Both the position numbers and the translations under genes were made by a program. From assembly GCA_046759165.1 (NCBI GenBank), contig JBHIBS010000001.1, positions 4,002 to 68,001 of the forward strand: a stretch of 64,000 bases of DNA. Reading direction: 5' to 3'. Under the pieces are notes generated by a model. It ran no database searches and was not told the DNA's origin. It worked only from the letters and a program-made list of their open reading frames with translations. This DNA is from a bacterium (GTDB lineage: Bacteria > UBA6262 > WVXT01). Below are positions 1 to 64,000 of the stretch, piece after piece (within the stretch, counting starts at the first letter, position 1; each line of letters starts with the position of its first letter).

Positions 1-204
1 TTAGAATCTTTAGCCAAAAATCTAAGAAAAGATCTCATTACGAAGCAATCTCGAGATTGCCACGCTCCCCTCAGTAGCTCGCAATGTCAGGCGCTATTCG
101 AAGAGCAAAAAATTCTCTGCGAGCGAGCCAAATCCCGAGCATATTTTCCTCAGCGATGAAGACAATATCTTTTAATTCTCATCCCGATCTTTAATGGGGA
201 TGTT

Positions 205-1230
205 TTAAAATAGTTCTTTTTGACCTTTAATAAAATCCTTGGCTAGCTTTAAATGTTGATAGGCTAATTTAGTGGCTACTCTCCCCCGAGGAGTGCGCTC
301 CAGAAACCCAGATTGAATCAGGAAAGGCTCGTAGACATCGCTTACGGTTTCTGTCTCTTCGCCTACAGCCACTGCTACTGTCTCTAAACCCACCGGCCCT
401 CCGGAAAATTTCTCAATGATTGTAGTCAAAATTTTTCGGTCCATATTATCCAATCCCATCCCATCGACCTCGAACATCTCCAGAGCTTTCTTTGCAATCT
501 TCTCTGAGATTCTCCCGTCTGCTTTGACCTGTGAATAGTCACGGACTCTCCTTAGAAGTCGGTTAGCTACCCTGGGTGTAGCACGACTCCTGTGGGCGAT
601 TTCCCTCGCTCCAGCCGTGTCCATGCCAATATTTAAAATTCTTGCTGAACGAAGAACTATCTGTTCTAGTTCGCTATCTGCATAGAAGTTGAGACGGGCT
701 ACAATGCCAAATCTCTCCCTTAGAGGCGATGTCAAGGAGCCTGCTCGGGTAGTTGCGCCGACTAACGTGAAATGAGGAAGTTGAAGTTTAATGTTTCTGG
801 CGCTGGGACCTTGGCCGATTATTATATCCAAATTATATTCTTCCATTGCTGGGTATAACGCTTCTTCAACCACACGGTTAAGTCGATGGATCTCGTCAAT
901 AAAGAAAACATCTCCGTCAGAAAGATCAGTTAGAAGGGCGGCCAAATCGCCCACTCGTTCCAGAATAGGACCGGAAGTTATCTTTATATTGACTTTTAAT
1001 TCATTGGCAATTATGTACGCAAGTGTCGTCTTCCCCAACCCCGGAGGGCTATAGAAAAGGCAATGGTCAAGGGCTTCTCTCCTCTTTTTTGCTGCCTCAA
1101 AAAATATCTTGAGATTTTCCTTCAATTTTGTTTGACCCACGAACTCTTTTAATGTCCTAGGCCTGAGTGTATAGTCGAACTTTCTCTCCTCTTCGTTCTT
1201 TACAGTGGGTGTTGTAATTCTCTCCTCCAT
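205..1230 (-). CDS. ruvB: Holliday junction branch-migration ATPase RuvB
   Basis: AAA+ Walker [12 protein letters not shown]; RuvB-like N-terminus and C-terminal winged helix; sits next to ruvA and ruvC. Confidence 0.95.
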
Positions 1231-1258
1231 TTCACCCTCTAAGTAGCAGGTAGAAAAT

Positions 1259-1861
1259 TCATAGATATTTTAATGCTTGTTTAATTATTTCTTCCGCCCG
1301 AGCATCTTGGCCCAAGGTTTCACATACAGAATTTACCGCTTCTCTTGCCTGCGAAACTCTGTACCCTAAAGCGACCAACCCACTTATGGCATCAGCAATT
1401 TCCTGTTCGTTCCTGGCAATAAATCTCTCCTTTCCTGCAAACGATAAAATTTCTATCTTGTCTTTTAAACCCATGATCAACCTCTCTGTAGTCTTTTTAG
1501 TCAGGGCAAAAATCCCAGTCAGCACTTGCATATCTCCTGCAATTACAGCTTTTCTGAAATCTGGGAAAGATTTGGAAATCTTGGAGAGAATTTCTAACGC
1601 GCCCTTGGCTCCTATCTTCGAAATTGACCGCAGAATGAGAAACACTTCCCTCTCTTCTGGAGTTAGGAACCCGTAAAGCGCGCTTCCCTTGCCGTACATG
1701 GATGCTGACATCCATGTGTAAATTTTGACTTCTGTTCCTTCGGGAGGTAGTTTTTCATACGTCGAGAGAGGAATTGAAATCTTGTAACCCACCCCTTGAG
1801 CTTCGACAACAATGCGGTCAGTTTCTTTGTCTTCCAATTTTCCTCGTAAAAAGTCAAACAT
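1259..1861 (-). CDS. ruvA: Holliday junction DNA helicase subunit RuvA
   Basis: N-terminus MFDFLRGKL...GVGY typical of RuvA; about 200 aa; lies between ruvC and ruvB. Confidence 0.9.
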
Positions 1862-1907
1862 CTTTTAGTTCCCGTTGGCCGGCAAATTGAGCGGGGGAGG
1901 GTCGCGC

Positions 1908-2414
1908 CTACCTTCTCTTTCCCACTTTATCCATTCTCTGGGAATTGAGATGGCAAAGAGCTACAGCCAAGGCGTCCGCTGCGTCATCGGGCTTGGGTAT
2001 ATCTTTTAGTCCTAATAAAACCTTGAGCATCTTTTGTATCTGTTTTTTTTCTGCCCGTCCATAGCCAACTAGAGATTGTTTAACTTGGAGGGGAGTATAC
2101 TCAGCTACAGGCAAATTTGCTTCAGCTGCTGCCAGAATAGCAACTCCTCTGGCTTCTCCCACACTTATTGCCGTCTTTACATTTTTAGCAAAAAAAAGCT
2201 GCTCTATGGCAGCAATATCTGGCTGATATTTTTTAATTACTCTACTGAGCTTTTTGTGTATCTCCTCCAACCTCCTTGAGAAGAGATTACTTCTATCAGT
2301 CCGTATACACCCATATGCCCCAACTTTATAAGCTTCCCCTTCTGTCCTCTTTATGATCCCCCAGCCTAAAGTAGCCGTTCCCGGGTCGATTCCCAAAACA
2401 ACCACATTCTTCAC
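1908..2414 (-). CDS. ruvC: Crossover junction endodeoxyribonuclease RuvC
   Basis: LGIDPGTATLGWGII N-terminal RNase H-like motif; about 168 aa; upstream of ruvA. Confidence 0.9.
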   Translation of the reverse strand: MKNVVVLGIDPGTATLGWGIIKRTEGEAYKVGAYGCIRTDRSNLFSRRLEEIHKKLSRVIKKYQPDIAAIEQLFFAKNVKTAISVGEARGVAILAAAEANLPVAEYTPLQVKQSLVGYGRAEKKQIQKMLKVLLGLKDIPKPDDAADALAVALCHLNSQRMDKVGKRR

Positions 2415-2435
2415 CTAAAAGTTAACTTATGATTT

Positions 2436-3185
2436 TCAAGTCACCTTTTCCATTATCTCCTTCGGTATATCGAAGTTGGCATATACATTCTGAACATCAT
2501 CATTATTATCCAACCCATCCATGAGTCTCAGCATCTGCTCGGCCTTGCTTCCCTCAAGTTTAACATAGGTCTGCGGTAGCATAGTTATCTCCGCAGAATT
2601 TATCTCAATATTTTTCTCCTCCAATGAAGTCTTTACCTTTTCAAAATCCTGGGGCTGAGTGATTATCTCGAAAAGGTCCTCGTCATCCGACTTCACATCT
2701 TCCGCGCCAGACTCCAGGGCTATTTCTATCAGTTCTTCTTCTCTTACTTTACTCTTATCTACAGAAATGTATCCCTTCTTGTTAAACATCCAGCTCACAC
2801 ACCCAGCATCTCCCAAGTTCCCCCCATGTCTGGAGAACGCTTTTCTTACCTCTGCAGTTGCACGGTTCTTATTGTCGGTGGTTACTTCTACTAAAACTGC
2901 AACTCCGCCCGGACCATAACCCTCGTAAACCAGTTCTTCATAATTTACGCCTGGCAACTCTCCAGTACCACGCTGAACTGCCTTCTTAATATTGTCCCGG
3001 GGCACATTGACAGCCCTGGCTTTGTCGATGACAACTCTCAAACGGGGATTTCCAGCAGGATCGCCCCCTCCCTGCCTTGCTGCCACAGTGATCTCCCTTA
3101 TAATCTTACTGAAAATCTGGCCTTTTTTGGCGTCTACAATTGCTTTTTTATGCTTTATTCCGGCCCACTTAGAATGTCCGGACAT
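2436..3185 (-). CDS. yebC: YebC/PmpR family DNA-binding transcriptional regulator
   Basis: [15 protein letters not shown]-terminus is diagnostic for YebC; the yebC-ruvCAB arrangement is conserved. Confidence 0.9.
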
Positions 3186-3356
3186 TTCTCAAATATCTCC
3201 TTTGGATAATGTGAACGAGTAGGTAAATTGCCTCAGAGTGTATTATTTTTTATTATTTTATCATAAAACCTTAACCTTTGTAAAGAGAAAATCCGTGATA
3301 AACAACTCTTCAGAAGCAGCTAAGGTGCCCTACATGTTACATGTAATAAGCCTTAA

Positions 3357-4310
3357 CTACGCAATGCCTAAATTCTGAAGGTAGCCTCGGGAACTGATGA
3401 CATCTTCTCTCAATGAGATGTCATGAGGTTCCAGTACTTTGATGGTGTGATGGTTCAAATAGGAACTAACGATTTCAAAGTTTATCTCGCCGTTTCCAGG
3501 ACTGTGATGGTCGGAAAAGCCAATTATATCATGGAGATGAATTCCCAGCAATTTGTCAGAATACTCCTTCAAAAAACTTTCATCTGAGTCTACTAAACCC
3601 AGCTTCTGGGCAACCCGAGCGTGGCCGGTATCGTGCCAATAATAAACATTCTTACCTGGAAAATGTTCCAAGATTAATCTTATCTCTTCAAAACTCGGAA
3701 TTTCATGATGGAAAAATCTATTCTCCATGCCGAGTTTTATATTGAATCTCTCTGAATAATTACTAATTTCCTCTAAGCTCTTTAGTGTATTTGAAAAGTA
3801 CACAGCCTTTTCCTTCTCCCGTCGATTGAGTACCTCCGATATCAATTTTTTACACAGACCTCTCTTTCCCTGAGCACAATAGTTAAAAATCTCTTTTGCT
3901 CGGCTTTCTATTGCTACCTCTCCTGCATGAATAACCACTGCCTCTGCATTCAAAAGATGAGCGAAATCAATGGTTCTCTTGGTAAGCTCAACTGCCTTCT
4001 TCCTCTCTTCACCATCACACGAAGAGAGGAGATAAGCACCCATAAGGGACCGACCTGATGGGACTTTAGTGAGTTTGGGGCAAAAATTATGTAAGGACAC
4101 AATTTTAATTTTTCCTTTTTTGTAAAGAACTAATATTTCATCGAGCATTTGTTCAGTCACCTCGACATTCAATTCTATTGCCGAAAATCCCATGTCTATA
4201 ATTTCTTCAACTAAGCTTTTCCCGTTCTGATATCTTTTTACATTCCAGGCAGTAGATAGAGCCAACAATGTTCTTCCCTCCAAATAATTCAGACAAAAGA
4301 CTTTAGACAC
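3357..4310 (-). CDS. Sugar phosphate isomerase/epimerase (xylose isomerase-like TIM barrel) family protein
   Basis: About 317 aa with HD/HxH metal-ligand-like motifs (WHDTGHA, HLHD); family assignment by recognition only. Confidence 0.5.
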   Translation of the reverse strand: MSKVFCLNYLEGRTLLALSTAWNVKRYQNGKSLVEEIIDMGFSAIELNVEVTEQMLDEILVLYKKGKIKIVSLHNFCPKLTKVPSGRSLMGAYLLSSCDGEERKKAVELTKRTIDFAHLLNAEAVVIHAGEVAIESRAKEIFNYCAQGKRGLCKKLISEVLNRREKEKAVYFSNTLKSLEEISNYSERFNIKLGMENRFFHHEIPSFEEIRLILEHFPGKNVYYWHDTGHARVAQKLGLVDSDESFLKEYSDKLLGIHLHDIIGFSDHHSPGNGEINFEIVSSYLNHHTIKVLEPHDISLREDVISSRGYLQNLGIA

Positions 4311-4364
4311 GTCGCAAGATTCAGACTGATCTTTCGAACTAAAGAACTAAGCGGCCCATGTAGG

Positions 4365-6398
4365 TCATCTTCCTTCCTCCTTTGCCCTTTGGTAAGCTTC
4401 AATCAGAGGCTGACTAACATTTGCTGGTGCTTCTTCATAATTGGAAAATTTCATTTTATGTTCTCCACTTCCCTTGGTCAATGAGCGGAGGTCTGTAGCA
4501 TAATTGAAAAGTTCTCCCTGCGGAACCAATGCTTTTATCACCTGTTTCTTGCCCTCACGGTTCATGCCCAAAACTCTCCCCCGTCGGGTATTTAGATCTC
4601 CCATTACACTGCCCATGAACTGCTCAGGAACAATCGCTTCCACTTCCATAATCGGCTCTAAAATAAAAGGCTGTGCCTGCTCCACCCCTCTGCGCAGTGC
4701 CATGCTACCAGCGATCTCGAAGGCTAAATTAGAAGAGTCGACTTCGTGGAAACTACCATCGTAAAGAGTCACTTTGATATCCACTACAGGATAGCCAGCA
4801 ATTACTCCCCTTTCCATGGATTGTTTAATTCCCTTCTCCACAGCGGGAATATATTGACTGGGAATTGCACCGCCAAAAATCTTATTAACAAATTCAAATC
4901 CTCTACCTTTTTCCAAAGGTTCGGTTTTAATCCAGCAATCGCCATACTGACCACGGCCTCCGGACTGTCTCTTATATTTTCCCTGAACCTTAGCAGCACC
5001 GCGAATGGTCTCCTTATAGGCAATCTTAGGTCTTCTCAATTCTACCTCCGCGCCATATCTCGTCTTGACTCTTCTCGACATAATTTCTAACTGGAGACTG
5101 CCCATTCCAGATAAAATCATTTCTTTCGTTTCTTTATTTATCTCATACTTAAGAGTAGGATCTTCACGGATGGCTGTAGATAAGGCATTGGCTATCTTCT
5201 CTTCTTCACCTTTCGATTTGGGATAGATAGCCATGTTTACGACTGGTTCCGGAAAGCTTATCTCGGGGATGGAGATCCTATTTTTTGGGTCACAGAGCAC
5301 ATCGTTCGTCCTGGTCTCCTTCAGCTTAACAACCGCGATGATCTCCCCTACCTCTCCTTCCTTCGTGTCAATACGCGTTTTTCCGCGCACAAAGGCAATT
5401 TGACCCAATCTTTCAGAGGAACCTTTGGTGTTATTAAAGACGTCCAACCCAGATGATATTTTACCTGAATATATCTTTAAGTAGTTTATTATCCCCAGAT
5501 GAGGCTCAGAAAAAGTCTTAAACACCAATGCTGAAAACGGCCCATTTGGATCAATCCTAACCTTTCTCTCTATTTCAATAGGCGAAGGTGCATACTCTAC
5601 CAGAAAGTCTAAAAGTTGACCGATGCCAATATTTCGCAACCCGGAACCACAAAGAACAGGCACGATTTTGTGCTCAATAATTCCTTTCTTGAGAGCTTCC
5701 CTCGTCTCTTCAGCGCTCAATTCTTGACCTTCCAGATACTTCTCAATCAGCGTGTCTTCTGAAGAAGCGATTACCTCGACCAATTTTTCTCTATATTCTT
5801 TAGCTTTTGCTGCCATTTCTTCGGGTATTTCCACCTCTTTTCCTTCAACTATGGCCTTGTTAATAATCAGATTAATTACTCCGGAAAACTCGTTACCGGA
5901 ACCGATCGGAATAGAGATCGGCGCAATATTGGGAGTTAATTTCTCTTTCAAACTTTCCATTACTCTATCGAAATTGACATTCTCCTTATCCATGCGGTTA
6001 ATGAAGATTATAGGTGGTTTTTTACTTTTCTGAACATATTCCCAGCTCTTTTCAGTCCCCATCTCTACACCATTAGCAGCACAAATGTTAACAATGGAAG
6101 TTTCCACAACGTAAAGAGCTCCCATCACTTCACCAACAAAATCGGCATACCCGGGAGTATCGATGATGTTAATTTTTTTATCTTTCCATTCGCAGAAGGC
6201 GATCGACGAATTGATGGAAATCTTCCTCTCAATCTCATCCGGGTTGTAATCGCAGACGGTATTGCCAGACTCTACTTTCCCTAACCTATCTATAGCCTTC
6301 GCTGAAAATAAAATTGCCTCGGCCAATTGGGTTTTTCCTGTTGACCCACTACCCACTATAGAGATATTTCTTAGATCTTCCACTTTATACTTCTTCAT
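4365..6398 (-). CDS. Elongation factor G paralog (EF-G-like translational GTPase, degenerate G motifs)
   Basis: 677 aa with EF-G domain order. P-loop GSGSTGKT is intact, but G3 reads DTPGYADF (catalytic His replaced by Tyr) and G4 reads NRMD. Not in an str-operon context. Confidence 0.8.
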   Translation of the reverse strand: MKKYKVEDLRNISIVGSGSTGKTQLAEAILFSAKAIDRLGKVESGNTVCDYNPDEIERKISINSSIAFCEWKDKKINIIDTPGYADFVGEVMGALYVVETSIVNICAANGVEMGTEKSWEYVQKSKKPPIIFINRMDKENVNFDRVMESLKEKLTPNIAPISIPIGSGNEFSGVINLIINKAIVEGKEVEIPEEMAAKAKEYREKLVEVIASSEDTLIEKYLEGQELSAEETREALKKGIIEHKIVPVLCGSGLRNIGIGQLLDFLVEYAPSPIEIERKVRIDPNGPFSALVFKTFSEPHLGIINYLKIYSGKISSGLDVFNNTKGSSERLGQIAFVRGKTRIDTKEGEVGEIIAVVKLKETRTNDVLCDPKNRISIPEISFPEPVVNMAIYPKSKGEEEKIANALSTAIREDPTLKYEINKETKEMILSGMGSLQLEIMSRRVKTRYGAEVELRRPKIAYKETIRGAAKVQGKYKRQSGGRGQYGDCWIKTEPLEKGRGFEFVNKIFGGAIPSQYIPAVEKGIKQSMERGVIAGYPVVDIKVTLYDGSFHEVDSSNLAFEIAGSMALRRGVEQAQPFILEPIMEVEAIVPEQFMGSVMGDLNTRRGRVLGMNREGKKQVIKALVPQGELFNYATDLRSLTKGSGEHKMKFSNYEEAPANVSQPLIEAYQRAKEEGR

Positions 6399-6500
6399 AG
6401 GATCTCCCTCATGTAAATTTAATCACATTGAATTTTATTTTATGACAAATTAATTTAGGTGTCAAGTTAAAAATCCATGAGTATCGCTACCGTCGTAAGA

Positions 6501-6541
6501 AAGAAAATAAAAAAGGAACCCAGCTAAAAATCGGATTCCTT
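6501..6541 (-). terminator. Rho-independent terminator downstream of the OMP gene
   Basis: On the minus-sense strand, hairpin AAGGAATCC...GGGTTCCTT (9 bp, one mismatch) followed by TTTTTTATTTTC. Confidence 0.55.
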
Positions 6542-6571
6542 AATAGAGCTTGTCCAATCTGATTTCTACTC

Positions 6572-7291
6572 TTAGATCCCCAAGCTCAGGTTTACGCCGC
6601 CGGCGTAAGTAAGTTCATCTGCAAAACCAATCTCGCCCTTTATTGAAAGAAAAGGATAGAAGGATATTTTCCCACCTAAAAAGGGGCTAATGTCGCCACT
6701 GCTTCCCTTTCCCTTATCACCTTCCTCGTCCTTCCATCTTACCCAATTGTGAAAGAATTTCACTCCACCATAAGGTGTTACCATTCCTATTTTCTTGCTT
6801 GCCATCACGCTTCCTTGCAACTCTGTAGTATCCAATTTAAAATCATTTTCGGTGCCATTTTCTTTCGTTAGGTAAGAAGAGGAATGAGTAAGCCCCAAAG
6901 CAAAAGATACGGCTGGTAGAATAACGATGTCTCCCAACATGACATACCTTATCCCACCCCCATACAATGCGTCATCGATTTTCCCCTCATAAGAGGTACT
7001 CCCATTTTTCAATTCAGAACCTATGATTCCTGCCAAACCATAAACTTCCAGCCCCAAGGATGGTCGAATAGTAAATTTTATGTTGACTTTCTGAGAAATA
7101 TAGTCAAAAGGTGTTTCGTGGCCGGTGATAACCAGTTTAAGCTTTTGTGTTGAATGGGCATAGTAAACTTCTGTATTAAATCCTCCAATACTGGTAGGTG
7201 TCACCCAAGGCATCACTTCTGTTGCCAGCCCAAAGGAACAAATACCATAAATTAATCCAAAGCTCAAAATAAAAATTTGAGCTATTCTCAT
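6572..7291 (-). CDS. Outer-membrane beta-barrel protein (signal peptide, OmpW/OmpA-like barrel)
   Basis: N-terminal signal peptide MRIAQIFILSFGLIYGICSFGLA; alternating amphipathic beta-strand pattern with Gly/Tyr-rich segments. Confidence 0.55.
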   Translation of the reverse strand: MRIAQIFILSFGLIYGICSFGLATEVMPWVTPTSIGGFNTEVYYAHSTQKLKLVITGHETPFDYISQKVNIKFTIRPSLGLEVYGLAGIIGSELKNGSTSYEGKIDDALYGGGIRYVMLGDIVILPAVSFALGLTHSSSYLTKENGTENDFKLDTTELQGSVMASKKIGMVTPYGGVKFFHNWVRWKDEEGDKGKGSSGDISPFLGGKISFYPFLSIKGEIGFADELTYAGGVNLSLGI

Positions 7292-7333
7292 ATCTTCTCC
7301 TCATGCCAAAAATAACTTCTATATAACAAAAAA

Positions 7334-7452
7334 CCCTGGCGATGTCCTACTCTTCCATACCGTTACCAGTACAGTACCATCAGCGCTGGAGGCCTTAACT
7401 TCTGTGTTCGGGATGGGAACAGGTGTTTCACCTCCGCCATAATCGCCAGGGG
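7334..7452 (-). rRNA. rrf: 5S ribosomal RNA
   Basis: Reverse complement reads CCCTGGCGATTATGGCGGAGGTGAAACACCTGTTCCCATCCCGAACACAGAAG...GGAAGAGTAGGACATCGCCAGGG, a canonical 5S. Confidence 0.9.
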
Positions 7453-7479
7453 AAAACGTTTAATAAAATCAAATAGTAT

Positions 7480-10565
<3,086 letters not shown>

Positions 10566-10719
10566 TACTACTTAATTTTACTCGACGATATATTGAATCC
10601 ACCTGCATAATAGCAGGGTACCCTTTATTTGTCAAAGAGCAAATAAATATAAGAAACAAAATGTAAGTGAAAAATTCTCCCCACTTACACCCTATATCTT
10701 TCTACTTGTCTTTTTTATC

Positions 10720-10795
10720 TGGTGGAGAATACCGGACTTGAACCGGTGACCTCCTCGGTGCAAGCGAGGCGCTCTCCCAACTGAGCTAATTCCCC
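10720..10795 (-). tRNA. tRNA-Ala (anticodon UGC), CCA encoded
   Basis: Reverse complement GGGGAATTAGCTCAGTTGGGAGAGCGCCTCGCTTGCACCGAGGAGGTCACCGGTTCAAGTCCGGTATTCTCCACCA. Confidence 0.93.
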
Positions 10796-10891
10796 ATGTA
10801 GATGCGCAGAATATTTCTTAACTTATAAACTGGGCCAGACCCACAAAAAAGGCAGATGAAGGAAACGAGTTCTCACTTACCCCTGCCTCTT

Positions 10892-10968
10892 TGGTGGGCC
10901 TTTCTGGGTTCGAACCAGAGACCTCTACCTTATCAGGATAGCGCTCTAACCAACTGAGCTAAAGGCCC
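10892..10968 (-). tRNA. tRNA-Ile (anticodon GAU), CCA encoded
   Basis: Reverse complement GGGCCTTTAGCTCAGTTGGTTAGAGCGCTATCCTGATAAGGTAGAGGTCTCTGGTTCGAACCCAGAAAGGCCCACCA. Confidence 0.93.
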
Positions 10969-11090
10969 TTTCTGAATTGACCTAAGATTTATATAGTTAA
11001 TATAAACTTTTTCTTATATAACTGAGCCTTTTAGCCTCCTATTAACATTTATTAAAATTAAATAGGAGCTGAAGCCAAAAACCCTGAAAT

Positions 11091-12691
<1,601 letters not shown>

Positions 12692-12768
12692 GGAAATTTA
12701 CTCAACACCTTGAATTGACCAGGGTTATCTGGCTCCAATGCTCCTATTTTGATTTCAAAGAACTAACC

Positions 12769-12798
12769 ATCCATTTTAATGATACCATATGATTACTA
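12769..12798 (-). promoter_or_regulatory. Candidate rRNA promoter P2 (TTGACA-18-TATCAT)
   Basis: On the minus-sense strand, TTGACA (coords 12793-12798) and TATCAT (12769-12774), about 80 nt upstream of the 16S 5' end. Confidence 0.45.
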
Positions 12799-13010
12799 CT
12801 CTGTCAAGACCCCTTTTATTCATTCACAAAAACCGAACAAAAATAGGAAAGAATACATCCTTGTGTTATATTCCTGTAACTAAAATTTATGATTGGGAAA
12901 TAGATGTTGGCTTTTAAAGAAAAGAGCGCGAAGGTAACCTTGGCGGGATCTAAATTCTTTCGGAGAGCAAAGTTGTTTTCTCCGACGCATCCCTCCCTTC
13001 TTTCAATGAA

Positions 13011-13039
13011 ATAATAACAAAGTTTTTCTTACTTGTCAA
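13011..13039 (-). promoter_or_regulatory. Candidate rRNA promoter P1 (TTGACA-17-TATTAT)
   Basis: On the minus-sense strand, TTGACA (13034-13039), a 17-nt spacer, then TATTAT (13011-13016). It lies immediately after the rho stop codon. Confidence 0.5.
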
Positions 13040-13053
13040 GTGGTTTTTTAAAT

Positions 13054-14343
13054 TTATTTCACAAAACCCTGCTCGCGGTTATCAATTTCCAGTAATTTCA
13101 AAAATTCTTTATTTGACTTGGTTGTCTGCAGTTTCTCCAGCAAAAACTCCATCGATTCAACCACGTTCAATGAGCCCAAAGCCTTTCGCAGAAGCCACAC
13201 TTTGTTCAATTCATCTTCAGAAAGAAGGAGCTCCTCCTTTCTCGTCCCAGAACGGTGAATATCAATTGTAGGAAATATTCTTTTGTCAACTAATCTACGA
13301 TCAAGATTGGCTTCCATATTACCTGTCCCTTTAAATTCTTCAAATATGACATCGTCCATCCGGCTTCCTGTATCAACCAGTGCCGTGGCAATGATCGTCA
13401 GGCTGCCCCCTTCTTCAATATTGCGGGCAGCACCAAAAAAACGCTTGGGCTTCTGGAGAGCGTTAGAATCTAAGCCGCCCGACAACACCCTACCAGAGGA
13501 TGGAGTTACGGTATTGTAAGCCCTAGCTAAACGGGTTATGCTATCCAGCAAGATGACCACATCTCTTTTATGTTCAACCAGCCTCTTTGCTTTTTCCATA
13601 ACCATTTCTGCTACTTGAATGTGGCGATCCGCCGGCTCATCAAAGGTTGAAGAAATCACTTCTGCTTTTACCGACCTTTGCATATCAGTAACTTCTTCAG
13701 GTCTTTCATCTATGAGCAATACTATTAGAGCGATCTCTGGATGGTTGCTCGTAATACTATTTGCAATTTGCTGCAATAGAATAGTTTTCCCAGTTCGCGG
13801 TGCAGCAACAATCAACCCTCTCTGTCCCTTTCCAATGGGAGTCAAAATGTCCATTACTCGCATGGATACTTCCGTAGGTTTAGTTTCTAATCTAATTCGT
13901 TCATTTGGATAAAGGGGAGTCAGATTATCGAATAGTAAGCGCTCACGAATATTCTCCGGATTTTCGCTATTGACCGCTTCTACTCGTAAGAGGGCAAAGA
14001 AACGTTCACCCTCTTTTGGCGGACGTACCTGGCCAGAGACAGTGTCGCCCTTATTTAGACCGAAACGCTTAATTTGTGAAGGAGAAATATAGATGTCATC
14101 CGGGCCTGGCAAGTAATTGTTGTTCGGAGACCTCAAGAAACCGAAACCATCGGGCAAAATTTCAAGCACCCCTTCATCGAATAGTAGCCCGTTAGATTCA
14201 GCTTGGCCATGCAAAATTTTGAAAATTAAATCCTGCTTTCGAAGGCCAGATATCCCTTCTACCTTCAACTCTTTTGCTTTCTTTGTTAAATCTGCTATGG
14301 TCATCTTGGACAGCGCACTTATATCTAATGGGGTTTTCTCCAT
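13054..14343 (-). CDS. rho: Transcription termination factor Rho
   Basis: N-terminal Rho_N and cold-shock domain; RecA-type ATPase with [12 protein letters not shown] Walker A; 429 aa. Confidence 0.95.
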
Positions 14344-14630
14344 TATCCATTCCTCCTTATTTTATATAATAAAATTTTCTGGAAAGCGTTAAAGCAAAGG
14401 GAAAATGTCTAGGATTTGATAAATAGGATTACGTTGAGGAATGCTTACGTCGGTTTGCTATTATTATATTACAACACTTTACAGATTTTGTCAATAATTA
14501 TTTTTAAGAGGTCATCTCAAAGCCAAAATACAGCATAATATGAGAAAACTAATTCCTAGGTCCAGGACGCAGCAAAGTCGATAATCTCTTTAAATATGGA
14601 TTACAAGTAGCTAACTATTATGCCTGAAAC

Positions 14631-15152
14631 CTAATGCGCTCGATCGGGAAAGTCGAAGGGAGTAATAGGCTCCACCTTCTCGCTTTTCCTTTCTTTACTT
14701 TTCCCTTTCCTTTTAAAATACCCTACAGGCAGACCACTGTCTCCGTGAGTGTCAACACCAATAAGCTCCCAGTCGTCCTTTCCAAGATTATTAAGAAATT
14801 CTTCCTGCTCAGCAAAAGTAGGCATTCCTTTCTTCTTTATCCTCTCTAGTTCAAACTCCTTAAATGATTTTAAAGCTTCTAGTTCGCTCCCAGGACTCAG
14901 TCCCTGGGGATAGAATCTCTCACAGAAGTCCCTAAATTCTTCACTTTCTACTCCCAGCTCTTCCCAATCCCGAAGAGCCGTAGTATAAAATCTTGCTCTT
15001 TCCTCTGGCATAAGGAACATTACCTTGTATTCCCATTTAGTTTTCCCTCCTAATACAAAGCCAGTGAACAGAAAGATTCCCAGAACCAAAATTATCCCCG
15101 TCGACACTTTCTTCATCTTCGGCCTCCTTCGCATTTTCTCTGCAATAAACAA
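14631..15152 (-). CDS. Hypothetical membrane-anchored protein (single N-terminal TM, acidic soluble domain)
   Basis: Hydrophobic stretch VSTGIILVLGIFLFTGFVLG followed by a charged domain; no family recognised. The true start may be the MKKVSTG Met. Confidence 0.4.
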   Translation of the reverse strand: MFIAEKMRRRPKMKKVSTGIILVLGIFLFTGFVLGGKTKWEYKVMFLMPEERARFYTTALRDWEELGVESEEFRDFCERFYPQGLSPGSELEALKSFKEFELERIKKKGMPTFAEQEEFLNNLGKDDWELIGVDTHGDSGLPVGYFKRKGKSKERKSEKVEPITPFDFPDRAH

Positions 15153-15203
15153 AAATTTGTCCCCAAATAATTTCCCTCTTTCTCCATTCGAACGAAATTG
15201 GTT

Positions 15204-15377
15204 CTACTCGACATTCTCCTTCATTACTTTCGCTATCTCGAACGCAACAAAGTCTAATCTGTCCTCAGCTTCATCGAGAATCTCCACGCTCCACTTGCCT
15301 CCCCATTCAGGTAGAAATGTTTTGTAGTTCCAGGTGCGGTGTCTTGGATATTTAATAGGAAGTACCACTTCTACCAT
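15204..15377 (-). CDS. Small hypothetical protein (57 aa), absent from the ORF track because it is under 60 aa
   Basis: Hand translation gives ATG...TAG MVEVVLPIKYPRHRTWNYKTFLPEWGGKWSVEILDEAEDRLDFVAFEIAKVMKENVE. There is an in-frame upstream stop; the RBS is weak. Confidence 0.3.
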   Translation of the reverse strand: MVEVVLPIKYPRHRTWNYKTFLPEWGGKWSVEILDEAEDRLDFVAFEIAKVMKENVE

Positions 15378-15507
15378 CCTTTCTTCAACATATTACCAGC
15401 CGTGAATAACCCCCGTTGGCTCATCCGCTCTTCTGACGCAAGTACAATAGTCAATTTTGAGATTGGAATATTATGTAAAAGTCCAGGTGAACGGTCATAA
15501 GAACAAT

Positions 15508-16896
15508 CTATTTAAGATTATCTTCTACTAAGCTTTTTAACTCTTGCAAATTGGGTAGGGTATTAGCATCGGCAAGGTAAATTCCACGCTGAGTTCCTTC
15601 CCTCCAAGCTAAATATAATACCTTCTCCTGAGTGGGTGAGAATACGGGGTTTGTATTTCCATAGTGTTTTTCACTTACAATTTTATGTTTATTTCGACCA
15701 TTAATATCAACTATATAGATTCCTTTCCAACCGAACAATGCTTCACCAGGCGTTCGGCGGTGAGGTTTACCACTGCTCAAGAATAGTATCTTCTTTCCAT
15801 CTGGAGAGAAGGATGGGAATTTATTATAGGACTTATCACTCACAATACACTTCTCATTTCTTCTTCTAATGTCATACGTATAGATTCCGCTATTATCCAG
15901 CGCATCAATCCTCCCATCTTTATTAGTATCTCTACGCCTGCTTAAATAGACGATTTTAGTCCCGGCCGGGGAAAAAACGGGAAAAGAGTTACTGTATCTA
16001 TCACTTGCAATCTCCTGTTCATTTCTGCCATCACTATCTATAATATATATAGCACTATTATCACGCAGATCAATCCGGCCGTCCCTGTTAGTATCTCTTC
16101 TCCAGCAGGCATAAACTATCTCTTGACCATCGGATGAAAAAGAAGGAAAAGTGTTATCGTATTCAGCGCTGACTATTTCTTTTTCATTTTTACCATCGAT
16201 ATCTATCGTATAGATTCCGCTATTGTACCCTCGCCAGCTGACAAATAGAATCTTATCGCCATCCGGAGAAAAGGAAGGGAACTTATTGTGGTACTGGTCA
16301 GAAACTATACATTTTTCATATCCTCCATGTAAGTCTTTTGCATATATTCCGGGATTATCAAGTAGATCGATCTTATCATCTGCATTAGTATCCCTTCGCC
16401 TGCTCAAATATACTATCTTGCTCCCATCTAGCGAGAAAGAGGGATAAGTATTCTGATAATCATCATTCACAATTTGTCTCTCGTTTTTTCCCTCTACATC
16501 AATTATGTAAATTCCAAAATTATCCTTTTGGTCAACCACGCCGTCGCCGTTAGTATCATGTCGAATGCTACAAAAGAGTATCTTGTTTCCATCCGCAGAA
16601 AATGCTGGAAAGGCATTGCGATATTCATCGGTTACAATTTTTTTCATACCAGTCAATTCACAGACTTTTTTAATCATCTCCTTTGACGGACCTAAGGTGA
16701 TTACTTCCCGAAGGGCGTTTTTTGTATTTGCAAGATCTCCATTATTAAGATAGGCCTCTGCTAAAAGATAGTAGGTGTTAATATCTTTTCTTTTGGAAAT
16801 TGCTATAGAAAACTGCTTAATGGCTTCATCAAAAAATCCCAATTTAAATAGTTCTTGCCCTCTGTTGACTTCCTTAATTTTTCCAAAAAAGCGCAT
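15508..16896 (-). CDS. TPR plus PD40/TolB-type beta-propeller repeat protein with Ca-binding-like DxNxDGxID loops
   Basis: N-terminal TPR-like helices, then seven or more repeats of about 45 aa (YxNxFPSFSPDGxKIxFxSxRRDTNxDGxIDxxDNxGIY). No signal peptide is evident. Confidence 0.6.
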   Translation of the reverse strand: MRFFGKIKEVNRGQELFKLGFFDEAIKQFSIAISKRKDINTYYLLAEAYLNNGDLANTKNALREVITLGPSKEMIKKVCELTGMKKIVTDEYRNAFPAFSADGNKILFCSIRHDTNGDGVVDQKDNFGIYIIDVEGKNERQIVNDDYQNTYPSFSLDGSKIVYLSRRRDTNADDKIDLLDNPGIYAKDLHGGYEKCIVSDQYHNKFPSFSPDGDKILFVSWRGYNSGIYTIDIDGKNEKEIVSAEYDNTFPSFSSDGQEIVYACWRRDTNRDGRIDLRDNSAIYIIDSDGRNEQEIASDRYSNSFPVFSPAGTKIVYLSRRRDTNKDGRIDALDNSGIYTYDIRRRNEKCIVSDKSYNKFPSFSPDGKKILFLSSGKPHRRTPGEALFGWKGIYIVDINGRNKHKIVSEKHYGNTNPVFSPTQEKVLYLAWREGTQRGIYLADANTLPNLQELKSLVEDNLK

Positions 16897-16911
16897 GGAG
16901 CTACCCTACAT

Positions 16912-17280
16912 TTAGTAGGTATAATCCGTGTTTACAATAAAAGCATCTTTGATAAGTTCTATGTGATCCGGATAGACAGAAACTACGTCAAATCTAAGAT
17001 CTTGCCTATATATCTTCTTTTCTTTTAGATATGTTAAAGCTACTTTAGCAAGCTTCTTTTGTTTATGCCAGTCTATTGCCTGTTCAGGTAGACCGTATTC
17101 TTTTGTCTTTCGCGTCTTGACTTCCACAAAACAAAGAACGTTTTTGTCTTTAGCAACGATATCGATCTCACCTAGAGAACAACGGTAATTCCTCTCCATA
17201 ATTTTATATCCTTGCTTTTTTAAGAATTCTACAGATATGTTTTCTCCCCTTTTACCTAAATTTATTCTTTCGTTACTCAT
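16912..17280 (-). CDS. yraN: YraN family endonuclease (UPF0102)
   Basis: GExIAxxYLxxxGYxIxxRNxR...GEIDIVAxD...VEVKxR signature; 122 aa; overlaps the rplS start by 8 nt. Confidence 0.85.
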
Positions 17281-17635
17281 TTAGTCTCCTATCTTTAACT
17301 CGAGCAGCTTTACCTGTTTTCTTACGTAAATAATACAGTTTTGCCCGCCGAACCCTTCCTTTCTTAATAACATTTATCTTTTCAATCTGGGGAGAATGGA
17401 GAGGAAAGATCCTTTCCACTCCTATACCATAAGAAAGCTTCCGGACGGTGAAAGTTTGACTTACGGCTCTTCCTGAACGGCTAATCACCACCCCCTCAAA
17501 GGTGTGAACCCTTTCGCTCCCGCCTTCGAAAAATTTTGAAATGACCCGCACTGTATCCCCCACGCTGAACTGTGGTAGGTCCTTTTTTAGCATCCCACCA
17601 GTTACTTTGTTCGCCAAACTATCCATAAACCCCAC
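17273..17635 (-). CDS. rplS: 50S ribosomal protein L19
   Basis: VGDTVRV...FEGVVI...TFTVRK...[11 protein letters not shown]...[10 protein letters not shown]; follows trmD as in the conserved operon. Confidence 0.9.
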
Positions 17636-17696
17636 CCTTACATAACCACAAGTTTATCTATTCGCATCCTCAGGAAGTGATCGAGTTGCAACCGTA

Positions 17697-18452
17697 TCAC
17701 TTTGTTTTTCTTCTAAGTTCCTCTAAGACTTTTTGATCTTCCGCAGAAAGCCTTATTTTTTCTAAAAGATCTGGTTTTTTCTTCAAAGTGTTTTCTAGCG
17801 ATTTTTGTCTTCGCCACTTTCTAATTCGGCTATGGTTACCTGATAGAAGAAGGGCGGGAACAGACTTTCCTCTAAACCTTCGGGGACGAGTGTAATGCGG
17901 ATAATCTAATAATCCCTGGTAAAAGGAATCGTTCTCAAAAGACTCCCTTTTATTTAAAACCCCTGACAATAGCCTTACCAAGGAATCGATAATCACCATT
18001 GCCGGCAATTCTCCACCCGTCAAAACATAATCGCCAATTGAAACCTCATCAGTAATTAAGTTCTCCTTGACTCGCTCGTCCACTCCCTCATAATGCCCAC
18101 AGATAAAGAGCAAGTGCTCCTCCCGTGAAAGTTCCTTTGCTTTATCCTGGTCGAAGGTTTCTCCTTGAGGAGTCAAAAGAATAATGCGAACTCTAGGTTT
18201 TGCCTTTGCACTGCCCACGATTTTTTCCACAGCCCGAAATATAGGCTCGGGTTTCAAAACCATCCCGGCCCCACCACCATAAGAATAATCGTCCACAATG
18301 GAGTGTTTATTTAAAGCAAAGTCACGCAAATTATGTATGCTAATCTTAACAATGTTTTTCTGTTGCGCCCGTTTTAAGATACTTTCCTGAATTATCCCTT
18401 CGAACATTCGTGGAAATATAGTTATTACATCGACTTGCATCTTTGTCTTCAA
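17697..18452 (-). CDS. trmD: tRNA (guanine37-N1)-methyltransferase TrmD
   Basis: SPOUT fold motifs (DDYSYGGGAGMV, CGHYEGVDERV); lies between rimM and rplS. Confidence 0.93.
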   Translation of the reverse strand: MKTKMQVDVITIFPRMFEGIIQESILKRAQQKNIVKISIHNLRDFALNKHSIVDDYSYGGGAGMVLKPEPIFRAVEKIVGSAKAKPRVRIILLTPQGETFDQDKAKELSREEHLLFICGHYEGVDERVKENLITDEVSIGDYVLTGGELPAMVIIDSLVRLLSGVLNKRESFENDSFYQGLLDYPHYTRPRRFRGKSVPALLLSGNHSRIRKWRRQKSLENTLKKKPDLLEKIRLSAEDQKVLEELRRKTK

Positions 18453-18992
18453 TTATAGTCCCTCGGGAAAATCGATTATCATTCTTTTCTTATTAATGTT
18501 TATTTCCTTAACCCATTTTCTTAAGGCGGGAAACAGAGTTTCTTTGCTGTCCTCTTTGATTACATAGATATCGTTTGCCCCTGTAGCAAAGATATCCACA
18601 ATTTTTCCAAGCCTGCGAAGGCCTATTTTGTCTTCCGTAAAAACTTCCATTCCCATTAAATCTCGAACATAATAGACTCCCCTCTCTAAGGGAAGTCTCT
18701 TGCAAGCAACCTTATATTTCTTTATCTGATCTGCCTGACTTATAGTATCATATCCAGCAAATTTCAGGATAATGAATCCCTTCTGTTCTCTCATGCCAAC
18801 TATCTGGGCTTCCTTTTTCTCCCCATATGGGCTCACTAAATAGACATTCTTCATAGTTTCTAAAAGACCCCTTCGACCTCTTGCGACGAAGCTTGACAGG
18901 GGCAGGTAGGAAATAAGTCTCACTTCACCTTTGCGTCCCTGTATATTAATGATCTCTCCCAAAAAGACTAAGTTTTTATCATTTTCTTCCAT
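18453..18992 (-). CDS. rimM: 16S rRNA processing protein RimM
   Basis: RimM N-terminal beta-barrel (G.I....G.KGEVR) and PRC barrel; operon position. Confidence 0.85.
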   Translation of the reverse strand: MEENDKNLVFLGEIINIQGRKGEVRLISYLPLSSFVARGRRGLLETMKNVYLVSPYGEKKEAQIVGMREQKGFIILKFAGYDTISQADQIKKYKVACKRLPLERGVYYVRDLMGMEVFTEDKIGLRRLGKIVDIFATGANDIYVIKEDSKETLFPALRKWVKEININKKRMIIDFPEGL

Positions 18993-19235
18993 TTATTTAA
19001 TGACCTCGAGCGTGACTCGATGCCCCGACTTCACTGAGCCAGCATTAAGCAATGTGCGAAGTGCCTTAATAGTCCTTCCCTGTTTACCGATTACTTTACC
19101 TATGTCTTGCTTTGCTGTGGAGAGCTCCAAAATTATATTTTGTTCTCCTTTTACTTCTTTAACTTTGACCTCTTTGGGGTTATCTACTAATTTTTTAACT
19201 ATATAAAGAACCAGTTCTTTCAACTTTTTCTCCAA
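18993..19235 (-). CDS. KH domain RNA-binding protein (YlqC/UPF0109 family)
   Basis: 80 aa containing VIGKQGRTIKALR (GxxG KH motif); lies between rpsP and rimM as in Firmicutes. Confidence 0.85.
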   Translation of the reverse strand: MEKKLKELVLYIVKKLVDNPKEVKVKEVKGEQNIILELSTAKQDIGKVIGKQGRTIKALRTLLNAGSVKSGHRVTLEVIK

Positions 19236-19271
19236 AAAATCACATAATAGTGAGTATTTGATGCCTAATAA

Positions 19272-19520
19272 TTATTCCTTTTCCCTGCGAATTTTCAATA
19301 GACTCTTTACTGTTGGTGAAAGCAACGCACCCTTCTCTATCCAAGCCCTAATCTTTTCTTGCAAGAAAGTGACCTTCTCCCTGCCCCCCCCGCAGGGGTT
19401 GTAATGTCCAAGAATTTCTAATACTCGTCCATCCCTTCTCTTTCTCGAATCAACTGCCACAATAGTGTAGAAGGGACGCTTGTGTGTCCCGATTCTCTTC
19501 AATCTAATCATTATTGACAT
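19272..19520 (-). CDS. rpsP: 30S ribosomal protein S16
   Basis: MSIMIRLKRIGTHKRPFYTIVAVDSRKRRDGRVLEILGHYNP; GGGAGG RBS 5 nt upstream of this ATG. The ORF-track start further upstream is unlikely to be the true start. Confidence 0.88.
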   Translation of the reverse strand: MSIMIRLKRIGTHKRPFYTIVAVDSRKRRDGRVLEILGHYNPCGGGREKVTFLQEKIRAWIEKGALLSPTVKSLLKIRREKE

Positions 19521-19573
19521 GTTTCCTCCCTTTGAGATCAGCAACAATAAAATCCCAGTTTTTCTCTCGTCAT

Positions 19574-20254
19574 TTACTTACTGGCGGCTCTCCTCTGAGA
19601 GAGGTCGCACAATTTGCGAAGATTCTCAATTGCTTTCCTGGGATTGGGTGAGCCGAAAATATACTCACCAGCGACCAGAATATTTGCGCCGCTATCTATT
19701 GCGGACTGCGCAGTTTCAAGATTGATTCCACCGTCAACTTGAATATCTACATCGAGTCGACTTTTTAAAATGTAGTCCCGGAGCTGAGCAATCTTGGGTA
19801 AGACAGAACTAATGAACGTCTGCCCCCCATAGCCCGGCTCTACTGTCATCAACAGGGCCATATCGATTTGATTTAAGTGCTCCAACAAAGACTCAATGGG
19901 CGTCTGGGGATTGAGAGCCACTCCAACTTCCAATCCCTCCTTTTTAATTGCTTTAATTTCCTCTCTAAGATTAATACAAGCTTCTGAGTTAACTGTAATA
20001 ATTTTTGCTCCAGCCTGAGCAAAGACAGATATAAATTTCTCAGGATTCTCTATCATCAGGTGGACGTCGAGTGGAAGTTTGGTTATCCCCTTTATGGAAC
20101 TGACGACCCTAGGTCCAAAGGAAATATTGGGAACGAAGTGACCATCCATAATATCGAGATGTAACATATCAGCTCCCGCTTCTTCTATAAGCGAAATCAA
20201 CTCCTTTAAGTTAGTAAAGTCGCAGCTTAGAATAGAAGGAGCAATCCTAATCAC
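19574..20254 (-). CDS. rpe: Ribulose-phosphate 3-epimerase
   Basis: IAPSILSCDF...LHLDIMDGHFVPN...DVHLM TIM-barrel signature. Confidence 0.93.
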   Translation of the reverse strand: MIRIAPSILSCDFTNLKELISLIEEAGADMLHLDIMDGHFVPNISFGPRVVSSIKGITKLPLDVHLMIENPEKFISVFAQAGAKIITVNSEACINLREEIKAIKKEGLEVGVALNPQTPIESLLEHLNQIDMALLMTVEPGYGGQTFISSVLPKIAQLRDYILKSRLDVDIQVDGGINLETAQSAIDSGANILVAGEYIFGSPNPRKAIENLRKLCDLSQRRAASK

Positions 20255-21270
20255 AATTCTATCTCCTCTACCAGAATACTGTTAACAAATATTCTCGCTT
20301 TTGCTTTCCCCAAAACTTGTATGGGCAATGAAATCTTCGTCCCAGGAGAATGCATTTTATGGTACACTTCCCTTTCACCTTGGCCATCCACTACCACAAT
20401 GAGAACATCCTTATCTAAAACTCCCTGGGAAACCTCATAATATATCATTGCTTCACGGATTATTTTGTGCACTGCGCTTTTCTTTGCTACAGTTACTTTG
20501 ACTATAGTATCTTCATCGATGATTTCATCCCAGTGAGGTTCTTGTTTTAAAATAGTCCCTTCGGGAACGTTATCATTTACAGTTTCTTTAATTTCACCTA
20601 GGGGTAAATTCATATCTCGCAATATCTTCCGGGCGCTGCGAATATTTTGGCCAAGCAGATTGACCATTAAAGGCACCTCTGCTTCTCTGGCTGGACCAAG
20701 ACTTACTACCAGATTAATCATGCTTCCCCTAGCAACGATCTCTTCAGGTGAAGGATCTTGCGCTATTACAAAGTCTTTTTTTATCTCCTCCGAGTAAATT
20801 CCTGTCTCCTCGCCCAGAACCAATCCTGCCTGACGGAGGAGAATCTTTGCCTCGCGTAGAGACTTCCCTACAAGCTGAGTAACGAAGATAACCTGACCGC
20901 CAGAACTAACGGTAACTTTAATAACTTTTCCTTCCTTCACTACCGACCCTGGCAGCGGCTCCTGGAAAATAATACTGCCATCTGGTATATTCTCATTATA
21001 TTGTTCACCAACTTTCTTAATATATAAGTCCTGGTCACTTAAAATCTGGAGAGCCTGCCCCACAGTCTTTCCGGTCAGATCAGGAACCATAACCTCTTTC
21101 TTCTGATGAACAACTACCCCCATCAGTTGGTTGAAGATGAGAATTCCAAATACTATAGAGGCGGAAGTAGCCAGAATGAGCTTAATAAATTTTTTTATCC
21201 CCTGTTGGAGAGAAAAAAAACCAAGTAAGATAACAGAAATTAGAATTAGAATCCCTAATATTACTTTCAT
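20251..21270 (-). CDS. PASTA-domain protein (N-terminal TM helices plus three or four PASTA repeats, no kinase domain)
   Basis: Repeats of about 65 aa (VPDLTGKTVGQALQIL..., VTQLVGKSLREAKILL..., VPLMVNLLGQNIRSARKIL...) typical of PASTA. No Ser/Thr kinase motifs are present. Confidence 0.7.
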   Translation of the reverse strand: MKVILGILILISVILLGFFSLQQGIKKFIKLILATSASIVFGILIFNQLMGVVVHQKKEVMVPDLTGKTVGQALQILSDQDLYIKKVGEQYNENIPDGSIIFQEPLPGSVVKEGKVIKVTVSSGGQVIFVTQLVGKSLREAKILLRQAGLVLGEETGIYSEEIKKDFVIAQDPSPEEIVARGSMINLVVSLGPAREAEVPLMVNLLGQNIRSARKILRDMNLPLGEIKETVNDNVPEGTILKQEPHWDEIIDEDTIVKVTVAKKSAVHKIIREAMIYYEVSQGVLDKDVLIVVVDGQGEREVYHKMHSPGTKISLPIQVLGKAKARIFVNSILVEEIEL

Positions 21271-21295
21271 CAGTTGACCTTTAACGATAAGCTCT

Positions 21296-22669
21296 TCACA
21301 TTCTTACCATCCGACATGCAAACATGCCATCCATGTGGTGGCGATGAGGATAAATCTTCAAGAAACCATTTTCATCAACAACCTCTTCTTTAGAAACAGG
21401 AAGATAGGGCTTAACTGATTCCAGATGGAATAATGGTCTCTCTTTTAAGAATTTCTCAATAACTTTCTCGCCCTCTTCCGGTTCCAAACTGCAGACTACA
21501 TAAACTAAAACACCTTTTGGTTTAACGCATAAAGAGACCTCATCTAAAATTACAGATTGCAACTGCGGCATTTTGACCAGAGTCTCCCGATAATCTCTAT
21601 TCCAACGAACCTCCGGCTGACTCTGGATAATTCCCAGACTGGAGCAAGGGACATCCACAAGGCATCGGTCAACTTTTTTAGAATAAACCGAACTGGCCTT
21701 AGATGCATCCAAAAGCTCCACTTTCACATTGGTTACTCCCAAGCGCATACAGTTTTCTTTAATCATCTCCAATCGAGGTTTACGGATATCTAAAGCAATA
21801 ATTGAACCCCTATTTTTCATAAGTTCTGCCATATGTGTAGTTTTTCCGCCCGGGGCCGCACAAGCGTCCAACACAGTCTCCCCAGGCCTGGGTGCAAGAA
21901 TATAACTGATGAGTTGAGAACTCTCTCCCTGGACAGTAAATAGCCCCTTCCTAAAAGATTCCAATTGAGTCAGAGAGATAAAATCTCTTATTTTCAGTCC
22001 CCTAGGAGCAACTGAGCTCACCTCCACTTTCAAATCTTCATCTTCCAGGGCACGGATAAGATCTTCCCGGGTAGTTTTCAGTGTGTTTGTGCGAATAGAA
22101 AGGGGGGGTGCTTGATTATTGACTTCGCATAACTGAATTGTTTCCTTTTCGCCGAATCGCGACAGCCACCGTGTAATTAACCATTGTGGATGAGAGTACC
22201 TTATGGAAAGATAGTGGGATAGATTTTTTTGTTGGTCAGGATAGATAATATTTTCTATATTATCACTAACTGCACGTAGTACTGCATTGACCAGTGAAAC
22301 GATACCGCTGTGTTCAAATTCCTTGCTCATCTCCACTGTCTCGTTAATTGCTGCGTAGGCAGGAATCCTATCGAGATACATTAACTGATAAGCTCCCAAC
22401 CTCAAAATATTTCTCACATAGGGGGAGAACTCTTCTATCTTTCGCTTTAAGCTATAGGTATTCAATACCCAATCTAAAGTGTTGAGACGGCGAATCACCC
22501 CATAGATCAATTCGGTAACTAGTGCCCTATCCTCTTTTGATAATTCGTGAGACGAGAGTGCACTATCTAAAGCAACTCTGCTATAGGCATTTTTTGCCTC
22601 AATCTTGTATAGGACTTCTAAAGCAATTCTCCTAGCTGACAATTTCATTTTTTCCCCACATATCACCAA
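21296..22669 (-). CDS. rsmB: 16S rRNA (cytosine967-C5)-methyltransferase RsmB/Sun
   Basis: NusB-like N-terminus, SAM motif DACAAPGGKT, catalytic PCSSLG; follows fmt. Confidence 0.9.
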   Translation of the reverse strand: MVICGEKMKLSARRIALEVLYKIEAKNAYSRVALDSALSSHELSKEDRALVTELIYGVIRRLNTLDWVLNTYSLKRKIEEFSPYVRNILRLGAYQLMYLDRIPAYAAINETVEMSKEFEHSGIVSLVNAVLRAVSDNIENIIYPDQQKNLSHYLSIRYSHPQWLITRWLSRFGEKETIQLCEVNNQAPPLSIRTNTLKTTREDLIRALEDEDLKVEVSSVAPRGLKIRDFISLTQLESFRKGLFTVQGESSQLISYILAPRPGETVLDACAAPGGKTTHMAELMKNRGSIIALDIRKPRLEMIKENCMRLGVTNVKVELLDASKASSVYSKKVDRCLVDVPCSSLGIIQSQPEVRWNRDYRETLVKMPQLQSVILDEVSLCVKPKGVLVYVVCSLEPEEGEKVIEKFLKERPLFHLESVKPYLPVSKEEVVDENGFLKIYPHRHHMDGMFACRMVRM

Positions 22670-23600
22670 CTGTTAGTCGGGCACCCTGAAGATAATCATA
22701 AGCCCTCTGGATAGGCTTACCTTCTGGCTGAACCCGAGTAACCAGAAGGCCTCCTTCCCCGCAGGCAACTACAAATCCTTCTCCCTTTCTAATTTCCACA
22801 ATCTCTCCTGGCTTAGGAAGATCTCCCTTGTTAGCCTCAACGGGTAGTGGCGTAATCTTGGCTTCCAATATCTTCACTTTCTTTCCACCATTTACTTTAA
22901 TGTAAGTTCCGGGCCATGGATTCAGGGCCCGAATTCGATTGAGTATCTTGCCAGATGAGTCATTCCAATTAATTTTGCCATTTCTTTTCTTCAAGAAAGG
23001 CGCATAACTGATGCCAGAGTTATTCTGAGGATGAGCAGAAACTCTACCCTCTCTTATCAAATTGAGTGTCTCTTCCAATAAAATGATCCCTACTTCGCAT
23101 AATTTGTTCAGTAAGCTCAAATAATTGTCATCGGGGTCTATGGAAATCTTTCTCTGTAAAATAATGTCTCCCGCGTCCACTTCTTCTTTCATAAAGATTG
23201 ATGATACTCCTGTATAAGAATCGCCGTTAACAAGCGCCCAGTGCACAGGAGCGGGGCCACGGTACTTGGGAAGCAGAGAAAAATGGATATTCACACAACC
23301 CTTCCTTGGAATACTCAGTACTTCGGACGACAAGACTTTTCCAAAGGCAACAACCACAATTAAATCTGGGTCTAACTCCCTAACACTTTTCACAAAATTG
23401 ATGTCGCCAATCCTCTCAGGTTGAAAGAGAGTAAAGTTTCTCTCCAAAGCAAATTTCTTTACTTCCGAGTATTCCAAACGGTGTCCCCGTCCACTAGGGC
23501 GATCTCCTTGGGTGACAATGGCTACAATTTCGTCACTCTCCATTATCTTTCTCAAGAACTGGACGGAAAAGTCAGGTGTTCCCATAAAAAAGATACGCAA
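22632..23600 (-). CDS. fmt: Methionyl-tRNA formyltransferase
   Basis: MRIFFMGTPDFSV N-terminus, HFSLLPKYRG, C-terminal Fmt domain. Confidence 0.93.
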   Translation of the reverse strand: MRIFFMGTPDFSVQFLRKIMESDEIVAIVTQGDRPSGRGHRLEYSEVKKFALERNFTLFQPERIGDINFVKSVRELDPDLIVVVAFGKVLSSEVLSIPRKGCVNIHFSLLPKYRGPAPVHWALVNGDSYTGVSSIFMKEEVDAGDIILQRKISIDPDDNYLSLLNKLCEVGIILLEETLNLIREGRVSAHPQNNSGISYAPFLKKRNGKINWNDSSGKILNRIRALNPWPGTYIKVNGGKKVKILEAKITPLPVEANKGDLPKPGEIVEIRKGEGFVVACGEGGLLVTRVQPEGKPIQRAYDYLQGARLTVGDMWGKNEIVS

Positions 23601-23706
23601 CTTTTCCTCCTAGTCCCAGTTAGGCACTCCCGAGTTTGAGATAGCACGAAGTTACTTTTAATAATACCAGATTTTTTACCTTTATACAAATTTTTTATTC
23701 CCCCTC

Positions 23707-25701
23707 TCAAAGCACACTGAGAGGATCAACGTCGACATTAATCTCTACCCCTTTCCGGCCAAATCCAGGGTAGTGCCTCTGGAAAAATTCACCAATAGAC
23801 TTTATATCAGTGGTTTTGATAATAATCTGCCACCGGTATTTTCCTGCAATCTTATTTAGGACGGCCGGGCCAGGTCCCAGTATAGTGCCTTGATTAATCT
23901 CTCTTTTCAATAGAGAATTAATCTTCTCAGATGCTGCTATTACTTTTTCTTCGTCTTTTCCCTTTACCAAAATAATTACTAAGTTAGTAATGGGCGGATA
24001 GTTCAACTCTTTTCGAAATTCTATCTCCCTCTCGTAGAATGTGCGGTAATTATGCTTAAGTGCCATTTTTATGCTATAATGACCGGGATTGTAAGTCTGC
24101 ACGATAACCTCACCACCCTTGGGTCCTCGCCCGCTCCGTCCGGCGACCTGCGTAATTAGAGCGAAGGTTCTCTCTGCAGAGCGGAAATCTGGCAGATTTA
24201 AGGCTGTATCCGCTGAGATTATTCCAACCAGCGTAACATCCGGAAAATCCCACCCTTTGGCCACGAGCTGAGTACCCACCAAAATATCGACCTTTCGCTG
24301 GCGAAACGCATTAAATATTTTCTGTGCAGCGAACCTATAATGCATTGTGTCGATATCCATTCTCATAACTTTTGCTGGGGAAAACATCTTCTTCACTATC
24401 TGTTCTACTTTCTCAGTCCCAGTCCCAAAATAGCGAATTTTTCTACTGCCGCACTTAGGGCAGAATCTTGGCGCTTCATCGTGATGGTTACAATAGTGAC
24501 ACTTGACCTTTTTCTCGTCAAAATGGTAGACCATGGAAACGTTACAATTTGGACATTTTAACACAAAGCCACATTCTCGACATAAGATAAAAGTGGAATA
24601 TCCTCGCCGATTTAAGAAGAGGATAATCTGTTCACCTCTTTTTAGTCTCTCAGTAATGGCTTCAGAAAGTTTCAGAGAGAGGATGCCTTGATTGTTTCTC
24701 TCTCTCAGTTCTTCACGCATGTCAACTACATCTACTGAAGGAAGAGACTTCTCATATATCCTTTCCGGAAGAGTTAAAAGTCTATATGGTTTTACTCCCG
24801 TTAAGGCCCGATAGAAAGCCTCCAGAGAGGGAGTTGCTGAACCCAGGATCAGAGTTGCTCTCTCAAGCTCAGCTCTCTTCTCTGCTAATTCTCTGGTATG
24901 ATACAGAGGTCTCTTTTCCTGCTTGTAAGAAGTATCATGTTCCTCATCAATTATTATTAGGCCCAAATTTGGGAAAGGCGCAAAAATTGCTGACCTTGGT
25001 CCAATCATTACATCTATTTTCCCCTGGTAGGCGGATTGCCAAGTTCTATATCTCTCCCCCTGGGAAAGACGACTGTGCCAGAGGCCGATTCGACTGGATC
25101 CGAATCTCTCTTCAAAAATACTCAAGAATTGTGGGGTCAATGATATTTCGGGGACCAAAAATATGGACTGTCTTCCCACCTCCTGAGCTTGAGCTATACC
25201 CTGCAGATAGACCTCTGTCTTGCCACTGTCAGTTACCCCGTGGATAAGAAATACACTAAACTTTTTCTCTTTTATACTATTTTGAATCGGCTTTAGTATT
25301 CTCTTCTGCTGTGGAGATGGTATAAAGGCGGAAAAGACCTTCGGCTCTTGTTCTTTAATCTTTCCCCTTAGTTTTACGGGCCGAAAATTGTGGGGAAGTA
25401 TTGTATCCAGAGCCTGTCCGAGAGAACAGACATAATATTTGGATATCCACCTAGCCAGCTCTAATAGATGTGTAGAAATTAACGGCTCTTTATCAACGAC
25501 TTCGTCAATCATTTTTAGACCTTTTAGTTCCAACTTTGTTAAGCTATCTACAATATATCCTATCCTTTCTTTGGTTCCAAAAGGTGCCATTACTCTTCTT
25601 CCTACCAGTCTTTCCGACTCGAGTTCAATCGGAAGCGAATAGTGGAAAATTCTATTAAAGGGCATAGGAAAAACAACCGACACGCATCTTTGTATAGCCA
25701 T
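23707..25701 (-). CDS. priA: Primosomal protein N' (PriA helicase)
   Basis: GVTDSGKTEVYLQ Walker A, DEEHD box, four-Cys zinc-binding CxxC pairs, C-terminal helicase domain. Confidence 0.93.
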   Translation of the reverse strand: MAIQRCVSVVFPMPFNRIFHYSLPIELESERLVGRRVMAPFGTKERIGYIVDSLTKLELKGLKMIDEVVDKEPLISTHLLELARWISKYYVCSLGQALDTILPHNFRPVKLRGKIKEQEPKVFSAFIPSPQQKRILKPIQNSIKEKKFSVFLIHGVTDSGKTEVYLQGIAQAQEVGRQSIFLVPEISLTPQFLSIFEERFGSSRIGLWHSRLSQGERYRTWQSAYQGKIDVMIGPRSAIFAPFPNLGLIIIDEEHDTSYKQEKRPLYHTRELAEKRAELERATLILGSATPSLEAFYRALTGVKPYRLLTLPERIYEKSLPSVDVVDMREELRERNNQGILSLKLSEAITERLKRGEQIILFLNRRGYSTFILCRECGFVLKCPNCNVSMVYHFDEKKVKCHYCNHHDEAPRFCPKCGSRKIRYFGTGTEKVEQIVKKMFSPAKVMRMDIDTMHYRFAAQKIFNAFRQRKVDILVGTQLVAKGWDFPDVTLVGIISADTALNLPDFRSAERTFALITQVAGRSGRGPKGGEVIVQTYNPGHYSIKMALKHNYRTFYEREIEFRKELNYPPITNLVIILVKGKDEEKVIAASEKINSLLKREINQGTILGPGPAVLNKIAGKYRWQIIIKTTDIKSIGEFFQRHYPGFGRKGVEINVDVDPLSVL

Positions 25702-25795
25702 AAGTAGGTCTCTCCGCCCTCGATTTAAAGGATAGTTTGTAGAGAGCTTTTCTAATTTTAGCCAAAAAACGGAGGTTGAAGCCTGGGGCTACGTA

Positions 25796-26161
25796 TTAAA
25801 GCTTAAACTTTTCAGCCCAATCGCTTATGATTGGACACTTCCAGTAGTTCCCTTTAAGAACTTGAACGATTCCCACAAGAGACAGGAAAAAAAGAACCAA
25901 AGATCCTCCTGCAAAAATTAGCTGGCCCACAACTGGAATCATATTTACAGCTACAAGAGCGACTTCCAGAAGAAAAATAACGAATCCTTGCTTAGCATGG
26001 AAAATGGCAAACTTGTTAACCTTCCTCGAAAATACCGGAAGCATCCTCAATGTGGAGAAATAGACAATGGGAACCAAACAGAGAATTGACAGGTAAGTTA
26101 TCACTCCAAAAATTTTCCCCTCCATAATTATCCCTTCTTCATTTCTTGGTCCCTCTGCCAC
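25796..26161 (-). CDS. Small integral membrane protein (three predicted TM helices; family tentative, possibly DUF4870-like)
   Basis: 121 aa with three hydrophobic segments. Overlaps the udg start by 23 nt. Confidence 0.4.
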   Translation of the reverse strand: MAEGPRNEEGIIMEGKIFGVITYLSILCLVPIVYFSTLRMLPVFSRKVNKFAIFHAKQGFVIFLLEVALVAVNMIPVVGQLIFAGGSLVLFFLSLVGIVQVLKGNYWKCPIISDWAEKFKL

Positions 26162-26891
26162 AAAAATTACCTCCCATTATCATAGCCTTCTTTATCTTCT
26201 TCACATCTTCCCACACTTCCCTTTTTCTCGCCGGGTCTCTCAAAAGATATGCTGGATGGTAAGTGGGAATGACCTTTATAGGCTGTCCAAACCCTCCATA
26301 AGGCGGACAAAAATCGTGGAACTTACCACGAAGTTTCCCAATGCCCTCACTTAAGTTTAAAAGCGCCTTGGTAGCCGGTGAACCCAAAGTACAGATGATT
26401 TTGGGCTTGATAATTCCAATCTGTTTAAGCAAGACTGGAAGACACTGAGCTACCTCATCCTGAGTTGGCGGTCGGTCATTACCTCTCATCTCGGGGTGGG
26501 TGGGATCTCTCATTGGATGACATTTCACAATATTGGAAATGTATACTTCTTCTCTGGTCAGCGCAATCGATTCAATTATTTTGGTTAAAAGCTGTCCAGC
26601 TTTCCCCACAAAGGGAATTCCCAACCGATCTTCATCGAAACCGGGCCCCTCACCAACAAACATTAATTGAGCTTTGGAATTCCCGGCTCCGAACACCAAA
26701 TTTGTCCTCGTTTTCCCTAATTTACACTTTTGACAATCCTCTACGCTCCTTGCCAAATCATCTAAGGCTTGTGATCCAGCCCTCCTTTCTTCCAGATGTT
26801 GCACAAACTCTCTCACTCCCCTATCTCTTTCTTGCTCAAGAAACTTCCTAGTTATTGAAATTAACTCAGCAAACTCTTTGCGTCTATTCAA
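26139..26891 (-). CDS. Uracil-DNA glycosylase, family 4 (Fe-S type)
   Basis: GEGPGFDEDRLGIPFVGKAGQLL and Cys-rich CxxC...C motifs typical of family 4 UDG. Confidence 0.85.
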   Translation of the reverse strand: MNRRKEFAELISITRKFLEQERDRGVREFVQHLEERRAGSQALDDLARSVEDCQKCKLGKTRTNLVFGAGNSKAQLMFVGEGPGFDEDRLGIPFVGKAGQLLTKIIESIALTREEVYISNIVKCHPMRDPTHPEMRGNDRPPTQDEVAQCLPVLLKQIGIIKPKIICTLGSPATKALLNLSEGIGKLRGKFHDFCPPYGGFGQPIKVIPTYHPAYLLRDPARKREVWEDVKKIKKAMIMGGNFCGRGTKK

Positions 26892-26906
26892 TTCTAAGTC
26901 CTAAGC

Positions 26907-28121
26907 TCATTTCATAAATTCTTTTGCTTCCGATAGTATCTTTTCGGCTATCCTTTCCTTTTTCATTTTCCGTAAGAAGATTTTTTTTCCTGACTTTATG
27001 AAAATTTTAACTGTGGCTTCATCTCGGCTCATTACTTGAGGAGCATTAGCTATAATCATATCGAGATTCTTCCCTTTCAGTTTCTCGCGGGCGTTCCTTT
27101 CCAAATCTCTTGTCTCTAAGGCGAACCCAATTAAGAATTTCGCGCCTTTCTGTTTGCCCAATTGACCGAGTATATCGGGGTTCCTTATCAAATTTATACT
27201 TTTCCTTTTCAGGTTGCTTTTAATTTTATCTTTCTCCCTCTCCTCTGGGCGGTAATCGCTGACAGCAGCGGAAGCAATAACCACATCGGAGCGAGGAAAG
27301 TGTTTTACGACTTCCTTTTCCATATCCAGGGCTGACTCTATAAATATGGTCTTCAGTCCTTCTGGTGGTGCAATATTTGTAGGACCGCTAATTAATATTA
27401 CCTTTGCCCCTCTCCTTTGGGCTACTTCAGCCAAAATATAGCCCATTTTGCCCGAAGAAGCATTTGATATAAACCTCACTGGGTCCAGGTACTCATGAGT
27501 GGGACCGGCGGTAATGAGAAAAGTCTTACCTACCATATCTTTTTCCCTATCCAAAATATCCTTAACACCCTCTATAATCTCATCATTACTAGCTAACCTT
27601 CCTAAGCCAATCTTTCCTGAGGCGAGCTCCCCGAATCCCGGTCCAATAAATTTGAATCCCTTCTCTTTCAACTTTTCAATGTTGGCTTGTGTGAAACTAT
27701 TCTTATACATAGTTTCATGCATTGCTGGTGCTATTAAAGTAGGGGCCTTGGTTGCCAAAACGCTAGCTGTCAGGAGATCGTCAGCAATGCCAGTGGCTAA
27801 TTTTGCAATGGTGTTGGCTGTAGCAGGGGCAATCAAAATTAAGTCTGCTCTTTCGGCCAAGGAAATATGCTCGAGTTTCCATTCTTCCCGCAAATCGAAA
27901 AGATTTAGATAGACTCTATTTCCAGAGAGAGTCTGAAGAGTTAAAGGGGTGACGAAATGAGTAGCTGACCTGGTCATTACCACAAAAACTTCAGCACCCA
28001 ACTCTTTTAGGCAAGAAACTATCCCACAGGCCTTGTAAGCAGCAATACTGCCTGTTATGCCTAGAACGATTTTTCTACCCGAAAAGGGTTTATTTTCCTT
28101 CAGGTTTCTTTTTCTGGACAC
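26907..28121 (-). CDS. coaBC: Bifunctional phosphopantothenoylcysteine decarboxylase / phosphopantothenate-cysteine ligase CoaBC
   Basis: KIVLGITGSIAAYKA flavoprotein N-terminus plus C-terminal CoaB ligase domain. The open frame runs to 28202 but overlaps the rpoZ 3' end. A GTG at 28121, 4 nt after the rpoZ stop, is the likelier start. Confidence 0.88.
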   Translation of the reverse strand: MSRKRNLKENKPFSGRKIVLGITGSIAAYKACGIVSCLKELGAEVFVVMTRSATHFVTPLTLQTLSGNRVYLNLFDLREEWKLEHISLAERADLILIAPATANTIAKLATGIADDLLTASVLATKAPTLIAPAMHETMYKNSFTQANIEKLKEKGFKFIGPGFGELASGKIGLGRLASNDEIIEGVKDILDREKDMVGKTFLITAGPTHEYLDPVRFISNASSGKMGYILAEVAQRRGAKVILISGPTNIAPPEGLKTIFIESALDMEKEVVKHFPRSDVVIASAAVSDYRPEEREKDKIKSNLKRKSINLIRNPDILGQLGKQKGAKFLIGFALETRDLERNAREKLKGKNLDMIIANAPQVMSRDEATVKIFIKSGKKIFLRKMKKERIAEKILSEAKEFMK

Positions 28122-28125
28122 TTTC

Positions 28126-28347
28126 CTATTTTGAGGCCTTTCCCTTTGTGGTTCCCCTCCGATTGATATCCTTACTGGCCACTTCGTATAGCGCTTCCAC
28201 AATTCTCTCAGGTGTCATCTTGATTTTTCCGTCTTTCTTCGTTTTCTCTTTTAATAACTTTGAGGTTAAAAGGATCAACTTGTATTTATTAGATACATTA
28301 TCGAGCAACAATTTATCGAGTGGAGGTTTAGCTTTGTCTTTTCCCAT
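28126..28347 (-). CDS. rpoZ: DNA-directed RNA polymerase subunit omega
   Basis: LLDNVSNKYKLILLTSKLLKE matches the RpoZ core; conserved gmk-rpoZ-coaBC order. Confidence 0.85.
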   Translation of the reverse strand: MGKDKAKPPLDKLLLDNVSNKYKLILLTSKLLKEKTKKDGKIKMTPERIVEALYEVASKDINRRGTTKGKASK

Positions 28348-28395
28348 TCTTTCTAATCCAGCTAAATCCGGAATTTGGCAGATTTAAACATTTCG

Positions 28396-29004
28396 CTACA
28401 GAAGATTCAGTTTCTGTATCTTTTCTTTCGACCTTCTTACTCTATTCTTTTCCGCCACTACAATGCATTTAAGCTGCCTGAAAGCATCTACTAATCGATC
28501 ATTAATCACTAAATAGTCATAACTTCTTAGCCGTCGTATTTCCCACCGAGCATTAGTGAGTCTTTTTTTAATAGTTGCAGCGTTGTTCCTCCTTCGTCCC
28601 TTAAGCCTTCCCGCCAATTCAGAAAACGAGGGAGGTGCAAGGAAGATAAAGACCGCCTCAGGATACTTCTTCTTCAATTTCATCGCACCCCGCACATCTA
28701 TGTCCAATATAATGTCTTTCCCTTTAGCCAGATTTCTTTCCACAAAATCCTTAGGCGTACCGTAGTAGTGACCATGAACGAATGCCCACTCTGCAAGCTC
28801 AGCCATTTTGATCTTCTTTTTAAACTCATTCCTTGAGACAAAGAAGTAATCCTTCCCCTCAGCTTCTCCACGCCGCGGATTTCTTGTAGTGACCGAGACC
28901 GAATAGCAGGCGTTTGGAAGATCGTTAATTAATTTTCTGCAAAGAGTCGATTTACCTGTACCCGAAGGAGCAGATATAATTATGAGTAGTCCAGATTCAA
29001 CCAT
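28396..29004 (-). CDS. gmk: Guanylate kinase
   Basis: SAPSGTGKSTL P-loop; 202 aa; synteny. Confidence 0.93.
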   Translation of the reverse strand: MVESGLLIIISAPSGTGKSTLCRKLINDLPNACYSVSVTTRNPRRGEAEGKDYFFVSRNEFKKKIKMAELAEWAFVHGHYYGTPKDFVERNLAKGKDIILDIDVRGAMKLKKKYPEAVFIFLAPPSFSELAGRLKGRRRNNAATIKKRLTNARWEIRRLRSYDYLVINDRLVDAFRQLKCIVVAEKNRVRRSKEKIQKLNLL

Positions 29005-29009
29005 TAGTT

Positions 29010-29324
29010 TTACTTCCGTTTGCTTAATTTATACTGATTCGTTCTAGGAGAAGTCTCTAGCATCTTCTTGTCGGCCTTTTCTCTCTTCTGTTGAAATCTC
29101 TCGCTAATCGTCTCTGGCTGCAATGCGGATAAGATAACGTGGTTACTATCCGTAATGATTACTGAGCGGGTACGCCGGCCACGGGTGGCATCAATCAAGC
29201 TACCCCTCTCTTTGGCTACTTCTATCAACCTTTTCACGGGCGAAGAATCGGGATTAACTACCGTGATAATTCTCTGGCCAACAACTATGTTACTAAAACC
29301 TATATTAATCAATCTCACTACCAT
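29010..29324 (-). CDS. DUF370 / RemA-like protein
   Basis: [69 protein letters not shown] closely matches RemA/YlzA; lies upstream of gmk as in Bacillus. Confidence 0.85.
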
Positions 29325-29390
29325 TCTTTCTCCTTTGGGAACGGTTATATTAAAATTAAACCGATATTATAATTAAAGGTGGGCAAGATG

Positions 29391-30134
29391 TCAAATACTA
29401 ATTATTCTTATATTACCCCAGAATCCAAACTGGTCATCCTTAATTATAACTACTCCCTTAATCCCTTCAATACTCTTGGCAAAATTGATTCCTTTGGCAA
29501 TATCTCGACTCTCCTTTATTAAATTCCCCATACCGGTAGCACAGGCATCAGCCAGAGCACTGGAATTAGAAACGGCCACCGCCACATCGGCTCGACCGAA
29601 ACTGAAAGAATGACCCTGAGTTCCACTTGAAGCACAGATCCCAAGGGGAGTATCTGCGGGATGGACTTCAAGACCAACCCGGTTAGAAACCTCATCGGAT
29701 CCACAGTAGATTCCTACCTTGCGGAGTTTAGTAGTTTTTATAAAGACATCACCACCATTCTCAATTAATACATCCGAAATCTCCTCAGACAATTTTCTTC
29801 CCACCGCACCAGCGATCGCGCCGGCCACTGAGGCAAAAGGGCCTACATTGGCAAGCAGCGCTGCACGGGCCATCTCTTTAATAATTTCTGGAGCATCAGA
29901 ATCTACAGCCACAGGTCGAAAACTCACCTCAAAAATCGGGTAATTCCTTATATAATTCTCAATATCCCGCCGGCATTCTTCTATCAATTTCTCTGTTTTC
30001 GCGATGATACTTTCTAGATTTCCCTTTTTTCTCTTATCCACAGCTACGTATATGTCTGTTTCTTTCTCCTTAATTCTGAAGCTCACTAGGTCTTTGCTTT
30101 TGAACAATTCGCGATATCTTCTTTTCTCTCCCAT
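29391..30134 (-). CDS. UPF0280-like (ApbE-like fold) family protein
   Basis: Gly/Ala-rich segment VGPFASVAGAIAGAVGR and ENGGDVF recalled from the UPF0280 family. Assignment is by memory, not search. Confidence 0.4.
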   Translation of the reverse strand: MGEKRRYRELFKSKDLVSFRIKEKETDIYVAVDKRKKGNLESIIAKTEKLIEECRRDIENYIRNYPIFEVSFRPVAVDSDAPEIIKEMARAALLANVGPFASVAGAIAGAVGRKLSEEISDVLIENGGDVFIKTTKLRKVGIYCGSDEVSNRVGLEVHPADTPLGICASSGTQGHSFSFGRADVAVAVSNSSALADACATGMGNLIKESRDIAKGINFAKSIEGIKGVVIIKDDQFGFWGNIRIISI

Positions 30135-31077
30135 TCTGTTCTATCCCTATATCCTTTCTTAATTTGGTAATTACCTTTTTGAATTCCTTGGGGAAGGGGG
30201 CAGTAAATTCCACCCAATCCTTTCTAACAGGATGAACGAATCCCAATCTATATGCATGTAGGAGCTGTTGGCTCACCTCCCAATTCTTTGGAGCGGGCCG
30301 CCCATACTGACCATCTCCCACAACAGGATGTCCGATGTGTGCCAGATGGACCCTTATCTGATGCGTCCTCCCTGTCTTTGGTCTTACCTCCAAAAGTGTA
30401 AAATCTCCTAAAATTTCACGCACTCTAAAATGGGTAATTGCTTGGCGGCTACTTATCGAGGTCACAGCCATCTTCCTCCGGTCTGTAGTCTTTCTACCCA
30501 CTGGCGCCTCGATAGTTCCTTCTGGATTCATAATTTTCCCGAAAACTAAGGCCAGATACACCTTTTCCACTTTCTTATCCTCAAACTGTTTTGCCAAACG
30601 GGACAAGGAGGTGCTATTCTTGGCAACAACCATAACCCCAGAAGTGTCCTTATCCAAGCGGTGAACAAGCCCCACTCGATTAATATCAGGAAATTTTCCG
30701 CTGGCTAAACTGGGGAAATGGTATAGAAGAGCATTCACCAATGTGCCCGAATAGTTTCCACATGCGGGATGAACTACCATGCCAGCCGGTTTGTTGAGCA
30801 CAATTACAGCTTCATCTTCATAGATGATATTCAGAGGAATTTTTTCAGGAAGGGCCTTGTGAGGCTTGACTGGGAGTAAGTTTATGGTAACTACATCTTT
30901 TCCCTTGACTTTATAATGTCTGGAGACAGTCTTGCCGTTAACTAGTATATCTCCCTCCGCAATCATCTTTTGCAGGGAGCTTCTGGAATGGCCTGGAAAA
31001 GAAAAAGACAAATATAAGTCGAGTCTCTTCCCTTTTTCGCCCTTACGCACAACAAATTCTTTTGTCTCGTTAACCAA
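30070..31077 (-). CDS. rluD: RluA-family 23S rRNA pseudouridine synthase (RluD-like)
   Basis: N-terminal S4 domain and catalytic HRLDKDTSGVMVVAKN; lies downstream of lspA-ileS. Confidence 0.88.
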   Translation of the reverse strand: MVNETKEFVVRKGEKGKRLDLYLSFSFPGHSRSSLQKMIAEGDILVNGKTVSRHYKVKGKDVVTINLLPVKPHKALPEKIPLNIIYEDEAVIVLNKPAGMVVHPACGNYSGTLVNALLYHFPSLASGKFPDINRVGLVHRLDKDTSGVMVVAKNSTSLSRLAKQFEDKKVEKVYLALVFGKIMNPEGTIEAPVGRKTTDRRKMAVTSISSRQAITHFRVREILGDFTLLEVRPKTGRTHQIRVHLAHIGHPVVGDGQYGRPAPKNWEVSQQLLHAYRLGFVHPVRKDWVEFTAPFPKEFKKVITKLRKDIGIEQNGREKKISRIVQKQRPSELQN

Positions 31078-31519
31078 CGGTTTTCTCCTTACTTGGCCGC
31101 TTCTTTAAAAGAAAAAAAACCATAAGAATGCCGCCAATACAGACACCCGAATCGGCAAGGTTAAATACAGGCCAGATGCGGAAATCTAAAAAATCGATTA
31201 CAAATCCGAACCTCAACCTGTCAATAAGATTACCCAAAGCACCACCCAAAACTAACCCTAAACAGAACCTTTCCCTTGGGGACTTGAGAGCCTTTTTTCT
31301 TTCAAAAAAGACAATAAATAGAATAACAATTAAGGAAATAATGATAAAAAGAGAGTGCCCTTGAGGAAAAAGCCCGAAGGCAATGCCAGTATTCTCAACA
31401 TAAGTGATGTGGAATACACTCTGTATAACTGGAATTGACTCAGTAAGAGACATCTTTTGTCTGATTAAATACTTAGAGAGTTGGTCCAGAGATAGTAGAA
31501 TTAGAGCAATTAAGTACAC
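31070..31519 (-). CDS. lspA: Lipoprotein signal peptidase II
   Basis: NTGIAFG, FNLAD and four TM segments; ileS-lspA order. Confidence 0.9.
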   Translation of the reverse strand: MYLIALILLSLDQLSKYLIRQKMSLTESIPVIQSVFHITYVENTGIAFGLFPQGHSLFIIISLIVILFIVFFERKKALKSPRERFCLGLVLGGALGNLIDRLRFGFVIDFLDFRIWPVFNLADSGVCIGGILMVFFLLKKRPSKEKTVG

Positions 31520-31552
31520 TAAATCTTTATCCTCCGGTCGGGAGAATTGCTC

Positions 31553-34387
31553 TCACAGATTCCTCACCACTTCTACACATCTTGCACAAAGCTGGGGATG
31601 CTCTCTGTTCCCCCCGACAGCGGGACTCCAGTTCCAGCAGCGCACGCACTTTTTTCCCGGGGCCCTTTTCACCACCATATATAGTCCGGGTATCTCTTCA
31701 CCTTTCATCATGGCTTTTGATTTGTCCTTCCCTACCTCGGACGACACTAATGGTACTTCCTCGAAAACCTTCACTTCAGAAACAATGAAAATCTCCTTCC
31801 AATTTCTCTCATAATTATGGAGGAGGGTGGTCAGCTCCTTTTCCTGGGTATAAAGGTCCACTTCTGCTTCAAGAGAACTCCCGATAATCTTCTCCTTTCG
31901 CGCAATCTCCAGTGCCTTCACAACACTTCTCCTAATGAGCAAAATCTTCTCCCACTTCTTTGCCAATTGTTCGTCCCAATACTTTTTCTCCACCCGAGGA
32001 AGATTGGTCAAAAAGACACTCGGCTCCTTAATTTCTGGCATCATCTGCCACGCCTCTTCGGCAGTATGTGCCAGAATTGGTGCAGTGAGCTTAATCAAAC
32101 TTACTGCTATCTCATAAAGAACTGTCTGAGCGGACCTTCTGGGAAGAGAATTTCTGCCAAAAGTATAGAGCCTGTCCTTAAGCACATCCAGATAGAACGA
32201 GGAGAGCTCTCTGGTGCAGAAATTGTGGATAGCCGTATAAACCCGATGTAATTCGAAAGATTCGTAACCATCTACCACTTGGGAAATCAATTCCTGCAAT
32301 CTATGGAGCATCCACTGATCGATTTCTGACATATGTTCGTATCTTACCTTTTTTGAAAGATTGAAATCGTTCAAGTTTCCTAAAAGGAAACGGAAAGTGT
32401 TTCTGATCCGTCGATAAGCCTCGACGAGATGACCGAGAATCTCTGAGGAAATGCGCACATCTTCACGGTAGTCTTCCGAAGCAACCCATAGCCTTAAAAT
32501 CTCAGCACCATACTTTTCGATAATTTCCTGAGGTGAAATTACATTACCTATCGATTTGGACATTTTTCTGCCTTCACCATCAACAACAAACCCATGAGTT
32601 AAAACACTCTTAAAGGGAGCCGTCTTTCCCAGGGCAACTGCAACAATTAACGAGGTCTGAAACCAACCTCTGTGCTGGTCTGAGCCCTCCAAGTATAAGT
32701 CTGCGGGCCAGGATAGGTTTTCTCGCTCTCTCAGAACAGCTTCATGACTAACTCCGGAATCGAACCAGACATCCAGAATATCTTTCTCTTTAATGAATTC
32801 CCTTTCTTTGCACCTGCGGCACTTTGTACCTCCTGGCAGAATTTCTTCTTCTTTTCTTATATACCAAGCATCGCTTCCCTCTCTCAGAATCAAATCCTGG
32901 ACAGCACCTATGCTCTCTTCAGACATCAGCGGTTCCCCACAATTTTTACAGTAGAAGATGGGAAGTGGAACTCCCCAATACCTTTGGCGGGAAAGACACC
33001 AATCTGGTCTCCCTTCCACCATCGCCGAGATTCTATTTTCTCCAATTTTGGGAATCCACTTCACCTCTCTTATTGCTTCCAGCATCTTTTCCCTAAGCTT
33101 GTTCTTATGCACATCCAGAAACCACTGTTCTGTAGCCCGGAAAATAATCGGCTTCTTGCAGCGCCAACAATGGGGATAGGTGTGGACAATCTCTTCGGAG
33201 TGCAGAAGGTGAGAGGAATTCCTCAATTTTTCTATAATTAGCATGTTAGAAGAAAAAACTTCCACTCCTGAGAATTGTGGAACTTCCTCGGTAAACCTTC
33301 CTTTATCATCTACAGGAGCTAGAACCGGAAGCTCATATTTCAACCCAATCTGGTAATCTTCCTGTCCGTGGCCTGGAGCAATGTGAACTATCCCGGTCCC
33401 TTCTTCTATGGTCACGAAATTGGCACAGATGCCGACAGAATCCCTTCCCATAAAAGGATGAGAGCAGACAATTCCTTCGAGATCTTTACCTTTCCAAACC
33501 TTCAGAATATTATAATTTTCGATTCCAAATCTTTCCATCAGATTTGATGTTAATTCCTTAGCTACAATTATTACTTCTTCTTTTGAAGAAGGATGCGAAG
33601 GAGATAACTTTACCCATGCATATTCATATTCTGGGTGAAAAGCAAAAGCTACATTGGCGGGTAAAGTCCAGGGAGTTGTTGTCCAGATTACAACGGAAGT
33701 AGGAAGTATAAATTGACTCTCTTTGTCTTTTCCCAACTTCTTGACTGGGAATTTCGCATAGACAGAATGGGAAGTGTGATTGGAATACTCCACTTCGGCT
33801 TCGGCCAGAGCTGTCTGGCAATTTGCACACCAATAGACTGGCTTCTTTCCTCTATAAATATAACCTTGCGCAACAAGACGTTTGAATATCTCGATGATTT
33901 TACCCTCGTAATCGTAAGACATTGTTAAATAGGGATTTTCCCAGTCACCAAAAATGCCCAATCGCTTGAACTCTTCTTTCTGAATGTGGGCAAACTCTTC
34001 CGCATAAGCCCGCGCTTTCCTCCGGAATTCAACCCTGTCTATCTCTTCTTTCCTAAGACCCAGGCTCTTTAACAGTTGGTATTCGATAGGCAGCCCATGG
34101 CAATCCCATCCAGGAACGAAAGGAACACTGAACCCTTCCATCAATTTAAATTTAATGACTATATCCTTAAGAATCTTATTCAAGGCATGCCCCATATGGA
34201 TGTTTCCATTAGCATAAGGTGGACCATCATGAAGGACATACCTGGGTCCATTCTTATTCTTTTCCTGGATAGCTTCGTACGATCTCATCTCTTCCCATCT
34301 TTTCTGTATCTGCAGTTCGCGTTTTGGCAAATCGGCTTTCATCTGAAACTGAGTAGTGGGAAGGTTTATTGTCTTATTGTATTCCAT
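31553..34387 (-). CDS. ileS: Isoleucyl-tRNA synthetase (type 1, C-terminal zinc finger)
   Basis: HMGH and KMSKS motifs, CP1 editing domain, C-terminal CxxC...CxxC. Confidence 0.95.
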   Translation of the reverse strand: MEYNKTINLPTTQFQMKADLPKRELQIQKRWEEMRSYEAIQEKNKNGPRYVLHDGPPYANGNIHMGHALNKILKDIVIKFKLMEGFSVPFVPGWDCHGLPIEYQLLKSLGLRKEEIDRVEFRRKARAYAEEFAHIQKEEFKRLGIFGDWENPYLTMSYDYEGKIIEIFKRLVAQGYIYRGKKPVYWCANCQTALAEAEVEYSNHTSHSVYAKFPVKKLGKDKESQFILPTSVVIWTTTPWTLPANVAFAFHPEYEYAWVKLSPSHPSSKEEVIIVAKELTSNLMERFGIENYNILKVWKGKDLEGIVCSHPFMGRDSVGICANFVTIEEGTGIVHIAPGHGQEDYQIGLKYELPVLAPVDDKGRFTEEVPQFSGVEVFSSNMLIIEKLRNSSHLLHSEEIVHTYPHCWRCKKPIIFRATEQWFLDVHKNKLREKMLEAIREVKWIPKIGENRISAMVEGRPDWCLSRQRYWGVPLPIFYCKNCGEPLMSEESIGAVQDLILREGSDAWYIRKEEEILPGGTKCRRCKEREFIKEKDILDVWFDSGVSHEAVLRERENLSWPADLYLEGSDQHRGWFQTSLIVAVALGKTAPFKSVLTHGFVVDGEGRKMSKSIGNVISPQEIIEKYGAEILRLWVASEDYREDVRISSEILGHLVEAYRRIRNTFRFLLGNLNDFNLSKKVRYEHMSEIDQWMLHRLQELISQVVDGYESFELHRVYTAIHNFCTRELSSFYLDVLKDRLYTFGRNSLPRRSAQTVLYEIAVSLIKLTAPILAHTAEEAWQMMPEIKEPSVFLTNLPRVEKKYWDEQLAKKWEKILLIRRSVVKALEIARKEKIIGSSLEAEVDLYTQEKELTTLLHNYERNWKEIFIVSEVKVFEEVPLVSSEVGKDKSKAMMKGEEIPGLYMVVKRAPGKKCVRCWNWSPAVGGNREHPQLCARCVEVVRNL

Positions 34388-35435
34388 TTTTCAATCTTCT
34401 AGGGTGAAAAAACCTGACCATTTTCTTTCTATTGGGATGCCTGATAACACTTCTCTCAGTTATAATAGCACTCACTAACTCATGTGGTGTAAGGTCAAAA
34501 GCCGGGTTGAAGACAGCCATATTTTGGGGAGCAATTCTCCTTCCCTGTAATTCCAGAACTTCCTTGGGATCCCTCTCCTCAATCACGATATCGCCACCCT
34601 TATGAGTCCTCATATCAACAGTGGTGGAAGGAGCCGCAACGTAGAAGGGAACATCGTGATACCTCGCTAAAACAGCTAAAGCATAGGTCCCGATCTTGTT
34701 AACCACATCGCCATTTGCGGCAATTCGGTCGGCGCCCACAATGACACAACCGACAACGCCCTTCTGCATGAGATGCCCAGCCATATTATCGGTCACCAAA
34801 ACAGATGGGATCTTATCATGAACAAGCTCCCACGCGGTCAGACGGGCTCCCTGCAGTGCCGGACGTGTCTCATCCACAAAAACTTTCTTTATCCTGCCTT
34901 TGCTGTAAGCTGCTCTAATCACCCCCAGGGCTGTTCCATAACCTGCTGTAGCCAGTGAACCTGTATTGCAATGAGTAAGAATATTGGCCGGCTTATTAAT
35001 TAACTTCAGTCCATTTTTGCCAATTTGTTTGTTTAATCTAATGTCCTCTTTTAGCATATTAATGGCTTCCTTTTCAAGAGTATATTTGATCTCTTGTAAA
35101 GATTTCTTACAGTTCTTTCTGGCTAAGCCAAAGAGCCTCTCAATTGCCCAGAAGAGATTTGCTCCCGTTGGTCGGGTGTGTAAGAATCGATTTGCTATGG
35201 CGTCTAACTTTTTGAAGAACTCATCTCTGCTTCTGGCCTTGATACTTCTTGCACCCAGAGCCAGTCCCATAGCAGAAGCAATGCCAATAGCAGGAGCGCC
35301 GCGGATCGACATCCTTTCAATACAACGGGCAACTTTCTGGTAGTTCTTACACTCAATTACTTCTTCTTTATGAGGGAGCTTAGTCTGATCTAAGATATAG
35401 ACTTTTCCTTCTTTCCACCAGATTGTCTTAACCAT
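34374..35435 (-). CDS. mtnA: S-methyl-5-thioribose-1-phosphate isomerase (eIF-2B alpha/beta/delta-like)
   Basis: MtnA-like N-terminus (KVYILDQTKLP, IRGAPAIG) and conserved C-terminal region. Confidence 0.85.
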   Translation of the reverse strand: MVKTIWWKEGKVYILDQTKLPHKEEVIECKNYQKVARCIERMSIRGAPAIGIASAMGLALGARSIKARSRDEFFKKLDAIANRFLHTRPTGANLFWAIERLFGLARKNCKKSLQEIKYTLEKEAINMLKEDIRLNKQIGKNGLKLINKPANILTHCNTGSLATAGYGTALGVIRAAYSKGRIKKVFVDETRPALQGARLTAWELVHDKIPSVLVTDNMAGHLMQKGVVGCVIVGADRIAANGDVVNKIGTYALAVLARYHDVPFYVAAPSTTVDMRTHKGGDIVIEERDPKEVLELQGRRIAPQNMAVFNPAFDLTPHELVSAIITERSVIRHPNRKKMVRFFHPRRLKNGIQ

Positions 35436-35438
35436 TTT

Positions 35439-35723
35439 CTATTTTATTATGAAAGAACCTACCAGCCAAAAGAGTAGAACAAATATCACCAGAAGTGTGA
35501 TGGAAAGGGTAGACTCTTCCTGAATCGGTATAAACTTCCGCGCCTGATTGAGGATGAGCTCCGAAAAGTCCTTAATAATCGGCCCACCCAAAACGGTGCT
35601 TAAATCTTTGCCTTGCCTGGTCAGAATGAACTTGGCTAAGACTACAAGGAACAGGATAATTAACAAACTGTTAATCAGGCAACCGAGGACATTTAGTAGA
35701 AATTGCATATCCCCTCCTCTCAA
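35439..35723 (-). CDS. yggT: YggT family membrane protein
   Basis: 94 aa with two TM helices; lies downstream of proC and yggS, matching the conserved yggS-proC-yggT neighbourhood. Confidence 0.65.
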   Translation of the reverse strand: MRGGDMQFLLNVLGCLINSLLIILFLVVLAKFILTRQGKDLSTVLGGPIIKDFSELILNQARKFIPIQEESTLSITLLVIFVLLFWLVGSFIIK

Positions 35724-36536
35724 TTAACCTGCGCTTAGCCCTTTTGACCTTCTAGCAGCCTCCTTCACGGCTGCAATCAAAATTTTCTGGAATCCTTCTT
35801 CCTCAAGATATTTCAACGCAGCTTCAGTTGTTCCGCCAGGTGATGTCACTTTTGCCCTTAAAACTTGAGGACTTTCCCCTATCTCCATAACCATTCTTGC
35901 TGCACCGAGGACCGTCTGACCAACCAGGTTTCTCGCATCCTCCTCCGACAAACCCATCTCCATTCCCGCCTCAATTAGGGATTCAATGATGTAGAATATA
36001 TACGCTGGACCGCTACCCGACAAGGCAGTTACTGCATCGAGCATCTCTTCAGGAACCTTAACCACAATTCCCACTCCACGCATCATCTGTTCTGCAATCG
36101 CCTCCTCCCCTTCACCTGCATATTTACCTGGGGAGACACCTGAGGCACCTGTCTTGACCAGAGCAGGAGTATTGGGCATCACTCTAACCACTGGAACTTC
36201 TCTGCCAAGAGTCTCCTCTATAAAGCCCGTAGTAATTCCAGCAGCGATGGAGATAATTACTTTATCTCTTGTCACGACATCCTTAATTTCAGAAAGAACC
36301 TTCCCGATTACCTGGGGCTTTACAGCCAAAACAATAACATCGCTCTTCTCCGCTGCTTCTCTGTTGTCCTTGGTAGTGGAGACTCCTTCCCTTTCACTGA
36401 TATGCTCAAGCCGCTTAGGTCTAATATCAGTAGCCAAAACTTTATCCCTACTAATGAGTCCGCTCCTCAGAACTCCGGAGATCAATGCGCTACCCATATT
36501 TCCACACCCAATGAAGGCTACCCTTTTCTCTCTCAA
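35724..36536 (-). CDS. proC: Pyrroline-5-carboxylate reductase
   Basis: Rossmann motif VAFIGCGNMGSAL and a ProC C-terminal dimerisation domain. The frame stays open to 36722 through a GA-rich tract. A TTG at 36536 gives a typical 270-aa ProC, so the start is uncertain. Confidence 0.85.
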   Translation of the reverse strand: MREKRVAFIGCGNMGSALISGVLRSGLISRDKVLATDIRPKRLEHISEREGVSTTKDNREAAEKSDVIVLAVKPQVIGKVLSEIKDVVTRDKVIISIAAGITTGFIEETLGREVPVVRVMPNTPALVKTGASGVSPGKYAGEGEEAIAEQMMRGVGIVVKVPEEMLDAVTALSGSGPAYIFYIIESLIEAGMEMGLSEEDARNLVGQTVLGAARMVMEIGESPQVLRAKVTSPGGTTEAALKYLEEEGFQKILIAAVKEAARRSKGLSAG

Positions 36537-36711
36537 TAAATCTCTTTTCTCCTCAGGAACCACACCGGATGAACTTTTCCTCCTTTCTCCTTTACGACGT
36601 TCAACAAAGGGAGGCCTTCCTCCGCCAGGACGGCGTCTTTCTCCCTTTCTCTTCTCTTCTCTCCGGAACTTTTGGCTATTTCGTTTCATAACTTTCCTTC
36701 TCACATTATTT

Positions 36712-37392
36712 TTATCGCCCAAAGATTGCCGTTCCTATCCGCACCATGTTTGAGCCTTCCTCAATAGCCACTTCAAAGTCATTACTCATACCCATCGAGA
36801 GGTATACCGTTTCCACATTCTTTATATTCTCAGCTCTTACTTCCTCCGTCAGCTCCCTCAGTTTTCTAAAGTAGGGTCTACAATCCTCCGGATTTTCATA
36901 AAGGGGTGCCATGGTCATCAGTCCTTCAACCTTTATGTTGGAAAGTCCACTAACTTCTTTCAGAAAAGTGATTACCTCTTCAGGCCTCAATCCATACTTC
37001 GATTCTTCGCCCGATACATTCACTTCAATTAATATTTTCTGTATCTTCCCGACTTTTCTGGCCTGCTTGTCAATCTCTTTCGCCAATTTAGCGCTGTCCA
37101 CGGAATGGATTAAATCAAAAATTTTGATGGCATCCTTTGCCTTGTTCCTCTGCAAGTGCCCTACCAAGTGCCAGATAACTCTATTGTCTACTTTTGCATA
37201 TTTTTCTTTTGCTTCCTGAACTCGGCTCTCACCAATAATATTTGCTCCCGAGGCTATTGCCTCTTCAATCCTATCCACCTCTACTGTTTTGGTCACTGCC
37301 ACCAGAGTTATCTCCTGAGGATCTCGACCGACCAATTGCGACTTCACTCGGATCTTCTCACCAATTTTTTCTAAATTTTCCTTTATCGACAT
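36712..37392 (-). CDS. yggS: YggS family pyridoxal-phosphate homeostasis protein
   Basis: Alr-N-like TIM barrel; VTKT and [12 protein letters not shown] motifs; 226 aa. Confidence 0.9.
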
Positions 37393-37956
37393 ATTTTATC
37401 TATAATGTACTGCTCTCCAACGCTCCTTGGTTAATTCTGTAACCATTTTCAATTCCATTATGGTCGGCACTTTTGCCATTTGATTTTATTTTTCCTTTAT
37501 TTCTTCATTTGAGTAGCAAATTCCAGAACCAAAAAACTCATCAAGATTCGATACTTTTCCTTTTAAACAACAGAAGAACTACATTGTAGAATTGGTCTTT
37601 AATTTTTGAAAAAACCTGTTACCACAGCCGTTCTAGGGTCAAAAGACCTGCGGCCTATTGTTTGCCTCTCGGCAAAAAAAAGTTTTAGACGACTTATGCG
37701 TCTACCTTTAGTCGGGCGAAAGGGAAGTCTAAATCAAGAGTTAATGAAATCCTCGAAGAAACTGCTAGAGAATTTTCTAGAAGGAGAGAAGCTCCCCGGG
37801 AACTCAAACCGGCTGTCTCTAGAGAGAAACTCGTTGGAATAGTACTTGGCAAATTCTTAATTCTTACTTTAACAGGGATCCGTGCTAAAACCCTTATCGA
37901 TGCCCTTCTATCTGCTGAAGTTAAGAGGCTCTTGATTCTCTTCTCCTTTCCAGAAT

Positions 37957-38136
37957 TTAATGGTACTTGCTATTCGATTTTTGCTTCACCCAAGAATCTA
38001 TTTCTGACTTGTTGTAACGCCACTGTTTCCCAATTTTCGAGGCAGGAATTTTACCCTGTCTGGTCATTTTGTAAACTGTAACCTTACTCAACCTAAGATA
38101 ATCTGCTACTTCTTTTATAGTCATTAATCTTTGCAT
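37957..38136 (-). CDS. Excisionase-family helix-turn-helix DNA-binding protein (59 aa, not in ORF track)
   Basis: Hand translation MQRLMTIKEVADYLRLSKVTVYKMTRQGKIPASKIGKQWRYNKSEIDSWVKQKSNSKYH matches the Xis/AlpA/MerR-like HTH_17 pattern (TVKEVAEYLRVS.TVYRL...G.LPA.KIGRQWR). GGGGAG RBS 5 nt upstream. Confidence 0.75.
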   Translation of the reverse strand: MQRLMTIKEVADYLRLSKVTVYKMTRQGKIPASKIGKQWRYNKSEIDSWVKQKSNSKYH

Positions 38137-38170
38137 TATCTCCCCTTTCCATTCTTCTGGTCCTTTATTA

Positions 38171-38190
38171 TATCTTTTGATATCTTTTGA
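38171..38190 (-). promoter_or_regulatory. Tandem 10-bp direct repeat (TCAAAAGATA x2 in sense orientation) in the leader of the HTH gene; candidate operator
   Basis: Plus strand reads tatcttttga tatcttttga, lying between the predicted -10 and the RBS of the HTH gene. Confidence 0.4.
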
Positions 38191-38206
38191 CTTTTCGTAA
38201 TATTTA

Positions 38207-38235
38207 ATGATATATCATACCCAAAAAGAAGTCAA
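38207..38235 (-). promoter_or_regulatory. Candidate sigma70 promoter of the HTH gene (TTGACT-17-TATCAT)
   Basis: Minus-sense -35 TTGACT (38230-38235), 17-nt spacer, -10 TATCAT (38207-38212). The -35 overlaps the pgeF stop codon. Confidence 0.5.
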
Positions 38236-38990
38236 GAAAAATTTAGTTGAATTATTGCCATAAGGCGTCCGGCGGAGTCTTTATCTCGGCGATAAGAAAA
38301 GAAATTCTTATCTTCATAAGTACAAATGGGAGTTATTTCTATATTTTCCGGGAGAACCCCCGCTCGCTGCAACTGGTAAGAATTTGCCTTAGCCAAATCG
38401 ATGGACCAAGATTTTTCGTAGGAGGCTTGAGCCTTTGCTTGAAGGGATTCGGAAATTACCGAGGCTAAAACTTGTATTCCAAAGGACTCAAAGCACTCGG
38501 TGAAAGCTTTTGCTACTGGGTACCAAGAGACTCTATAACATTCTTTGCAAATATGCGGTCCAATGGCTACAAGAAGATTTTCTGCTTTTACTCCGAAAAC
38601 CTCCGACATCATCTCCACTGCTTTGGCGGAAATATTGGCAACTGTGCTTCGCCAACCCCCGTGCAGGAGACCCACTATTTTCCTTTGCGGGTCGAAAAGG
38701 AATATGGGTGGGCAATCTGCAACAAATATGGCAAGAGGAACATTGGGTAGGTCAGTAATAAGTCCGTCTGTAATTGGAATTTCTCTGCCCAAATCTTTCT
38801 CTCTAACTATAGCGATGCTATTCTTGTGTACTTGATCTCCAGTAGTGATTCGAGAATACGGTATGTTCAATCGGTAGGCTATCTGTCTTCTCTTTTCCGG
38901 GAATTTTGAATTGCCTGCATTGCGAGTTGTAATGCCAGCCAAAACGGGAAACCTGGAATTAAAGGAGATGGGAAGAAAGAAGTCTTCCAT
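38232..38990 (-). CDS. pgeF: Peptidoglycan editing factor PgeF (YfiH/YlmD laccase-domain protein)
   Basis: Conserved His/Cys (HGGW, HICKECY). Position next to ftsZ matches ylmD in Firmicutes dcw clusters. Confidence 0.85.
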   Translation of the reverse strand: MEDFFLPISFNSRFPVLAGITTRNAGNSKFPEKRRQIAYRLNIPYSRITTGDQVHKNSIAIVREKDLGREIPITDGLITDLPNVPLAIFVADCPPIFLFDPQRKIVGLLHGGWRSTVANISAKAVEMMSEVFGVKAENLLVAIGPHICKECYRVSWYPVAKAFTECFESFGIQVLASVISESLQAKAQASYEKSWSIDLAKANSYQLQRAGVLPENIEITPICTYEDKNFFSYRRDKDSAGRLMAIIQLNFS

Positions 38991-39115
38991 TTAGCCATTA
39001 AAATATGCACCCTGCACGATTTGAAATTGTACCTACAAATGTCACTGCCAGCGACCGAAAAGAGCGTGGTTCTGACTAGTCGAGACCTCACTTCGTTCGC
39101 AATGACAGTGCATAA

Positions 39116-40210
39116 TCAACCTTTCGCACCACTTCCCGAATCTATCCCACGAATATATAATAGAAGCTCTTCGGGATTACTGGCAGAAGCTAAGGCATCT
39201 TCCAGCTTAACCAGTCCCTTACTATACAATTTCTGTAATGCCTGATTGAAAGTTTGCATTCCGTAATAATCGCCCTTTTCCATACTGCCAAGAATTTCTC
39301 CCATCTTATTTTCTTCTATCAATTTCTTGACCAGCGCAGTAACAACCAGAACTTCCACTGCGGGTACTCTGCCCTTCCCATCAGCTTTGGGCAGAAGCCT
39401 CTGGGAAATCACTGCCTTCAAGGTATCAGCCAATTGCAGGCGAACTTGATTCTGTTGGTAAGGGGGAAAGAGGTCTACAATACGGGTTACGGTTTGAATT
39501 GCGTCGATCGTATGGACCGTGGATAATACAAGACTTCCCAGCTGGGCTGCAGTCAATGCTGCAGCCATTGTGGCTAAATCTCTCATTTCACCTACTAGGA
39601 TTACATTGGGATCCTGGCGGACAATATGTTTTAAGGCTGCAGGATAATCGAGTGTATCTTCACCTAACTCCCTTTGACTTACAATGCTCTTCTTATCTCG
39701 ATGAAGAAATTCAATAGGATCTTCGATTGTTATAGTATGAACCGAACGGGTGGAATTAATGTAGTCGACAATTGCAGCCAGCGTTGTAGATTTGCCACAG
39801 CCGGTCGGCCCTGTGACCAATACAAGTCCCCGCTCATTCTCTGAAATCTTCTTTAATACAGGGGGCAAATTTAACTCTTCAAAATCAGGGACTTCAAAAG
39901 GTACAGGGCGAAATACGACGTGGATAGTTCCTCTCTGGAGGAAAACATTGATCCTAAAACGGGCCAATCCCTCTATTGCATAAGACAGGTCGCACTCGTG
40001 ATTTTCCTTGAAAATCTGTTTCTGCTTCTCATTTAAAACGGATAGGCCAATCCGCTCAGTATCCCGGGAACTAAGCACAGGATATGAACTCCGCACGAGT
40101 CGTCCATCAATTCGAAAAATCGGCGGACTTCCGGCACGGAGATGCAAGTCCGAAACCTTCTTATCAACCATTTCGCGTAAAAGGTCAACAATTTCCATCT
40201 CAGCTCCCAA
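39116..40210 (-). CDS. pilT: Type IV pilus retraction ATPase PilT (twitching motility protein)
   Basis: PilT N-terminus (DLHL.AGSPP..RIDG), Walker A GPTGCGKSTT, Asp box, His box; 364 aa. Confidence 0.88.
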   Translation of the reverse strand: MGAEMEIVDLLREMVDKKVSDLHLRAGSPPIFRIDGRLVRSSYPVLSSRDTERIGLSVLNEKQKQIFKENHECDLSYAIEGLARFRINVFLQRGTIHVVFRPVPFEVPDFEELNLPPVLKKISENERGLVLVTGPTGCGKSTTLAAIVDYINSTRSVHTITIEDPIEFLHRDKKSIVSQRELGEDTLDYPAALKHIVRQDPNVILVGEMRDLATMAAALTAAQLGSLVLSTVHTIDAIQTVTRIVDLFPPYQQNQVRLQLADTLKAVISQRLLPKADGKGRVPAVEVLVVTALVKKLIEENKMGEILGSMEKGDYYGMQTFNQALQKLYSKGLVKLEDALASASNPEELLLYIRGIDSGSGAKG

Positions 40211-40222
40211 AAATCATCAGAG

Positions 40223-41326
40223 TTACCGGTACCCCTTCCTTCTCCGAATAAAAGTGGGCACTCGCAGGTTCTCCTTCAGATAGCCCGGCTCTCTCAGTGA
40301 CTCCTTCTTGTATTCCCATAAATCCCCTGCCAACTCTTCTTGTCTGAGTTTCTCTCCGAGAGAAGTTCGAGGTGGAGGAAAACCAGTAGCAATTACAGTA
40401 ATTTTCACCTCATCTTTGAGGATCTCATCGAATGCTTGGCCAAAAAAGACATTTGCTGCAGAGGAAGAAGCATTGTGAATTAAGTCCATTGCCTCCTTAA
40501 TTTCAAACATCGTAATATCTCTATTTCCGGTGATATTGACCAAAATACCTTTGGCGCCTGCAATAGAAACATCTTCTAACAAAGGGCAATTTATAGCTGC
40601 CTTAGCCGCCTTAATTGCTCTATCTTTCCCGCGTCCCCGTCCCATTCCCATTAACGCCTCTCCGGCACCAACCATAATCGTTTTCACATCAGCAAAATCA
40701 ACATTAATCATTCCATGTGATGTAATAATCTCTGAGATACTCTGTACTGCCTGACGCAGAACATCGTCAGCCACTTTAAAGGCATCCAGAGCCGGGGTAG
40801 TTTCATCAATAATGGCAAACAGTCTCTGGTTCGGGATAACGATCAAAGTATCGACCTTTTTCTTCATTATTTTCAATCCTTCCTCAGCCTGCTTAAAGCG
40901 AATGGGCCCTTCAAACATAAATGGCTTAGTAACCACTCCTACGGTCAGAGCCCCCAAATCTTTAGCTATCTCTGCGACAACTGGCGCGCCTCCTGTGCCG
41001 GTCCCCCCTCCCATACCCACGGTGATAAATACCATATCAGCACCTGCAAGGGTTTCCCTAATTGCATCCCGGTCTTCCTCGGCAGCCTGGCGACCTTTCT
41101 CAGGATCCCCTCCCACTCCCAAACCCTTGGTAAGATTGGCTCCCAATTGTAAGCGATATCCAGCCAGAGAATCACGAAGAGCTTGGGCATCGGTGTTTGC
41201 TGCAATAAACTCCACACCTTTTATCCCGGAGACAACCATGCGCTTGATTGCATTGCCTCCTCCGCCACCAATGCCTATAACTTTTATATTTGCAGTAAGG
41301 TCGACGTCCTGCTTGAACTTTAACAT
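40223..41326 (-). CDS. ftsZ: Cell division GTPase FtsZ
   Basis: GGGTGTG tubulin signature, T7 loop NVDFAD, C-terminal conserved peptide. Confidence 0.95.
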
Positions 41327-41404
41327 CCCACCTCCAATAAATCAGGGATAATCACGGATTAGAAGCCGCTAATTCAAACGAACATTCGTGCCCATTCGAC
41401 TTTC

Positions 41405-42634
41405 TTAAAAGACCTCTTCGAGCCAGTGTTTTATCTTGCGGAAGACAGAGGGTCTCTTTCTTCCTGTGAATCTCCTCTCATAAATAGGAAATTCATCTTT
41501 TTGGGCATATTTAATCAAGCCAATGGCTGTAGCATAGACTGGACTACAGATAACCTCTGAAAGTCCCTCCACCTTCTGGGGCACACCCAATCTCATAGGC
41601 AGGTCCAAAATCTCTTCAGTAATCTCTTTAACCCCTGATAGCAAAGCGCCGCCTCCTGTTAGAATCCCTCCAGCAGGTATTAAATTCTCCCTGCCTATTT
41701 TTGCCATCTCTTCGCGGACAAAAGTAAAGATTTCCTCTATCCGCGGCTGGATAATCTCGCAGAGTTTACTGGTCAGGATTGTCTGTCGGGATTTACCATC
41801 CATACTCAAGATATTTATTTCCACATTATCGGAAATCATCTTCATTTGGGTACAGCCAAATTCCTTCTTAATCCTTTCTGCTTCTGAGAGAGGGACATGA
41901 AGACAGTGAGCTATATCTTTTGTAATCACGTCACTTCCAATTGGAAGTGCTCTGGTGGCTTTGAGACCTCCTTCAACGAAGATGGCTAAATCCACAGTCT
42001 GTCCACCGAAATCGATAAGCACACATCCCAAATCTTTCTCCTCAGGGGTAACTACAGTTTCTGCTGCAGCTAATACGCTCAAGACTATGTTCTCTACTTC
42101 CAAGCCATTTCTATTAATACATTTGATAAGGTTGTTTATTGTGGTGGAGACTCCTGTTACAATGTGGACATGGACTCCCAGGTGACTGCCTTCCATTCCT
42201 ACGGGATCCATTACTCCCCTCTGACCATCAACCACGAAGCCCTGAGCGAGGGTATGGATGATTTCCCGCTCGGGAGATAACCGAATGGCCCGGGCTGAAT
42301 CGATGACTCTTAATATATCCTCTTCAGCGATCTCTTTATCAGAACGAGAAATCATAATTGCTCCCTGATGATTGAAACTTTCGATATGACCACCGTCAAT
42401 TCCTACGTAAACCGCTTTAATGGAAGTATTTGCCATTCCTTCTGCTTCATCTATAACTTGACCTATGGCGCGGGTGGTCTCCTCAATGTTAACCACTACA
42501 CCGTTCCGTAAACCACGACAGGGTATCCTAGCTGATCCTATTATTTCCACTTCTGGTTTCTGGGTAACTTTACCTACAAGAGCACAAACATTGCTTGAGC
42601 CTACATCAAGACCAATAATTATTTTCTGTTTCAT
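41405..42634 (-). CDS. ftsA: Cell division protein FtsA
   Basis: Actin-like ATPase; GLDVGSSNVCALVG N-terminus; follows ftsQ. Confidence 0.93.
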   Translation of the reverse strand: MKQKIIIGLDVGSSNVCALVGKVTQKPEVEIIGSARIPCRGLRNGVVVNIEETTRAIGQVIDEAEGMANTSIKAVYVGIDGGHIESFNHQGAIMISRSDKEIAEEDILRVIDSARAIRLSPEREIIHTLAQGFVVDGQRGVMDPVGMEGSHLGVHVHIVTGVSTTINNLIKCINRNGLEVENIVLSVLAAAETVVTPEEKDLGCVLIDFGGQTVDLAIFVEGGLKATRALPIGSDVITKDIAHCLHVPLSEAERIKKEFGCTQMKMISDNVEINILSMDGKSRQTILTSKLCEIIQPRIEEIFTFVREEMAKIGRENLIPAGGILTGGGALLSGVKEITEEILDLPMRLGVPQKVEGLSEVICSPVYATAIGLIKYAQKDEFPIYERRFTGRKRPSVFRKIKHWLEEVF

Positions 42635-42708
42635 TGTTTCAATGACCTTTTATTTTGCATCAATAGGTTTCTTTACAACCTCTCAAAGTCCGCGCTACAA
42701 AATACGTC

Positions 42709-43470
42709 TTAACCTACAATTATTTCTCCTTTCCCATCTCTTAGAAGTCGCAAGTCGATATAGTTAAAAGTTTTACTATTCTTTAGCAAATCCTTGAGGA
42801 CTAAATTTAAATAAGTCAACTTCTTCTCCACTTCGGTTTCTGTCTCTTTTCCCACAGGACCCCAGATAAGTGAGGCATGGTCAATTTTCAGTTTAATTTT
42901 TCTTGGATTGTTACCATCTATGTATGAAATTTTCTTATAAAACCGAAAGTCAACTACCATAACCTTAGCTAAGAAATTCACGACCTCTTTCCTGACGAGG
43001 GAATCTTTAGCTCCCAAAATTTTCGGTATCTTTCTTGCCTTCCCAAAAAACGTTATTCCCGTTTTGTCTATTAGCTTCACCTTATTAGAATGGACATTCT
43101 CTTCCCCCCCAAGCTGCGCAATGGGAACCCTCTCAGTAATTTTTAGGACTATCTTGTCAGGAAAATCGCGATGAATATCTATGTCCTTAATCTGCTCTAA
43201 ACTTCTTAACTCTTTTCTTGCCTGTCTTAATTTAACTTTGAATATATTCTCTCCTTTCTTTATGTCGAGTACCGAGAGAATATCTTTTCTATTAATATCG
43301 TGATTCCCTTCTATTCTTACCTCTTCTATTTTAAAATATGCAGAATGAATGAGGAAGTTGTAAATTTCATATCCTGAAAAAAGAAGCGTAACCAATAACA
43401 GAGTGAATTTCAAAACTCCAAAAAATCGTCTTCTCCATAAAATTCTTTTCCGCCACCTTCTGACTCTCAA
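42709..43470 (-). CDS. ftsQ: Cell division protein FtsQ/DivIB
   Basis: Basic N-terminus, single TM, POTRA domain (IEEVRIEGN); position between ddl and ftsA. Confidence 0.8.
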   Translation of the reverse strand: MRVRRWRKRILWRRRFFGVLKFTLLLVTLLFSGYEIYNFLIHSAYFKIEEVRIEGNHDINRKDILSVLDIKKGENIFKVKLRQARKELRSLEQIKDIDIHRDFPDKIVLKITERVPIAQLGGEENVHSNKVKLIDKTGITFFGKARKIPKILGAKDSLVRKEVVNFLAKVMVVDFRFYKKISYIDGNNPRKIKLKIDHASLIWGPVGKETETEVEKKLTYLNLVLKDLLKNSKTFNYIDLRLLRDGKGEIIVG

Positions 43471-43483
43471 TGCTCATCAACCC

Positions 43484-44422
43484 TCAATCTAAGGCATAGG
43501 ATAGAATTTCAACCACCAGTTGCTTAAAATCTATCCCTGCTACAGCTGCAGCTTCTGGCAGGAGACTAGTCTCAGTCATCCCGGGAATTGTGTTAACTTC
43601 TAAGAGATAAATTTTGCCTTCTCCATCCATTACCATATCTACACGAGTTGCGCCTCTACAACCCAAGGCAGAGTGAGCAGAAAGAGCCAGAGATTGGGCC
43701 AACTCGTACTGCTCCCGTTGTAATTTAGCGGGCACAATGTGCTTCGACATTCCCGGTTCATACTTTGCCTGATAGTCATAAAATGCCGTCTTTGATACAA
43801 TCTCTATTACGGGAAGAGGTTCATCTCCCAGAATTCCTACTGTAATTTCTCTTCCTTCAATGTATTCTTCAATTAATATCTTATTTCCATATCCAAAGGC
43901 AAGATTTATGGCACTATCCAGACCACTTCGCTCTCGAACTACAGTCACTCCAATAGTTGAACCTTCCCTGGCTGGCTTGACAACTACGGGGTAGTCCAGC
44001 TCTTTCAGTATATTACCAGCAGTTTTCATTCTTTTCTCAAGGACCTTGTATTTTGCCATGGGCAGGTTATGATAACTGAAGACCTCTTTGGTATAAACTT
44101 TATCCAAGGCCAGCGCACTGGCCAATACCCCAGAGCCTGTATAAGGAATACCCATTATCTCGAGAAGCCCTTGAATTGTTCCGTCTTCCCCGAGCTTCCC
44201 GTGGAGAGCAATGAAAGCCAAGTCTATCCTCTCTTTTGCCAGCCTTAAGGCTATCTCTCTATCCACATCGAGCTTCGATACATTTAACCCAAGGAAGACT
44301 AACGCTTTGTAAACAGCATCTCCTGTCCTAAGAGACACTTCCCTTTCTTGAGAACTTCCTCCACAAAGTACTCCTATCTTCTTCACCCTTAACTTACCGA
44401 GTATCTCTTTCATCCATTTCAC
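43484..44422 (-). CDS. ddl: D-alanine--D-alanine ligase
   Basis: ATP-grasp fold; GVLCGGSSQEREVSL N-terminus; E..V and GE.G..QG motifs. Confidence 0.92.
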   Translation of the reverse strand: MKWMKEILGKLRVKKIGVLCGGSSQEREVSLRTGDAVYKALVFLGLNVSKLDVDREIALRLAKERIDLAFIALHGKLGEDGTIQGLLEIMGIPYTGSGVLASALALDKVYTKEVFSYHNLPMAKYKVLEKRMKTAGNILKELDYPVVVKPAREGSTIGVTVVRERSGLDSAINLAFGYGNKILIEEYIEGREITVGILGDEPLPVIEIVSKTAFYDYQAKYEPGMSKHIVPAKLQREQYELAQSLALSAHSALGCRGATRVDMVMDGEGKIYLLEVNTIPGMTETSLLPEAAAVAGIDFKQLVVEILSYALD

Positions 44423-45320
44423 CCACCACTCTCAATTCCAATTCAAGATCTATATCGAATTTTTCCTTAATAGTTTCCCGAATTTTTTCGATTAAATTGT
44501 ACGCATCTTTAGCTTTTGCCCTGCCGCAGTTAATGATGAAATTTGCATGTTTTTTTGATACTTCAGCATCTCCAAATCTGGCTCCCTTTAGCCCTGCGGT
44601 TTCAATTAATTTTCCCGCCTCGCAATTTTCCGGATTCCTGAAAACGCAACCAGCATTAAGGGCAGAAATAGGTTGATTCCTTTTTCTCTCCTTAAGACTT
44701 TCTTTGATTTTATTTATAATATCACTTTTCTTGCCGTTTTTCAACCCTAGTTTCACCTCCAAAATTATGGCTTTATGGGGTAACTCACAATGCCTGTAAG
44801 AGAAACTTGTTTCTTCTCTCTTTAAAGTTTTCACCTTTCCATCACTGAAAATTTTTATCTCTCTCATAACATCGCCAACGGAACCCATTCTGGTGCCTGC
44901 ATTACTAACAATTGCGCCACCGAGACTTCCTGGAATTCCTGAGGCGAATTCTAAACCAGCCAAGCCTCTCTTAGCCAATTTTTCAACTAGTTTATTCAAT
45001 TTCACTCCGGCGCCGGCTGTTACCTCTTGACCTTTTATGAAAAACTTCTCAAACTCGCCTTTCAATTGAATTACCAAACCACCGAATCCCTCATCTGAAA
45101 AGAGCACATTGGTGCCCTCTCCTAAAATAAAGAAATCCAAGTTCTCTTTCCGGGAAAATTCAATTATATTAGTAAGCTCTTCAATGTTTCTCAATTCCAG
45201 AAAATAGCCCGCAGGACCGCCTATGCTGAGAGAAGTATGCCTGGAAAGGGGTTCGTCAACTCTCACTTTATTTACTACTCGTTTTTGCAATTCATTTAAT
45301 ATATCCATCGAACCCAACAC
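44394..45320 (-). CDS. murB: UDP-N-acetylenolpyruvoylglucosamine reductase MurB
   Basis: FAD-binding N-terminal domain (LGEGTNVL), catalytic SNAGT...GS region. Confidence 0.9.
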   Translation of the reverse strand: MLGSMDILNELQKRVVNKVRVDEPLSRHTSLSIGGPAGYFLELRNIEELTNIIEFSRKENLDFFILGEGTNVLFSDEGFGGLVIQLKGEFEKFFIKGQEVTAGAGVKLNKLVEKLAKRGLAGLEFASGIPGSLGGAIVSNAGTRMGSVGDVMREIKIFSDGKVKTLKREETSFSYRHCELPHKAIILEVKLGLKNGKKSDIINKIKESLKERKRNQPISALNAGCVFRNPENCEAGKLIETAGLKGARFGDAEVSKKHANFIINCGRAKAKDAYNLIEKIRETIKEKFDIDLELELRVVGEMDERDTR

Positions 45321-47498
45321 CTAGGTCCTCTCACGATTTTCTTCCCAGATGGGTAGGAAGATAGTAAACTTGGTTCCTTTCTCTACTTCGCTCTCTACAT
45401 TTATTTCCCCATTGTGGTCTCTTATTATACGATAAGCCATTGACAATCCCACTCCTGTTCCTTTGGAGCCCTTGGTGGTAAAGAAGAGGTCGAACAGTTT
45501 ATCTAGGTTCTCTTTAGAAATTCCGCAACCATTATCTGCTATTGTTATCTCGACCTTTTCCGGATTATCTTTTCCAGCACTTGCTGAAATGGTGAGTTCT
45601 CCTTTCTTACCAGCCATCGCCTCGCAGGCATTTATAATCATATTCAAAAAGACCTGTTCCAGCTGGACACCAATCCCTTTTATCTTGGCCAAATCTTGGG
45701 GAATATCTTTACTTACATTAATACCTCCCCGAGAAATTTGATACTGTGCTAAGCCCAGGGCATCTTCCATTACAGAATTCAAGTCTGTCGGCAGAAAGTC
45801 CCTATCAGAAGGTTTAGCATAGCCCCTTATCCTCTGGATGAGCTTAGCCGCCCTGTGAGCAGTCTCCACCATCTTCTCCTGTCTGTCCCTTATGGTTTGC
45901 AGGATTTCTTTCTCCCTTTCAGTCAGATTTGCTTGACTGAAATCTTCCTTTATGTCACGGATGCACAACTCAGCGCCCATACTGACAATGGCTAAAGGGT
46001 TATCTATCTGATGGGCAAAGCCAGCAGCCAACTCCCCAACGGAAGAGAGCCTAGCCGCCTGAATCATTGTCGCTTGAGACTCTTTAAGTTCCTGATAGAA
46101 TTGAGCATTCTCAATCGCTAAAGCAGCCTGCCCGGCTAAAATCTTAAACATGTCTAAATCGTCAGGCGTATAAATCTCTTTGGAGCGCTTTGTACCCAAC
46201 ACTAAAAAGGCAGTCAGCTCTTCACCGATGAAAGCAGGCAATAATAGAGATGCCCCCATACTTCTCAATTGTGTTTCCACTTCTCCCAGGTGTTCTCGCT
46301 CGCTGGTCTGAAAATGGCTGATAACTTCCTCTTTCAAAATAGGTCCTCTATCTCTACTTCTGGATAGTATCTGAATTAAAGGAGCATCTTTAGATAGAGA
46401 ATCTCCGACCTGTTTTCTTCTCTCTTTGCCATAGCGAATCTCCCGCACATATTGATTGGTTCTCTTATCCCATAGATAAATGCGGGCATGACTGATTCCG
46501 ATTTCCTTCGTCACATCACGAATGATTAAAACCAAAAGGCTCCTTAGATCTTTGGTCAAAGTCATTTGCTTTGCCAAGTTTATTAAGTTTTGTTGGTATA
46601 TCCTTTGCTTCTTTAAAAGGATTCTATTAGCTCTCTCCTGGAAGTAATGACTTATGGTAGGAGCAACAAAAGCGAGTAATTCACACCCAGCCACACCAGC
46701 TGGCACAAGCCACCAATAAGTACCAAAGTACCGATATAAAAAAGGCCGATGAAGAACAAGAAGTAACGGTGGAATTCCTAAAAAGATAGAGTAAACGGTT
46801 GTAAATATCGCCGTCTTAGTGACCGCCGCGGTAATATCCATCAGCCGCGTCGTAATGATTGCATAAGTTATTATAATAGGATATAAGAAAACTAAATAAT
46901 GACCAAATGGAAATATCGGGATATTATAAATCAATGGATAGTTGGTCGCTCCTCCACCGAATCCAATAATAGAAGCTAACAAGATATATCTTATCTGGTT
47001 ACGCTTGTACCCAGAGACCTCTTTATACTTTGTGAGCATAATATAAATAGAATAGACAACGCACGAAGAGAATGTTAAAAGGAAGAAGTGGTACACGACA
47101 CCAGGTTGCGGATAATACCTAAAGGAAAGCTTAGGGACTATGTCTTTAATAAAGAAAGGAGTCAAATTAAAACTTAGAAGGACTAGACCGATTAAGTAAA
47201 CGCATTTAATTAATCTTTTCCGTTTCTCTCGGAGATCCAAAAACGAATGAACAAAATCGAGAAAAAATACAGGAATCAAAGTAGCACCAGAATAAAGAAC
47301 TCGTGTCCAAAATAGAGCTTTCCCCTTGTCAATCGAGAGCAACAACATAAAATAGGCAAATCCCCAAATAAATATGCTCATGCTTAACAAGCACCATATT
47401 TTGTTTGTAAATTGTTTTCTATTCTTAAAATATACGAATAATCCAAGAATTAAACCGATTATTGCGGTTATTAAACATGATAGTGCAAAGTACATCAA
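45321..47498 (-). CDS. Sensor histidine kinase: multi-TM N-terminal domain, GAF, HisKA, HATPase_c (no cognate response regulator adjacent)
   Basis: About seven hydrophobic helices in the first 280 aa; GAF-like region; H-box ELAAGFAHQIDNPL; N/G1/G2 boxes (NACEAM, DNGCGI, GSKGTGVGL). Its stop abuts the murB start, and its start is 3 nt from the DUF362 stop. Confidence 0.85.
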   Translation of the reverse strand: MMYFALSCLITAIIGLILGLFVYFKNRKQFTNKIWCLLSMSIFIWGFAYFMLLLSIDKGKALFWTRVLYSGATLIPVFFLDFVHSFLDLREKRKRLIKCVYLIGLVLLSFNLTPFFIKDIVPKLSFRYYPQPGVVYHFFLLTFSSCVVYSIYIMLTKYKEVSGYKRNQIRYILLASIIGFGGGATNYPLIYNIPIFPFGHYLVFLYPIIITYAIITTRLMDITAAVTKTAIFTTVYSIFLGIPPLLLVLHRPFLYRYFGTYWWLVPAGVAGCELLAFVAPTISHYFQERANRILLKKQRIYQQNLINLAKQMTLTKDLRSLLVLIIRDVTKEIGISHARIYLWDKRTNQYVREIRYGKERRKQVGDSLSKDAPLIQILSRSRDRGPILKEEVISHFQTSEREHLGEVETQLRSMGASLLLPAFIGEELTAFLVLGTKRSKEIYTPDDLDMFKILAGQAALAIENAQFYQELKESQATMIQAARLSSVGELAAGFAHQIDNPLAIVSMGAELCIRDIKEDFSQANLTEREKEILQTIRDRQEKMVETAHRAAKLIQRIRGYAKPSDRDFLPTDLNSVMEDALGLAQYQISRGGINVSKDIPQDLAKIKGIGVQLEQVFLNMIINACEAMAGKKGELTISASAGKDNPEKVEITIADNGCGISKENLDKLFDLFFTTKGSKGTGVGLSMAYRIIRDHNGEINVESEVEKGTKFTIFLPIWEENRERT

Positions 47499-47500
47499 TT

Positions 47501-48643
47501 TTATACCACCGATAATTTCACACTCAGATAATTTACGACGTGTTTTAGGGAGGGAGGACAGCCCTCTAAGTGCTCTACATTATTCTTTTTACACCATTCT
47601 TGTGCACAATCTCCTATGCCTATGCATTTACCCATTCGCGAGACGTCCAATCCATGGCAGTTTCCAAATACTACATCTGTTCTGAATAAATGTGACCTCG
47701 TAAAGAGGGAGAAACTGGGAATAAATTTTCTTTTTATTTCTTTGCCTGCTCTATCAAGGTTGATGATGCACCTCGAACATGCACTAGTCGGCCAAATGTA
47801 TAGTTTTTTTCCCTTTAGAATAAACCTTGTAGCCGGGACGAATTTGACCATTCTGTCTTCATTCTCTCTGATTTTACTCTCCTGGACAAATTTTCCAGCC
47901 CCAATATTTTCTGCTATACAAATATGTTTTACACGTGAATAGTCTAGTCCTATCATCGCCGCCGCAAACGAATCAATCTCAACCATATCGTCACCACAGA
48001 AGACCAGATTTGCTGTTCTATCCTTACCATGATGTGGTCCATTTTCTTCCATTCCTGTAATGCCTTCTATCATATTTAGGGTTGGCTTAATAATTTCTCC
48101 TAGATACGCAATATATCTATCCAAATCCAGCTTGTGCATCTGGAGCTTATTAACCGACGGTAACACCCCCATTTGGTTTTTCAGGGATAGTGTTACTCCT
48201 GTTTCCATATGCGTCTTAAGCTTCGCTAGGTTAATGTAGCTGTCGACTTCAGTCAAAATTTCAGGTATCATAAAGGTTATTTGCTTACATTTTACCTTCC
48301 TCCTTTTGGCCTTGTCTAAATTTAAAAGGGTTACTCCTCTAAGAGAGGCGAATTGTTGAAAATTAGAAAGTTTAAGGATTCGTTCGAAAGGATAAGGCTG
48401 TTCAGGAGTTCCTATGAGAGAAGTATGTCCAATTATAACTTTACAGTTTCTTCCTAACAAAAAGGCAAGCAGTTCTTTCATAAAATTCGCATCGGTATTT
48501 TCACTTTTATAAATTGGGACTCTACCTCCCAAGTTTGGCTTGATAAAAATCTTGCCCCTAGGTTTGAACCCCATCTTATTGAAAAGGCTTTCAACATGAC
48601 TTCTCAGATCTCCTCCGCCATACTTTTCTAAGAGGACAGCCAT
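47501..48643 (-). CDS. DUF362 domain protein with Cys-rich C-terminal extension
   Basis: IFIKPNLGG and AKLKTH core typical of DUF362; C-terminal CSRCIINLD...CHG...CIGIGDCAQEWC...C cluster. Confidence 0.6.
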   Translation of the reverse strand: MAVLLEKYGGGDLRSHVESLFNKMGFKPRGKIFIKPNLGGRVPIYKSENTDANFMKELLAFLLGRNCKVIIGHTSLIGTPEQPYPFERILKLSNFQQFASLRGVTLLNLDKAKRRKVKCKQITFMIPEILTEVDSYINLAKLKTHMETGVTLSLKNQMGVLPSVNKLQMHKLDLDRYIAYLGEIIKPTLNMIEGITGMEENGPHHGKDRTANLVFCGDDMVEIDSFAAAMIGLDYSRVKHICIAENIGAGKFVQESKIRENEDRMVKFVPATRFILKGKKLYIWPTSACSRCIINLDRAGKEIKRKFIPSFSLFTRSHLFRTDVVFGNCHGLDVSRMGKCIGIGDCAQEWCKKNNVEHLEGCPPSLKHVVNYLSVKLSVV

Positions 48644-48878
48644 TTTTCGGAACCTTCTTTTTCCTCTCCCCTGTCTGGATAGTTAAGACAAGATTGTTTT
48701 ATTCATTAGAAATACTCTTCCGCGACTCTCTTGCTTAGCGGCCTTCTTAGCTTTTTTGGATTGACAATATTGAGTTTCCGCATACGCCCAAATATACTGG
48801 TTCTAATTTATAGGCGATAACATACCTTCGGGGTCATGTTTTTCAACCCGGTTTTAGCTTTTTCTACCCCAATTCTAA

Positions 48879-49766
48879 CTATGTAGAAAAAGTCTTGGGT
48901 ATTTGCGATAGGTTCGATATTTTGTCCATGACCTCATCTGCCATTTTTTGCAATGTATTTTTACTGGTCTTTTTGCCGAAGTACTTATTTAGAAAAATCT
49001 GCTCACCTATGCGGACTTTACACCTGCGAGAAAGACGGGGAAAAGGCACATCTCTCGGGAATACATCAAATGTCCCTGTAATGCCCACAGGGATTATTGG
49101 GACCCTTGCTACTATTCCAAGTTTTACAAATCCTAGTTTCCCTCTCTGAATTTTTCCATTTATAGATCTACTTCCTTCCGGGAATATTACTACCACTTTA
49201 TTTTGCTGCAAAATCTTCACTACTTCTCTAAAATATTTTACTCCAGGTTCTTCTCTGTCCAAGTAAATCCTCTCGTTATATCTCATAAACCATCTTAAAA
49301 TCGACACTCGATGTAATTCCCGTGCTGCCAAAAAATATAATCTTCTTCTTATTACAGCAGATATAATAAAGAAATCAAGATAACTAGCGTGATTTGCCAC
49401 AATGATAGCACTATCTAATTTCGGCACACTCTCTATACCTTCTACTTCCCGTATCCAAAAAAGATAAAGAATTGCCCTTACTATTGGCTTTGTTAACAGA
49501 TAAAAGACTCTTACGAGTAGTGGAGTTCTACGGTCAAATGCCCTGCGTTCGGATTTTGATCTCCTGTCGAGGAAATCGATCTCTATTTTTTTGACCCTTC
49601 GTTCCTTACGTCTACGTTCCCTTTGTTTACGGCTGTTCATGTATACATTTTGCTTCTGATAAGGGTCTTCAATCAACCTATGTTTAATTTTATAACTTGC
49701 AAAATTACCCAGCATCTCGTCATCTTTAGTATACATTTTGCCAAGAATGTGCCAGATTTTGCCCAT
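48879..49766 (-). CDS. Lysophospholipid (1-acyl-sn-glycerol-3-phosphate) acyltransferase family protein, PlsC-like
   Basis: HxxxxD motif in IVANHASYLDF and FPEGSRS motif. A TM helix precedes the domain. About 80 aa of Arg/Lys-rich N-terminal sequence has an uncertain start. Confidence 0.8.
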   Translation of the reverse strand: MGKIWHILGKMYTKDDEMLGNFASYKIKHRLIEDPYQKQNVYMNSRKQRERRRKERRVKKIEIDFLDRRSKSERRAFDRRTPLLVRVFYLLTKPIVRAILYLFWIREVEGIESVPKLDSAIIVANHASYLDFFIISAVIRRRLYFLAARELHRVSILRWFMRYNERIYLDREEPGVKYFREVVKILQQNKVVVIFPEGSRSINGKIQRGKLGFVKLGIVARVPIIPVGITGTFDVFPRDVPFPRLSRRCKVRIGEQIFLNKYFGKKTSKNTLQKMADEVMDKISNLSQIPKTFST

Positions 49767-49923
49767 TGACTCTTTTTCAGACTCCTTGGTCGGCGACCAT
49801 CCCGCTCGGGCAAAGTTAATTGCAGGTTGTCCCCACGTTCTTTTTGGATATCTGAGAATTCATCTGTGGATTCTGTCAATGAAGCCTCCCTTTTCGGAAG
49901 GACTCCAATTTTGAGCTGCCAGC

Positions 49924-51291
49924 CTAAATTTTCGTCAAAATTTCTTCCCCGATTTTATAGACGTCGCCGGCTCCTAATGTGAGAAGCAGATCCTGGGGGC
50001 GTACCCTTTTGACGACCTCCTCAATTAGAGCTTCTCGGTTTGAAACCAAAGTAACAGTTCCTCTCTTCTCGGCAGGGAAGGATTCCAGGATTAAGGATGA
50101 AGAGATTCCTGGAATGGGCTTCTCTCCCGCAGAATAGATATCTGTGAGCCAAATTTGGCTGACACTTTCAAAGGAGGGTCCAAATTTTTCTGCTAGGTCT
50201 CTCGTGCGCGTATACCGATGCGGCTGGAAGATAACTAACAGCCTCCTTTCTGGCCAGATCGATTTGATCGTCTCCAGAGTTACTCTTATTTCTGTGGGAT
50301 GGTGTCCATAGTCGTCTATAAACACTATATCGTTCTTTCTGGCCTTAATCTCCAGCCTTCGACTAACGCCAGTAAAATCAACAAAAGCCTTTCGAATCTT
50401 TTCAAATTCTATTCCCAGTTCAATACCGACCGCAGCTGCGCCTAGAGAGTTGATGACGTTATAAGCTCCAGGAAGGTGCAGTTTGAGCCTGCCCAGATTT
50501 CTTCCAGAAAAGCAGAGGTCAAATTCAGTGTCCATTCCTTCATACACTATATTTTCCGCATAAAAATCAAGGGTTTTCCCTCTCCCATAAGTATAATATT
50601 TTCTCGTTATTTGAGGAATAATTGACTTGATATTCAGATCCTCACCGCAAAGGATAATAGACCCATAAAAAGGAACTTTATTTACGAACTGTATAAAAGC
50701 ACTTTTGATATTATCCAAGGTTTTATAGTAATCAAGATGGTCATCGTCTATATTTGTGAGAAGGGCGATAGTGGGAGTAAGTTTGAGAAAAGAGCCGTCG
50801 CTCTCATCTGCTTCAGCCACTATGAACTCCCCCTTACCCAATTTAGCAGAAGAGCCAATATTTTTTAAACGCCCGCCAATTACTACTGTGGGATCCAATC
50901 CACCCTCCGCCAGAACCATGGCTACAAGTGAAGTGGTCATTGTTTTTCCATGGGTACCAGCAATTGTCAGAGCATACTTCAACCTCATCAACTCGGCAAG
51001 CATCTCAGCTCGAGGAATAACTGGAATTTTAAGTTTCTTTGCTTGAACCACTTCCGGATTATCAAGGAGTACCGCGCTGGAAGTAACCACCACGTGGGCA
51101 TCTCCCACCTGTTTAGGTCTATGACCGATAAATATTTCACCGCCCAGGGATGCCAACCTCTGTGTCACCTCTGTCTGCCTGAGGTCCGACCCACTAACTT
51201 TATAGCCCAAATTTATCAGGACTTCAGCAATTCCGCTCATCCCCGAACCACCTATTCCCACCAAATGTATGTGTTGAATCTTCTTTAACAT
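49924..51291 (-). CDS. murC: UDP-N-acetylmuramate--L-alanine ligase MurC
   Basis: IHLVGIGGSGMSGIA N-terminus; Mur ligase central domain GTHGKTTT. Confidence 0.93.
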   Translation of the reverse strand: MLKKIQHIHLVGIGGSGMSGIAEVLINLGYKVSGSDLRQTEVTQRLASLGGEIFIGHRPKQVGDAHVVVTSSAVLLDNPEVVQAKKLKIPVIPRAEMLAELMRLKYALTIAGTHGKTMTTSLVAMVLAEGGLDPTVVIGGRLKNIGSSAKLGKGEFIVAEADESDGSFLKLTPTIALLTNIDDDHLDYYKTLDNIKSAFIQFVNKVPFYGSIILCGEDLNIKSIIPQITRKYYTYGRGKTLDFYAENIVYEGMDTEFDLCFSGRNLGRLKLHLPGAYNVINSLGAAAVGIELGIEFEKIRKAFVDFTGVSRRLEIKARKNDIVFIDDYGHHPTEIRVTLETIKSIWPERRLLVIFQPHRYTRTRDLAEKFGPSFESVSQIWLTDIYSAGEKPIPGISSSLILESFPAEKRGTVTLVSNREALIEEVVKRVRPQDLLLTLGAGDVYKIGEEILTKI

Positions 51292-51316
51292 TCTGGTTTA
51301 GCCTTTCGACAAGCCC

Positions 51317-52396
51317 CTACATTGCTTCAATTAAATCGGCCATCCTGGTGGCTGCATCGTCAATAGACAGTCTTCTTGTATTATCGGCCATGCCCCTCAA
51401 CTCTGCCTGGTCATCAATCAAGTGGATGATGATATCAGCTAGTATCTCACCCGTTAACTGATCGTCCTCAATGAGTAGACAAGCCCCTCTCTTTGATAGA
51501 AACTCAGCATTCGTCTTCTGGTGACCAGCAGTTGCATAAGGATAGGGAATAAGAATGCTGGGTAACCCTTTTGCTATGATTTCAGCGACAGTACTTGCGC
51601 CAGAGCGGGAAATTACCAGATCACAACAGCTATAGGCATATTCCATATGGAGAAGATAAGGAAGAACACATGACGAGTAATCTCTTTTCTCGTATTCTTC
51701 TCTTATTTCCGAAAATTGCTCAATGCCCACAATGTGTATAATTTGAATCTTCTTCCTCAGCGGGGTCAAAAAATTTAATGCCTTTACTGTTGCCAGGTTT
51801 ATGCTATGGGCGCCTTGACTCCCTCCAAAAACCAGGAGGTTCTTCTTGCCCTCCACCAGATTCAACTTTCTTACCCCCTCGCTTCTTGCACAACTTAAGA
51901 TGGATTTGCGAACAGGGTTTCCCGTAAGAAATGTCTTCTTAGAGGGAAAATATCTTTCGGTCTCTTTAAAACTGACCGTTATTATATTGACTATCTTGGC
52001 TAAAATTCTATTGGTCAGTCCAGGAAGAACATTTTGCTCGTGAATCGCACAAGTTATTCTAGAGATTTTAGCTGCCAGAACTACTGGGAAGGCTAAATAT
52101 CCCCCCATTCCCACAACTATATCTGGTCTGAAACATCGGAAGATCTGTATAGACTGGAAGAACCCTTGAATAAATTTTCCAAGAAAGCGGATAACTTTCA
52201 GTGAAAATCCCCTTACCAAACCTTCTCCCACAATTTGGAAGAATGAGAATCCACTTTCTTGTGCTATTCTCTCGCCAATCCCTCTCTTTTTTCCCACCAG
52301 AATAACTTCATTATTGCGTTTTCTCAACTTTTCTCCCAGTGCCAGACCTGGGTAAATGTGTCCACCCGTCCCTCCCAGAACAATCAAAATACGCAT
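51317..52396 (-). CDS. murG: UDP-GlcNAc:undecaprenyl-PP-MurNAc-pentapeptide GlcNAc transferase MurG
   Basis: GGTGGH N-terminal motif; GT-B fold; dcw position. Confidence 0.92.
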   Translation of the reverse strand: MRILIVLGGTGGHIYPGLALGEKLRKRNNEVILVGKKRGIGERIAQESGFSFFQIVGEGLVRGFSLKVIRFLGKFIQGFFQSIQIFRCFRPDIVVGMGGYLAFPVVLAAKISRITCAIHEQNVLPGLTNRILAKIVNIITVSFKETERYFPSKKTFLTGNPVRKSILSCARSEGVRKLNLVEGKKNLLVFGGSQGAHSINLATVKALNFLTPLRKKIQIIHIVGIEQFSEIREEYEKRDYSSCVLPYLLHMEYAYSCCDLVISRSGASTVAEIIAKGLPSILIPYPYATAGHQKTNAEFLSKRGACLLIEDDQLTGEILADIIIHLIDDQAELRGMADNTRRLSIDDAATRMADLIEAM

Positions 52397-52485
52397 AACA
52401 CCCCTCTGTGAACAAGAATCCTCGAAGTTATCCCCTTCGGGGGTTCACACCAAGATTCCTTTATAATGCAGATCTTCACTCTTCA

Positions 52486-52530
52486 GCTACATTCATTTAC
52501 GGGTTCGATGCATCGAACCCCTACATCCAC
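52486..52530. repeat. Intergenic repeat element copy A, containing a perfect 20-bp palindrome GGGTTCGATGCATCGAACCC
   Basis: CTACATTC-ATTTACGGGT-TCGATGCATCG-AACCCCTACA. Flanks are shared with copy B at 56236-56275. Confidence 0.6.
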
Positions 52531-52542
52531 TAGTTCCAGTTA

Positions 52543-53709
52543 CTATGTCTGTCTGGAAATATTGAGAAGTATTCCCACTCCCAGCAGCGAGAAGACCAGA
52601 GAAGACCCTCCATATGAGAGAAAAGGTAAGGTGATCCCTTTAGTTGGCAGACAAGCAGTAACTATACTGATATTTAAAACAGCCTGGAAGGTGATTAAAA
52701 AAGTAATTCCGGCAGCCAGTAAATTTCCGAATTGATTGGGTGCTCTTGTAGCTATACGTAGTCCCCTCCAGGCAACAAGAACGAATAGGAATACTATCAA
52801 GCTGGCACCCAAAAATCCGAGCTCTTCTCCAATTATCGGAAAAATAAAGTCCGAATAAGGCTCGGGTAGAAAGAACAATTTGGCCCTAGAAGCGCCCAAG
52901 CCTTTCCCAAAAAGACCTCCTGAGCCTAGAGCAAGAAGAGCCTGAACGGCCTGGTAGCCTATCCTCTGGGCATCAGCCCATGGATTGAGGAAGGTTAGAA
53001 TTCGCTCTCGGCGATATCCTACATGAAAAATTGCGAAATATAAAAGTGGTAGACTTAAGAGGACAAGCGAGAGAAGATGCGAAAGCCTAACTCCTCCCAT
53101 AAAGAGCATTACTAATATAACCAGTGCCAGGATAACAGCAGTCCCCAGATCTGGCTCGGCATAAACAAGTGTCAGAAACATTGCTGTTACTACTAGAATT
53201 GGCAAAAGCCCTTTTTTGAAATTCTGGAGTTTGCTTCCTTTCCGGTCTAAAGCATCCGCCACATAGAGAATCAAACAAAATTTTGCCATCTCGGAAGGTT
53301 GAAAGCTCACCATTCCAAACTTAAGCCAGCGCTTGATTTCTCCTGACTCTACTAGCAAAACTAAAAAGAGGAGGCCCAATGAGAAAACCATAAGCGGTCG
53401 GGAAAACTTCTGCAACTTGTTATAATCAACCCTTGCTAAAGCAAGCATTAAGAATGTGCCCATTACCGTCCAGATAAACTGCTTGGTTAGAAACAGATAA
53501 CTCGTGTCGAACTTTTTATGAGATACAATTGCGCTGGCACTGAAAACCATAACCACACCTGTGAAAACCAAGAATAGAACAACCAAGAGTAGAAGAATAT
53601 CGCAGCGATGATACTCTGGTGCATATAGGCCTTTCTTTCGCTTGTATCTCGGGCTTCTAAATCCTCTGACAAATCTTCTTTTTTGAGTTCTCAGATCTCT
53701 CTTACCCAT
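52543..53709 (-). CDS. ftsW: Peptidoglycan glycosyltransferase / lipid II flippase FtsW (SEDS family)
   Basis: Ten TM segments with conserved SEDS motifs; sits between murD and murG. Confidence 0.9.
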   Translation of the reverse strand: MGKRDLRTQKRRFVRGFRSPRYKRKKGLYAPEYHRCDILLLLVVLFLVFTGVVMVFSASAIVSHKKFDTSYLFLTKQFIWTVMGTFLMLALARVDYNKLQKFSRPLMVFSLGLLFLVLLVESGEIKRWLKFGMVSFQPSEMAKFCLILYVADALDRKGSKLQNFKKGLLPILVVTAMFLTLVYAEPDLGTAVILALVILVMLFMGGVRLSHLLSLVLLSLPLLYFAIFHVGYRRERILTFLNPWADAQRIGYQAVQALLALGSGGLFGKGLGASRAKLFFLPEPYSDFIFPIIGEELGFLGASLIVFLFVLVAWRGLRIATRAPNQFGNLLAAGITFLITFQAVLNISIVTACLPTKGITLPFLSYGGSSLVFSLLGVGILLNISRQT

Positions 53710-55109
53710 GTCTTGAAATCTTTTCCTCTTTCCTCAAAGTCGGAATACATATCGAAACTGGAACAGGCTGGAGAAAGGAGAATCGAGCTACCCGGCTGGC
53801 TTAAACCATAGGACAACTCTACTGCTTCCTTCATCCCATCTACCCTGTAAATGGTAGCCGAACCGATTAACTCCCTCTCTATTCTGGGAGCAGCTTGACC
53901 CAGCAAAACAAGGGCAGCGACTTTCTCTCTAACCAAATTCGTTAATGGTCTATAAGGCGCGCCTTTATCATAGCCTCCCATGATGAGTATAATCGGGGCC
54001 TGAAATGTTTCCAGCGCCCTCTGACAAGCATCAACATTTGTCGCCTTAGAATCGTTAATAAATCTCCTCCCATCGATTTCGCGAACCATTTCCAGACGAT
54101 GTTCTATTCCTGGGAACGCCTCAATTGCTCTTCTGAGCTTATTTCTCAATATACCAAATATATTTCCCACTGCAATGGCCGCCAGAGCATTCTCTAAATT
54201 ATGGGGACCAGGGAGCCTTACATCTTCAACTGAAAGTCCATCTCTATCAGAAGGAACTTTCGCCGTCGAGTCTAAATTGGAAATTATTCTCCCTCCCTTA
54301 ACAAAAACTCCTTTTCGCAAGGCTCTCTTACTACTGAAGAAAATAACTCGGGACTTCGCTTTCCGCCCTAGAATTCTACATCTCCTATCGTCTCCATTTA
54401 GAATACAGAAGTCCTTCTCTGTCTGTTTCTTAAGAATATTAGCCTTAGCCTGGGTGTACCTGCCCATTGTCTTGTGCCTATCCATGTGGTCAGGAGTTAT
54501 GTTCAAGATCACTGCCACATAGGGATGGAAAGACTTCACATTCTCTAACTGGAAACTGCTAATTTCGAGGACCAAAACAGTCCTCTTCGTAATCCGACCC
54601 ACCACACTGGATAGAGGCGTGCCAATATTGCCTGCAACCATTACGTTTCTTCTTCTGTCACTCTTTAACACTGCCCCAATTAACTCGCAAGTTGTGGTTT
54701 TTCCGTTGGTTCCTGTAACAGCCACGACAGGAGGAAATGGCAAAGTTTTCCAGTCGAGCTCACCACAGGCAATATTAAATGCCACCTCTACTTCACTCAC
54801 CACAGGGATTTTCAGCTCCCTTGCCTTCTCCACCAGGGGATTTTCCTGGGGGACGCCAGGACTTATGACTACCAAGTCGCATTCAGGAACTAAATTCTTT
54901 AGTCTGACTAAATCCTGGCGACCTGGAACAATCCTTACCCCTTTTTTAAGTTTTTTTATGTTACCTGTTAATTCCCTTTTACTCTTTTCATCGGTTACTG
55001 TCACTCTGGCGCCCCGAGTGGTCAATAGATTAGCTACCGCCAAGCCACTTCGGGCCAAACCTATAACTAATACTTTCCTCCCTTGGTAATAATTTTCTGT
55101 CAGTGTCAT
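53691..55109 (-). CDS. murD: UDP-N-acetylmuramoylalanine--D-glutamate ligase MurD
   Basis: Mur ligase GTNGKTTT; MurD-type N-terminal Rossmann domain (VLVIGLARSG). Confidence 0.92.
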   Translation of the reverse strand: MTLTENYYQGRKVLVIGLARSGLAVANLLTTRGARVTVTDEKSKRELTGNIKKLKKGVRIVPGRQDLVRLKNLVPECDLVVISPGVPQENPLVEKARELKIPVVSEVEVAFNIACGELDWKTLPFPPVVAVTGTNGKTTTCELIGAVLKSDRRRNVMVAGNIGTPLSSVVGRITKRTVLVLEISSFQLENVKSFHPYVAVILNITPDHMDRHKTMGRYTQAKANILKKQTEKDFCILNGDDRRCRILGRKAKSRVIFFSSKRALRKGVFVKGGRIISNLDSTAKVPSDRDGLSVEDVRLPGPHNLENALAAIAVGNIFGILRNKLRRAIEAFPGIEHRLEMVREIDGRRFINDSKATNVDACQRALETFQAPIILIMGGYDKGAPYRPLTNLVREKVAALVLLGQAAPRIERELIGSATIYRVDGMKEAVELSYGLSQPGSSILLSPACSSFDMYSDFEERGKDFKTWVREI

Positions 55110-56191
55110 CTAAGTTTTAACGCACTTAAAGCTATTAAGGCCAAAATAATCCCCACAATCCAGAACCTGATTACTACTTTTGGCTCGGACCAACCAATCA
55201 ATTCAAAGTGGTGATGCAAAGGTGCCATTTTCAAGACTCTCTTACCTCGGAGCTTAAAAGAAGCAACTTGCAGAATCACTGATAGCGCTTCGACCACAAA
55301 AATTCCTCCGACAATGACCAAGAGAAGTTCTTGTTTAATGATCAGGGCAACGATACCAATTGTTCCCCCTAAAAAGAGGGAACCAGTGTCACCCATGAAG
55401 ATCTCTGCTGGATAGCTGTTGAACCACAAGAATCCCAGACCCGCCCCTGCCATTGAACCCAGAAAGATGGAAAGCTCCCCAGCACCAGGAACCGGAACAA
55501 TGCGCAGATAACTGCTAAAATTAGCGTGGCCTGCCAAGTATGCCATCAAAGCATAGGTCATTGCAGCAATGAGGATTGAACCTACTGCCAACCCATCCAA
55601 ACCATCAGTTAAATTGACTGCATTGGAGGAACCAACCACGAGTAGAATAGCAAAAAGCGCGTAAAGCCACCCAAGATTAATGAAGAAATCTTTCAAGTAT
55701 GGTATATTGAGCTGGGTTACGTATCCGGGACTGACTGGATAGTGATAAAGATGAATTACAATAATTATAGCCAAAATTGATTGCCCGAAGAGTTTATACC
55801 TTGCTATAAGTCCCCGACTTCGCTTTTTTATCAATTTTAGATAGTCGTCAAGGAAACCCAATAGTCCCAACCAGAGAGTGGAGAGAAGAATAATTATGGT
55901 GAAGCGATTATCGAGACGAGCCCAGAGAAAGGTCGAAACAGTAAGGCTAATTAGAATGATTAATCCACCCATTGTGGGGGTTCCTGCTTTCTTCATATGG
56001 CTGGGCGGGCCATCTTCCCGTATCTGTTGACCTATATGCAATTGTTTCAATTTCTTTATTAACAGAGGTGCAAGGAATAAACTCAAAACCAAAGAGGTAA
56101 ATATAGCAGCCCCAGCACGAAAAGTTATGTATTTGAAAAGATTGAAAGGGAAGAAGTACACATGTAGAGGATATAAGAGATGATAGAACAT
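55106..56191 (-). CDS. mraY: Phospho-N-acetylmuramoyl-pentapeptide transferase MraY
   Basis: Ten-TM protein with NAVNLTDGLDGLA and PAEIFMGDTGS motifs. Confidence 0.93.
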   Translation of the reverse strand: MFYHLLYPLHVYFFPFNLFKYITFRAGAAIFTSLVLSLFLAPLLIKKLKQLHIGQQIREDGPPSHMKKAGTPTMGGLIILISLTVSTFLWARLDNRFTIIILLSTLWLGLLGFLDDYLKLIKKRSRGLIARYKLFGQSILAIIIVIHLYHYPVSPGYVTQLNIPYLKDFFINLGWLYALFAILLVVGSSNAVNLTDGLDGLAVGSILIAAMTYALMAYLAGHANFSSYLRIVPVPGAGELSIFLGSMAGAGLGFLWFNSYPAEIFMGDTGSLFLGGTIGIVALIIKQELLLVIVGGIFVVEALSVILQVASFKLRGKRVLKMAPLHHHFELIGWSEPKVVIRFWIVGIILALIALSALKLR

Positions 56192-56216
56192 TTACTCTCC
56201 AGATAACGACCTCAAA

Positions 56217-56318
56217 GCAGACTTTCGCTCTGCCACTACATACATTTACGGGTGCAATCAATCCAACCCCTACAGGAAGTATGTAGTTTCTTAGCAGAGT
56301 TTTGCTCTGCCGCTACAT
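56217..56318. repeat. MITE-like repeat element copy B with 8-bp terminal inverted repeats, flanked by a 25-bp imperfect direct duplication of the murF 3' end
   Basis: DR1 gcagactttcgctctgccactacat (56217-56241) and DR2 gcagagttttgctctgccgctacat (56294-56318, inside murF coding) share 22 of 25 nt. Between them, CTACATAC (56236-56243) ... GTATGTAG (56279-56286) bracket the core ATTTACGGGTGCAATCAATCCAACCCCTACA. Confidence 0.55.
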
Positions 56319-57715
56319 TCTTTCCTATAACAGCAAAGTGTAAGGTATTTCGTAACTTCCTCTAATCCCATCTTGCGAGACCCTTTAATCAGCACTGCAT
56401 CCTTTGCCTTCAGCAATTCCTTCAGTTTCCTAGAGGCAAATTTCTTATCCTTAAAAGAGAATATATTGCTCCTTTCCATTCCCCACTCACGAGCACCCCG
56501 AGCGATAAATCGGGCATCCTCTCCTATCGTGATTAAGCTATAGATTGGGCTGGTAGCCACTATCTTGCCAATCTCCTGATGAAATTTTCGACTCATCGTG
56601 CCCAATTCCAACATATCGCCCAAAACGACTATTTTCCGCTGGGAGGGAAAAGAGGAAATAAGTTCGCTTAATGCAGCTTTTACAGAAGTGGGATTAGCAT
56701 TATAAGCGTCGTTAATGATTGTGACCTTACCATATTTCAACTTTTCCATCCTCAGCTTGGGAAATTTGAATTCCCTAAGCACATCAGCCATCAAGGGAAG
56801 GGAGATGTCAAACTCTTTAGCAACGCTTATGGCAGCCAATGCATTATAAATGTTGTAACGTCCTAAACAGTATAAATCAAATTCCTTTCTATCTCTCCCC
56901 ACGTGGACGGTGAAAGAAAGTTTTTCCTTCCCCCAGGACCTACTTCCCACAACATCACTCGCCCGCACATCAGCCTGCCGGTTTGTTCCAAAAGTAATTA
57001 TTTCCCGTTTTATCCTTTTAAACTGGTTCCTCAAATGGAAATCATCAATATTTAACACGACTTTCCCTTGCGGAGGCAGAAGTTGAACAAGTTCCATTTT
57101 ACCAGAAAGCACATTAGAAATGCAACGGAAAAATTGGAGGTGGGTGGGACCGATGTTGGTAATTACCCCAATTTGTGGTAGGGAAATCTCCGCCAATCTC
57201 TTAATCTCCCCGGCGTGGTTGGCTCCCATTTCCACAACCAGAAACTCCGCCTCAGGAAAAATCCCGAAAAGGGTCAAGGGAAGACCAACTATATTGTTGT
57301 AGTTACCAGTAGTGGCTATCACTTTATACTTCGATAAGAGGAGCGCCTTCAACATATCCTTCGTTGTCGTCTTACCATTGCTGCCAGTTACTCCCACAAC
57401 CACAGGATTGAACTTCTGACGATAAAACTTGGCCAATTCTTGCAGGGCAGTCAAGGTATGGGCTACTCTTATAATCGCTATTCTAGTAGCCAGTCTTTTC
57501 TTCCTAGAAACAACCACCGCCTTTGCACCCTTTTCTATCGCCTCCTCGAGAAAATCGTGGCCATCGAACCTTTCTCCTTTCAGCGCAAAGAAGATTTCTC
57601 CCTTCTTTATAGTGCGACTGTCAATGGAGACACCTGAAATTTCTCCTCGCTGACTTCCACAAATTAATTCACCCCGGACGGCTCTTATTACCTCCCTTAT
57701 AGTAAGTCTTTCCAT
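56291..57715 (-). CDS. murF: UDP-N-acetylmuramoyl-tripeptide--D-alanyl-D-alanine ligase MurF
   Basis: Mur ligase GSNGKTTT; MurF domain order. Confidence 0.92.
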   Translation of the reverse strand: MERLTIREVIRAVRGELICGSQRGEISGVSIDSRTIKKGEIFFALKGERFDGHDFLEEAIEKGAKAVVVSRKKRLATRIAIIRVAHTLTALQELAKFYRQKFNPVVVGVTGSNGKTTTKDMLKALLLSKYKVIATTGNYNNIVGLPLTLFGIFPEAEFLVVEMGANHAGEIKRLAEISLPQIGVITNIGPTHLQFFRCISNVLSGKMELVQLLPPQGKVVLNIDDFHLRNQFKRIKREIITFGTNRQADVRASDVVGSRSWGKEKLSFTVHVGRDRKEFDLYCLGRYNIYNALAAISVAKEFDISLPLMADVLREFKFPKLRMEKLKYGKVTIINDAYNANPTSVKAALSELISSFPSQRKIVVLGDMLELGTMSRKFHQEIGKIVATSPIYSLITIGEDARFIARGAREWGMERSNIFSFKDKKFASRKLKELLKAKDAVLIKGSRKMGLEEVTKYLTLCCYRKECSGRAKLC

Positions 57716-57716
57716 A

Positions 57717-59234
57717 CTATTCCTTGTTAAATTTCATTTCTTCCAAAAGAATCTTCCTGGCAACTTCACGGTCATCGAAGTGAACTCTTCTGTCCTTAAA
57801 GATCTGGTAGTCCTCATGTCCTTTCCCGGCAATTACGACCAAATCGCCCTTTTCCCCCATGGACAATGCCTTCTCGATCGCTTGAAACCTATCGATGATA
57901 GTCTGATAATTACTCTTCCCTTTCCTCTTTATTCCTACTTCAATGTCGAGAGCTATCCGCTCAGGATCTTCACTCCGGGGATTATCCGACGTGACAATGA
58001 CATAATCACTAAGATCAATGGCTACCTCACCCATCAGAGGTCTCTTCCCCCGATCCCGATCACCCCCGCAACCAAAAACAGTAATGATTCGCCTGGGCTT
58101 TAACTCCCCGCAGGCGTCCAAAAGCCTCCTCAAAGCTTCATCGGTATGAGCATAATCGACTATCACTGCAAATGGCTGCCCACAATCAATTCTCTGGAAC
58201 CTTCCAGGAATGGAAGAGACTTTTTCCAATCCACGCTTAATAATGCCCAAACTTATGCCTTGACCTAGGGCAATAGTACTTGCAGCTAAAGCGTTATATA
58301 CATTATATTTTCCAGTTAGAGGTAAAACAATCTTCACTTCCCCTGTTGGGGACACGAGAGTAAAGGTAGTCTTATCCAGATTCAATTTTATGCTCTTTGC
58401 TACAACCTCGGCCTTCTTTTCAATACCATAGGTGATTATCTTTGCCTCTGTCGATTGGATAATTTTCTCTGTTGAGGAGTCGTCTAGATTCAAAACCGCT
58501 AGTTTCTCCCTTTCTTTCCGAGCATTCTTTCCCAGAATGGAGAACAGTTTAATCTTTGCTCTCAAATACTCCTCCATACTCTTATGAAAATCGAGATGTT
58601 CGCGACTCAAGTTAGTAAATAGAGCACTATCGAACTCACATCCTTCCACTCTATCTAAACTCAAGGCATGGGAAGAGACTTCTATAACTACTGTAGTGAA
58701 TTCTTCATTTACCAACTTTCGCAGTATTTGCTGCAGGTCGGAGGATTGGGGAGTGGTAATCGGGGCAGGGAATATTTTCTCTCCAAGTCGATAAGCAATC
58801 GTACCCAGGACTCCCACTTTTGCTCCATTCTCTTTGAAGATGGCCTCGGTGAGATAACTGACTGTCGTTTTACCGTTGGTACCAGTTATCCCGATTATGT
58901 TTAATTTATCGGAAGGATAATTATAGAAGAAGGTGGCAAACTTTGCCAGAGCTAAGCGGGGATTCTCGACCACAATTTGAGTAGCGGAGCCTCCCCACCT
59001 GGAGGGTTTTGCCAATCCTTCTATTCTTTTAGAAGAAACAATTACTGAAGCCCCTGCTTCCAGAGCCTGTGGGATATAAGAATTCCCATCCTCTCTATAA
59101 CCAGAAATAGCCACAAAGATGTAGCCTGGTTTAACTTGGCGGGAATCGTAGGTTATCCCTTCTATAGAAAGTTCTGCTGAGCCGTGTACTTCTTTAGCAC
59201 CTATCGGCGGTAATAGGTCGTTTAGCCGGACCAT
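57717..59234 (-). CDS. murE: UDP-N-acetylmuramoyl-L-alanyl-D-glutamate--2,6-diaminopimelate ligase MurE
   Basis: GTNGKTT; DNPR motif consistent with meso-DAP-type MurE; stop abuts the murF start. Confidence 0.92.
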   Translation of the reverse strand: MVRLNDLLPPIGAKEVHGSAELSIEGITYDSRQVKPGYIFVAISGYREDGNSYIPQALEAGASVIVSSKRIEGLAKPSRWGGSATQIVVENPRLALAKFATFFYNYPSDKLNIIGITGTNGKTTVSYLTEAIFKENGAKVGVLGTIAYRLGEKIFPAPITTPQSSDLQQILRKLVNEEFTTVVIEVSSHALSLDRVEGCEFDSALFTNLSREHLDFHKSMEEYLRAKIKLFSILGKNARKEREKLAVLNLDDSSTEKIIQSTEAKIITYGIEKKAEVVAKSIKLNLDKTTFTLVSPTGEVKIVLPLTGKYNVYNALAASTIALGQGISLGIIKRGLEKVSSIPGRFQRIDCGQPFAVIVDYAHTDEALRRLLDACGELKPRRIITVFGCGGDRDRGKRPLMGEVAIDLSDYVIVTSDNPRSEDPERIALDIEVGIKRKGKSNYQTIIDRFQAIEKALSMGEKGDLVVIAGKGHEDYQIFKDRRVHFDDREVARKILLEEMKFNKE

Positions 59235-59373
59235 TCCTATAACCTGTATATGAGATCTTGCCTAAGCAAAGATATTCCTCCCTTTCGCGAGGAATCCAGC
59301 GCAAAGCCTGGAGTCTTCCCCTAGAGCGGGGACCAATATAAGTTGCCTTCTCGGGCGGATTCCTACATATTAT

Positions 59374-61071
59374 CTACGATTCAGGCGGGACACCGAGATG
59401 GTGCATAATTCTCAATCCAACTCGTGCGAATACCGGAGCAGCCACGCTTCCTCCCCAGTAAAATCCTTGTGGCTCATCCAGTAGGACCAAGATAGTGATC
59501 CTCGGTCGGTCTGCTGGGAGATAACCAACGAATGAGGCAATGTAGTTTGTTTTAGAATACTTACCAGTGGCTGGGTCGAATTTTTGAGCGGTTCCCGTCT
59601 TACCAGCTACCCTATACCCTACAATTTCTGCTTCTTTCCCCGTGCCATTTTCTACAATTCCGCACAAAATATCGGTTAAAGTTTGCGCTGTCTTAGAAGA
59701 AATCACCCGCCTAACCGGGCAGGGGTGGAATTCTGTCACCACTTTTCCCTTAGAATCGATGATTCTGTTAGCAATCATGGGTTCCATCAACACTCCTCCA
59801 TTGGCCAAACATGAAAAGGCAGAAATAAGCTGGATGGCAGTTACTCCTACGCCCTGCCCGAAAGAGAGGCGGCTGAGAGATATTTCTGACCAATCTTTTG
59901 GTTTCTTCAAAATTCCCGGCGTCTCACCCGGCAACCTAATTCCCGTGTAGTTGCCAAAACCGAAATCCCTTACGTACTGGTACAACCTATTTTTCCCCAA
60001 CAGCTGCCCCGCTTTAACCATTCCAATATTGGACGATTTTTCAAGAACCTGAACAAAAGTAAGCCAGCCCTCACCTTCGTGGTCTCGAACAGGAAACCCG
60101 TTGAGCACGTAAACTCCGTTCTCACAATAGAATAGATCTTCCAATGTGACGAGGTTCTCCTCCAATAATGCTACCGCCACTATTGGTTTAAAAGTAGATC
60201 CTGGTTCAAAAATATTAGAGATAGCAGGAATCTTTAAGTACTTATATTTTTCCGGGAAAGATTTATTTCCATTGAAAGATGGGAAGCTAGCCAAGGCTAA
60301 GATTTCCCCGGTTTGAGGATCTTGAACAATGATTGTGGCGAGTTTGGCTTTAGTTTCTTCATAAGCTTTCCTCAACTCCACTTCAGCAATGTACTGGATT
60401 ACTCTGTCGATTGTGGTGACTACACCGTATCCACTTACCTCCGATGGATAAGCAGTGCCAGCAGCGATTACTTCCCGACCAAAGCCATCTTTTGTCCCGA
60501 TAGTTTTCTTGTTTTTCCCTCTTAGAATTGTGTCAAAGGAATTCTCAATTCCGGACAGACCTTGATTATCCAGACCGGCTAAACCGATTACTTGGCTAGC
60601 TAACTCATTTTCAGGATAGAATCTTTTGCCTTCGCTCATAAACTCGATCCCTTTAAGATGCAAGTTTTTAATCTTTTCCGCAATTTCCGTATCCACTTTG
60701 CGTCTCAGCCAGACGAAAGAATTTGAAGTCTCCAATTTTCTGCAAATCGCTTTCTCGCTTAAATCGAGCAAAGGCGCTAACTTTCTAGCTGTCTCTTCCG
60801 GATTCGAGATGGAAGACGGAATTGCATAGACCGAACTAACTTCAAATTCTATTGCGAGTTCCTTCCCATTGCGGTCATAAATTGTGCCCCTTTTGAACTC
60901 ATATTGTCTGACCAAGATAGATTGCTTATCCGCCATCCTCTTGTACCGATGATGGCTAATAATCTGGATATAATACAACCTAATTTCCAATACGATAAGA
61001 GTAAGAATTACTACCAGAATAGAAGTGATAATGCGAGTTTTTCGAGGCACCTTTTGAATCCTCACGGGCAA
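59374..61071 (-). CDS. ftsI: Peptidoglycan D,D-transpeptidase FtsI (class B PBP)
   Basis: N-terminal TM, PBP dimerisation domain, transpeptidase motifs SxxK (STFKP), SSN and KTGT. Confidence 0.92.
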   Translation of the reverse strand: MPVRIQKVPRKTRIITSILVVILTLIVLEIRLYYIQIISHHRYKRMADKQSILVRQYEFKRGTIYDRNGKELAIEFEVSSVYAIPSSISNPEETARKLAPLLDLSEKAICRKLETSNSFVWLRRKVDTEIAEKIKNLHLKGIEFMSEGKRFYPENELASQVIGLAGLDNQGLSGIENSFDTILRGKNKKTIGTKDGFGREVIAAGTAYPSEVSGYGVVTTIDRVIQYIAEVELRKAYEETKAKLATIIVQDPQTGEILALASFPSFNGNKSFPEKYKYLKIPAISNIFEPGSTFKPIVAVALLEENLVTLEDLFYCENGVYVLNGFPVRDHEGEGWLTFVQVLEKSSNIGMVKAGQLLGKNRLYQYVRDFGFGNYTGIRLPGETPGILKKPKDWSEISLSRLSFGQGVGVTAIQLISAFSCLANGGVLMEPMIANRIIDSKGKVVTEFHPCPVRRVISSKTAQTLTDILCGIVENGTGKEAEIVGYRVAGKTGTAQKFDPATGKYSKTNYIASFVGYLPADRPRITILVLLDEPQGFYWGGSVAAPVFARVGLRIMHHLGVPPES

Positions 61072-61102
61072 TGAAAAAAGCTCTATTCGATGAAATTCTA
61101 TC

Positions 61103-61402
61103 CTATTTAAGATTTACCTTTAGAAAGAGAGTATTTTCATGCTGAGAAGAGACCATTCCCTTCTCTTCTCGAGCAATCCTATTAATATTTGCGAGATTAG
61201 TATAGCAATATAACTTTGCCTTTAGATGGCGATTTTCGTTTTCCAACAAGATGAGCTCTTTTTTCAATTCGTTAATCTGATAACTAACCGTGATTACTTC
61301 TGCACATTCCCAAACATAACATAGGAAAATCAAGAGACCACCAATAAAAAACAGAGGGTAATATTTTCCAAGCTTCTCTTTCTCCTTTTTTCCCATTAGC
61401 AC
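61103..61402 (-). CDS. ftsL: Cell division protein FtsL (septum formation initiator-like)
   Basis: 99 aa with a single TM and a coiled-coil/leucine zipper (LKKELILLENENRHLK); lies between rsmH and ftsI. Confidence 0.75.
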   Translation of the reverse strand: MLMGKKEKEKLGKYYPLFFIGGLLIFLCYVWECAEVITVSYQINELKKELILLENENRHLKAKLYCYTNLANINRIAREEKGMVSSQHENTLFLKVNLK

Positions 61403-62322
61403 ATTTCCCCTACCCGCAATTTTGCGCTTCTGGAATGAGGATTCATTTGAAGTTCCCTTCTAGATGGAGTAACTGGCTTGGGAAAAACTGTCTTCAAGCC
61501 TTGCCTTCTATATTCCCGAAAAAAGTTCTTAACAATCCTATCCTCGAGAGAATGGTAAGAAATGATACAAATTCTACCGCCCTTTTTTAGAAACCCTACG
61601 GCTTGAGGAAGTGTCTTTTCCAAAGCCATTAACTCACCATTTACTGCTATTCGTAATGCCTGGAAACTCCTGGTCGCCACGTGAATCTTTCTGGGCCAAG
61701 CTGAACGAGGAACTGCTCTCTTAATGAGTTCGACTAATTGAAAGGTAGTCTCCAATGGTCTCTTTTGTCGGAATTCAACCACTGCCCTCGCAATCCGCCT
61801 GGCCCAGTGTTCCTCTCCATAATTAGATAGAATCTCTGCAAGTTCGTCGAAAGATAGAGTGTTCAGGAGGTATCCTGCAGGCAATTTCGTCTTTTCTGAC
61901 ATCCGCATATCTAACGGTCCGTCCCTTTGAAAGCTAAAACCTCTCTTAGCATCTTGCAGTTGCAGGTTCGACAAACCCAAGTCAAATAGAATCCCGTCTA
62001 CTTCTTTAATTTTCAATGACTCGAGGATAGTTCCAATTTCAGAAAAGTTTCTCTCAAAAGTGAGCAGGTTTTCTCTATATTTCTTAAGATTTTCCTTTGC
62101 CCTTCTTATCGCCTCTGCATCCTGATCAATTCCGATCAGGAATCCACCTGGCAGGATCGCTTCCAGTATCCTTTGAGCGTGACCACCTTCGCCCAGAGTA
62201 GAATCTATGTAGACTTTTCCTTTTAGACAATTAAGATTATCTACTACCTCGTCAACTAAGACTGGAATGTGTCTTGACTCTTCCACTTTGTGTTGGAGGG
62301 GGGTGTCAGATTCCAAGGTCAA
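61396..62322 (-). CDS. rsmH: 16S rRNA (cytosine1402-N4)-methyltransferase RsmH (MraW)
   Basis: HIPVL, DSTLGEGGHA and D.G.S..Q motifs. Confidence 0.93.
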   Translation of the reverse strand: MTLESDTPLQHKVEESRHIPVLVDEVVDNLNCLKGKVYIDSTLGEGGHAQRILEAILPGGFLIGIDQDAEAIRRAKENLKKYRENLLTFERNFSEIGTILESLKIKEVDGILFDLGLSNLQLQDAKRGFSFQRDGPLDMRMSEKTKLPAGYLLNTLSFDELAEILSNYGEEHWARRIARAVVEFRQKRPLETTFQLVELIKRAVPRSAWPRKIHVATRSFQALRIAVNGELMALEKTLPQAVGFLKKGGRICIISYHSLEDRIVKNFFREYRRQGLKTVFPKPVTPSRRELQMNPHSRSAKLRVGEMC

Positions 62323-62734
62323 CCAATTTCTCAGCTACCTCAACAAATTTCTTTTCAGCCTCCTTCTGGTAGCGCTGCCAGTTGCTTTTTGACCAAATCT
62401 CGATGCGATCCAACACCCCCACTACTATTGTCTCTTTTCTTATGTTCGCATAGTTGCATAGGTTCTTGGGAATAAGTATCCTACCTTGATCATCCAGATC
62501 ACATTCACTTGCTCCAGAAAGGAAAGTGCGCAAAAACCTACGGGCGTCAGCTTTAGTTAGAGGAAGGGCTTTAAACCTTTCTGTAATTTTTTTCCAATTA
62601 TCGGAAGTGTAAACAAATAGACAACCCTCCAACCCAGAAGTGATAACAAACCTTCTTACGTTTTGACGAAGCCTGGCAGGAATGAAGAGTCGGTTCTTTC
62701 CATCTAAAGAATGGTGATATTGTCCGATCAGCAT
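62306..62734 (-). CDS. mraZ: Transcriptional regulator MraZ
   Basis: Duplicated MraZ domains with DxxxR motifs (LDGKNRLFIPARLR, LDDQGRILIPKNL); first gene of the dcw operon. Confidence 0.93.
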   Translation of the reverse strand: MLIGQYHHSLDGKNRLFIPARLRQNVRRFVITSGLEGCLFVYTSDNWKKITERFKALPLTKADARRFLRTFLSGASECDLDDQGRILIPKNLCNYANIRKETIVVGVLDRIEIWSKSNWQRYQKEAEKKFVEVAEKLVDLGI

Positions 62735-62737
62735 CGG

Positions 62738-62767
62738 TTCACCACCTTACACCACTTTTCCCCACTG
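62738..62767 (-). promoter_or_regulatory. Three 10-bp-phased direct repeats (CAGTGGGGAA / AAGTGGTGTA / AGGTGGTGAA) resembling an MraZ operator
   Basis: Minus-sense leader CAGTGGGGAAAAGTGGTGTAAGGTGGTGAACCGATG. MraZ is known to bind GTGGG/GTGGT repeats spaced about 10 bp apart in mra promoters. Confidence 0.55.
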
Positions 62768-62775
62768 CGTATCAG

Positions 62776-62804
62776 ATTATATCGCAACTCTGTTATTTTG
62801 TCAA
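62776..62804 (-). promoter_or_regulatory. Perfect consensus sigma70 promoter Pmra (TTGACA-17-TATAAT)
   Basis: Minus-sense TTGACA (62799-62804), spacer AAATAACAGAGTTGCGA, TATAAT (62776-62781). Confidence 0.7.
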
Positions 62805-63093
62805 GCAAAAAATCAAAAAAAATCGAATTTGCCCCAGGATAAAATAAATACATAGACGGAAACTGAAGTGCCAGAGCCGCCGCGGACGGACGACCTTCAC
62901 GGTCGCCCAACCCACTCTGCTTTATCATCATGTCATAGCGAGCGACTGAAAGGAGGGTGACAATCCGACCCGAATCGGTCATTGCGAGGGTGAAGCCCGT
63001 GGTCCAGATGAATGGGGACTTCCCTTTGCCTTTCATTTCATTCAGCGACAAGGTCGCAATGACAGCGCCTTACCCTACAAAAAGGGAGTGTGG

Positions 63094-63113
63094 GGGTTCG
63101 ATTCATCGAACCC
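63094..63113. repeat. Third copy of the near-palindrome GGGTTCGATTCATCGAACCC (one mismatch from the perfect palindrome at 52501-52520)
   Basis: Direct sequence comparison; it lacks the ATTTACGG/AACCCCTACA flanks of copies A and B. Confidence 0.5.
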
Positions 63114-63167
63114 GCCGACCAAAGATGGCACCATAAACGGTGCCCGACCAGGGATGGTCTTATCAAA

Positions 63168-63215
63168 TAAAAAAATCCCGGGAGATAAATTGGTTATCTT
63201 CCCGGGAAATTTTTT
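63168..63215. terminator. Bidirectional rho-independent terminator
   Basis: A-run, hairpin TCCCGGGAGATAA...TTATCTTCCCGGGA, then T-run. It lies immediately downstream of the 63221-63475 minus-strand ORF and is functional in either orientation. Confidence 0.7.
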
Positions 63216-63220
63216 TAATT

Positions 63221-63475
63221 TTAACTTTCCCGTGCCCTACTCTTCGCCCACCTTTCCTCAATAGTTCGACGAAAGCGCGGTGCATACACTATTTCCCAAG
63301 TGGTCTCTTTCCCAGGAAACATCTTTAATGCCGAGCACCGAATGGACTCGACTATTTGTTCAGCTTCTCTTCGCGAAAGGCGCTCCTGACGAAGGACAGC
63401 CAGACCTAAGTTCACCATCATCTTCAGATAGCGAATTTTTCTATTCTCCTCCTCCACCGAACCATTCTTTTCCAT
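63221..63475 (-). CDS. Hypothetical protein (84 aa)
   Basis: ORF directly followed by a strong terminator; no family recognised. Confidence 0.4.
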   Translation of the reverse strand: MEKNGSVEEENRKIRYLKMMVNLGLAVLRQERLSRREAEQIVESIRCSALKMFPGKETTWEIVYAPRFRRTIEERWAKSRARES

Positions 63476-63509
63476 CTTTACCCATCCTGAATCTGCATTA
63501 TGAATTATG

Positions 63510-64000
63510 CTACTCGACCAATTCTAATCTTGGATTGGGACTATATTGACGCCCTACCTTGGCACAAAGCTTACCCTCTACCGTCACCACATCAGCAGTG
63601 AAGTCTATCTTCTCTCTAAAAAGGGCAGAACCTACTCCTACTGCATCAAATGGCACACCAAGCTTGACGAAATGCCTTATTCTTTCTTCATCAAATCCGC
63701 TGGAAATAACGATCTTCACGTTACCAAACCCTGCCTCATCAAAGCATTTCCTCGCCTTCCAGCAGAGTTCAGGGGAAACACCATAAGAATTCTTCCCTCT
63801 GTCCTTAACCGACTTATCTCGGATGTCGCTGGCTGTGTCGAACCTTACTCCCCACAGCCTCTTGCCAAGAACTTTAGCAACTTCTAAAGAAGTCCTTATG
63901 CAATCGTTTTCGAAATCTACCAGAACTATCCTGGGAACATCTTTAGCCATATACTTATCAAATGTTTTTGCTGCTGTAACAGTATCTCCTCCATAGGTAG
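63510..64000 (-). CDS. Nicotinate phosphoribosyltransferase-family protein, C-terminal part (N-terminus lies beyond the window end)
   Basis: The frame stays open to the window edge. The C-terminal region (GVRFDTASD..., AVGVGSAL) resembles archaeal-type NAPRTase. Assignment is tentative. Confidence 0.4.
   Translation of the reverse strand, partial: TYGGDTVTAAKTFDKYMAKDVPRIVLVDFENDCIRTSLEVAKVLGKRLWGVRFDTASDIRDKSVKDRGKNSYGVSPELCWKARKCFDEAGFGNVKIVISSGFDEERIRHFVKLGVPFDAVGVGSALFREKIDFTADVVTVEGKLCAKVGRQYSPNPRLELVE

Follow-up and report, generated by a model that had tools for sequence, protein, structure and literature searches.

The window (the whole 64-kb stretch of DNA that was analysed, 64,000 nucleotides) contains a minus-strand open reading frame that begins with an ATG at 6398, ends in a stop codon at 4365–4367 and encodes an EF-G-like protein of 677 residues, which carries the NCBI product name 'elongation factor G'. 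A plus-strand reading of the same interval was ruled out, as its translation is riddled with stops. On the minus strand this gene, referred to here as the EF-G2 gene, comes last in a series made up of 16S rRNA, tRNA-Ile, tRNA-Ala, 23S rRNA, 5S rRNA and an ORF of 239 residues (Table 1). A preliminary description of this DNA had placed it downstream of an rRNA operon and an OMP gene, and this order is correct, although the OMP match is a weak one. Other neighbours of the EF-G2 gene in the window are an AP_endonuc_2 gene, yebC and ruvCAB, and the remainder of the 64 kb is occupied by housekeeping genes and the dcw cluster. Two long contigs of the same clade show the order Rho, rrn, a 240-residue ORF, EF-G2, YebC and RuvCAB. 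The 239-residue ORF is a conserved neighbour of EF-G2 in this clade; the association is positional. The DNA comes from an uncultured lineage whose MAGs carry a Clostridia label; the names of the isolates point to marine sediment.

We also inspected the region upstream of the EF-G2 gene. A candidate promoter sits about 40 nucleotides before the ATG, with a ribosome-binding site between the two, and no Rfam family was found at the gathering threshold in the 173-nucleotide upstream region.

Table 1 Features of the EF-G2 locus, with positions numbered along the 64-kb window.
Feature	Position	Strand	Basis or remark
rRNA operon: 16S, tRNA-Ile(GAT), tRNA-Ala(TGC), 23S, 5S	7334..12694	minus	directly upstream
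239-aa ORF, hydrophobic N-terminus, weak OMP beta-barrel match	6572..7291	minus	PF13505, E 0.0026, below cut-off
Candidate sigma-70-like promoter TTGACA-17-TAAAAT, 11/12 matches	6437..6465	minus	consensus scan only
Ribosome-binding site GAGGGAG	6404-6410	minus	sequence upstream of EF-G2 ATG
EF-G2 / EFG II-type EF-G paralog CDS	4365..6398	minus	ORF, Pfam and NCBIfam profiles, EFG II signature residues
G1 / P-loop GSGSTGKT (canonical AHIDAGKT)	6330..6353	minus	1dar alignment, family frequencies
G2 / switch I ERKISI (canonical ERGITI)	6213..6230	minus	1dar alignment, related loci, Margus 2011
G3 / switch II DTPGY (canonical DTPGH)	6147..6161	minus	1dar alignment, homologs, loci, codons
G4 NRMD (canonical NKMD)	5988..5999	minus	1dar alignment, homologs, codons
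G5 region CGSGL (canonical GSAL/F)	5637..5651	minus	1dar alignment, related loci
Domain IV loop I KYKRQSGGRGQYG	4941..4979	minus	1dar alignment, homologs, related loci, Margus 2011 Table 2
Domain IV loop II GSFHEVDSS, conserved translocation tip	4731..4757	minus	1dar alignment, related loci

The EF-G2 protein matches the Pfam families GTP_EFTU, EF-G_D2, EFG_III, EFG_IV and EFG_C and comprises five domains, G with its G' subdomain, II, III, IV and V. It aligns with Thermus thermophilus EF-G (1dar) over nearly its whole length (HMMER, E 3.8e-187, residues 3–667 against 6–689), and this alignment sets all of the GTPase motifs unambiguously. The P-loop retains GxxxxGKT, in agreement with the preliminary description, with His20, Ile21 and Asp22 lost. 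In switch I the Arg and Ile are retained and the Mg-coordinating Thr is replaced by Ser. The position of the catalytic His in switch II is taken by Tyr84 (codon TAT, 6147–6149), and the HMMER alignment to 1dar offers no His that could be aligned there, which confirms that the gene encodes an EF-G paralog with the catalytic His replaced. In G4 the Lys is changed to Arg (codon CGC, 5994–5996) and the guanine-reading Asp is kept. The main determinant of guanine specificity in NKxD motifs is the Asp, not the Lys. Thus the Lys-to-Arg change pointed out earlier is real, but its description as a change at the guanine-specificity residue does not hold, since the main determinant is retained. The G5 region reads GSGLRNIG where 1dar has GSALKNKG, and the acidic patch of G' is present. 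In domain IV, loop I (KYKRQSGGRGQYG) bears additional basic residues typical of EFG II, and both tip loops (KYKRQSGGRGQYG and GSFHEVDSS) are near-invariant in relatives.

To classify the protein we used the criteria for EFG II given by Margus, Remm and Tenson in 2011 (PMC3150367), namely their Tables 1 and 2, the indel regions and the variants of G2. The type I signature residues of that work, in 1WDT numbering Gly16, Leu25, Ser61, Thr291, Gly333 and Lys/Arg352, are all present (6/6), as G19, L28, S64, T316, G360 and K379 in T. thermophilus EF-G1 numbering. Among the seven conserved type II positions (D216, V250, L264, K471, K472, E513 and G603 in 1WDT numbering; PMC3150367), five are identical in the EF-G2 protein (V258, L272, K498, E543 and G633 in EF-G1 numbering) and the other two carry conservative changes, D216 (D224) to Glu and K472 (499) to Arg; Arg at position 499 is also found in 80 of 115 relatives. 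The EFG II proteins have lost the RGITI sequence of G2, and a Clostridia subgroup has RxxSI, with Ser for Thr (PMC3150367), a variant that the RKISI of the EF-G2 protein fits. Furthermore, the indel hot spots of EFG II lie in region III, the G' subdomain, and region VI, the linker between domains I and II (PMC3150367); relative to T. thermophilus EF-G1 the EF-G2 protein has gaps of 8 residues in G' and 13 residues in the domain I–II linker. Like other EFG II genes, the EF-G2 gene lies away from the str operon (rpsL-rpsG-fusA-tuf). Judged by these residues, motifs and indels, the gene is intact and belongs to a family known before, the second EF-Gs of EFG II (EF-G2), and the earlier view of it as a paralog rather than a canonical fusA is borne out by the EFG II signature and by the location outside the str operon.

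Profile scores give the same picture. The EF-G2 protein scores higher with NF009381 (915.5 bits) than with TIGR00484 (714 bits), and T. thermophilus EF-G-2 ranks the two models in the same way (808 over 489 bits). True EFG I proteins rank them oppositely, with TIGR00484 above NF009381 for both T. thermophilus EF-G1 (1156 and 884 bits) and E. coli EF-G (1297 and 811 bits). The EF-G2 protein does exceed the TIGR00484 cut-off of 659.4, but its 714 bits lie 440–580 bits under the 1156–1297 of true EFG I, and this cut-off fails to separate little-diverged EFG II members from EFG I. Indeed, the protein resembles canonical EF-G the most, at 45.8% identity and 627 bits; T. thermophilus EF-G-2 reaches 36.8% and 482 bits, and mycobacterial EF-G2 (9k0z) 434 bits. 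Within EFG II, these comparisons place it among the little-diverged, EF-G-like members.

We also scored the protein against models of more distant types. The actinobacterial type of EF-G2 was ruled out (NF009377, 572.1 bits against a cut-off of 890), as was the Bacteroidetes type (NF058620, EFG2_Bacteroid, 610.3 against 1000), for which the best stretch covered residues 1–498 only. The suggestion, made in the preliminary description, of a ribosome-protection factor of the Tet type, or the related reading as another EF-G-like GTPase (BipA, LepA or RF3), can draw on homology at the superfamily level, and the PDB entry that the switch II segment matches best is 7uvp, deposited as 'TetQ'. However, the scores stay far under the cut-offs, with 342 against 775 bits for tet_protect, 234 against 1100 for TetM/W and 192–235 against 900–1425 for the more specific Tet models; BipA (167 against 757), LepA (129 against 534) and RF3 (197 against 473) fare no better. 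With full EF-G domains III to V and domain IV loops of the EF-G type also in place, a Tet-type identity falls away and any membership of these families is scarcely credible.

We then asked how the unusual residues are distributed among relatives. At the catalytic position (87), 106 of 115 homologous proteins have Tyr and 9 have Phe, and at 83 related loci from at least 8 phyla the residue is Tyr in 59, Phe in 19, Ala in 4 and Asp in 1; His was found in none of the 115 proteins and none of the 83 loci. Loss of the catalytic His, usually to Tyr, is a fixed trait across EFG II. Since the His is replaced in every EFG II relative examined, the odd motif is a hallmark of the family and not the sign of a new kind of factor, and what had first looked like an unusual prediction is universal in the family and already visible in 1WDT. 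Likewise, the Arg at the G4 Lys position occurs in 63 of the 115 close homologs, so that NRMD is no special feature of this protein. Within the clade, DTPGY is present in all of about 40 sequences (83–100% identical) and NR[MI]D in nearly all; the P-loop reads GSGSTGKTQ, again without His, and G2 is mostly ERKISI, with one DRKISI and one EREISI. The codons vary, TAT or TAC for the Tyr and CGC, CGT or AGG for the Arg, and this synonymous turnover indicates that both residues are under purifying selection. Conservation of DTPGY throughout the clade in spite of synonymous change also means that the motif is due neither to chance nor to sequencing error.

The same data bear on whether the gene might be a decaying duplicate, an incipient pseudogene with a degenerate GTPase centre. 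Several residues of the catalytic centre are indeed replaced, as such decay would predict. In contrast, the frame of 677 codons is intact, the protein is 84–88% identical across genera whose 16S identity is about 95%, a level comparable to that of RuvA, RuvC and YebC, and the substituted residues are kept while their codons change synonymously, the same substitutions being fixed in many phyla. We give the idea of decay next to no credence.

No second EF-G or EF-Tu was found within the 64-kb window by tblastn with the EF-G2 protein; the window is a small fraction of the genome, so that the absence of fusA from it says little. In the clade, the 10-kb flanks of EF-G2 on two contigs (156 kb and 80 kb) contained no str operon and instead carry queH, spoIID, queA, tgt, yajC and secD. 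At 84 related loci, 1.3 Mb in total, tblastn with T. thermophilus EF-G1 found no EFG I gene beside the paralog and gave only weak, unrelated GTPase matches.

These observations matter for a more radical reading, in which the EF-G2 protein is the sole EF-G of its lineage and carries out translocation and recycling without the catalytic His. The protein does pass the TIGR00484 equivalog cut-off (714 against 659) and bears the 'elongation factor G' product name, its synteny is kept in every clade genome seen with an identity like that of housekeeping proteins, and the window holds no further EF-G. However, the gene is outside the str operon, its TIGR00484 score is well under that of true EFG I, and 64 kb is too small a share of the genome for the lack of fusA there to weigh. 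Moreover, Margus and colleagues found in their survey that a lone EF-G gene was invariably EFG I and that EFG II never came without a further EF-G (PMC3150367). We consider this reading very improbable, and with it the prospect, equally slim, that a sediment-dwelling, Clostridia-like lineage may lack EFG I or rely chiefly on a His-less EFG II. If true, routine elongation and recycling would proceed without histidine-activated hydrolysis, as a way to save energy in translation where starvation is chronic, and EFG II would occur on its own, contrary to the published rule.

We instead favour, with a probability of roughly 60%, the view that the EF-G2 protein is an accessory translocase, slow or uncoupled from hydrolysis, that would serve under low-energy or stress conditions. 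In this proposal, which is drawn from sequence features, the protein would bind GTP and take the normal factor-binding site on the ribosome; the elements of GTP binding that it retains are the GxxxxGKT of the P-loop, DxxG, the Asp of N[K/R]xD and the acidic G' patch, together with the switch I Ser at the Mg2+-coordinating position. Domain IV could then drive tRNA–mRNA translocation. Without the His, GTP hydrolysis activated by the SRL might be slow, absent or mechanistically changed, and the His, Ile and Asp of the P-loop that face the SRL are replaced as well, like the catalytic His. Translocation by EF-G2 would then be slower at little or no GTP cost, or the factor might dwell longer on the ribosome. 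Such a factor would probably act as an accessory under energy limitation or stress, beside a canonical EF-G whose gene would lie at another place in the genome.

What is new here is one more well-conserved EFG II member; the family and its loss of the His were known. About 200 relatives from many phyla have no His at the catalytic position, which marks the trait as fixed. To our knowledge, no member of the little-diverged, EF-G-like part of EFG II has been studied. The EF-G2 protein, which keeps the Arg and Ile of switch I, the acidic patch of G' and the tips of domain IV, is a candidate of modest value for biochemistry, and this conservative background could help to settle how His-less factors work and could bear on whether translocation free of hydrolysis is a widespread means of saving energy where nutrients are scarce.

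We compared the EF-G2 protein with characterised proteins. With canonical EF-G (EFG I, fusA; 1DAR and E. coli) it shares the five-domain architecture at 41–46% identity, the acidic G' patch and the domain IV tips, which are identical in the two, whereas AHIDAGKT, RGITI and DTPGH are all changed and the gene lies outside the str operon. With T. thermophilus EF-G-2 (1WDT, 2DY1), which reads DAPGYGDF at switch II, it shares the signature, the Tyr in place of His and the Gly and Leu of the P-loop; in domain IV, T. thermophilus EF-G-2 has the family's KK in loop I, and loop II is SYHEVDSS there and GSFHEVDSS here. T. thermophilus EF-G-2 differs in keeping the P-loop His (GHAGSGKT), in its G4 motif TKLD and in switch I, which is more degenerate (HRTTV). 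Intrinsic and ribosome-dependent GTPase activity and translocation are reported for this protein, despite the Tyr.

Mycobacterium smegmatis EF-G2 (9K0Z, 9K10), with Tyr98, is reported to bind GTP, to have minimal ribosome-dependent GTPase activity, to lack recycling activity and to play a regulatory role associated with stress, and in M. smegmatis EF-G1 the H88Y mutation almost abolishes GTPase activity. Following what has been proposed for the mycobacterial protein, the EF-G2 protein might act on ribosomes as a regulator under stress or as a sequestering factor, and not as a working translocase; it would bind 70S or 50S with GTP, away from the sarcin-ricin loop, and would damp or protect translation without hydrolysis. 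The two proteins share the Tyr for the catalytic His and a P-loop (GPSGGGKT in M. smegmatis) without His, Ile and Asp, and Atkinson 2015 questions whether EF-GII serves mainly in translocation. The window protein, however, is much less diverged than its far more diverged mycobacterial counterpart (NF009377, 572 bits against the cut-off of 890), and it keeps the switch I Arg and Ile that M. smegmatis EF-G2 has lost. Strict conservation of the domain IV tips across the family would also be hard to explain without a function in the decoding centre, and both T. thermophilus and Bacteroides thetaiotaomicron EF-G2 are reported to translocate. A purely regulatory role is in our view unlikely, if a serious contender. 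The preliminary description had likewise suggested a ribosome-binding regulator, for which the stress-related role reported in mycobacteria gives some ground, but its wording 'rather than a translocase' runs against the conserved domain IV tips and the two translocating relatives.

The accessory translocase that we favour finds its closest parallel in B. thetaiotaomicron EF-G2 (fusA2, BT2167; 7UVP, 8DMF), which is reported to support translocation that is slow or independent of GTP, to have no GTPase activity and to be induced under carbon limitation. Like the window protein, this EF-G paralog lacks the catalytic His and stands outside the canonical role. It has Ser (DCPGSDDF) where the window protein has Tyr, and the G2 motif of Bacteroidetes EF-G2 is YGYSV (Margus 2011, PMC3150367) as opposed to RKISI. 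The three characterised EF-G2 proteins thus disagree on whether Tyr or Ser abolishes ribosome-dependent GTP hydrolysis, and because of this disagreement neither an impaired GTPase nor a translocase role can be read from sequence alone. The hydrolysis-impaired factor predicted at the outset is in line with the little or no GTPase activity of M. smegmatis and B. thetaiotaomicron EF-G2, but T. thermophilus EF-G-2 hydrolyses GTP with a Tyr at the same position. Among these known systems, B. thetaiotaomicron EF-G2 is in function the nearest analogue of a translocase that saves energy.

The EF-G paralog is a single minus-strand open reading frame of 677 codons beginning with an ATG at 6398, and translation of the plus strand of the same interval gave stops throughout. 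Pfam recovered a complete EF-G architecture (GTP_EFTU, residues 8-272; EF-G_D2; EFG_III; EFG_IV, residues 457-576; EFG_C), and the closest solved relative, T. thermophilus EF-G (1dar), aligned nearly end to end (E 3.8e-187). Alignment to 1dar confirmed the motifs named in a preliminary description, which had left the strand unstated, at the places reported. In this alignment the protein reads GSGSTGKT for the canonical AHIDAGKT in G1, RKISI for RGITI in G2, DTPGY for DTPGH in G3, NRMD for NKMD in G4 and GSGLRNIG for GSALKNKG in G5. The catalytic His is lost, as are the His, Ile and Asp of the P-loop that face the sarcin-ricin loop. The nucleotide-binding scaffold is kept (P-loop, DxxG, the Asp of N[K/R]xD, and the switch I Arg and Ile), counting within it a Ser that stands for the Mg-coordinating Thr. 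Also kept are the acidic, L7/L12-contacting G' patch and both domain IV tip loops, SGGRGQYG and SFHEVDSS, which are essentially canonical and carry the additional basic residues characteristic of EFG II.

Feature by feature, the sequence of the window protein matches EFG II, the second-copy EF-G subfamily of Margus, Remm and Tenson 2011 (PMC3150367), who defined its type I and type II signature positions. When it is aligned by MAFFT with the EF-G1 and EF-G-2 of T. thermophilus and the EF-G of E. coli, it shows every one of the six type I residues (Gly19, Leu28, Ser64, Thr316, Gly360 and Lys379, T. thermophilus EF-G1 numbering), and five of seven type II positions are identical, with the other two replaced conservatively. 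The G2 motif carries the RxxSI variant given for the Clostridia sub-subgroup of EFG II, and deletions of 8 aa in the G' subdomain and 13 aa in the domain I-II linker lie at the two indel hot spots of the subfamily (PMC3150367). Score ranking with the NCBIfam models NF009381 and TIGR00484 also puts the protein with EFG II (915.5 and 714 bits, against 808 and 489 for T. thermophilus EF-G-2, 884 and 1156 for T. thermophilus EF-G1, and 811 and 1297 for E. coli EF-G). The TIGR00484 cut-off of 659 is formally exceeded because the protein belongs to a little-diverged part of EFG II, and this accounts for the public annotation 'elongation factor G'; Margus et al. placed the little-diverged EFG II of Clostridia and deltaproteobacteria near the root (PMC3150367). 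The proposed paralog status thus holds by signature residues, G2 variant, deletions and profile ranking, and the gene adds a new, uncharacterised member to the known EF-G2/EFG II family.

On the minus strand the paralog follows Rho, 16S, tRNA-Ile, tRNA-Ala, 23S, 5S and a 239-aa ORF, and precedes a sugar-phosphate isomerase/AP_endonuc_2-type gene, yebC, ruvC, ruvA and ruvB. The order from Rho to ruvB recurs in 156-kb and 80-kb JGI contigs of the clade of close relatives, and in both it runs on through queH, DUF2905, spoIID, queA, tgt, yajC and secD. Upstream of the paralog are a candidate sigma-70 promoter, TTGACA-17-TAAAAT, near-consensus by motif match, and a GAGGGAG ribosome-binding site; with these predicted elements, expression need not rely on read-through from the rRNA operon. 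The other 50 kb of the window holds ordinary housekeeping genes in a Firmicutes-like arrangement (rplS-trmD-rimM, rpe, rsmB, fmt, priA, coaBC, gmk, ileS and the mraZ-to-ftsZ dcw cluster). Neither a str operon nor an EF-Tu nor a second EF-G was found within the 64-kb window or identified beside the EFG II paralog in 84 related loci. That the window protein is the only EF-G of its genome is very improbable, because Margus et al. (PMC3150367) found every solitary EF-G to be EFG I and EFG II always alongside another EF-G, and because the paralog lies outside the str operon.

Coordinates of features in the window and in related loci
Feature	Sequence	Position	Strand	Remark
AP_endonuc_2 / xylose-isomerase-like TIM-barrel gene	window	3357-4310	-	directly downstream of EF-G paralog
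EF-G paralog	window	4365-6398	-	677 aa
239-aa ORF	window	6572-7291	-	starts 42 nt past 5S rRNA; hydrophobic N-terminus
23S rRNA gene	window	7478-10564	-	3087 nt
PASTA ORF	window	20251-21270	-	339 aa; between rsmB and rpe
7TM-GAF histidine kinase and DUF362 protein	window	45321-48643	-	725 aa and 380 aa
Acyltransferase ORF	window	48879-49766		
23S insertion	L084	2916-3610		~695 nt
ORF in 23S insertion	L084	3029-3547	+	172 aa
EF-G-like GTPase	L068	6780-8243		Bacillota MAG
EF-G-like GTPase	L072	6779-8242		Bacillota MAG

In L068 and L072 the EFG II gene has this second, shorter EF-G-like GTPase ~2 kb upstream of it; the G domain of the shorter protein is ~40% identical to T. thermophilus EF-G1. 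The 239-aa ORF has a weak, sub-threshold match to an OMP beta-barrel (PF13505, E 0.0026), with 67-82% identity within the clade but only 28% in L007, the next relative; an outer-membrane-type product would be unexpected for MAGs labelled Clostridia. The AP_endonuc_2-type gene is present in loci L006, L083 and L084 (75-80% identical) and gave no match in L001-L005 or L007 (tblastn, E 1e-10), and this neighbour may be variable within the clade. The 23S gene is ~160 nt longer than the 2925-position Rfam model. The insertion in the 23S of L084 (JGI Ga0315314_1000188, same clade), absent from the window gene, falls at window-LSU position 2106/2107 and its ORF has the LAGLIDADG-like motif LAGFIEGEGSF; it probably represents a homing-endonuclease-bearing intron in a bacterial 23S rRNA. 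Firmicutes usually carry the PrkC kinase and its phosphatase between rsmB and rpe; the ORF found there has three PASTA domains, and no kinase domain was detected in it. The histidine kinase, DUF362 and acyltransferase genes sit between murC and murB in an otherwise canonical dcw cluster.

Among the matches listed from a search of 5.8 billion proteins, ~40 sequences form a tight clade (83-100% identical). GS/GGS[T/S]GKT and DTPGY occur in all that include the N-terminal G domain, and NR[M/I]D in nearly all of these. Across eight clade loci from GTDB genomes and two long JGI contigs, the codons switch synonymously, between TAT and TAC for the catalytic-position Tyr and among CGC, CGT and AGG for the G4 Arg. 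Between clade members at ~95% 16S identity the paralog is 84-88% identical, compared with 84-90% for RuvA, RuvC and YebC and a slightly higher 91-92% for RuvB and Rho. These sequence patterns argue that the gene is functional and constrained, and that its substitutions are selected rather than accidental.

The window protein would bind GTP and dock at the ribosomal factor site, its domain IV would enter the decoding centre and promote translocation, and GTP would be hydrolysed slowly, not at all or by another route. Functional evidence from characterised EF-G2 relatives is mixed. T. thermophilus EF-G-2, which has Tyr, is described as having intrinsic and ribosome-dependent GTPase activity and supporting poly(Phe) synthesis at a rate slightly below that of EF-G1. 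The B. thetaiotaomicron protein is described as lacking GTPase activity, sustaining slow or GTP-independent translocation, being strongly induced on carbon limitation and being required for gut colonisation. M. smegmatis EF-G2 has minimal GTPase activity and no ribosome recycling, and was assigned a stress-regulatory role. By analogy with the latter two proteins, and with H88Y in EF-G1, which nearly abolishes ribosome-dependent GTPase activity (2026 preprint, M. smegmatis), the proposed GTPase impairment is plausible. Because domain IV is conserved and the protein only mildly diverged, our preferred reading is an accessory translocase with poor GTP hydrolysis, serving under low-energy conditions (probability roughly 0.6). 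A non-translocating regulator ranks below this and seems unlikely: the claim that the protein acts 'rather than as a translocase' is unsupported, given the conserved domain IV loops and the translocation described for the T. thermophilus and B. thetaiotaomicron proteins, and the suggestion of a ribosome-protection protein does not hold. For the accessory translocase, an energy-limited habitat would fit, as the names of the clade MAG sources suggest hydrate-ridge and cold-seep bins.

The catalytic position holds Tyr in 106 and Phe in 9 of 115 full-length homologs, and Tyr in 59, Phe in 19, Ala in 4 and Asp in 1 of 83 related loci (one further, incomplete locus was left out of this count), with His in neither set. 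The loci span Clostridia and Tissierellia, Elusimicrobia, Nitrospirota, Methylomirabilota, Acidobacteriota, deltaproteobacteria, Actinomycetota and Armatimonadota. The G4 Lys-to-Arg change is also common (63 of the proteins, 20 of the loci). A missing catalytic His is, as these alignments indicate, a hallmark of the EFG II family, so that the absence described for the window protein stands and its implied unusualness, like that of the G4 Arg, does not. Known systems share the trait: T. thermophilus EF-G-2 (1WDT) has DAPGYGDF at G3 and TKLD at G4, B. thetaiotaomicron EF-G2 (7UVP) has DCPGSDDF at G3, and in M. smegmatis EF-G2 Tyr98 replaces the catalytic His88 and is directed away from the gamma-phosphate (2026 preprint); with these precedents and the family-wide loss, the preliminary description therefore rediscovered a known family trait.

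Follow-up and report, generated by a model that had tools for sequence, protein, structure and literature searches.

The 59-aa helix-turn-helix (HTH) gene between pgeF and yggS is probably the first gene of an HTH-PilZ cassette, encoding a BldC/Xis-like regulator of its own operon whose c-di-GMP-sensing partner has been lost here. The tract downstream of it, which had been supposed to be non-coding, is by its sequence the inactivated PilZ partner gene.

A small HTH gene and a PilZ remnant occupy the pgeF/yggS interval

The window, as we call the whole 64,000-nt stretch of DNA that was analysed, carries on its minus strand ftsA, ftsZ, a gene for a PilT-like ATPase, pgeF, the HTH gene, the tract, yggS, proC, yggT, mtnA and ileS, in this order. 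A 16S rRNA gene lies at 11102-12694. In this uncultured sediment bacterium the site of the cassette is the pgeF/yggS interval, at the distal end of the ftsA-ftsZ-pilT cluster. Between the HTH gene and yggS lie 564 nt without a long ORF (37393-37956). The features of the interval and its borders are as follows, with the evidence in parentheses.

38232-38990, minus strand: pgeF, immediately upstream of the HTH gene
38207-38235, minus strand: predicted sigma-70-type promoter TTGACT-17-TATCAT (best promoter-like site in the region)
38170-38193, minus strand: candidate operator, with the direct repeat TCAAAAGATA x2 at 38171-38190 (repeat finding, alignment of relatives)
38140-38145, minus strand: ribosome-binding site (RBS) GGGGAG, 3 nt upstream of the ATG (sequence, relatives)
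37957-38136, minus strand: intact 59-aa HTH_17/TIGR01764 winged-helix gene, MQRLMTIKEVADYLRLSKVTVYKMTRQGKIPASKIGKQWRYNKSEIDSWVKQKSNSKYH (ORF, profiles, relatives, AF2 model)
37541-37936, minus strand: PilZ-domain pseudogene, orthologue of the PilZ proteins P0001-P0015, which have 179-196 aa (Pfam, tblastn, DNA alignments)
37396-37479, minus strand: 27-codon ORF MAKVPTIMELKMVTELTKERWRAVHYR inside the last ~130 nt before yggS (local alignment, family HMM)
36712-37392, minus strand: yggS, for a PLP-homeostasis protein, the next intact gene downstream of the tract

We also scanned the ORFs of the window for GGDEF, EAL, HD-GYP and PilZ motifs, and a single EAL-like regular-expression match appeared, in the ORF at 3360-4346 on the minus strand; as a 64-kb sample, the window is uninformative in this respect.

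The HTH protein is a member of the HTH_17/TIGR01764 families

The HTH ORF runs from an ATG start to a TAA stop over 59 aa, at 37957-38136 on the minus strand, as had been read earlier. Its product matched Pfam HTH_17 (PF12728) with an E-value of 2.2e-21 and 76.3 bits (cut-off 27), residues 4-53 covering positions 1-50 of the 51-position profile, and NCBIfam TIGR01764 ('excise', excisionase family DNA-binding) with 64.3 bits (cut-off 28.8). The profile search therefore bore out the Xis/AlpA-type HTH proposed in the earlier note, and the protein is a bona fide HTH_17/TIGR01764 member. The classical MerR models stayed below their cut-offs (PF00376, 20.4 vs 28.2 bits; PF13411, 14.5 vs 21.6 bits), as did the BldC family model NF033787 (21.2 bits vs 77).

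The AF2 model of the protein, with a pLDDT of 88.5, has helices at residues 7-14 and 18-27, strands at 33-35 and 38-42, and a helix at 43-57. This is the arrangement of a winged helix, namely an HTH, a beta-hairpin wing and one C-terminal helix, and the model ends at residue 59 without a dimerisation coiled coil. Foldseek placed it at TM 0.72-0.77 to RdfS and BldC, and its best structural neighbours were RdfS, BldC-DNA complexes, Pukovnik Xis and RacA.

That the gene is unannotated, as had been stated, holds for the 60-aa cut-off of the ORF track only. Four public metagenome contigs encode an identical HTH protein in the same synteny as the window, and the public annotation calls the gene there, with HTH_17, a 'helix-turn-helix domain-containing protein'. 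Moreover, the NCBI numbering from FtsZ (MFQ5866410.1) to YggS (MFQ5866406.1) leaves exactly three slots, which would be those of pilT, pgeF and the HTH gene.

The HTH gene has its own predicted promoter and a candidate operator

The GGGGAG ribosome-binding site was found where it had been described, at 38140-38145. It is separated from the start by ATAA (38136-38139), the final A of which belongs to the ATG. Relatives have a purine-rich equivalent, and some of them use GTG at the same codon. Further upstream, the hexamers TTGACT (38235-38230) and TATCAT (38212-38207), 17 nt apart, match the consensus at 10 of 12 positions, and the pgeF stop codon TGA (38232-38234) falls inside the -35 element, in agreement with the promoter described before. 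The -35 block TCTTGACTTC and the -10 block were nearly invariant in the seven aligned relatives, and in about 28 loci the operator-like core followed the -35 element at a constant 52 nt.

Close behind the predicted transcription start, at about +10 to +30, Tandem Repeats Finder reported a repeat of period 10 with 2.1 copies and 100% match (38170-38190). The perfect pair of 10-bp copies in the earlier note thus stands for the window, but it is perfect only in the window's lineage and in a few relatives; in most of them the first copy is degenerate and ATATCAAAAGATAT alone is kept. Across relatives the second copy is invariant and the first retains 6-9 of 10 matches, most relatives having rTCrAAAnAT and then ATCAAAAGAT in place of perfect tandem copies. 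The lineage-conserved core ATATCAAAAGATAT (38170-38183) lies inside the candidate operator and holds the dyad ATATC-N4-GATAT; this core, also written ATATCAAAAGATATAA, is near-invariant. A third, weak copy, ATCACGAAAA, is located one helical turn upstream. Beyond this locus, operator-like sites in the window did not exceed chance. We consider an autoregulatory operator, as proposed earlier, a reasonable candidate reading of the repeat; the conserved core, being also a dyad, could be bound by another factor.

The tract downstream of the HTH gene is a PilZ pseudogene

A shifted frame right after the HTH stop (...KEKRIKSLLTSADRRASIRVLARIPVKVRIKNLPSTIPTSFSLETAGLSSRGASLLLENSL...KVDA*) matched the Pfam PilZ profile over its first two thirds. 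The fragment in the window matched PF07238 with an E-value of 9e-4 and 20.0 bits, against a cut-off of 22.5, over positions 1-66 of 102, and the intact orthologue P0001 matched with 39.4 bits over positions 1-100. Since tblastn of the tract remnant against intact orthologues gave 71% identity over 101 residues, the orthology of the tract to PilZ genes is clear. A 146-aa query, stitched from reading frames of the corresponding tract of contig L001, retrieved 15 intact PilZ proteins of 179-200 aa at E-values of 1e-50 to 1e-55 and about 70% identity.

L001 and L003 are two of the four contigs with the identical HTH protein, and their alignment with the window and with intact relatives gave the following parts of the pseudogene.

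37934-37936, minus strand: former PilZ start codon, ATC in place of the ATG that all intact relatives have
37892-37909, minus strand: retained c-di-GMP switch motif RRASIR, of the form RxxxR (motif comparison)
37793-37810, minus strand: second PilZ motif, GLSSRG, with the Asp of DxSxxG changed to Gly (alignments)
37685-37696, minus strand: two in-frame stops, TAA at 37694-37696 and TAA at 37685-37687 (alignments, tblastn)
37661-37668, minus strand: junction of a 184-bp deletion at GAGGCAAA microhomology (alignment to L001/L003)
37541-37660, minus strand: C-terminal PilZ remnant, …RRSFDPRTAVVTGFF… / …LLLFKRKSIES* (tblastn, alignment)

The ATC codon is 20 nt past the HTH stop, behind a retained GGAG. 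The second motif reads DLSSPG in L001/L003 and DLSSxG in intact orthologues, and the remnant in the window has therefore lost the (D/N)xSxxG binding motif. The TAA at 37694-37696 corresponds to GAA in L001 and to GAA or AAA in relatives, and the TAA at 37685-37687 to TGG (Trp) in relatives and to TAG in L001/L003. As the latter codon is also a stop in L001/L003, this lesion predates the split of the two sublineages. In L001 and L003 the tract is longer by 184 bases, which a GAGGCAAA repeat flanks; their deletion in the window removes roughly PilZ residues 97-157. The C-terminal remnant is split over two frames by a 2-nt deletion and 1-nt indels, and is legible to 37541.

The loss of the start codon, the Trp nonsense codon and the 2-nt deletion are common to L001/L003 and the window, and a 2-nt insertion and an Arg>TGA change are private to L001/L003. 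Assembly error was rejected as the source of the lesions because the same lesions occur in five independent assemblies. With the ATC, two TAA codons, the 184-bp deletion and the frameshifts, the PilZ remnant contains no intact translatable gene. The description of the tract as free of an intact ORF (37393-37956) was thus right, but it is not featureless non-coding DNA; it holds a decayed PilZ gene on the minus strand. Comparison with relatives, as had been suggested, essentially gave the outcome that the earlier note had named as its refutation: the locus is conserved and the tract corresponds to a known protein gene that had been missed, with the protein dead in the window genome.

The last ~130 nt before yggS may be the relic of a third gene

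In relatives with a direct PilZ-yggS junction the ~130-nt segment before yggS is missing, and yggS starts 13-16 nt past the PilZ stop, a gap so short that yggS is probably in the same transcription unit. Six relatives have, at the position of the segment, a 440-aa LysM/FecR/Ig-like gene. The 27-codon ORF inside the segment aligned to residues 73-91 of the LysM/FecR protein of L090 with a score of 52, which 0 of 2000 shuffles reached, and at the DNA level there was an exact match of 13 nt. The LysM/FecR family HMM gave only 5.5 bits on the segment. It is plausible that the segment is a relic of the third gene (LysM/FecR), and the alignments are suggestive of this only.

The HTH-PilZ cassette is conserved in one lineage

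A metagenome scan of 241 million records with the HTH protein yielded 32 loci at an identity of at least 88%. In ~30 related metagenome loci the protein is 88-98% identical and lies in the same place at the end of the ftsA-ftsZ cluster, with no integrase nearby and with an intact PilZ gene of 179-196 aa next in line. The PilZ ORF is intact, or cut only by the contig end, in 31 of the 32, where it starts 8 or about 20 nt past the HTH stop; the sole exception is the same contig as L001, the sister of the window. In all loci with full context (L085, L087, L088, L090 and L092-95) the HTH gene is present and an intact PilZ gene of 179-195 aa comes 20 nt behind it. With the exception of L088, these loci share the order pgeF, HTH-20nt-PilZ, (LysM/FecR), yggS-proC-yggT-mtnA-ileS; L088 keeps the cassette and the downstream genes and has other genes upstream instead of pgeF. 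The window's clade is the only sampled one in which the PilZ half is lost.

The closest species-representative genome, L005 (YggS 87% identical), also has an intact PilZ gene. When we sought the cassette near yggS in 80 genomes from other phyla, PilZ was found only in the one close relative among them, L005, and neither gene was beside yggS in the other 79. Outside the lineage identity falls abruptly, from 88-96% to 52-72% for the HTH family and from 63-88% to 45-46% for the PilZ family. Shared synteny together with this abrupt drop indicates that the cassette is lineage-specific, vertically inherited and chromosomal. As it is confined to one fairly narrow lineage, the conserved adjacency of its two genes is weak evidence of functional coupling.

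Distant HTH_17 homologues adjoin sensor kinases, receiver domains and uncharacterised proteins, and PilZ was never found beside them in the neighbourhoods examined. By eye, some of their neighbours resemble DNA-modification enzymes.

Identity to relatives was 91-95% for the HTH protein, 89-91% for FtsZ, 87-89% for PilT, 79-88% for YggS and 75-84% for PgeF, which makes the HTH protein the most conserved of the neighbourhood across the lineage, above FtsZ.

The HTH gene is apparently maintained and its former partner is not

A first alternative is that the HTH gene is itself decaying, a functionless orphan whose lesions are yet to come after the death of its partner. Decay has already reached two neighbouring genes in the cassette region, and over so short a divergence dN/dS looks relaxed in the neighbours, as in pgeF with 1 synonymous and 10 non-synonymous changes. 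Nevertheless, the ORF, RBS, promoter and candidate operator of the HTH gene are all intact. The protein is identical in the two PilZ-less sublineages, which are ~5% diverged in the pseudogene, and the 2-3 nucleotide differences are all synonymous, the window and L001 differing by 3 synonymous and 0 non-synonymous changes. Compared with the pooled neighbouring genes (31 synonymous to 43 non-synonymous), the 3:0 of the HTH gene gave a P of about 0.07; this synonymous bias is suggestive, but not significant alone. We therefore regard decay of the HTH gene as unlikely.

A second alternative is that the tract is still functional, as an 80-aa PilZ fragment translated from the ATC, as a recoded full-length product, or as a regulatory RNA or terminator that now cuts yggS off from the HTH promoter. 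GGAG-N8-ATC is retained, the frame is open from 37936 to 37697 with RRASIR intact, and a terminator-like hairpin with a T8 run is present at 37704-37686. However, ATC is a very rare start codon, and the fragment would be without a third of the beta-barrel and without the DxSxxG aspartate. Nonsense codons, indels and the 184-bp deletion make up several independent kinds of lesion. By hand count on the alignment, the sublineages differ by about 5% over the N-terminal PilZ remnant, vs 1-3% in neighbouring genes, and these changes are roughly 4 synonymous to 8 non-synonymous, as expected of neutral sequence.

The hairpin is weak (-7 kcal/mol, 6-bp stem) and the same in L001. The suggestion in the earlier note of an ncRNA in the tract was not sustained: Rfam 15 at gathering scores, applied to the whole window and three relatives, gave no RNA family in the tract or leader, and with permissive E-values on 37200-38400 the best hits, of 15-19 bits and E above 1, were to eukaryotic snoRNA/miRNA models only. 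Taken together, a function of the tract in any of these forms is very improbable.

The name 'excisionase family' of TIGR01764 and the best PDB relatives of the protein, which are RdfS, AlpA-family and Xis proteins, raise a third alternative, in which the HTH protein would belong to a degraded prophage or integrative element, as its excisionase or recombination directionality factor, and the tract would be the remains of that element. Such a factor would be expected in a mobile element with a cognate integrase and att sites, and this context was absent here. As the earlier note had stated, no integrase-like ORF was found among the neighbours in the window, which are all housekeeping genes, and no att-type tRNA is nearby, the only tRNAs of the window being inside the rRNA operon ~27 kb off. 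The pgeF-yggS position was identical wherever the upstream flank of relatives was read, the PilZ partner came next in all 31 checked metagenome loci outside the window's lineage, the protein is more conserved than FtsZ, and the homology of the tract is with a PilZ gene and not with phage genes. This alternative thus has hardly any probability left. The question whether the gene is a remnant or a standalone regulator can be settled in part: the evidence supports a standalone regulator over a recombination factor, and an integrative-element remnant does not fit a gene that is fixed, syntenic and very conserved in every sampled relative.

Equally remote is a role as MAD1 of a methylation-associated defence system (MADS) or in a similar anti-phage system, since the match to NF047737 (antiphage_MADS1; 73.9 bits, E 9e-21) is below the 80-bit equivalog cut-off and no MADS partner genes occur in the neighbourhood of the window or of any close relative, even though some distant HTH_17 homologues lie beside large proteins that by eye resemble DNA-modification/defence proteins.

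A proposed role of the HTH-PilZ cassette

Returning to the reading of the HTH protein as a regulator of its own operon, we propose that this small protein binds the conserved A/T-rich repeats, phased at 10 bp, that follow closely on its own -10 element. It might bind head-to-tail, by analogy with BldC, Xis and RdfS on direct repeats, and binding would modulate the output of the conserved promoter into HTH-(PilZ)-yggS-proC-yggT. The position of the candidate operator suggests autorepression or tuning, and in relatives the transcript would comprise HTH-PilZ-yggS-proC-yggT, with gaps of 13-25 nt.

Intact PilZ orthologues conserve RRxxxR and DLSSxG, so that binding of c-di-GMP by the partner is predicted and probable; the intact protein also has an Arg-rich tail and a hydrophobic C-terminus. 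In relatives, PilZ may pass a c-di-GMP input on to one of two proteins, the HTH protein or the PilT-like ATPase nearby. In the window genome this input would be gone, and the regulator would act alone. DNA binding, autoregulation and HTH-PilZ contact are predicted here from position and family precedent.

A more specific idea, which we hold to be rather doubtful, is that HTH_17-PilZ forms a 'split' c-di-GMP-responsive switch, in which PilZ docks on or releases a BldC/Xis-like, filament-forming wHTH at the promoter of yggS-proC-yggT, a block associated with division. The window genome would then be a natural knock-out of the sensor, with the regulator kept. The adjacency of the two genes is what suggests such a switch. 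If PilZ did modulate the HTH protein, c-di-GMP-dependent control of transcription would have a new architecture here.

Some consequences do not depend on this idea. The 59-aa gene, too short for the ORF cut-off, is real and ranks with the most conserved of its neighbourhood, and 'excisionase-family' HTH_17 proteins are often chromosomal regulators, not markers of mobile elements. Annotation of the 560-bp 'intergenic' stretch should name a PilZ pseudogene, perhaps accompanied by debris of a second gene, and the stretch is not one to be searched for ncRNAs. Documented here is a tight HTH_17-PilZ cassette within the cell-division cluster, with PilZ lost in one sublineage. The outcome is a clear re-annotation of the PilZ pseudogene; the HTH gene was already in public annotations.

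Comparison with known systems

The surroundings of the cassette recall the Firmicute-type ylm cluster, in which ylmD/pgeF, ylmE/yggS, ylmG/yggT and, further on, ileS lie downstream of ftsZ. The window keeps the order ftsA-ftsZ-…-pgeF-yggS-…-yggT-…-ileS, but differs in that the pilT-like ATPase gene, the HTH-PilZ cassette, proC and mtnA are interleaved.

Transcription or type IV pilus ATPases are the targets of PilZ c-di-GMP receptors such as MrkH and PilZ/FimX-PilB. Similarly, the PilZ domain encoded by the partner gene in relatives is canonical, with both RRxxxR and DxSxxG, and this gene adjoins a gene for a DNA-binding protein and is two genes from the PilT-like ATPase. Unlike in those systems, the DNA-binding part here is not fused to PilZ but is a 59-aa protein of its own, and PilZ is dead in the window. 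Within a limited searchable library, we found no report that pairs an HTH_17/excisionase-family protein with PilZ.

Excisionases such as lambda-type Xis, Pukovnik Xis (4j2n), RdfS (8dgl) and the AlpA family belong to the same HTH_17/TIGR01764 families as the HTH protein, and RdfS is its best structural match (TM 0.75, rmsd 1.2 A, 34% identity). Xis and RdfS bind direct repeats head-to-tail like BldC. The HTH gene differs from them in its position, fixed among housekeeping genes without an integrase, att sites or a mobile-element context.

By analogy, we infer that the HTH protein works most like BldC of Streptomyces (PDB 6ama/6amk), a small chromosomal wHTH regulator of development. Both are single-domain winged HTH proteins of ~60 residues with no coiled coil or effector domain (TM 0.72, 27% identity between BldC and the HTH model), and BldC is likewise a chromosomal regulator, not a mobile-element protein. 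BldC comes from another phylum and has no PilZ gene paired with it, and for the protein studied here DNA binding is a prediction. BldC binds direct repeats as head-to-tail multimers, its fold has been likened to that of Xis, and it offers a precedent for single-domain MerR-like wHTH proteins that sit head-to-tail on direct repeats (PMC5859096). Its binding to A/T-rich direct repeats fits the 10-bp-phased repeat in the HTH promoter.

Sequence constraint around the decayed cassette

We compared the genes surrounding the decayed cassette (the intact HTH gene and the PilZ pseudogene) in the window with those of L001/L003, the sister lineage with the same dead PilZ. The features of this region are as follows (window coordinates):

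35724-36722 (−), proC, pyrroline-5-carboxylate reductase
37583-37612 (−), promoter-like hexamers TTTTCA-18-TACAAT and TTCAAA-16-TACAAT
38232-38990 (−), pgeF
39116-40210 (−), PilT-like T2SSE-family ATPase

Synonymous and non-synonymous substitutions numbered 1-2 and 10 in pgeF, 10 and 18 in proC, and 2 and 5 in yggT, respectively, and gene callers reported a shorter pgeF (212 aa) in L001/L003. Taken together, these counts and the shorter calls suggest that constraint is relaxed or shifting around the decayed cassette.

The promoter-like hexamers fall within the C-terminal PilZ remnant, where the same bases code for …FFQKLTRPILQL… in intact relatives. They could form a candidate internal promoter of yggS.

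The proC product carries an Arg/Lys-rich N-terminal extension of ~60 residues, including …RREEKRKGERRRPGGGRPPFVERRKGERRKSS…, after which the Rossmann domain begins near residue 63. ProC is over-long in relatives too (321-322 aa). The extension is similar to the ERRxxERR-rich C-terminal tail of intact PilZ partners.

The PilT-like ATPase gene lies between ftsZ and pgeF throughout the lineage, an unusual site for a pilus retraction ATPase, and the PilZ protein may alternatively act on its product.

Variation of the locus in relatives

In about one third of relatives (L085, L088/L117, L098-L102, L105, L114, L125, and L127), the HTH leader is 100-340 nt longer, with the extra DNA located between the candidate operator core (the conserved A/T-rich site) and the HTH start (for example, L085 4620-4800). 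The inserts consist of GC-rich palindromic repeat units, such as GGGGTCGCTGGAGCGACGAATAAGGAGCTCCG…GGGCGCGAGACGGTGAGCGCCC, present in two copies in L125, and recurrent sequences, GCACAGGCTGATTCACAT, mark their boundaries. They had no Rfam match, and no copy of the element was found in the window. They resemble REP/MITE-type elements, with the HTH leader as an apparent insertion hot spot.

Some relatives also encode a secreted-looking 440-aa LysM-FecR-Ig (Glucodextran_B/Big_6) protein between PilZ and yggS (L090 4827-6146; L085 5579-6907; also L109, L111, L118, and L124). The gene is patchily distributed over the lineage, and the LysM part shows a weak, sub-threshold likeness to the YneA division suppressor.

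Placement of the MAG

The labels given to the MAG's relatives vary among 'bacterium', 'Elusimicrobiota', 'Firmicutes' and 'Clostridia'. The window contains a complete rRNA operon:

7334-12694 (−), whole operon
11102-12694 (−), 16S
10895-10968 and 10723-10795 (−), two spacer tRNAs
7478-10564 (−), 23S
7334-7450 (−), 5S

This unclassified MAG could be placed through its 16S gene.

Distant homologues and signalling genes

Genes for more distantly related small HTH_17 proteins (35-65% identity) lie directly upstream (5') of genes for a GAF-histidine kinase or for receiver domains; alternatively, the HTH_17 protein is fused, occupying the N-terminal position of receiver-like proteins (L096 4001-5526; L155-L157; L135, L148, and L151). 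These arrangements suggest a recurrent link between 'excisionase-family' mini-HTH proteins and signalling modules.

Follow-up and report, generated by a model that had tools for sequence, protein, structure and literature searches.

Paralogues of PilT are common, and the division of labour among them is poorly understood. A described counterpart of the locus analysed here is the pilT-ftsA-ftsZ operon of C. perfringens, an arrangement that is conserved among related species and whose pilT encodes a working retraction ATPase needed for motility; the authors of that work pointed out that the link of pili to the divisome is unexplained (PMC6958937). Canonical pilT genes lie beside pilB/pilC or pilU, but in type IVa systems it is not unusual for pilT to be encoded away from the rest of the pil set. 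A second PilT-family ATPase beside the primary PilT is known as PilU in Pseudomonas, Vibrio and Myxococcus, as PilT2 in Neisseria and Thermus, and as PilT1-3 in Geobacter, where the PilT1 gene belongs to a housekeeping (recA) operon. Such paralogues fine-tune retraction, and in Thermus and Geobacter the second motors act on the same pilus.

Here, we analysed a stretch of 64 kb (the window) that carries a pilT gene inside its dcw cluster. The cluster is collinear, in the order mraZ-rsmH-ftsL-ftsI-mur-ftsW-murG-murC-murB-ddl-ftsQ-ftsA-ftsZ, and every ORF between 62734 and 40223 is on the minus strand; ftsA and ftsZ were assigned by NCBIfam models and the remaining genes by reading their translations. 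Three genes are inserted between murC and murB in the window's own lineage. At the 3' end, ftsA (41405..42634; TIGR01174, 398.9 bits) and ftsZ (40223..41326, TAA stop at 40223-40225; TIGR00065, 416 bits) are followed by pilT (39116..40198) and, after a further 125 nt, by pgeF of the ylmD/yfiH family (38232..38990; TIGR00726, 155.5 bits; PF02578), all on the minus strand; the pilT ORF exists where the original prediction had placed it. Two start codons of pilT were compared, a TTG at 40210, which leaves 12 nt to ftsZ, and an ATG at 40198, which leaves a spacer of 24 nt on the minus strand (40199..40222, CTCTGATGATTTTTGGGAGCTGAG). The ATG is the likelier start because a GGGAG Shine-Dalgarno sequence can be read 5 nt before it, public gene calls are 360 aa long, and the homologues all begin with M-[ED]-[IL]; the 12-nt spacer first reported thus holds for the TTG only. 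The exact protein is also present in the samples SRR29324602 and SRR29324603. Co-transcription of pilT with ftsA and ftsZ, proposed earlier, is plausible given the shared strand, the 24-nt spacer, the lack of a predicted terminator, and the ORF overlaps in relatives. No terminator-like hairpin was found in the ftsZ-pilT or pilT-pgeF intervals, the predicted fold of the pilT-pgeF spacer is no more stable than that of shuffled versions (z = -0.33), and Rfam at E up to 1 returned no RNA element over 37300-39200.

The 360-aa product matches TIGR01420 (PilT/PilU family type 4a pilus ATPase) with 466.8 bits against a cutoff of 319.1, over profile positions 2-343 of 343, and also PF00437, while the competing GspE and PilB models reach 126 and 118 bits, respectively, and both match only residues ~115-270. 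Pfam detects no MshEN domain in the protein, which has the short form (~350-370 aa) without the MshEN/N1 domains that the assembly ATPases PilB and GspE carry at their N-termini. Against solved structures it scores 320-381 bits with PilTs, 300 with PilU and 87 with PilB, so that by bit score it is nearer to characterised PilT than to PilU. Length and two-domain layout are the same as in canonical PilT (P. aeruginosa PilT, G. metallireducens PilT4, A. aeolicus PilT), and with an identity of ~50% to several solved PilTs, the PilT fold is certain. These comparisons identify the gene product as a genuine PilT-family hexameric ATPase.

The linkage to ftsZ is conserved among relatives. In 8/8 divergent relatives that we looked up (L003, L005, L166, L167, L169, L170, L171 and L174), whose PilTs are 60-66% identical to that of the window, ftsZ lies immediately 5' of pilT, and collection scans revealed the order ftsA-ftsZ-pilT also in L032, L086 and L087, among the matches listed. 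In most of these loci pgeF follows pilT. L167 and L171 show an 11-nt overlap of the ftsZ and pilT ORFs, and in L171 as well as L005 the pilT and pgeF ORFs share 4 nt. Beyond pgeF the relatives vary, with pheA and aro genes in some and yggS-proC in others; L171 has the full gene order of the window, ftsZ-pilT-pgeF-yggS-proC-x-mtnA-ileS-lspA. Close relatives were located by exact-protein look-ups, while the scans, among the matches listed, gave mainly ~50%-identity PilTs of other phyla, which we used as an outgroup sample. Among the ~150 PilT loci of other phyla so listed, the order ftsA-ftsZ-pilT(-pgeF) is nearly absent; a high-GC lineage, L139, has pilT linked to ftsA-ftsZ. Comparison with related genomes, as suggested at the outset, therefore upholds the view of a lineage-specific operon fusion, with the order kept in every Elusimicrobiota relative examined. 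On this synteny, the ftsZ-linked pilT is an orthologous group across Elusimicrobiota whose place at the 3' end of the dcw cluster is fixed, right behind ftsZ and in most cases ahead of pgeF. The ftsZ-linked proteins cluster together in a neighbour-joining tree with a bootstrap of 37%, and because this value is weak, their orthology rests mainly on synteny and on a shared residue, Q219. No publication on ftsZ-pilT within dcw clusters came up in our literature search.

As originally predicted, the window holds no other pilus genes. A tblastn search over it with PilB, PilC, PilD, PilM, PilN, PilO and PilQ matched only the pilT gene, via the ATPase domain of PilB; a scan for the pilin N-terminal motif gave nothing; and Pfam found no pilus families in the unannotated ORFs. 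A second PilT-like gene is likewise absent from the 64 kb. The neighbours of pilT are ftsZ and pgeF, rather than another pilT that it would directly follow, as PilU genes do. To call a lone pilT in a division operon atypical was nevertheless an overstatement, as isolated pilT genes are normal, the C. perfringens operon has been published, and a pilT-yggS linkage is known in Proteobacteria.

The relatives carry pilus machinery as well. Ca. Liberimonas magnetica (GCA_020523885.1) carries ftsZ-pilT-pgeF along with a complete type IVa locus, pilB-pilT-pilC-pilD-pilMNOPQ, and its ftsZ-linked and locus-linked PilTs are 47% identical. In GCA_016930715.1, ftsZ-pilT-pgeF occurs together with pilMNOPQ, and in GCA_043821115.1 pilMNOPQ lies 4.5 kb downstream of ftsZ-pilT; pilus machinery co-occurs with the ftsZ-linked gene in every relative that could be checked. 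Locus-linked PilTs are distributed widely over Elusimicrobiota (120 close homologues, many of them named Elusimicrobiota or Endomicrobiales). Both PilT types were seen directly in one assembly, GCA_020523885.1, and the proximity of protein accessions suggests two further cases. Judged from these genomes, the ftsZ-linked pilT is an additional paralogue beside the canonical, locus-linked pilT. The genome paper of Elusimicrobium minutum is said to report many pilus and pseudopilin genes. Reduced Endomicrobium endosymbionts are reported to lack complete pilus systems. Elusimicrobiota isolates are described as non-motile, which counts against a role of the window PilT in pilus retraction. The original prediction had tied an incidental rearrangement to a complete pilus locus elsewhere, together with a typical phylogenetic placement of this PilT, and to absence of the linkage in relatives. 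The outcome is mixed: relatives do have a full pilus locus at another site, yet they keep the linkage, so that the arrangement is not an incidental one.

Alignment and sequence reading placed the catalytic motifs of the window PilT, all encoded on the minus strand, at Walker A (GPTGCGKST, residues 130-138; 39785..39811), the Asp box (TIEDPIEF, residues 157-164; 39707..39730) and Walker B (NVILVGEMRD; 39578..39607), and GPTGCGKST, EDPIEF and VILVGEMRD are invariant among clade members. P. aeruginosa PilT shares the residue numbers K136 (Walker A), E163 (Asp box), E204 (Walker B, catalytic) and H229 (His box). Differences from canonical PilT are found in the His-box region (39506..39550, minus strand, AAQLGSLVLSTVHTI), where Q219, L220 and S222 stand for the usual E, T and H while H229 is kept, and in LVKKLIEE (39311..39334, minus strand), the counterpart of AIRNLIRE; by alignment, the catalytic motifs are otherwise intact. 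According to the literature on the role of E219, residue 219 is a subunit-interface position. It is Q in 119/119 ftsZ-linked PilTs, as compared to E (within ETGH) in 117/117 members of the locus-linked group, and Q219 occurs in 0/165 sampled outgroup PilTs. As a unique synapomorphy, however, Q219 is ruled out, since the solved PilT 5fl3, which we take to be that of Thermus thermophilus, also has QTGH. The exchange of T220 for L belongs to the window's subgroup. Serine at position 222 is present in the window PilT and 20 close homologues, and most of the ftsZ-linked clade has His; H222 is conserved at 99% across sampled PilTs, so that normal motor function is not guaranteed here. The H222A variant of P. 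aeruginosa PilT still retracts, at lower velocity. Only L, I and E of AIRNLIRE are retained in LVKKLIEE, and the clade consensus is similar; the strict motif is also missing from many sampled PilTs of other phyla.

We propose that the ftsZ-linked PilT is an additional paralogue, co-expressed with ftsA and ftsZ, that probably serves pilus retraction as an accessory or alternative motor. Its gene would be co-transcribed with ftsA-ftsZ, with translational coupling in some relatives, and supply of the protein would then track growth and division. The motor would dock on the same PilC/PilMNOPQ machinery, in a manner comparable to the second motors PilU of Pseudomonas and PilT2 of Neisseria and Thermus, and the altered residues at the interface and in the His box (Q219, and S222 in the window's genus) may adjust how fast or how processively it works. 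The window pilT differs from these accessory paralogues in that it is not in tandem with a pilT, as pilU is, and has a fixed place after ftsZ. A linkage of PilT to ftsA-ftsZ is already known from C. perfringens, and the ftsZ-pilT-pgeF arrangement is a further one of this kind. In that species pilT lies 5' of ftsA, whereas in the window it lies 3' of ftsZ and before pgeF, and because the gene orders differ (pilT-ftsA-ftsZ versus ftsA-ftsZ-pilT-pgeF), we infer independent origins. The clostridial protein is described as the retraction motor, whereas the relatives in Elusimicrobiota have, next to the ftsZ-linked copy, a second PilT that is locus-linked.

This coexistence bears on the alternative that the gene encodes the sole or primary retraction ATPase of the organism and that its dcw position gives just constitutive expression, as in C. 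perfringens. Such a role would agree with the single pilT of the window, with the requirement of the clostridial gene for motility, and with the common location of pilT away from other pil genes. It is nonetheless unlikely, as the locus-linked group, with its 120 close homologues, is widespread in the phylum, the two copies occur together in at least one assembly directly and in two more by accession proximity, and the window subgroup carries H222S at a position where H222A lowers retraction velocity in P. aeruginosa. We consider it very unlikely that an ancestral pilT duplicate behind ftsZ has persisted only because the dcw cluster resists rearrangement, its position having no functional meaning. 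While the cluster is conserved through the window and its relatives, and the varied genes 3' of pgeF indicate a neighbourhood under partial constraint, the murC-murB insertion shows that the cluster is not immutable; moreover, the ftsZ/pilT and pilT/pgeF overlaps in several lineages suggest selected co-expression, and the linkage of pilT to ftsA-ftsZ appears to have arisen independently in three lineages.

The original prediction had also raised a repurposing for division or envelope function, in which the motor would have left the pilus for a part in cytokinesis or in remodelling of the envelope, for instance with FtsA/FtsZ or the cell-wall enzyme PgeF. We found no direct support for this proposal and hold it to be quite improbable: the protein retains every catalytic motif that is typical of working PilTs, relatives with the same gene have complete type IVa machinery, pilus machinery stands alongside in every checkable relative, and C. 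perfringens uses its ftsAZ-linked PilT as the working pilus retraction motor. The E219Q interface change and the altered AIRNLIRE region would be in line with a new role, but Q219 is present in 5fl3 too. Also in its favour are the fixed ftsZ-pgeF position across the phylum, with overlapping ORFs, the independent linkage of pilT to ftsA-ftsZ in Clostridium and in the high-GC L139, and the canonical PilT that relatives encode in their pilus locus, by which the ftsZ-linked copy would be freed. We know of no PilT-family protein that acts outside a type IV filament system, which counts against this proposal. A related and likewise improbable idea is that the motor installs, resets or clears pilus machines at the septum or new pole in cytokinesis, or has a pilus-independent envelope role with PgeF. 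If the motor were coupled to division in this way, the recurrent ftsA-ftsZ captures would reflect a general, unrecognised coupling between PilT motors and the divisome.

The conserved arrangement hints that pilus retraction is tied to cell division, although this falls short of proof. In Elusimicrobiota, in the C. perfringens operon and on the L139 contig, pilT was captured by ftsA-ftsZ, apparently each time independently, and these three cases turn an anecdote into a testable pattern: is the supply or localisation of a retraction motor coupled to cytokinesis? Useful properties for such work are the phylum-wide ftsZ-pgeF address, the Q219 versus E219 difference that separates both PilTs of the same genomes, and the natural S222 His-box variant in one genus. 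Q219 and the ftsZ context would also provide a better annotation rule than the present mixed names, ‘PilT’ and ‘PilT/PilU family’.

Beyond pgeF, still on the minus strand, the window encodes the PLP-binding protein YggS/YlmE (36712..37392; TIGR00044, 194.5 bits) and ProC with a basic N-terminal extension (35724..36722; TIGR00112, 291 bits, residues 68-328 only). The genes ftsZ, pgeF and yggS are shared with the Gram-positive neighbourhood ftsZ-ylmD(pgeF)-ylmE(yggS)-sepF-ylmG, in which, to our knowledge, no pilT lies between ftsZ and ylmD. With the pilT/yggR-yggS-proC-yggT neighbourhood of Proteobacteria, the window shares yggS and proC; there, pilT is divergent from yggS and away from ftsZ, whereas the window has ftsZ-pilT-pgeF-yggS-proC. 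In E. coli, the PilT-like yggR lies beside yggS-yggT, and clustering of yggS with dcw genes, proC and pilT has been published. By gene content, the window combines elements of the proteobacterial pilT-yggS-proC and the Gram-positive ftsZ-ylmD-ylmE neighbourhoods, so that one locus links two known conserved arrangements. The linkage of pilT to yggS/proC was seen in 0 of the ~150 loci listed outside Elusimicrobiota (tblastn, E up to 1e-4), which says little because few gamma- or betaproteobacteria are in the sample. A small two-helix membrane protein of 94 aa (35439..35723, minus strand; no Pfam or NCBIfam match) follows proC, at the place of yggT in other phyla; it could not be shown to be YggT, as it gave no family match at E up to 1 and its BLASTP match to E. 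coli YggT is not significant (E = 0.035). The gap between pgeF and yggS holds a small DNA-binding HTH_17 ORF of 59 aa (37957..38136, minus strand; PF12728, 76.3 bits), which is called in L001, absent in L171, and specific to the window's lineage.

Every gene of the target region lies on the minus strand. Read 5' to 3', the division and cell wall (dcw) cluster runs mraZ-rsmH-ftsL-ftsI-murE-murF-mraY-murD-ftsW-murG-murC, then three inserted genes, then murB-ddl-ftsQ, ftsA (41405-42634), and ftsZ (40223-41326); behind it come pilT (39116-40198), pgeF (38232-38990), a small HTH ORF, yggS (36712-37392), and proC (35724-36722). NCBIfam models identified ftsA, ftsZ, pgeF, yggS, and proC, and also confirmed mtnA and ileS, which lie with lspA and rluD, on the same strand, downstream of a 94-aa membrane ORF. 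The target PilT matched TIGR01420 (PilT/PilU family type 4a pilus ATPase) at 466.8 bits, against a cutoff of 319.1, while the GspE (126 bits) and PilB (118 bits) models matched the ATPase core only. Among solved structures, it scored 320-381 bits with PilTs, 300 with a PilU, about 110 with DotB, and about 87 with PilB.

The 12-nt spacer originally placed between ftsZ and pilT holds only with a TTG start at 40210; the ATG at 40198, which leaves 24 nt, is preferred because it has GGGAG 5 nt upstream, was chosen when an identical protein was annotated in public gene calls, and corresponds to a start common to all homologues. No terminator-like site was found in the ftsZ-pilT or pilT-pgeF spacers of the window, and the latter showed no significant fold. 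The lack of other pilus genes was borne out across the 64 kb, in which PilB, PilC, PilD, PilM, PilN, PilO, PilQ, and a pilin-like N-terminus were all not found, and pilus domains were likewise absent from the unannotated ORFs of the window. Type IVa systems are modelled as multi-locus, with pilT routinely apart from other pil genes.

The closest named homologues of the target PilT are Elusimicrobiota MAG proteins that form a tight group (84-98% identity), and a broader set at 59-66% identity is named Elusimicrobia, Elusimicrobiota, or Endomicrobiales; two short public contigs encode an identical protein flanked by the same genes. We looked up the genomic context of eight divergent homologues (60-66% identical) and found murC-murB-ddl-ftsQ-ftsA-ftsZ-pilT in all of them (loci L003, L005, L166, L167, L169, L170, L171, and L174), with pgeF directly behind pilT in every case except L167. 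Beyond pgeF the relatives vary, mostly carrying pheA and aromatic amino-acid genes, and the full order of the window, ftsZ-pilT-pgeF-yggS-proC-x-mtnA-ileS-lspA, recurs in L171. L167 and L171 show an 11-nt overlap of the ftsZ and pilT ORFs, and L005 and L171 a 4-nt overlap of pilT and pgeF, which is the usual sign of translational coupling. Collection scans added three loci with ftsA-ftsZ-pilT or ftsZ-pilT (L032, from an Elusimicrobia MAG, L086, and L087). This synteny argues against an incidental rearrangement and supports the lineage-specific arrangement that had been proposed; being conserved in all sampled relatives, the linkage is more general than the original prediction supposed.

Among the matches listed in the same scans, about 150 PilT loci come from other phyla; none of these has pgeF, yggS, or proC near pilT, and only one, L139, has ftsA-ftsZ-pilT. 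This high-GC metagenome contig carries ftsQ-ftsA-ftsZ-pilT at 941-4419; ftsZ and pilT share 4 nt, and the PilT has the usual ETGH motif. Convergent radical-SAM genes come next, pgeF is absent, and pilT seems to have been captured here independently. A pilT-ftsA-ftsZ operon under coordinate regulation is published for Clostridium perfringens and related clostridia; its authors state that the reason is not known but implies a connection of pili with the divisome (PMC6958937). The E. coli PilT homologue yggR adjoins yggS-yggT in divergent orientation, and reviews describe yggS-family genes as clustering with dcw genes, proC, and pilT. Thermus and Geobacter are known to have additional PilTs that play secondary roles, and one of those in Geobacter is encoded inside the recA operon. 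The linkage called atypical is real but less anomalous in kind than supposed, since both division-operon-linked pilT and multiple PilT paralogues are already known. Our literature search found no description of ftsZ-pilT-pgeF or of the Elusimicrobiota paralogue.

Type IVa pili are present in Elusimicrobiota. AMIN-domain PilQ secretins are annotated in Elusimicrobiota and Endomicrobiales MAGs, pilMNOPQ occurs on contig L172, and complete loci, pilB-pilT-(response regulator)-pilC-pilin-pilD-pilMNOPQ, occur on L173 and L175. The 535-aa response-regulator-domain protein between pilT and pilC in L173 (2682-4289) is absent from L175, the Ca. Liberimonas locus. These pilus loci encode a distinct PilT that shares 46-50% identity with the ftsZ-linked one; a distance tree, with weak bootstrap support for the ftsZ-linked group, places it outside that group, and its 120 close homologues, of which many are from Elusimicrobiota, form a separate set. 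The two PilT types occur together in GCA_020523885.1 (Ca. Liberimonas magnetica), where contig 5 carries ftsZ-pilT-pgeF and contig 2 a full pilus locus. GCA_016930715.1 has both ftsZ-pilT-pgeF and pilMNOPQ. A nearby protein accession suggests that a locus-type PilT belongs to the latter MAG, and accessions of the two PilT types are similarly close in GCA_016929635.1. In GCA_043821115.1, pilMNOPQ lies 4.5 kb downstream of ftsZ-pilT, and a third PilT type lies on another contig beside c-di-GMP enzymes. The ftsZ-linked gene is therefore an additional paralogue, and its lineage has a standard pilus motor set besides. The third type (L007, 9989-11071; L025, 6326-7441, whose assembly also contains the ftsZ-linked L167) has a normal ETGH motif and is conserved beside a GGDEF or HD-GYP c-di-GMP enzyme, and also beside unusual proteins in which an N-terminal region that they share (M-I-x-x-W-E…) is joined to a DnaA-type ATPase domain.

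The catalytic apparatus of the target PilT is intact, with Walker A K136, Asp box E159/D160/E163, Walker B E204, and His-box H229 matching the residue numbers of P. aeruginosa PilT (PaPilT). All 11 ftsZ-linked loci and 119/119 proteins of the homologue set have Gln at position 219, where Glu stands in 160 of 165 PilTs sampled from other lineages and in 117/117 members of the locus-linked Elusimicrobiota group. E219 (E220 in Geobacter PilT) sits at the interfaces where subunits pack, and the E219K change destabilises PaPilT. Q219 is not unique to the ftsZ-linked group, as the solved PilT 5fl3 reads AAQTGHLVLSTLHT; a PilT hexamer can therefore fold with Gln at this position. The window PilT and its 20 closest homologues also have T220 replaced by Leu and H222 by Ser, giving QLGS instead of ETGH; H222 is His in 163/165 outgroup PilTs. 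PaPilT H222A is functional, with reduced twitching and retraction velocity, and falls off the machine more. The AIRNLIRE motif reads LVKKLIEE in the target. These residue changes would suit a working motor with different kinetics but not a pseudogene, given that the substitutions are conserved within groups and that protein identity is 60-66% across the phylum.

We consider it probable that the ftsZ-linked PilT is an accessory or alternative retraction ATPase of the type IVa pilus. An ancestor of the sampled Elusimicrobiota would have captured its gene behind ftsZ, where the dcw operon has its 3' end. The data establish the identity of the protein, the synteny, the paralogy, and the presence of pilus machinery in relatives that carry the gene; we infer that it is co-transcribed with ftsA-ftsZ and acts on the pilus. 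There is a modest chance that it is instead the main PilT of the window's own genome, of which 64 kb were surveyed. Repurposing for division or envelope function, as originally suggested, would agree with the fixed gene position, the overlapping ORFs, the redundancy of this copy beside a canonical PilT, and the linkage of pilT to ftsAZ on three apparently independent occasions, but the PilT features, which are intact, and the precedent in Clostridium make it improbable. A position kept as a neutral relic is very unlikely.

The murC and murB genes, which adjoin in the relatives looked up, are split by a minus-strand insert (45321-49766) encoding an acyltransferase (48879-49766), a DUF362 protein (47501-48643), and a 7TM-GAF histidine kinase (45321-47498). 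The pgeF-yggS gap is 840 bp (37393-38231), compared with about 50 bp in L171; it holds a 59-aa HTH_17 (excisionase/MerR-like) ORF (37957-38136) and about 560 bp with no called gene or Rfam match, and its content looks like a lineage-specific insertion.

ProC has an N-terminus extended by about 65 residues, very rich in Arg/Lys; the proC model covers residues 68-328 only, and the public gene call (321 aa) retains most of the extension. Behind proC, where yggT lies in Proteobacteria, the 94-aa two-helix membrane ORF (35439-35723, minus strand) could not be matched to YggT or to any Pfam or NCBIfam family. A complete rRNA operon (16S, two spacer tRNAs, 23S, and 5S) occupies 7334-12694 on the minus strand, and the plus-strand ORFs listed across it are spurious.

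Follow-up and report, generated by a model that had tools for sequence, protein, structure and literature searches.

The window, the 64-kb stretch of DNA analysed here, carries a dcw cluster on its minus strand in the canonical order ftsI-murE-murF-mraY-murD-ftsW-murG-murC-murB-ddl-ftsQ-ftsA-ftsZ, save for a 4.6-kb insert between murC and murB. The upstream part of the cluster is complete (ftsI, murE, murF, mraY, murD, ftsW and murG). The insert is bordered upstream by murC, which codes for UDP-N-acetylmuramate--L-alanine ligase (49924..51291; TIGR01082, 521 bits against a cut-off of 335), and downstream by murB (44394..45320; PRK13905, 326 bits). Past murB, the cluster continues with ddl (43484..44422; PRK01372, 402 bits) and then with ftsQ, ftsA and ftsZ (40223-43470, from gene calls on the identical contig L001). 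An earlier note on this DNA had placed three non-canonical, co-oriented genes between murC and murB, and this description holds: all three are on the minus strand, and profile matches identify them, giving the order murG-murC-[PF01553 acyltransferase, DUF362, HisKA_7TM-GAF-HisKA-HATPase kinase]-murB-ddl-ftsQAZ. An assembly artefact is ruled out, since separately assembled contigs from other samples (L001/L002, at 99.9% identity, L064, L070 and L073) carry the same dcw junctions.

The first gene of the insert (48879..49766) codes for a lysophospholipid-type acyltransferase, which matches PF01553 at 97.2 bits against a gathering cut-off of 23 (E 9e-28). Like the PlsC/LPLAT acyltransferases, it has this domain with both catalytic motifs intact, HX4D (HASYLD) at residue 126 and FPEGSR at residue 195. 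It differs from them in an Arg/Lys-rich N-terminal extension of ~90 amino acids and in the constant linkage of its gene to DUF362 and a 7TM kinase. Assignment to PlsC proper (1-acylglycerol-3-phosphate O-acyltransferase, TIGR00530) was rejected, as the score of 90.6 bits is under the equivalog cut-off of 102.95. The start chosen by NCBI lies 30 nt later and gives a protein of 285 amino acids. By sequence reading, a spacer of 157 nt (49767..49923, minus strand) separates the gene from murC, and a second spacer of 235 nt (48644..48878, minus strand) separates it from the DUF362 gene. In sister cassettes, the 235-nt slot is occupied by a HAD-IB phosphatase gene. Pairings of HAD-IB proteins with acyltransferases exist, annotated as 'HAD-IB family hydrolase/lysophospholipid acyltransferase'; the sister cassettes resemble them in that a PF12710 HAD gene accompanies the acyltransferase gene, with HAD and DUF362 fused in some cases, whereas the window has no HAD gene. 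A tblastn search detected no HAD remnant anywhere in the 64-kb window, and the 235-nt spacer gave no Rfam hit and a fold z-score of +1.16.

The second gene (47501..48643) codes for a DUF362 protein of 380 amino acids with a C-terminal Cys4 site. It matches PF04015 at 133.9 bits against a gathering cut-off of 24 (E 1e-38), covering profile positions 1-199 of 200. When its AF2 model (pLDDT 95) was compared with the PDB using Foldseek, the top 18 matches were all LarA-family proteins, with probabilities of 0.98-1.0 and TM-scores of only about 0.4. On the basis of this model, the protein is predicted to have a LarA-like two-domain fold, LarA being the only solved fold that matches it. DUF362 and the DUF2088 of LarA also belong to the same Pfam clan, CL0471 (PMC11770544). 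In contrast, we found no significant sequence similarity between the two: a Pfam search of the protein matched PF04015 only, the DUF362 profile had no match at E<=10 among PDB sequences, and hhalign against LarA gave probabilities of 0.1-1.4%, with nothing from full-length profile comparisons. Across 76 DUF362 sequences, K35, N37, K143, H145, K155, N156, H170 and D224 are invariant. A further difference from LarA is an added C-terminal domain, with four cysteines (C289, C292, C346 and C362) that are invariant in the 47-member subfamily to which the window protein belongs. The literature searched assigns no role to DUF362.

The third gene (45321-47498, minus strand) codes for a sensor kinase with matches to HisKA_7TM, GAF_2/GAF_3, HisKA and HATPase_c. 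Its N-terminal membrane sensor (46629..47498, residues 1-290) consists of a HisKA_7TM domain (PF16927, residues 9-223, 64.5 bits against a gathering cut-off of 28.6) plus two more transmembrane helices, and is modelled as a GPCR-like 7-helix bundle. A GAF domain follows (46107..46553, residues 316-464; GAF_2 E 1.8e-7, GAF_3 E 1.8e-8), and then the catalytic core with the stop codon (45321..46037), in which HATPase_c scored 91.8 bits (E 4.7e-26) and HisKA 26.5 bits against a cut-off of 26.9. The kinase boxes are intact, with the H-box HQIDNP at H496, the N-box at 619, G1 (DNGCG) at 655 and G2 (GTGVGL) at 680. The longest NCBIfam alignment (residues 210-716) was to PrsK, the XrtA/PEP-CTERM system histidine kinase (TIGR02916), which likewise has a multi-TM N-terminus, a GAF domain and an NtrB-like HisKA/HATPase core. 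We rejected this identity: against a curated threshold of 300, the score is 109.5 bits, the alignment leaves out the 7TM region, and the window kinase has neither a PrsR-type regulator nor a PEP-CTERM context. The absence of a response regulator from the window, claimed in the earlier note, was borne out, since hmmsearch of all six-frame ORFs of the 64 kb with a CheY/OmpR/Spo0F profile returned no receiver domain (best E 1.2), and the same profile found receivers in related loci at E 1e-8 to 1e-31. The term orphan fits the kinase within the window's own clade but not more widely: in distant cassettes, a single-domain receiver often comes after the orthologous kinase (8-10 of 18 loci, within 600 bp in 8).

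The trio had also been described as translationally coupled, which does not hold uniformly. By sequence reading, the DUF362 stop codon TAA is followed by 2 nt and a TTG, with an ATG 3 nt beyond, and the kinase stop codon TAG directly adjoins the GTG that opens the murB frame, with the next ATG 12 nt downstream. The acyltransferase gene, however, is set apart by its two spacers. Among the dcw-type lineages, the kinase-murB junction is not conserved (0, about 36, 88 and 128 nt), and two of them, L062 and L073, have GC-rich hairpins there; the tight coupling is thus a peculiarity of the window. Position effects of murB were reportedly described by Real & Henriques in 2006, a study that PMC10214165 cites. 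The sole terminator-like element in the murC-acyltransferase spacer is a weak 5-bp hairpin, and this spacer is poorly conserved among dcw-type relatives. Because no convincing terminator was found, we infer that in these lineages the cassette is probably transcribed by read-through with the dcw operon, such that murB would now depend on transcription passing through it. Given the promoter-like hexamers present inside the cassette, this dependence is an assumption.

The conservation of the trio was surveyed in 27 GTDB species-representative loci with the close DUF362 subfamily. The acyltransferase gene was directly upstream of DUF362 (within 600 bp) in 21 of the 27, and of the 24 loci that could be assessed for a downstream kinase, 18 had one within 1.5 kb whose 7TM domain is homologous (E about 1e-40); 14 loci had both neighbours. 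At cassette loci, the kinase gene most often overlaps the DUF362 gene or adjoins it directly. The hosts belong to many uncultivated lineages, among them Patescibacteria, Omnitrophota, WOR-1 and Cloacimonadota, as well as MAGs labelled Planctomycetes or Proteobacteria (such labels are unreliable for MAG contigs), and the genomic sites are unrelated. Neighbouring genes at these other loci share a lipid or envelope theme: MGDG synthase, an LpxL-like acyltransferase, GT2/GT4, NAD-epimerase, a second PF01553 gene and a HAD-DUF362 fusion. Distant and archaeal DUF362 loci showed none of the links to acyltransferase, kinase or receiver. We conclude that the acyltransferase-DUF362-kinase trio is a real, co-inherited and self-contained cassette, apparently undescribed in the literature searched. 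The earlier note had proposed an undescribed module wired into peptidoglycan synthesis and division; the conserved, undescribed unit stands, but a specific tie to peptidoglycan or division is not supported, as dcw genes (murB/murC/ddl/ftsQ) were found within 10 kb of the cassette in none of the 27 loci.

The dcw position of the cassette is limited to one small clade, possibly Elusimicrobiota. We found it in five lineages (the window/L001, L064, L062, L070 and L073), and in the window/L001, L064 and L070 the order is murC-acyltransferase-DUF362-kinase-murB-ddl-ftsQ. The cassette of this clade lacks the HAD phosphatase gene, and no receiver adjoins it. The dcw position is more than a one-off: the five lineages are diverged, their housekeeping proteins differing by 15-35%, and the cassette genes, with dN/dS of 0.09-0.24, are under purifying selection. 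Sister lineages with 75-76% DUF362 identity carry the cassette elsewhere as acyltransferase-HAD-DUF362-kinase (L058, L059, L065, L066, L068 and L069; in L058 and L059 the HAD gene is PF12710 and sits between the acyltransferase and DUF362 genes), which speaks against reading the insertion as a specific tie to peptidoglycan. Another relative, L060, matches the window collinearly across 24 kb (80-85% DNA identity), and its murC and murB are separated by 84 nt with no insert; homology stops at 49918, just past the murC stop, and restarts at 45303. In the DUF362 tree, dcw-type L070 branches first, and the clade may have had the cassette in dcw ancestrally; a single NJ tree (bootstrap 88) and pairwise identities are the basis for deciding which of the dcw and non-dcw positions came first. 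Intervening genes have been noted within dcw clusters of some lineages (PMC10214165). The window resembles these in being an otherwise canonical cluster with foreign genes inside, and differs in that the segment is a conserved signalling and enzyme cassette rather than a single accessory gene, retained over several diverged lineages.

Taken together, we consider it probable that 45321-49766 is a cassette for envelope-lipid modification and sensing, which landed in dcw and is carried there, with a peptidoglycan association that is positional and clade-specific. The DUF362 and acyltransferase enzymes would act on a membrane lipid or a lipid-linked acceptor, with DUF362 using a LarA-like His-Lys-His pocket and a Cys4 metal or Fe-S site, and the 7TM kinase may sense a membrane-borne signal related to this chemistry. 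The peptidoglycan association would then belong to the gene position in this clade and would not be a property of the cassette, which is itself the interesting part. Because DUF362 proteins have no known biochemical function, the lipid role rests on the acyltransferase and the neighbouring genes.

A different interpretation is a functional wiring of the cassette into peptidoglycan synthesis and division, in which co-transcription with murB-ddl-ftsQAZ would be adaptive, coordinating lipid remodelling or signalling with wall growth. Retention of the dcw position in at least five diverged lineages, purifying selection on the genes there, the kinase stop abutting the murB frame in the window and the early branching of L070 are consistent with it, as is the strong constraint normally placed on dcw gene order (PMC10214165). 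Persistence in five diverged lineages could reflect selection rather than inertia. However, clean loss of a segment once inserted in an essential operon is difficult, which makes retention by itself a weak argument. Together with the GTDB loci, all lacking nearby dcw genes, the empty site in L060, the sister cassettes located elsewhere and the variable kinase-murB junction, this leads us to regard functional wiring as unlikely.

A narrower form of the lipid-cassette explanation, concerning its enzymatic step, is that DUF362 is a LarA-like nickel-pincer-nucleotide (NPN) enzyme, which racemises or epimerises, or oxidises or reduces, a 2-hydroxy group on the substrate or product of the acyltransferase. 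In LarA, H174, K184 and H200 are one catalytic His, the NPN-binding Lys and a Ni-ligand His (PMC11770544). In a region-restricted hhalign alignment that is not significant (P 0.038, probability 1.4%), DUF362 H145/K155/H170, all of them among the invariant residues, fall on these three positions at near-identical spacing (10 and 15 residues in DUF362, 10 and 16 in LarA), so that the His-x9-Lys-x14/15-His of DUF362 is superposable on the LarA motif. LarA R75 and H108 have only uncertain counterparts in DUF362. The fold of the model, matching LarA-family NPN enzymes only, and the common clan also favour this idea. Against it are the low TM-scores, the negative full-length profile comparisons and the absence of the NPN-biosynthesis genes larB, larC and larE from the 64-kb window and from every 10-kb flank. 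Several hosts are also Patescibacteria, with small genomes, and the Cys4 site, like the 4Fe-4S fusions known from other members of the DUF362 family, speaks for redox chemistry of another kind. We hold the NPN assignment to be doubtful. That an ordinary two-component kinase and two unrelated metabolic genes were brought together by chance or by MAG misassembly is highly improbable: each protein is from a very common family and the window is from a metagenome-assembled genome, but the same adjacency occurs in dozens of independent contigs and phyla, and the dcw junctions recur in independent assemblies from other samples.

Extending the lipid-cassette explanation, we offer as speculation, with less confidence than the NPN assignment, that acyltransferase-(HAD)-DUF362-7TM kinase constitutes an undescribed system for membrane-lipid modification and sensing, widespread among uncultivated bacteria and present in CPR as well. 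A LarA-fold DUF362 with a tethered pincer-type or Fe-S cofactor might modify a lipid head group or hydroxyacyl moiety, the acyltransferase might install the product, and the GPCR-like 7TM kinase might monitor it in the membrane; the window's clade would have recruited the system into dcw, bringing membrane remodelling into step with wall synthesis and division. The dcw cluster is among the most order-conserved in bacteria, and because of this a 4.6-kb cassette between murC and murB in several lineages is a useful natural case for seeing how an essential operon tolerates, or exploits, genes of foreign origin. The predicted LarA-like fold, the invariant His-Lys-His motif and the Cys4 site provide a testable active-site hypothesis for DUF362. 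This is a large family (1568 clusters at 50% identity, at E<=1e-30 against the profile of this subfamily), for which the tight cross-phylum link to an acyltransferase, a HAD phosphatase and a 7TM sensor kinase offers a concrete experimental entry point.

The dcw (cell-wall and division) gene cluster of the window is complete by Pfam and NCBIfam assignment, with three extra genes between murC and murB. All genes of this region lie on the minus strand: ftsI (59374-61071) is followed by murE, murF, mraY, murD and ftsW, in that order, then by murG (51317-52396) and murC (49924-51291), and beyond the three extra genes come murB (44394-45320), ddl (43484-44422), ftsQ, ftsA and ftsZ (40223-41326). 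The extra genes encode a PF01553 acyltransferase (48879-49766) with HX4D at residue 126 and FPEGSR at residue 195, a DUF362 protein of 380 aa (47501-48643), and a kinase of 725 aa (45321-47498) that comprises a HisKA_7TM domain, two further transmembrane helices, a GAF domain and a HisKA/HATPase core. Catalytic motifs are intact in both the acyltransferase and the kinase, whose core has H496 and the N, G1 and G2 boxes. The NCBI protein accessions of the source assembly are MFQ5866410-18, and the best named homologues of the window's Rho come from Elusimicrobiota (77-82%), a phylum to which the window may tentatively be assigned. The gene identities thus bear out the placement of a trio between murC and murB in the earlier note. 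Its statement that the junctions are coupled held for DUF362 and the kinase (2-5 nt) and for the kinase and murB, where the TAG stop is directly followed by a GTG in the murB frame, but not for the acyltransferase, which is separated from murC by 157 nt and from DUF362 by 235 nt. Residues 1-90 of the acyltransferase (49497-49766) form an Arg/Lys-rich N-terminal extension (26 K/R per 90 aa, with RRxxERR/DRR-type repeats) restricted to the window's clade; acyltransferases of distant cassettes have 200-245 aa.

Searching for homologues of the DUF362 protein revealed a distinct subfamily with proteins of about 380 aa, the best match among GTDB species representatives being 44%. Examined individually, homologues at 40-47% identity lay at unrelated genomic sites and shared their neighbours with the window: the acyltransferase was directly upstream of DUF362 and a HisKA_7TM kinase directly downstream, with an NAD-epimerase gene sometimes intervening between DUF362 and the kinase. 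To count these associations, we used the window proteins to score all six-frame ORFs at loci retrieved from one genome per GTDB species. Among 27 loci with the close DUF362 subfamily, 21 had the acyltransferase within 600 bp upstream of DUF362, 18 of the 24 that could be assessed had a kinase with a homologous 7TM domain within 1.5 kb downstream, and 14 had both. The gap between DUF362 and the kinase was -24 to +9 nt in most loci, and a receiver followed the kinase within 600 bp in eight. Record titles name Nealsonbacteria, other Patescibacteria, WOR-1, Omnitrophota and Cloacimonadota, as well as MAGs labelled Planctomycetes, Proteobacteria or Saccharibacteria. None of these neighbours was found at 21 more distant, mostly archaeal, DUF362 loci; the association therefore belongs to this subfamily and exceeds chance by far. 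We conclude that acyltransferase, DUF362 and 7TM kinase are a co-inherited unit. The literature searched for this cassette or for HisKA_7TM ligands yielded nothing beyond domain censuses, and the suggestion of an undescribed module is supported in a more general form than first proposed, across phyla and at unrelated sites. The accompanying proposal that the module is wired into peptidoglycan synthesis is not supported as a property of the module, as murB, murC, ddl or ftsQ was found within 10 kb in none of the 27 loci.

Further genes accompany the cassette in some genomes. Downstream of the kinase in locus L003 come a CheY-like receiver, a GAF-HD protein, an MGDG-synthase-like glycosyltransferase, an LpxL-like acyltransferase and a GT2 protein. 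A HAD-IB phosphatase is fused to DUF362 in some homologues (P0022, P0054). In one genome with such a fusion (loci L008/L017), a second DUF362 gene with 4Fe-4S motifs lies about 1.3 kb downstream (L008 13161-14315), with dprA between the two DUF362 genes and an LpxL-like acyltransferase after the second; loci L023 and L024 likewise have two DUF362 paralogues.

We sorted close relatives into three groups by cassette position. The cassette lies in the dcw cluster, without a HAD-IB phosphatase gene (HAD), in the window and the 99.9% identical L001/L002, in L064 (murC-acyltransferase-DUF362-kinase), in L070, where murB, ddl and ftsQ follow the same order of genes and DUF362 is 72% identical, in L073, where the kinase precedes murB, ddl, ftsQ, ftsA and ftsZ, and in L062/L063, where an extra 7TM-GAF-GGDEF-wHTH gene precedes the acyltransferase. 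Six loci (L058, L059, L065, L066, L068, L069) have the cassette elsewhere, in the order acyltransferase-HAD-DUF362-kinase, with DUF362 75-76% identical to that of the window; a search of the whole window, its 235-nt spacer included, found no HAD remnant. About 24 kb of L060, whose FtsZ shares a 90% cluster with that of the window, align collinearly with the window at 80-85% DNA identity, and the murC-murB gap of L060 is just 84 nt; homology stops exactly at 49918 and restarts at 45303. The linkage of the cassette genes held across genomes, and the dcw insertion held in relatives of one clade but not in L060 or the HAD-type loci. The dcw location is clade-restricted.

Mobile-element signatures were not found at the borders of the insert: flanking direct or inverted repeats there do not exceed chance, and a transposase is absent. 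Repeated insertion at the same dcw site is an alternative to a single early entry. The housekeeping proteins of L070 are more distant from the window than those of L060 (MurB 73% and 76% identity, Ddl 80% and 86%, FtsQ 66% and 71%, respectively), and L070 is the first branch in a neighbour-joining tree of DUF362 rooted on L003, in which the other dcw-type copies and the HAD-type copies form sister groups (bootstrap 88). The simplest reading would be that the cassette entered the dcw cluster of this clade early and that the L060/HAD-type lineage later relocated or lost it. Whatever their position, the cassette genes are under purifying selection (dN/dS 0.09-0.24).

The kinase-murB junction is not conserved, at 0 nt in the window, about 36 nt in L070, 88 nt in L073 and 128 nt in L062/L063. 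GC-rich hairpins occur in the junctions of L073 (1444-1531) and L062 (6585-6714), as a perfect hairpin, CCCTCTCCC-TCAA-GGGGAGAGGG, with a partial duplication in L073; in the window, this spacer has been lost entirely. The hairpin may be a REP-like element, or may act in RNA stability or attenuation. Within the window's own spacers, a search for terminators returned weak hairpins only, Rfam gave no match at E<=1 bar a spurious snoRNA match, and the 235-nt spacer folds no better than shuffled sequence.

The earlier note had also described the kinase as lacking a response regulator, and a receiver-domain profile run against six-frame ORFs of the 64 kb window agreed (best E 1.2); the same profile readily detects receivers in related loci. 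A receiver is absent here, whereas distant cassettes often have one. The 7TM domain is modelled as a receptor-like bundle, and its resemblance to GPCRs is no guide to the ligand because any seven-helix bundle tends to match GPCRs in the PDB; HisKA_7TM is catalogued as a sensor domain without a known signal. A conserved GFGGGATN stretch at residues 178-185 contains an invariant GGAxN, and this motif together with P196 are candidates, from sequence conservation, for a binding site in the sensor. Neighbours of c-di-GMP type recur, namely GAF-HD after the receiver (L003, L032, L036), a GGDEF-wHTH paralogue (L062) and a PilZ fusion (L059), which hints at second-messenger output where a DNA-binding regulator is absent. 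In the 81%-identical relative L062 (2-1990; also L063), the acyltransferase is preceded by the gene for a paralogous 7TM-GAF sensor in which GGDEF and an OmpR-type winged helix (Trans_reg_C) replace the kinase core; this protein uses the same input module in one-component form. In L059 (1464-5088), genes for two GAF-only proteins and a PilZ-aminotransferase fusion lie upstream of the HAD-type cassette; the GAF-only genes are 82-86% identical in DNA to the GAF-encoding part of the window's kinase gene and thus are recent partial duplicates.

The DUF362 structure model (pLDDT 95) had as its only credible PDB matches 18 hits to racemases of the LarA family, which use the nickel-pincer nucleotide (NPN) (E 5e-6 to 7e-4, probability 0.98-1.0). 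TM-scores were about 0.4, a value expected when a two-domain protein differs in the angle between its domains, and DUF362 and the DUF2088 of LarA belong to one Pfam clan (PMC11770544). Neither PDB profile search nor full-length hhalign found a sequence link between DUF362 and LarA. With hhalign restricted to the central region of both profiles, the alignment was collinear but not significant (P 0.038) and placed DUF362 H145, K155 and H170 on LarA H174, K184 and H200, the LarA sequence used being identical to 5HUQ; in LarA, these residues serve as one of the catalytic histidines, as the lysine that binds NPN and as the fourth ligand of nickel (PMC11770544). K35, N37, K143, H145, K155, N156, H170 and D224 are invariant in 76 of 76 close and distant DUF362 sequences, and only the cassette subfamily has H73, H204, H205, C289, C292, C346 and C362, the last with Pro-Pro after it. 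Fusions to 4Fe-4S domains in other members of the DUF362 family make a metal or Fe-S site plausible. No lar genes were seen in the window or any flank, and NPN use by DUF362 is an unlikely possibility, not a finding.

From the LPLAT membership of the acyltransferase, from the HAD partner and from the glycolipid and lipid A-type genes that recur nearby, we infer that the substrate of the cassette enzymes is a membrane lipid or a lipid-linked acceptor. The kinase would sense a membrane-borne cue tied to this lipid chemistry. In the window's clade, the cassette is probably read through with the dcw genes, so that murB expression would pass through it, and wiring into peptidoglycan synthesis within this clade is a minority possibility. 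The novelty lies in the cassette and the DUF362 fold assignment rather than in the dcw context.

Outside the cassette and dcw cluster, the window carries housekeeping genes and one rRNA operon. Of the remaining ORFs, 30 were scanned with Pfam, and every one with a match was housekeeping (ruvABC, EF-G, rho, the rRNA operon, trmD, rimM, rpe, rsmB, fmt, priA, coaBC, gmk, lspA, proC and others), and none was an NPN-biosynthesis or other lipid gene. Four minus-strand ORFs of 121-247 aa amid these genes (6572-7291, 14631-15152, 25796-26161 and 29391-30134) had no Pfam match at E<=1e-5. Between rsmB and rpe lies a stand-alone PASTA protein of 339 aa (20251-21270, minus strand), which has three PASTA repeats without a Ser/Thr kinase or transpeptidase domain.

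Follow-up and report, generated by a model that had tools for sequence, protein, structure and literature searches.

A perfect 20-nt palindrome located between the division genes ftsW and murG is very probably a member of the family of GTAG-tagged repetitive extragenic palindromes (REPs), present in spacers of the dcw cluster as a non-autonomous insertion or a relic. It lies in a 64-kb stretch of bacterial DNA, here called the window. What defines a REP is an unpaired GTAG standing immediately before a palindrome (PMC8266576, PMC3733652). The element, referred to as REP-A, is a short stem-loop with GTAG at one end and an oriented loop; it is preferentially extragenic, forms dimers and has sub-families with compensatory stems. 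A RAYT-like gene, the cognate transposase gene, flanked by REP is found in other genomes only (L125-L128, L006 and L083). A sequence-only reading of the window had offered a REP-like hairpin as one of two explanations for the palindrome, and these features bear it out. The copies of the window are most likely transposase-dispersed relics.

REP-A and REP-B in the dcw cluster of the window

The dcw genes of the window are all on the minus strand, and their Pfam identities were taken from the orthologous locus L121. They are ordered mraZ (62306-62734), rsmH, ftsL, a PBP gene, murE, murF (56291-57715), mraY (55106-56191), murD, ftsW (52543-53709), murG (51317-52396) and murC. REP-A is present in three copies, every one in a spacer. 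Copy 1 (52501-52524, minus strand) is intact. Its GTAG tag (52524-52521) abuts the 20-nt palindrome GGGTTCGATGCATCGAACCC (52520-52501) in the context T-GTAG-GGGTTCGATGCATCGAACCC-GTAAATG, and the stem is 9 bp long (as folded, 8 bp with a 4-nt loop). This copy is situated 18 nt past the ftsW stop codon, in the ftsW-murG spacer and on the sense strand of the operon. Copy 2 (56250-56273, minus strand) is found 17 nt past the murF stop codon, in the murF-mraY spacer. It reads T-GTAG-GGGTTGGATTGATTGCACCC-GTAAATG and is decayed: the tag is present, the complementarity of the stem is gone and the centre, GGGTGCAATCAATCCAACCC on the plus strand, is not palindromic. Copy 3 (63090-63113, plus strand) is inverted with respect to the two others. 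It reads T-GTGG-GGGTTCGATTCATCGAACCC, with a mutated tag, the canonical TC loop and an intact stem, and lies in a 486-nt gene-free stretch, with a bidirectional terminator (63177-63206) on one side of it and the mraZ promoter on the other, about 290 nt upstream of the -35 box.

The perfect palindrome that the sequence-only reading had placed near murG was found at 52501-52520, and its one-mismatch version upstream of mraZ at 63094-63113. None of 100 dinucleotide-preserving shuffles of the window yielded any match to the palindrome with up to three mismatches. The flanks described as common to the murG and murF-mraY copies are likewise real and correspond to a 61-nt direct repeat (79% identity). 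Three points were absent from that reading, namely the abutting GTAG tag, the inversion of copy 3 and the nature of the common flank, which is a second GTAG-tagged hairpin.

This second hairpin, REP-B, has three copies, all on the minus strand. The first is degenerate (about 52467-52490, GTAG-CT-GAAGAG-TGAAGA-TCTGCA) and forms a head-to-tail dimer with REP-A copy 1. The second lies at 56217-56239 (GTAG-TG-GCAGAG-CGAAAG-TCTGC) and the third at 56294-56316 (GTAG-CG-GCAGAG-CAAAA-CTCTGC), where it overlaps the final codons of murF; the same hairpin is found at the murF end in L121, L123 and L124. The REP-B motif GTAGNNGCAGAGN6TCTGC has three matches in the window for 0.03 expected. Since the common flank is a REP-B hairpin, the 61-nt repeat (52465-52525, minus strand, repeated at 56214-56274) is a head-to-tail dimer of two different REPs, composed of REP-A, the linker GTAAATGNAT and REP-B. 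In a metagenome scan the composite was found only in the orthologous ftsW-murG spacer of two close relatives, and the idea that it is itself a dispersed unit was rejected on this basis.

All copies of REP-A and REP-B in the window, three of each, are located within the dcw cluster, although the window offers some 20 further spacers that reach 90 nt or more; with 3-4 independent clusters this bias is marginal (P ~0.05). GTAG hairpins overall are not enriched: the window contains two intact GTAG-tagged hairpins, compared with a median of four for arbitrary tetramers. The label "REP-rich genome" is therefore not warranted for the source.

A possible decayed partner of copy 3, proposed tentatively, lies tail-to-tail with it at 63050-63078 (minus strand, GTAG-GGTAAGGCGC...GCGACCTT), an arrangement resembling the tail-to-tail dimers of other genomes. 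The 486-nt region upstream of mraZ (62735-63220) also includes decayed palindromes at 63127-63144, 63045-63057, 62955-62971 and 62888-62908. An ORF predicted in the same region (62728-63051, 107 aa) is probably spurious, as no gene is called there in L121, which is 98% identical. At the stop codon of murG, which it overlaps, GTAGGGGCTTG (51301-51320, minus strand) agrees with the first part of the sibling REP GTAGGGGCTTGAT... with no hairpin after it; it may be a remnant or a chance match.

Spacer turnover and the predicted RNA hairpin

The MurD protein of the window has relatives in an uncultured clade at 76-96% identity, beyond which identity falls to about 50% (45-48% for Thermosediminibacter-type Clostridia). 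An exact match to the MurG sequence turned up only on a Logan contig of 1.7 kb. Four contigs of this clade were compared with the window, L121 (98% nucleotide identity) and L122-L124 (about 86%). The dcw coding regions align across all four whereas the spacers do not. L121 carries the same three elements, with a G-to-A change that breaks the stem of copy 3. In the relatives at about 86% identity, the dcw spacers differ in the identity, number and position of their hairpins. The ftsW-murG spacer of L124 contains a tail-to-tail dimer, GGGCTCAATAAATTGAGCCC-CTAC...GTAG-GGGTTCGATTCATCGAACCC; in L122 a REP-A copy is found between murE and murF, where five further GTAG/CTAC hairpins surround it; the GTAG hairpins of L123 are all of other kinds, with REP-A absent. 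Alignable coding regions separated by spacers that hold different REPs indicate that the dcw spacers are recurrent landing sites with turnover, and the palindrome is not positionally conserved in them. A further relative, L130 (95% identical), has the canonical centre GATTCATC at the orthologous place, so that the "perfect" palindrome of the window arose by one substitution in the loop, T to G.

Other small hairpins are found in these spacers. CC(C)-GAAR-GGG hairpins with GNRA-like loops recur on the minus strand at 52431-52444, 49885-49901 and 59275-59294, in the spacers that precede murG, the gene at 48879-49766 (murB position) and murE. Similar hairpins are present in the spacers of the relatives, even where the REPs differ, and they are possibly conserved RNA processing or stability elements.

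In the RNA structure prediction advised by the sequence-only reading, copy 1 folds into a stable hairpin (-14.4 kcal/mol, z = -4.2; -8.8 kcal/mol as DNA). The value is -15.7 kcal/mol for copy 3 and only -7.0 kcal/mol (z = -1.1) for copy 2. A promoter and terminator scan identified no promoter-like or terminator-like site in the spacers of copies 1 and 2, and the internal promoter and intrinsic terminator readings were rejected for this reason. Termination at REP-A itself was also discarded: no terminator-like site coincides with any copy, there is no U-run and the 3' flank is GTAAATG. Rfam returned no family at the element, either at the gathering threshold or with E values up to 10 over 51000-64000. 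A search for a relationship with tRNA found none, despite the T-arm-like GGTTCGA.

Copy 1 is in sense orientation within a polycistronic operon that lacks a terminator, and it is therefore expected to be part of the transcript and to fold there into a stable hairpin 3' of ftsW. By analogy with other REPs, this hairpin could have a generic effect, either by impeding 3' exonucleases or as a weak attenuator, and an effect on mRNA stability is possible; effects of REPs on mRNA stability and attenuation have been reported (references 4 and 6, as cited in PMC8266576). A stronger proposal is that the hairpin has been exapted and is retained in the dcw mRNA as a segmental stabiliser, a processing site or an attenuator, which we consider unlikely; that it would set the expression of the upstream genes murF and ftsW relative to the downstream genes mraY and murG is equally unlikely. 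Exaptation is consistent with the position of copies 1 and 2, both on the sense strand 17-18 nt past stop codons in spacers lacking promoter and terminator, with the stability of copy 1, with the restriction of all window copies to the dcw cluster and with the retention of at least one GTAG hairpin in the same spacers of the relatives. However, the stem of copy 2 is lost, copy 3 is outside the operon, inverted and stem-broken in L121, the hairpins of the ~86% relatives vary in identity, number and position, and there is no U-tract. The decay of copy 2 and the mutation of copy 3 in L121 speak against selection for an RNA role, and there is no sign that the copy 1 hairpin specifically regulates division genes.

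REP-A across phyla and the operator question

A scan for GGGTTCGATNNATCGAACCC was carried out on one genome per species (185,579 species). It returned at least 119 stretches with at least 134 matches in more than 15 phyla, where about 17 matches are expected by chance according to our estimate (18 specified bases, 1.2e12 positions). The groups named in the record titles include Omnitrophota, Atribacterota/Caldatribacteriota, Auribacterota, WOR-3, Desulfobacterota/Thermodesulfobacteriota, Clostridia, Spirochaetes, Gammaproteobacteria, Ignavibacteria, Gemmatimonadota, Chloroflexota, Actinomycetota, Planctomycetia, Zixibacteria, Cloacimonadota, Desantisbacteria and Stahlbacteria. Several matches are on contigs of 0.1-3.4 Mb, which speaks against binning artefacts. 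A single Omnitrophota MAG contains at least 23 copies of REP-A in at least 13 stretches, and several other MAGs have at least 4-6 stretches each. The consensus of the family is GTAG-GGGTTCGATTYATCGAACCC.

A genome-wide motif scan had been suggested in the sequence-only reading, with positional bias as the point to check; the scan across species shows both that other copies exist and that they are preferentially extragenic. Among the matches listed, 83% are outside ORFs of at least 120 aa and 17% inside, such ORFs making up 83% of the sequence of the loci. GTAG is present on exactly one side of 113 of the 133 copies (85%) among the matches listed, the others having mostly one-base variants of the tag. 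When the matches listed are oriented by GTAG, the central dinucleotide is TC in 57 and TT in 53, together 110 of 112, and REP-A is thus an oriented and not a symmetric sequence. Of the 649 20-nt hairpins in the scanned loci, 207 are preceded by GTAG, the next commonest tetramer accounting for 29.

Many REP-A copies adjoin sibling hairpins of the same shape with different stems (GGGCTTGATTCATCAAGCCC, GGGTCGGATGAATCCGACCC, GGGCGCGATAAATCGCGCCC and GGGCTCAATTTATTGAGCCC). The pairs are head-to-head or tail-to-tail, and many have the form GTAG-sibling...REP-A-CTAC. For siblings selected solely by the invariant frame GTAGGGG-N4-ATTYAT-N4-CCC, 70 of the 82 non-query instances are fully complementary in the free tetramers (chance 1/256), and at least 10 different stems are represented. 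In the 30 distinct frame sequences, 96.7% of the cells pair, and 54 double-sided changes are observed for 16.2 +/- 3.5 in shuffles; sliding the partner columns lowers the pairing to 19-51%. Three parts do not vary: the base of the stem (GGG/CCC), its top (AT/AT) and the TY loop. This pattern, as read from the aligned sequences, is that expected for a protein reading a hairpin together with specific bases, and not for a double-stranded DNA operator with fixed half-sites.

These observations bear directly on the other explanation offered at the outset, that the palindrome is the operator of a dimeric transcription factor for division and cell-wall genes. Its appeal came from the perfect 20-bp dyad and from the two copies near gene starts in one cluster. 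It did not survive comparison with other genomes and is very improbable: the GTAG tag and the TY loop are asymmetric, the stem positions covary freely, as in a hairpin and unlike a fixed half-site, and the perfect symmetry is due to a recent loop substitution. Copy 2 is without dyad symmetry, copy 3 is stem-broken in L121 and also ~290 nt upstream of the promoter, and the position is not conserved in the orthologous spacers. Moreover, the element recurs in intergenic stretches (at least 119) of many phyla, and in only 1 of 119 among the matches listed is a dcw homologue found within 8 kb, 6.5 kb away. Finally, the place of an operator is already taken by a conserved triple repeat resembling MraZ boxes.

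The mraZ promoter (62804-62776, minus strand) is a 12/12 match to the sigma-70 type, TTGACA-17-TATAAT. Just downstream of it, three GTGG repeats follow one another about 10 nt apart (62765-62740, minus strand). Both features are conserved in L121-L124. In E. coli, Bacillus and mycoplasmas, MraZ has as its operator a series of direct repeats of GTGG type that follows the mraZ promoter at once; the triple repeat presumably corresponds to MraZ boxes and, judging from its sequence and placement, is probably the real dcw operator. The palindrome shares with the MraZ operator a position upstream of or within the dcw cluster. It differs in three respects: it lacks the conservation that the MraZ-type repeats show in all relatives, its sequence is no direct repeat, and its copies are either within the operon or 290 nt farther upstream.

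REP-A is essentially chromosomal. In a scan of IMG/VR, the GTAG-tagged form was found in only 4 of 2.9 million viral contigs (L132-L135), and carriage by phages is not one of its features. A CRISPR-like array was also considered and rejected, the spacing being irregular and the copies solitary or in dimers.

The window contains at least one more sequence of a repetitive appearance. The region 45-175 includes the palindrome GCAATCTCGAGATTGC and a GACATTGCGAG...GCAATC motif, and a segment of about 70 nt within it is 86-88% identical to intergenic DNA of two MAG contigs labelled "uncultured Clostridia" (L101 and L104). In L101 the counterpart of this segment directly adjoins a REP-A copy. From its sequence, it appears to be another dispersed repeat family. 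It gives a hint of the source lineage, and the source organism has lineage-specific repeats in common with MAGs that bear the label "uncultured Clostridia bacterium". The window also carries a complete rRNA operon (7334-12694, minus strand; 16S, tRNA-Ile, tRNA-Ala, 23S and 5S).

The partner transposase and the place of REP-A among REPs

RAYT proteins bind the REP hairpin in single-stranded DNA, need GTAG and cleave at a nearby CT or CA (PMC3479197, PMC8266576). GTAG-dependent binding and cleavage of single-stranded REP have been shown for the E. coli, S. maltophilia and Marinomonas systems (PMC8266576, PMC3479197), and both GTAG and the hairpin are required for the two activities (Corneloup 2021, PMC8266576). 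A RAYT (TnpA-REP) gene flanked by REPs constitutes a REPtron (Nunvar 2010, PMC2817692; Di Nocera 2013, PMC3733652).

Searches with regular expressions and with phmmer, run on the 64 kb of the window and on the loci L121-L124 of its relatives, identified no Y1/RAYT gene. The scanned loci yielded two Y1_Tnp genes; the one in L056 has GTAG palindromes on either side, which differ in sequence from REP-A. Y1-like genes of L006 (Omnitrophota) and L083 (Thermodesulfobacteriota), both cut by the end of the contig, begin right after GTAG-GGGTTCGATTTATCGAACCC. A protein search with this type of Y1 fragment returned 19 short proteins, and 7 of these start with ...VGVRFIEP..., the literal translation of the REP GTAGGGGTTCGATTTATCGAACCC. 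In L125-L128, a HUH/Y1 gene of about 130 codons is bracketed by REP-A (GTAG-GGGTTCGATTTATCGAACCC) on its 5' side and by an inverted sibling REP on its 3' side (GGGGCGGATAAATCCGCCCC-CTAC in L125 and L126, GGGTCGGATAAACCCGACCC-CTAC in L127 and L128), which is the layout described for REPtrons. Several of the REP-linked Y1 genes have become pseudogenes through internal deletions or a stop codon in frame.

The intact Y1 homologue matches the NCBIfam profile NF047646, "REP-associated tyrosine transposase" (REP_Tyr_transpos), with E = 7e-17 and 58-62 bits for a cut-off of 80, and the linked Y1 proteins score 19-20 bits with Pfam Y1_Tnp, whose gathering score is 23. The best PDB match of the intact homologue is 4ER8, the E. 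coli TnpA-REP (E = 2e-6; Messing 2012, PMC3479197), with which the HUH motif (THLHVIF) and the catalytic tyrosine (REYIxNNPL, Tyr115) align. The transposases linked to REP-A have diverged to about 60-77% identity. Unlike those of known REPtrons, the linked proteins are short and under the curated thresholds, several derive from pseudogenes and none is encoded in the window.

In L125-L129 gene callers run the RAYT-like ORFs through the flanking REPs, generating the artefact termini VGVRFIEP, SGSDKSDPY and GLDESSPY. Proteins with such REP-derived termini are P0121-P0126, P0130, P0135, P0136 and P0139.

The transposase also allows the possibility to be weighed that REP-A is the end of an insertion sequence of the IS200/IS605 type, or a MITE, instead of a REP. 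Y1/HUH transposases of these elements also read subterminal hairpins and the linked gene matches Pfam Y1_Tnp. However, REP-A consists of solitary 24-nt hairpins or small dimers with no cargo, without distinct left and right ends and without terminal inverted repeats accompanied by target duplications, and the linked gene is single-copy-like, flanked by inverted REPs and closest to TnpA-REP. We regard this origin as very doubtful.

For REP-A as a REP, a mechanism can be proposed by analogy with the systems studied. The top strand would fold into a hairpin of 8-9 bp in single-stranded DNA, and a HUH/Y1 tyrosine transposase (RAYT, TnpA-REP) would recognise the hairpin together with the unpaired GTAG and cut nearby, leading to dispersal or duplication of the REP. 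The usual outcome would be placement beside other REPs, which would give rise to dimers and clusters. The REP-A set of the window, one intact copy, one decayed copy and one with a mutated tag, together with the three REP-B copies, would be what remains of this activity, whose operation on the window copies we infer from those systems.

The properties of REP-A agree with those of the GTAG super-family as described by Di Nocera 2013 (PMC3733652), which include the GTAG tag, TY loops, head-to-head, tail-to-tail and head-to-tail dimers, GTGG variants and REPtrons. In both, an unpaired GTAG is followed at once by a stem-loop of 20-24 nt whose GC-rich stem measures 6-9 bp and whose TY loop is very short, and compensatory sub-families occur. 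Both are extragenic, located mostly after coding regions in unidirectional operons, and both show dimers or clusters, occasional GTGG tags and several families per genome. The systems available for comparison are the REP/BIME of E. coli, the REPs and REPINs of Pseudomonas and the SMAG of Stenotrophomonas, and the short perfect palindrome following GTAG directly resembles the group-3 REP of S. maltophilia. Unlike described REPs, REP-A is found mostly in uncultured anaerobes (Omnitrophota, Atribacterota, WOR-3 and a Clostridia-like lineage) rather than in Proteobacteria, an identical 24-mer is common to many phyla and the copy number in the source genome appears low. The REP-A sequence is absent from the text and supplements of Di Nocera 2013 and from the literature searched in full text. 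The kind of element is well known.

The result removes a tempting regulatory hypothesis, the palindrome near division genes being selfish or relic repeat DNA. It also documents a GTAG-REP family with a RAYT-like partner in a Clostridia-like lineage, Omnitrophota, Atribacterota and WOR-3, where REPs have hardly been described before, and explains an annotation artefact: VGVRFIEP, GFDKSNPY and the over-extended N-termini of transposases are translated REP-A. We propose, tentatively and with rather less than even confidence, that one REP/RAYT lineage, common to more than 15 phyla of mostly uncultured anaerobic bacteria, keeps an invariant 24-nt hairpin (GTAG-GGGTTCGATTYATCGAACCC) despite the divergence of its transposase. 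In the usual picture, REP/RAYT pairs are species-specific and vertically inherited. If the proposal is true, either REPtrons pass from one phylum to another or their age and the constraint on them are far greater than this picture allows, and long operon spacers such as those of the dcw cluster would be recurrent landing pads. REP-A offers a small and convenient system in which to ask how the sequence of a REP can stay identical across phyla.
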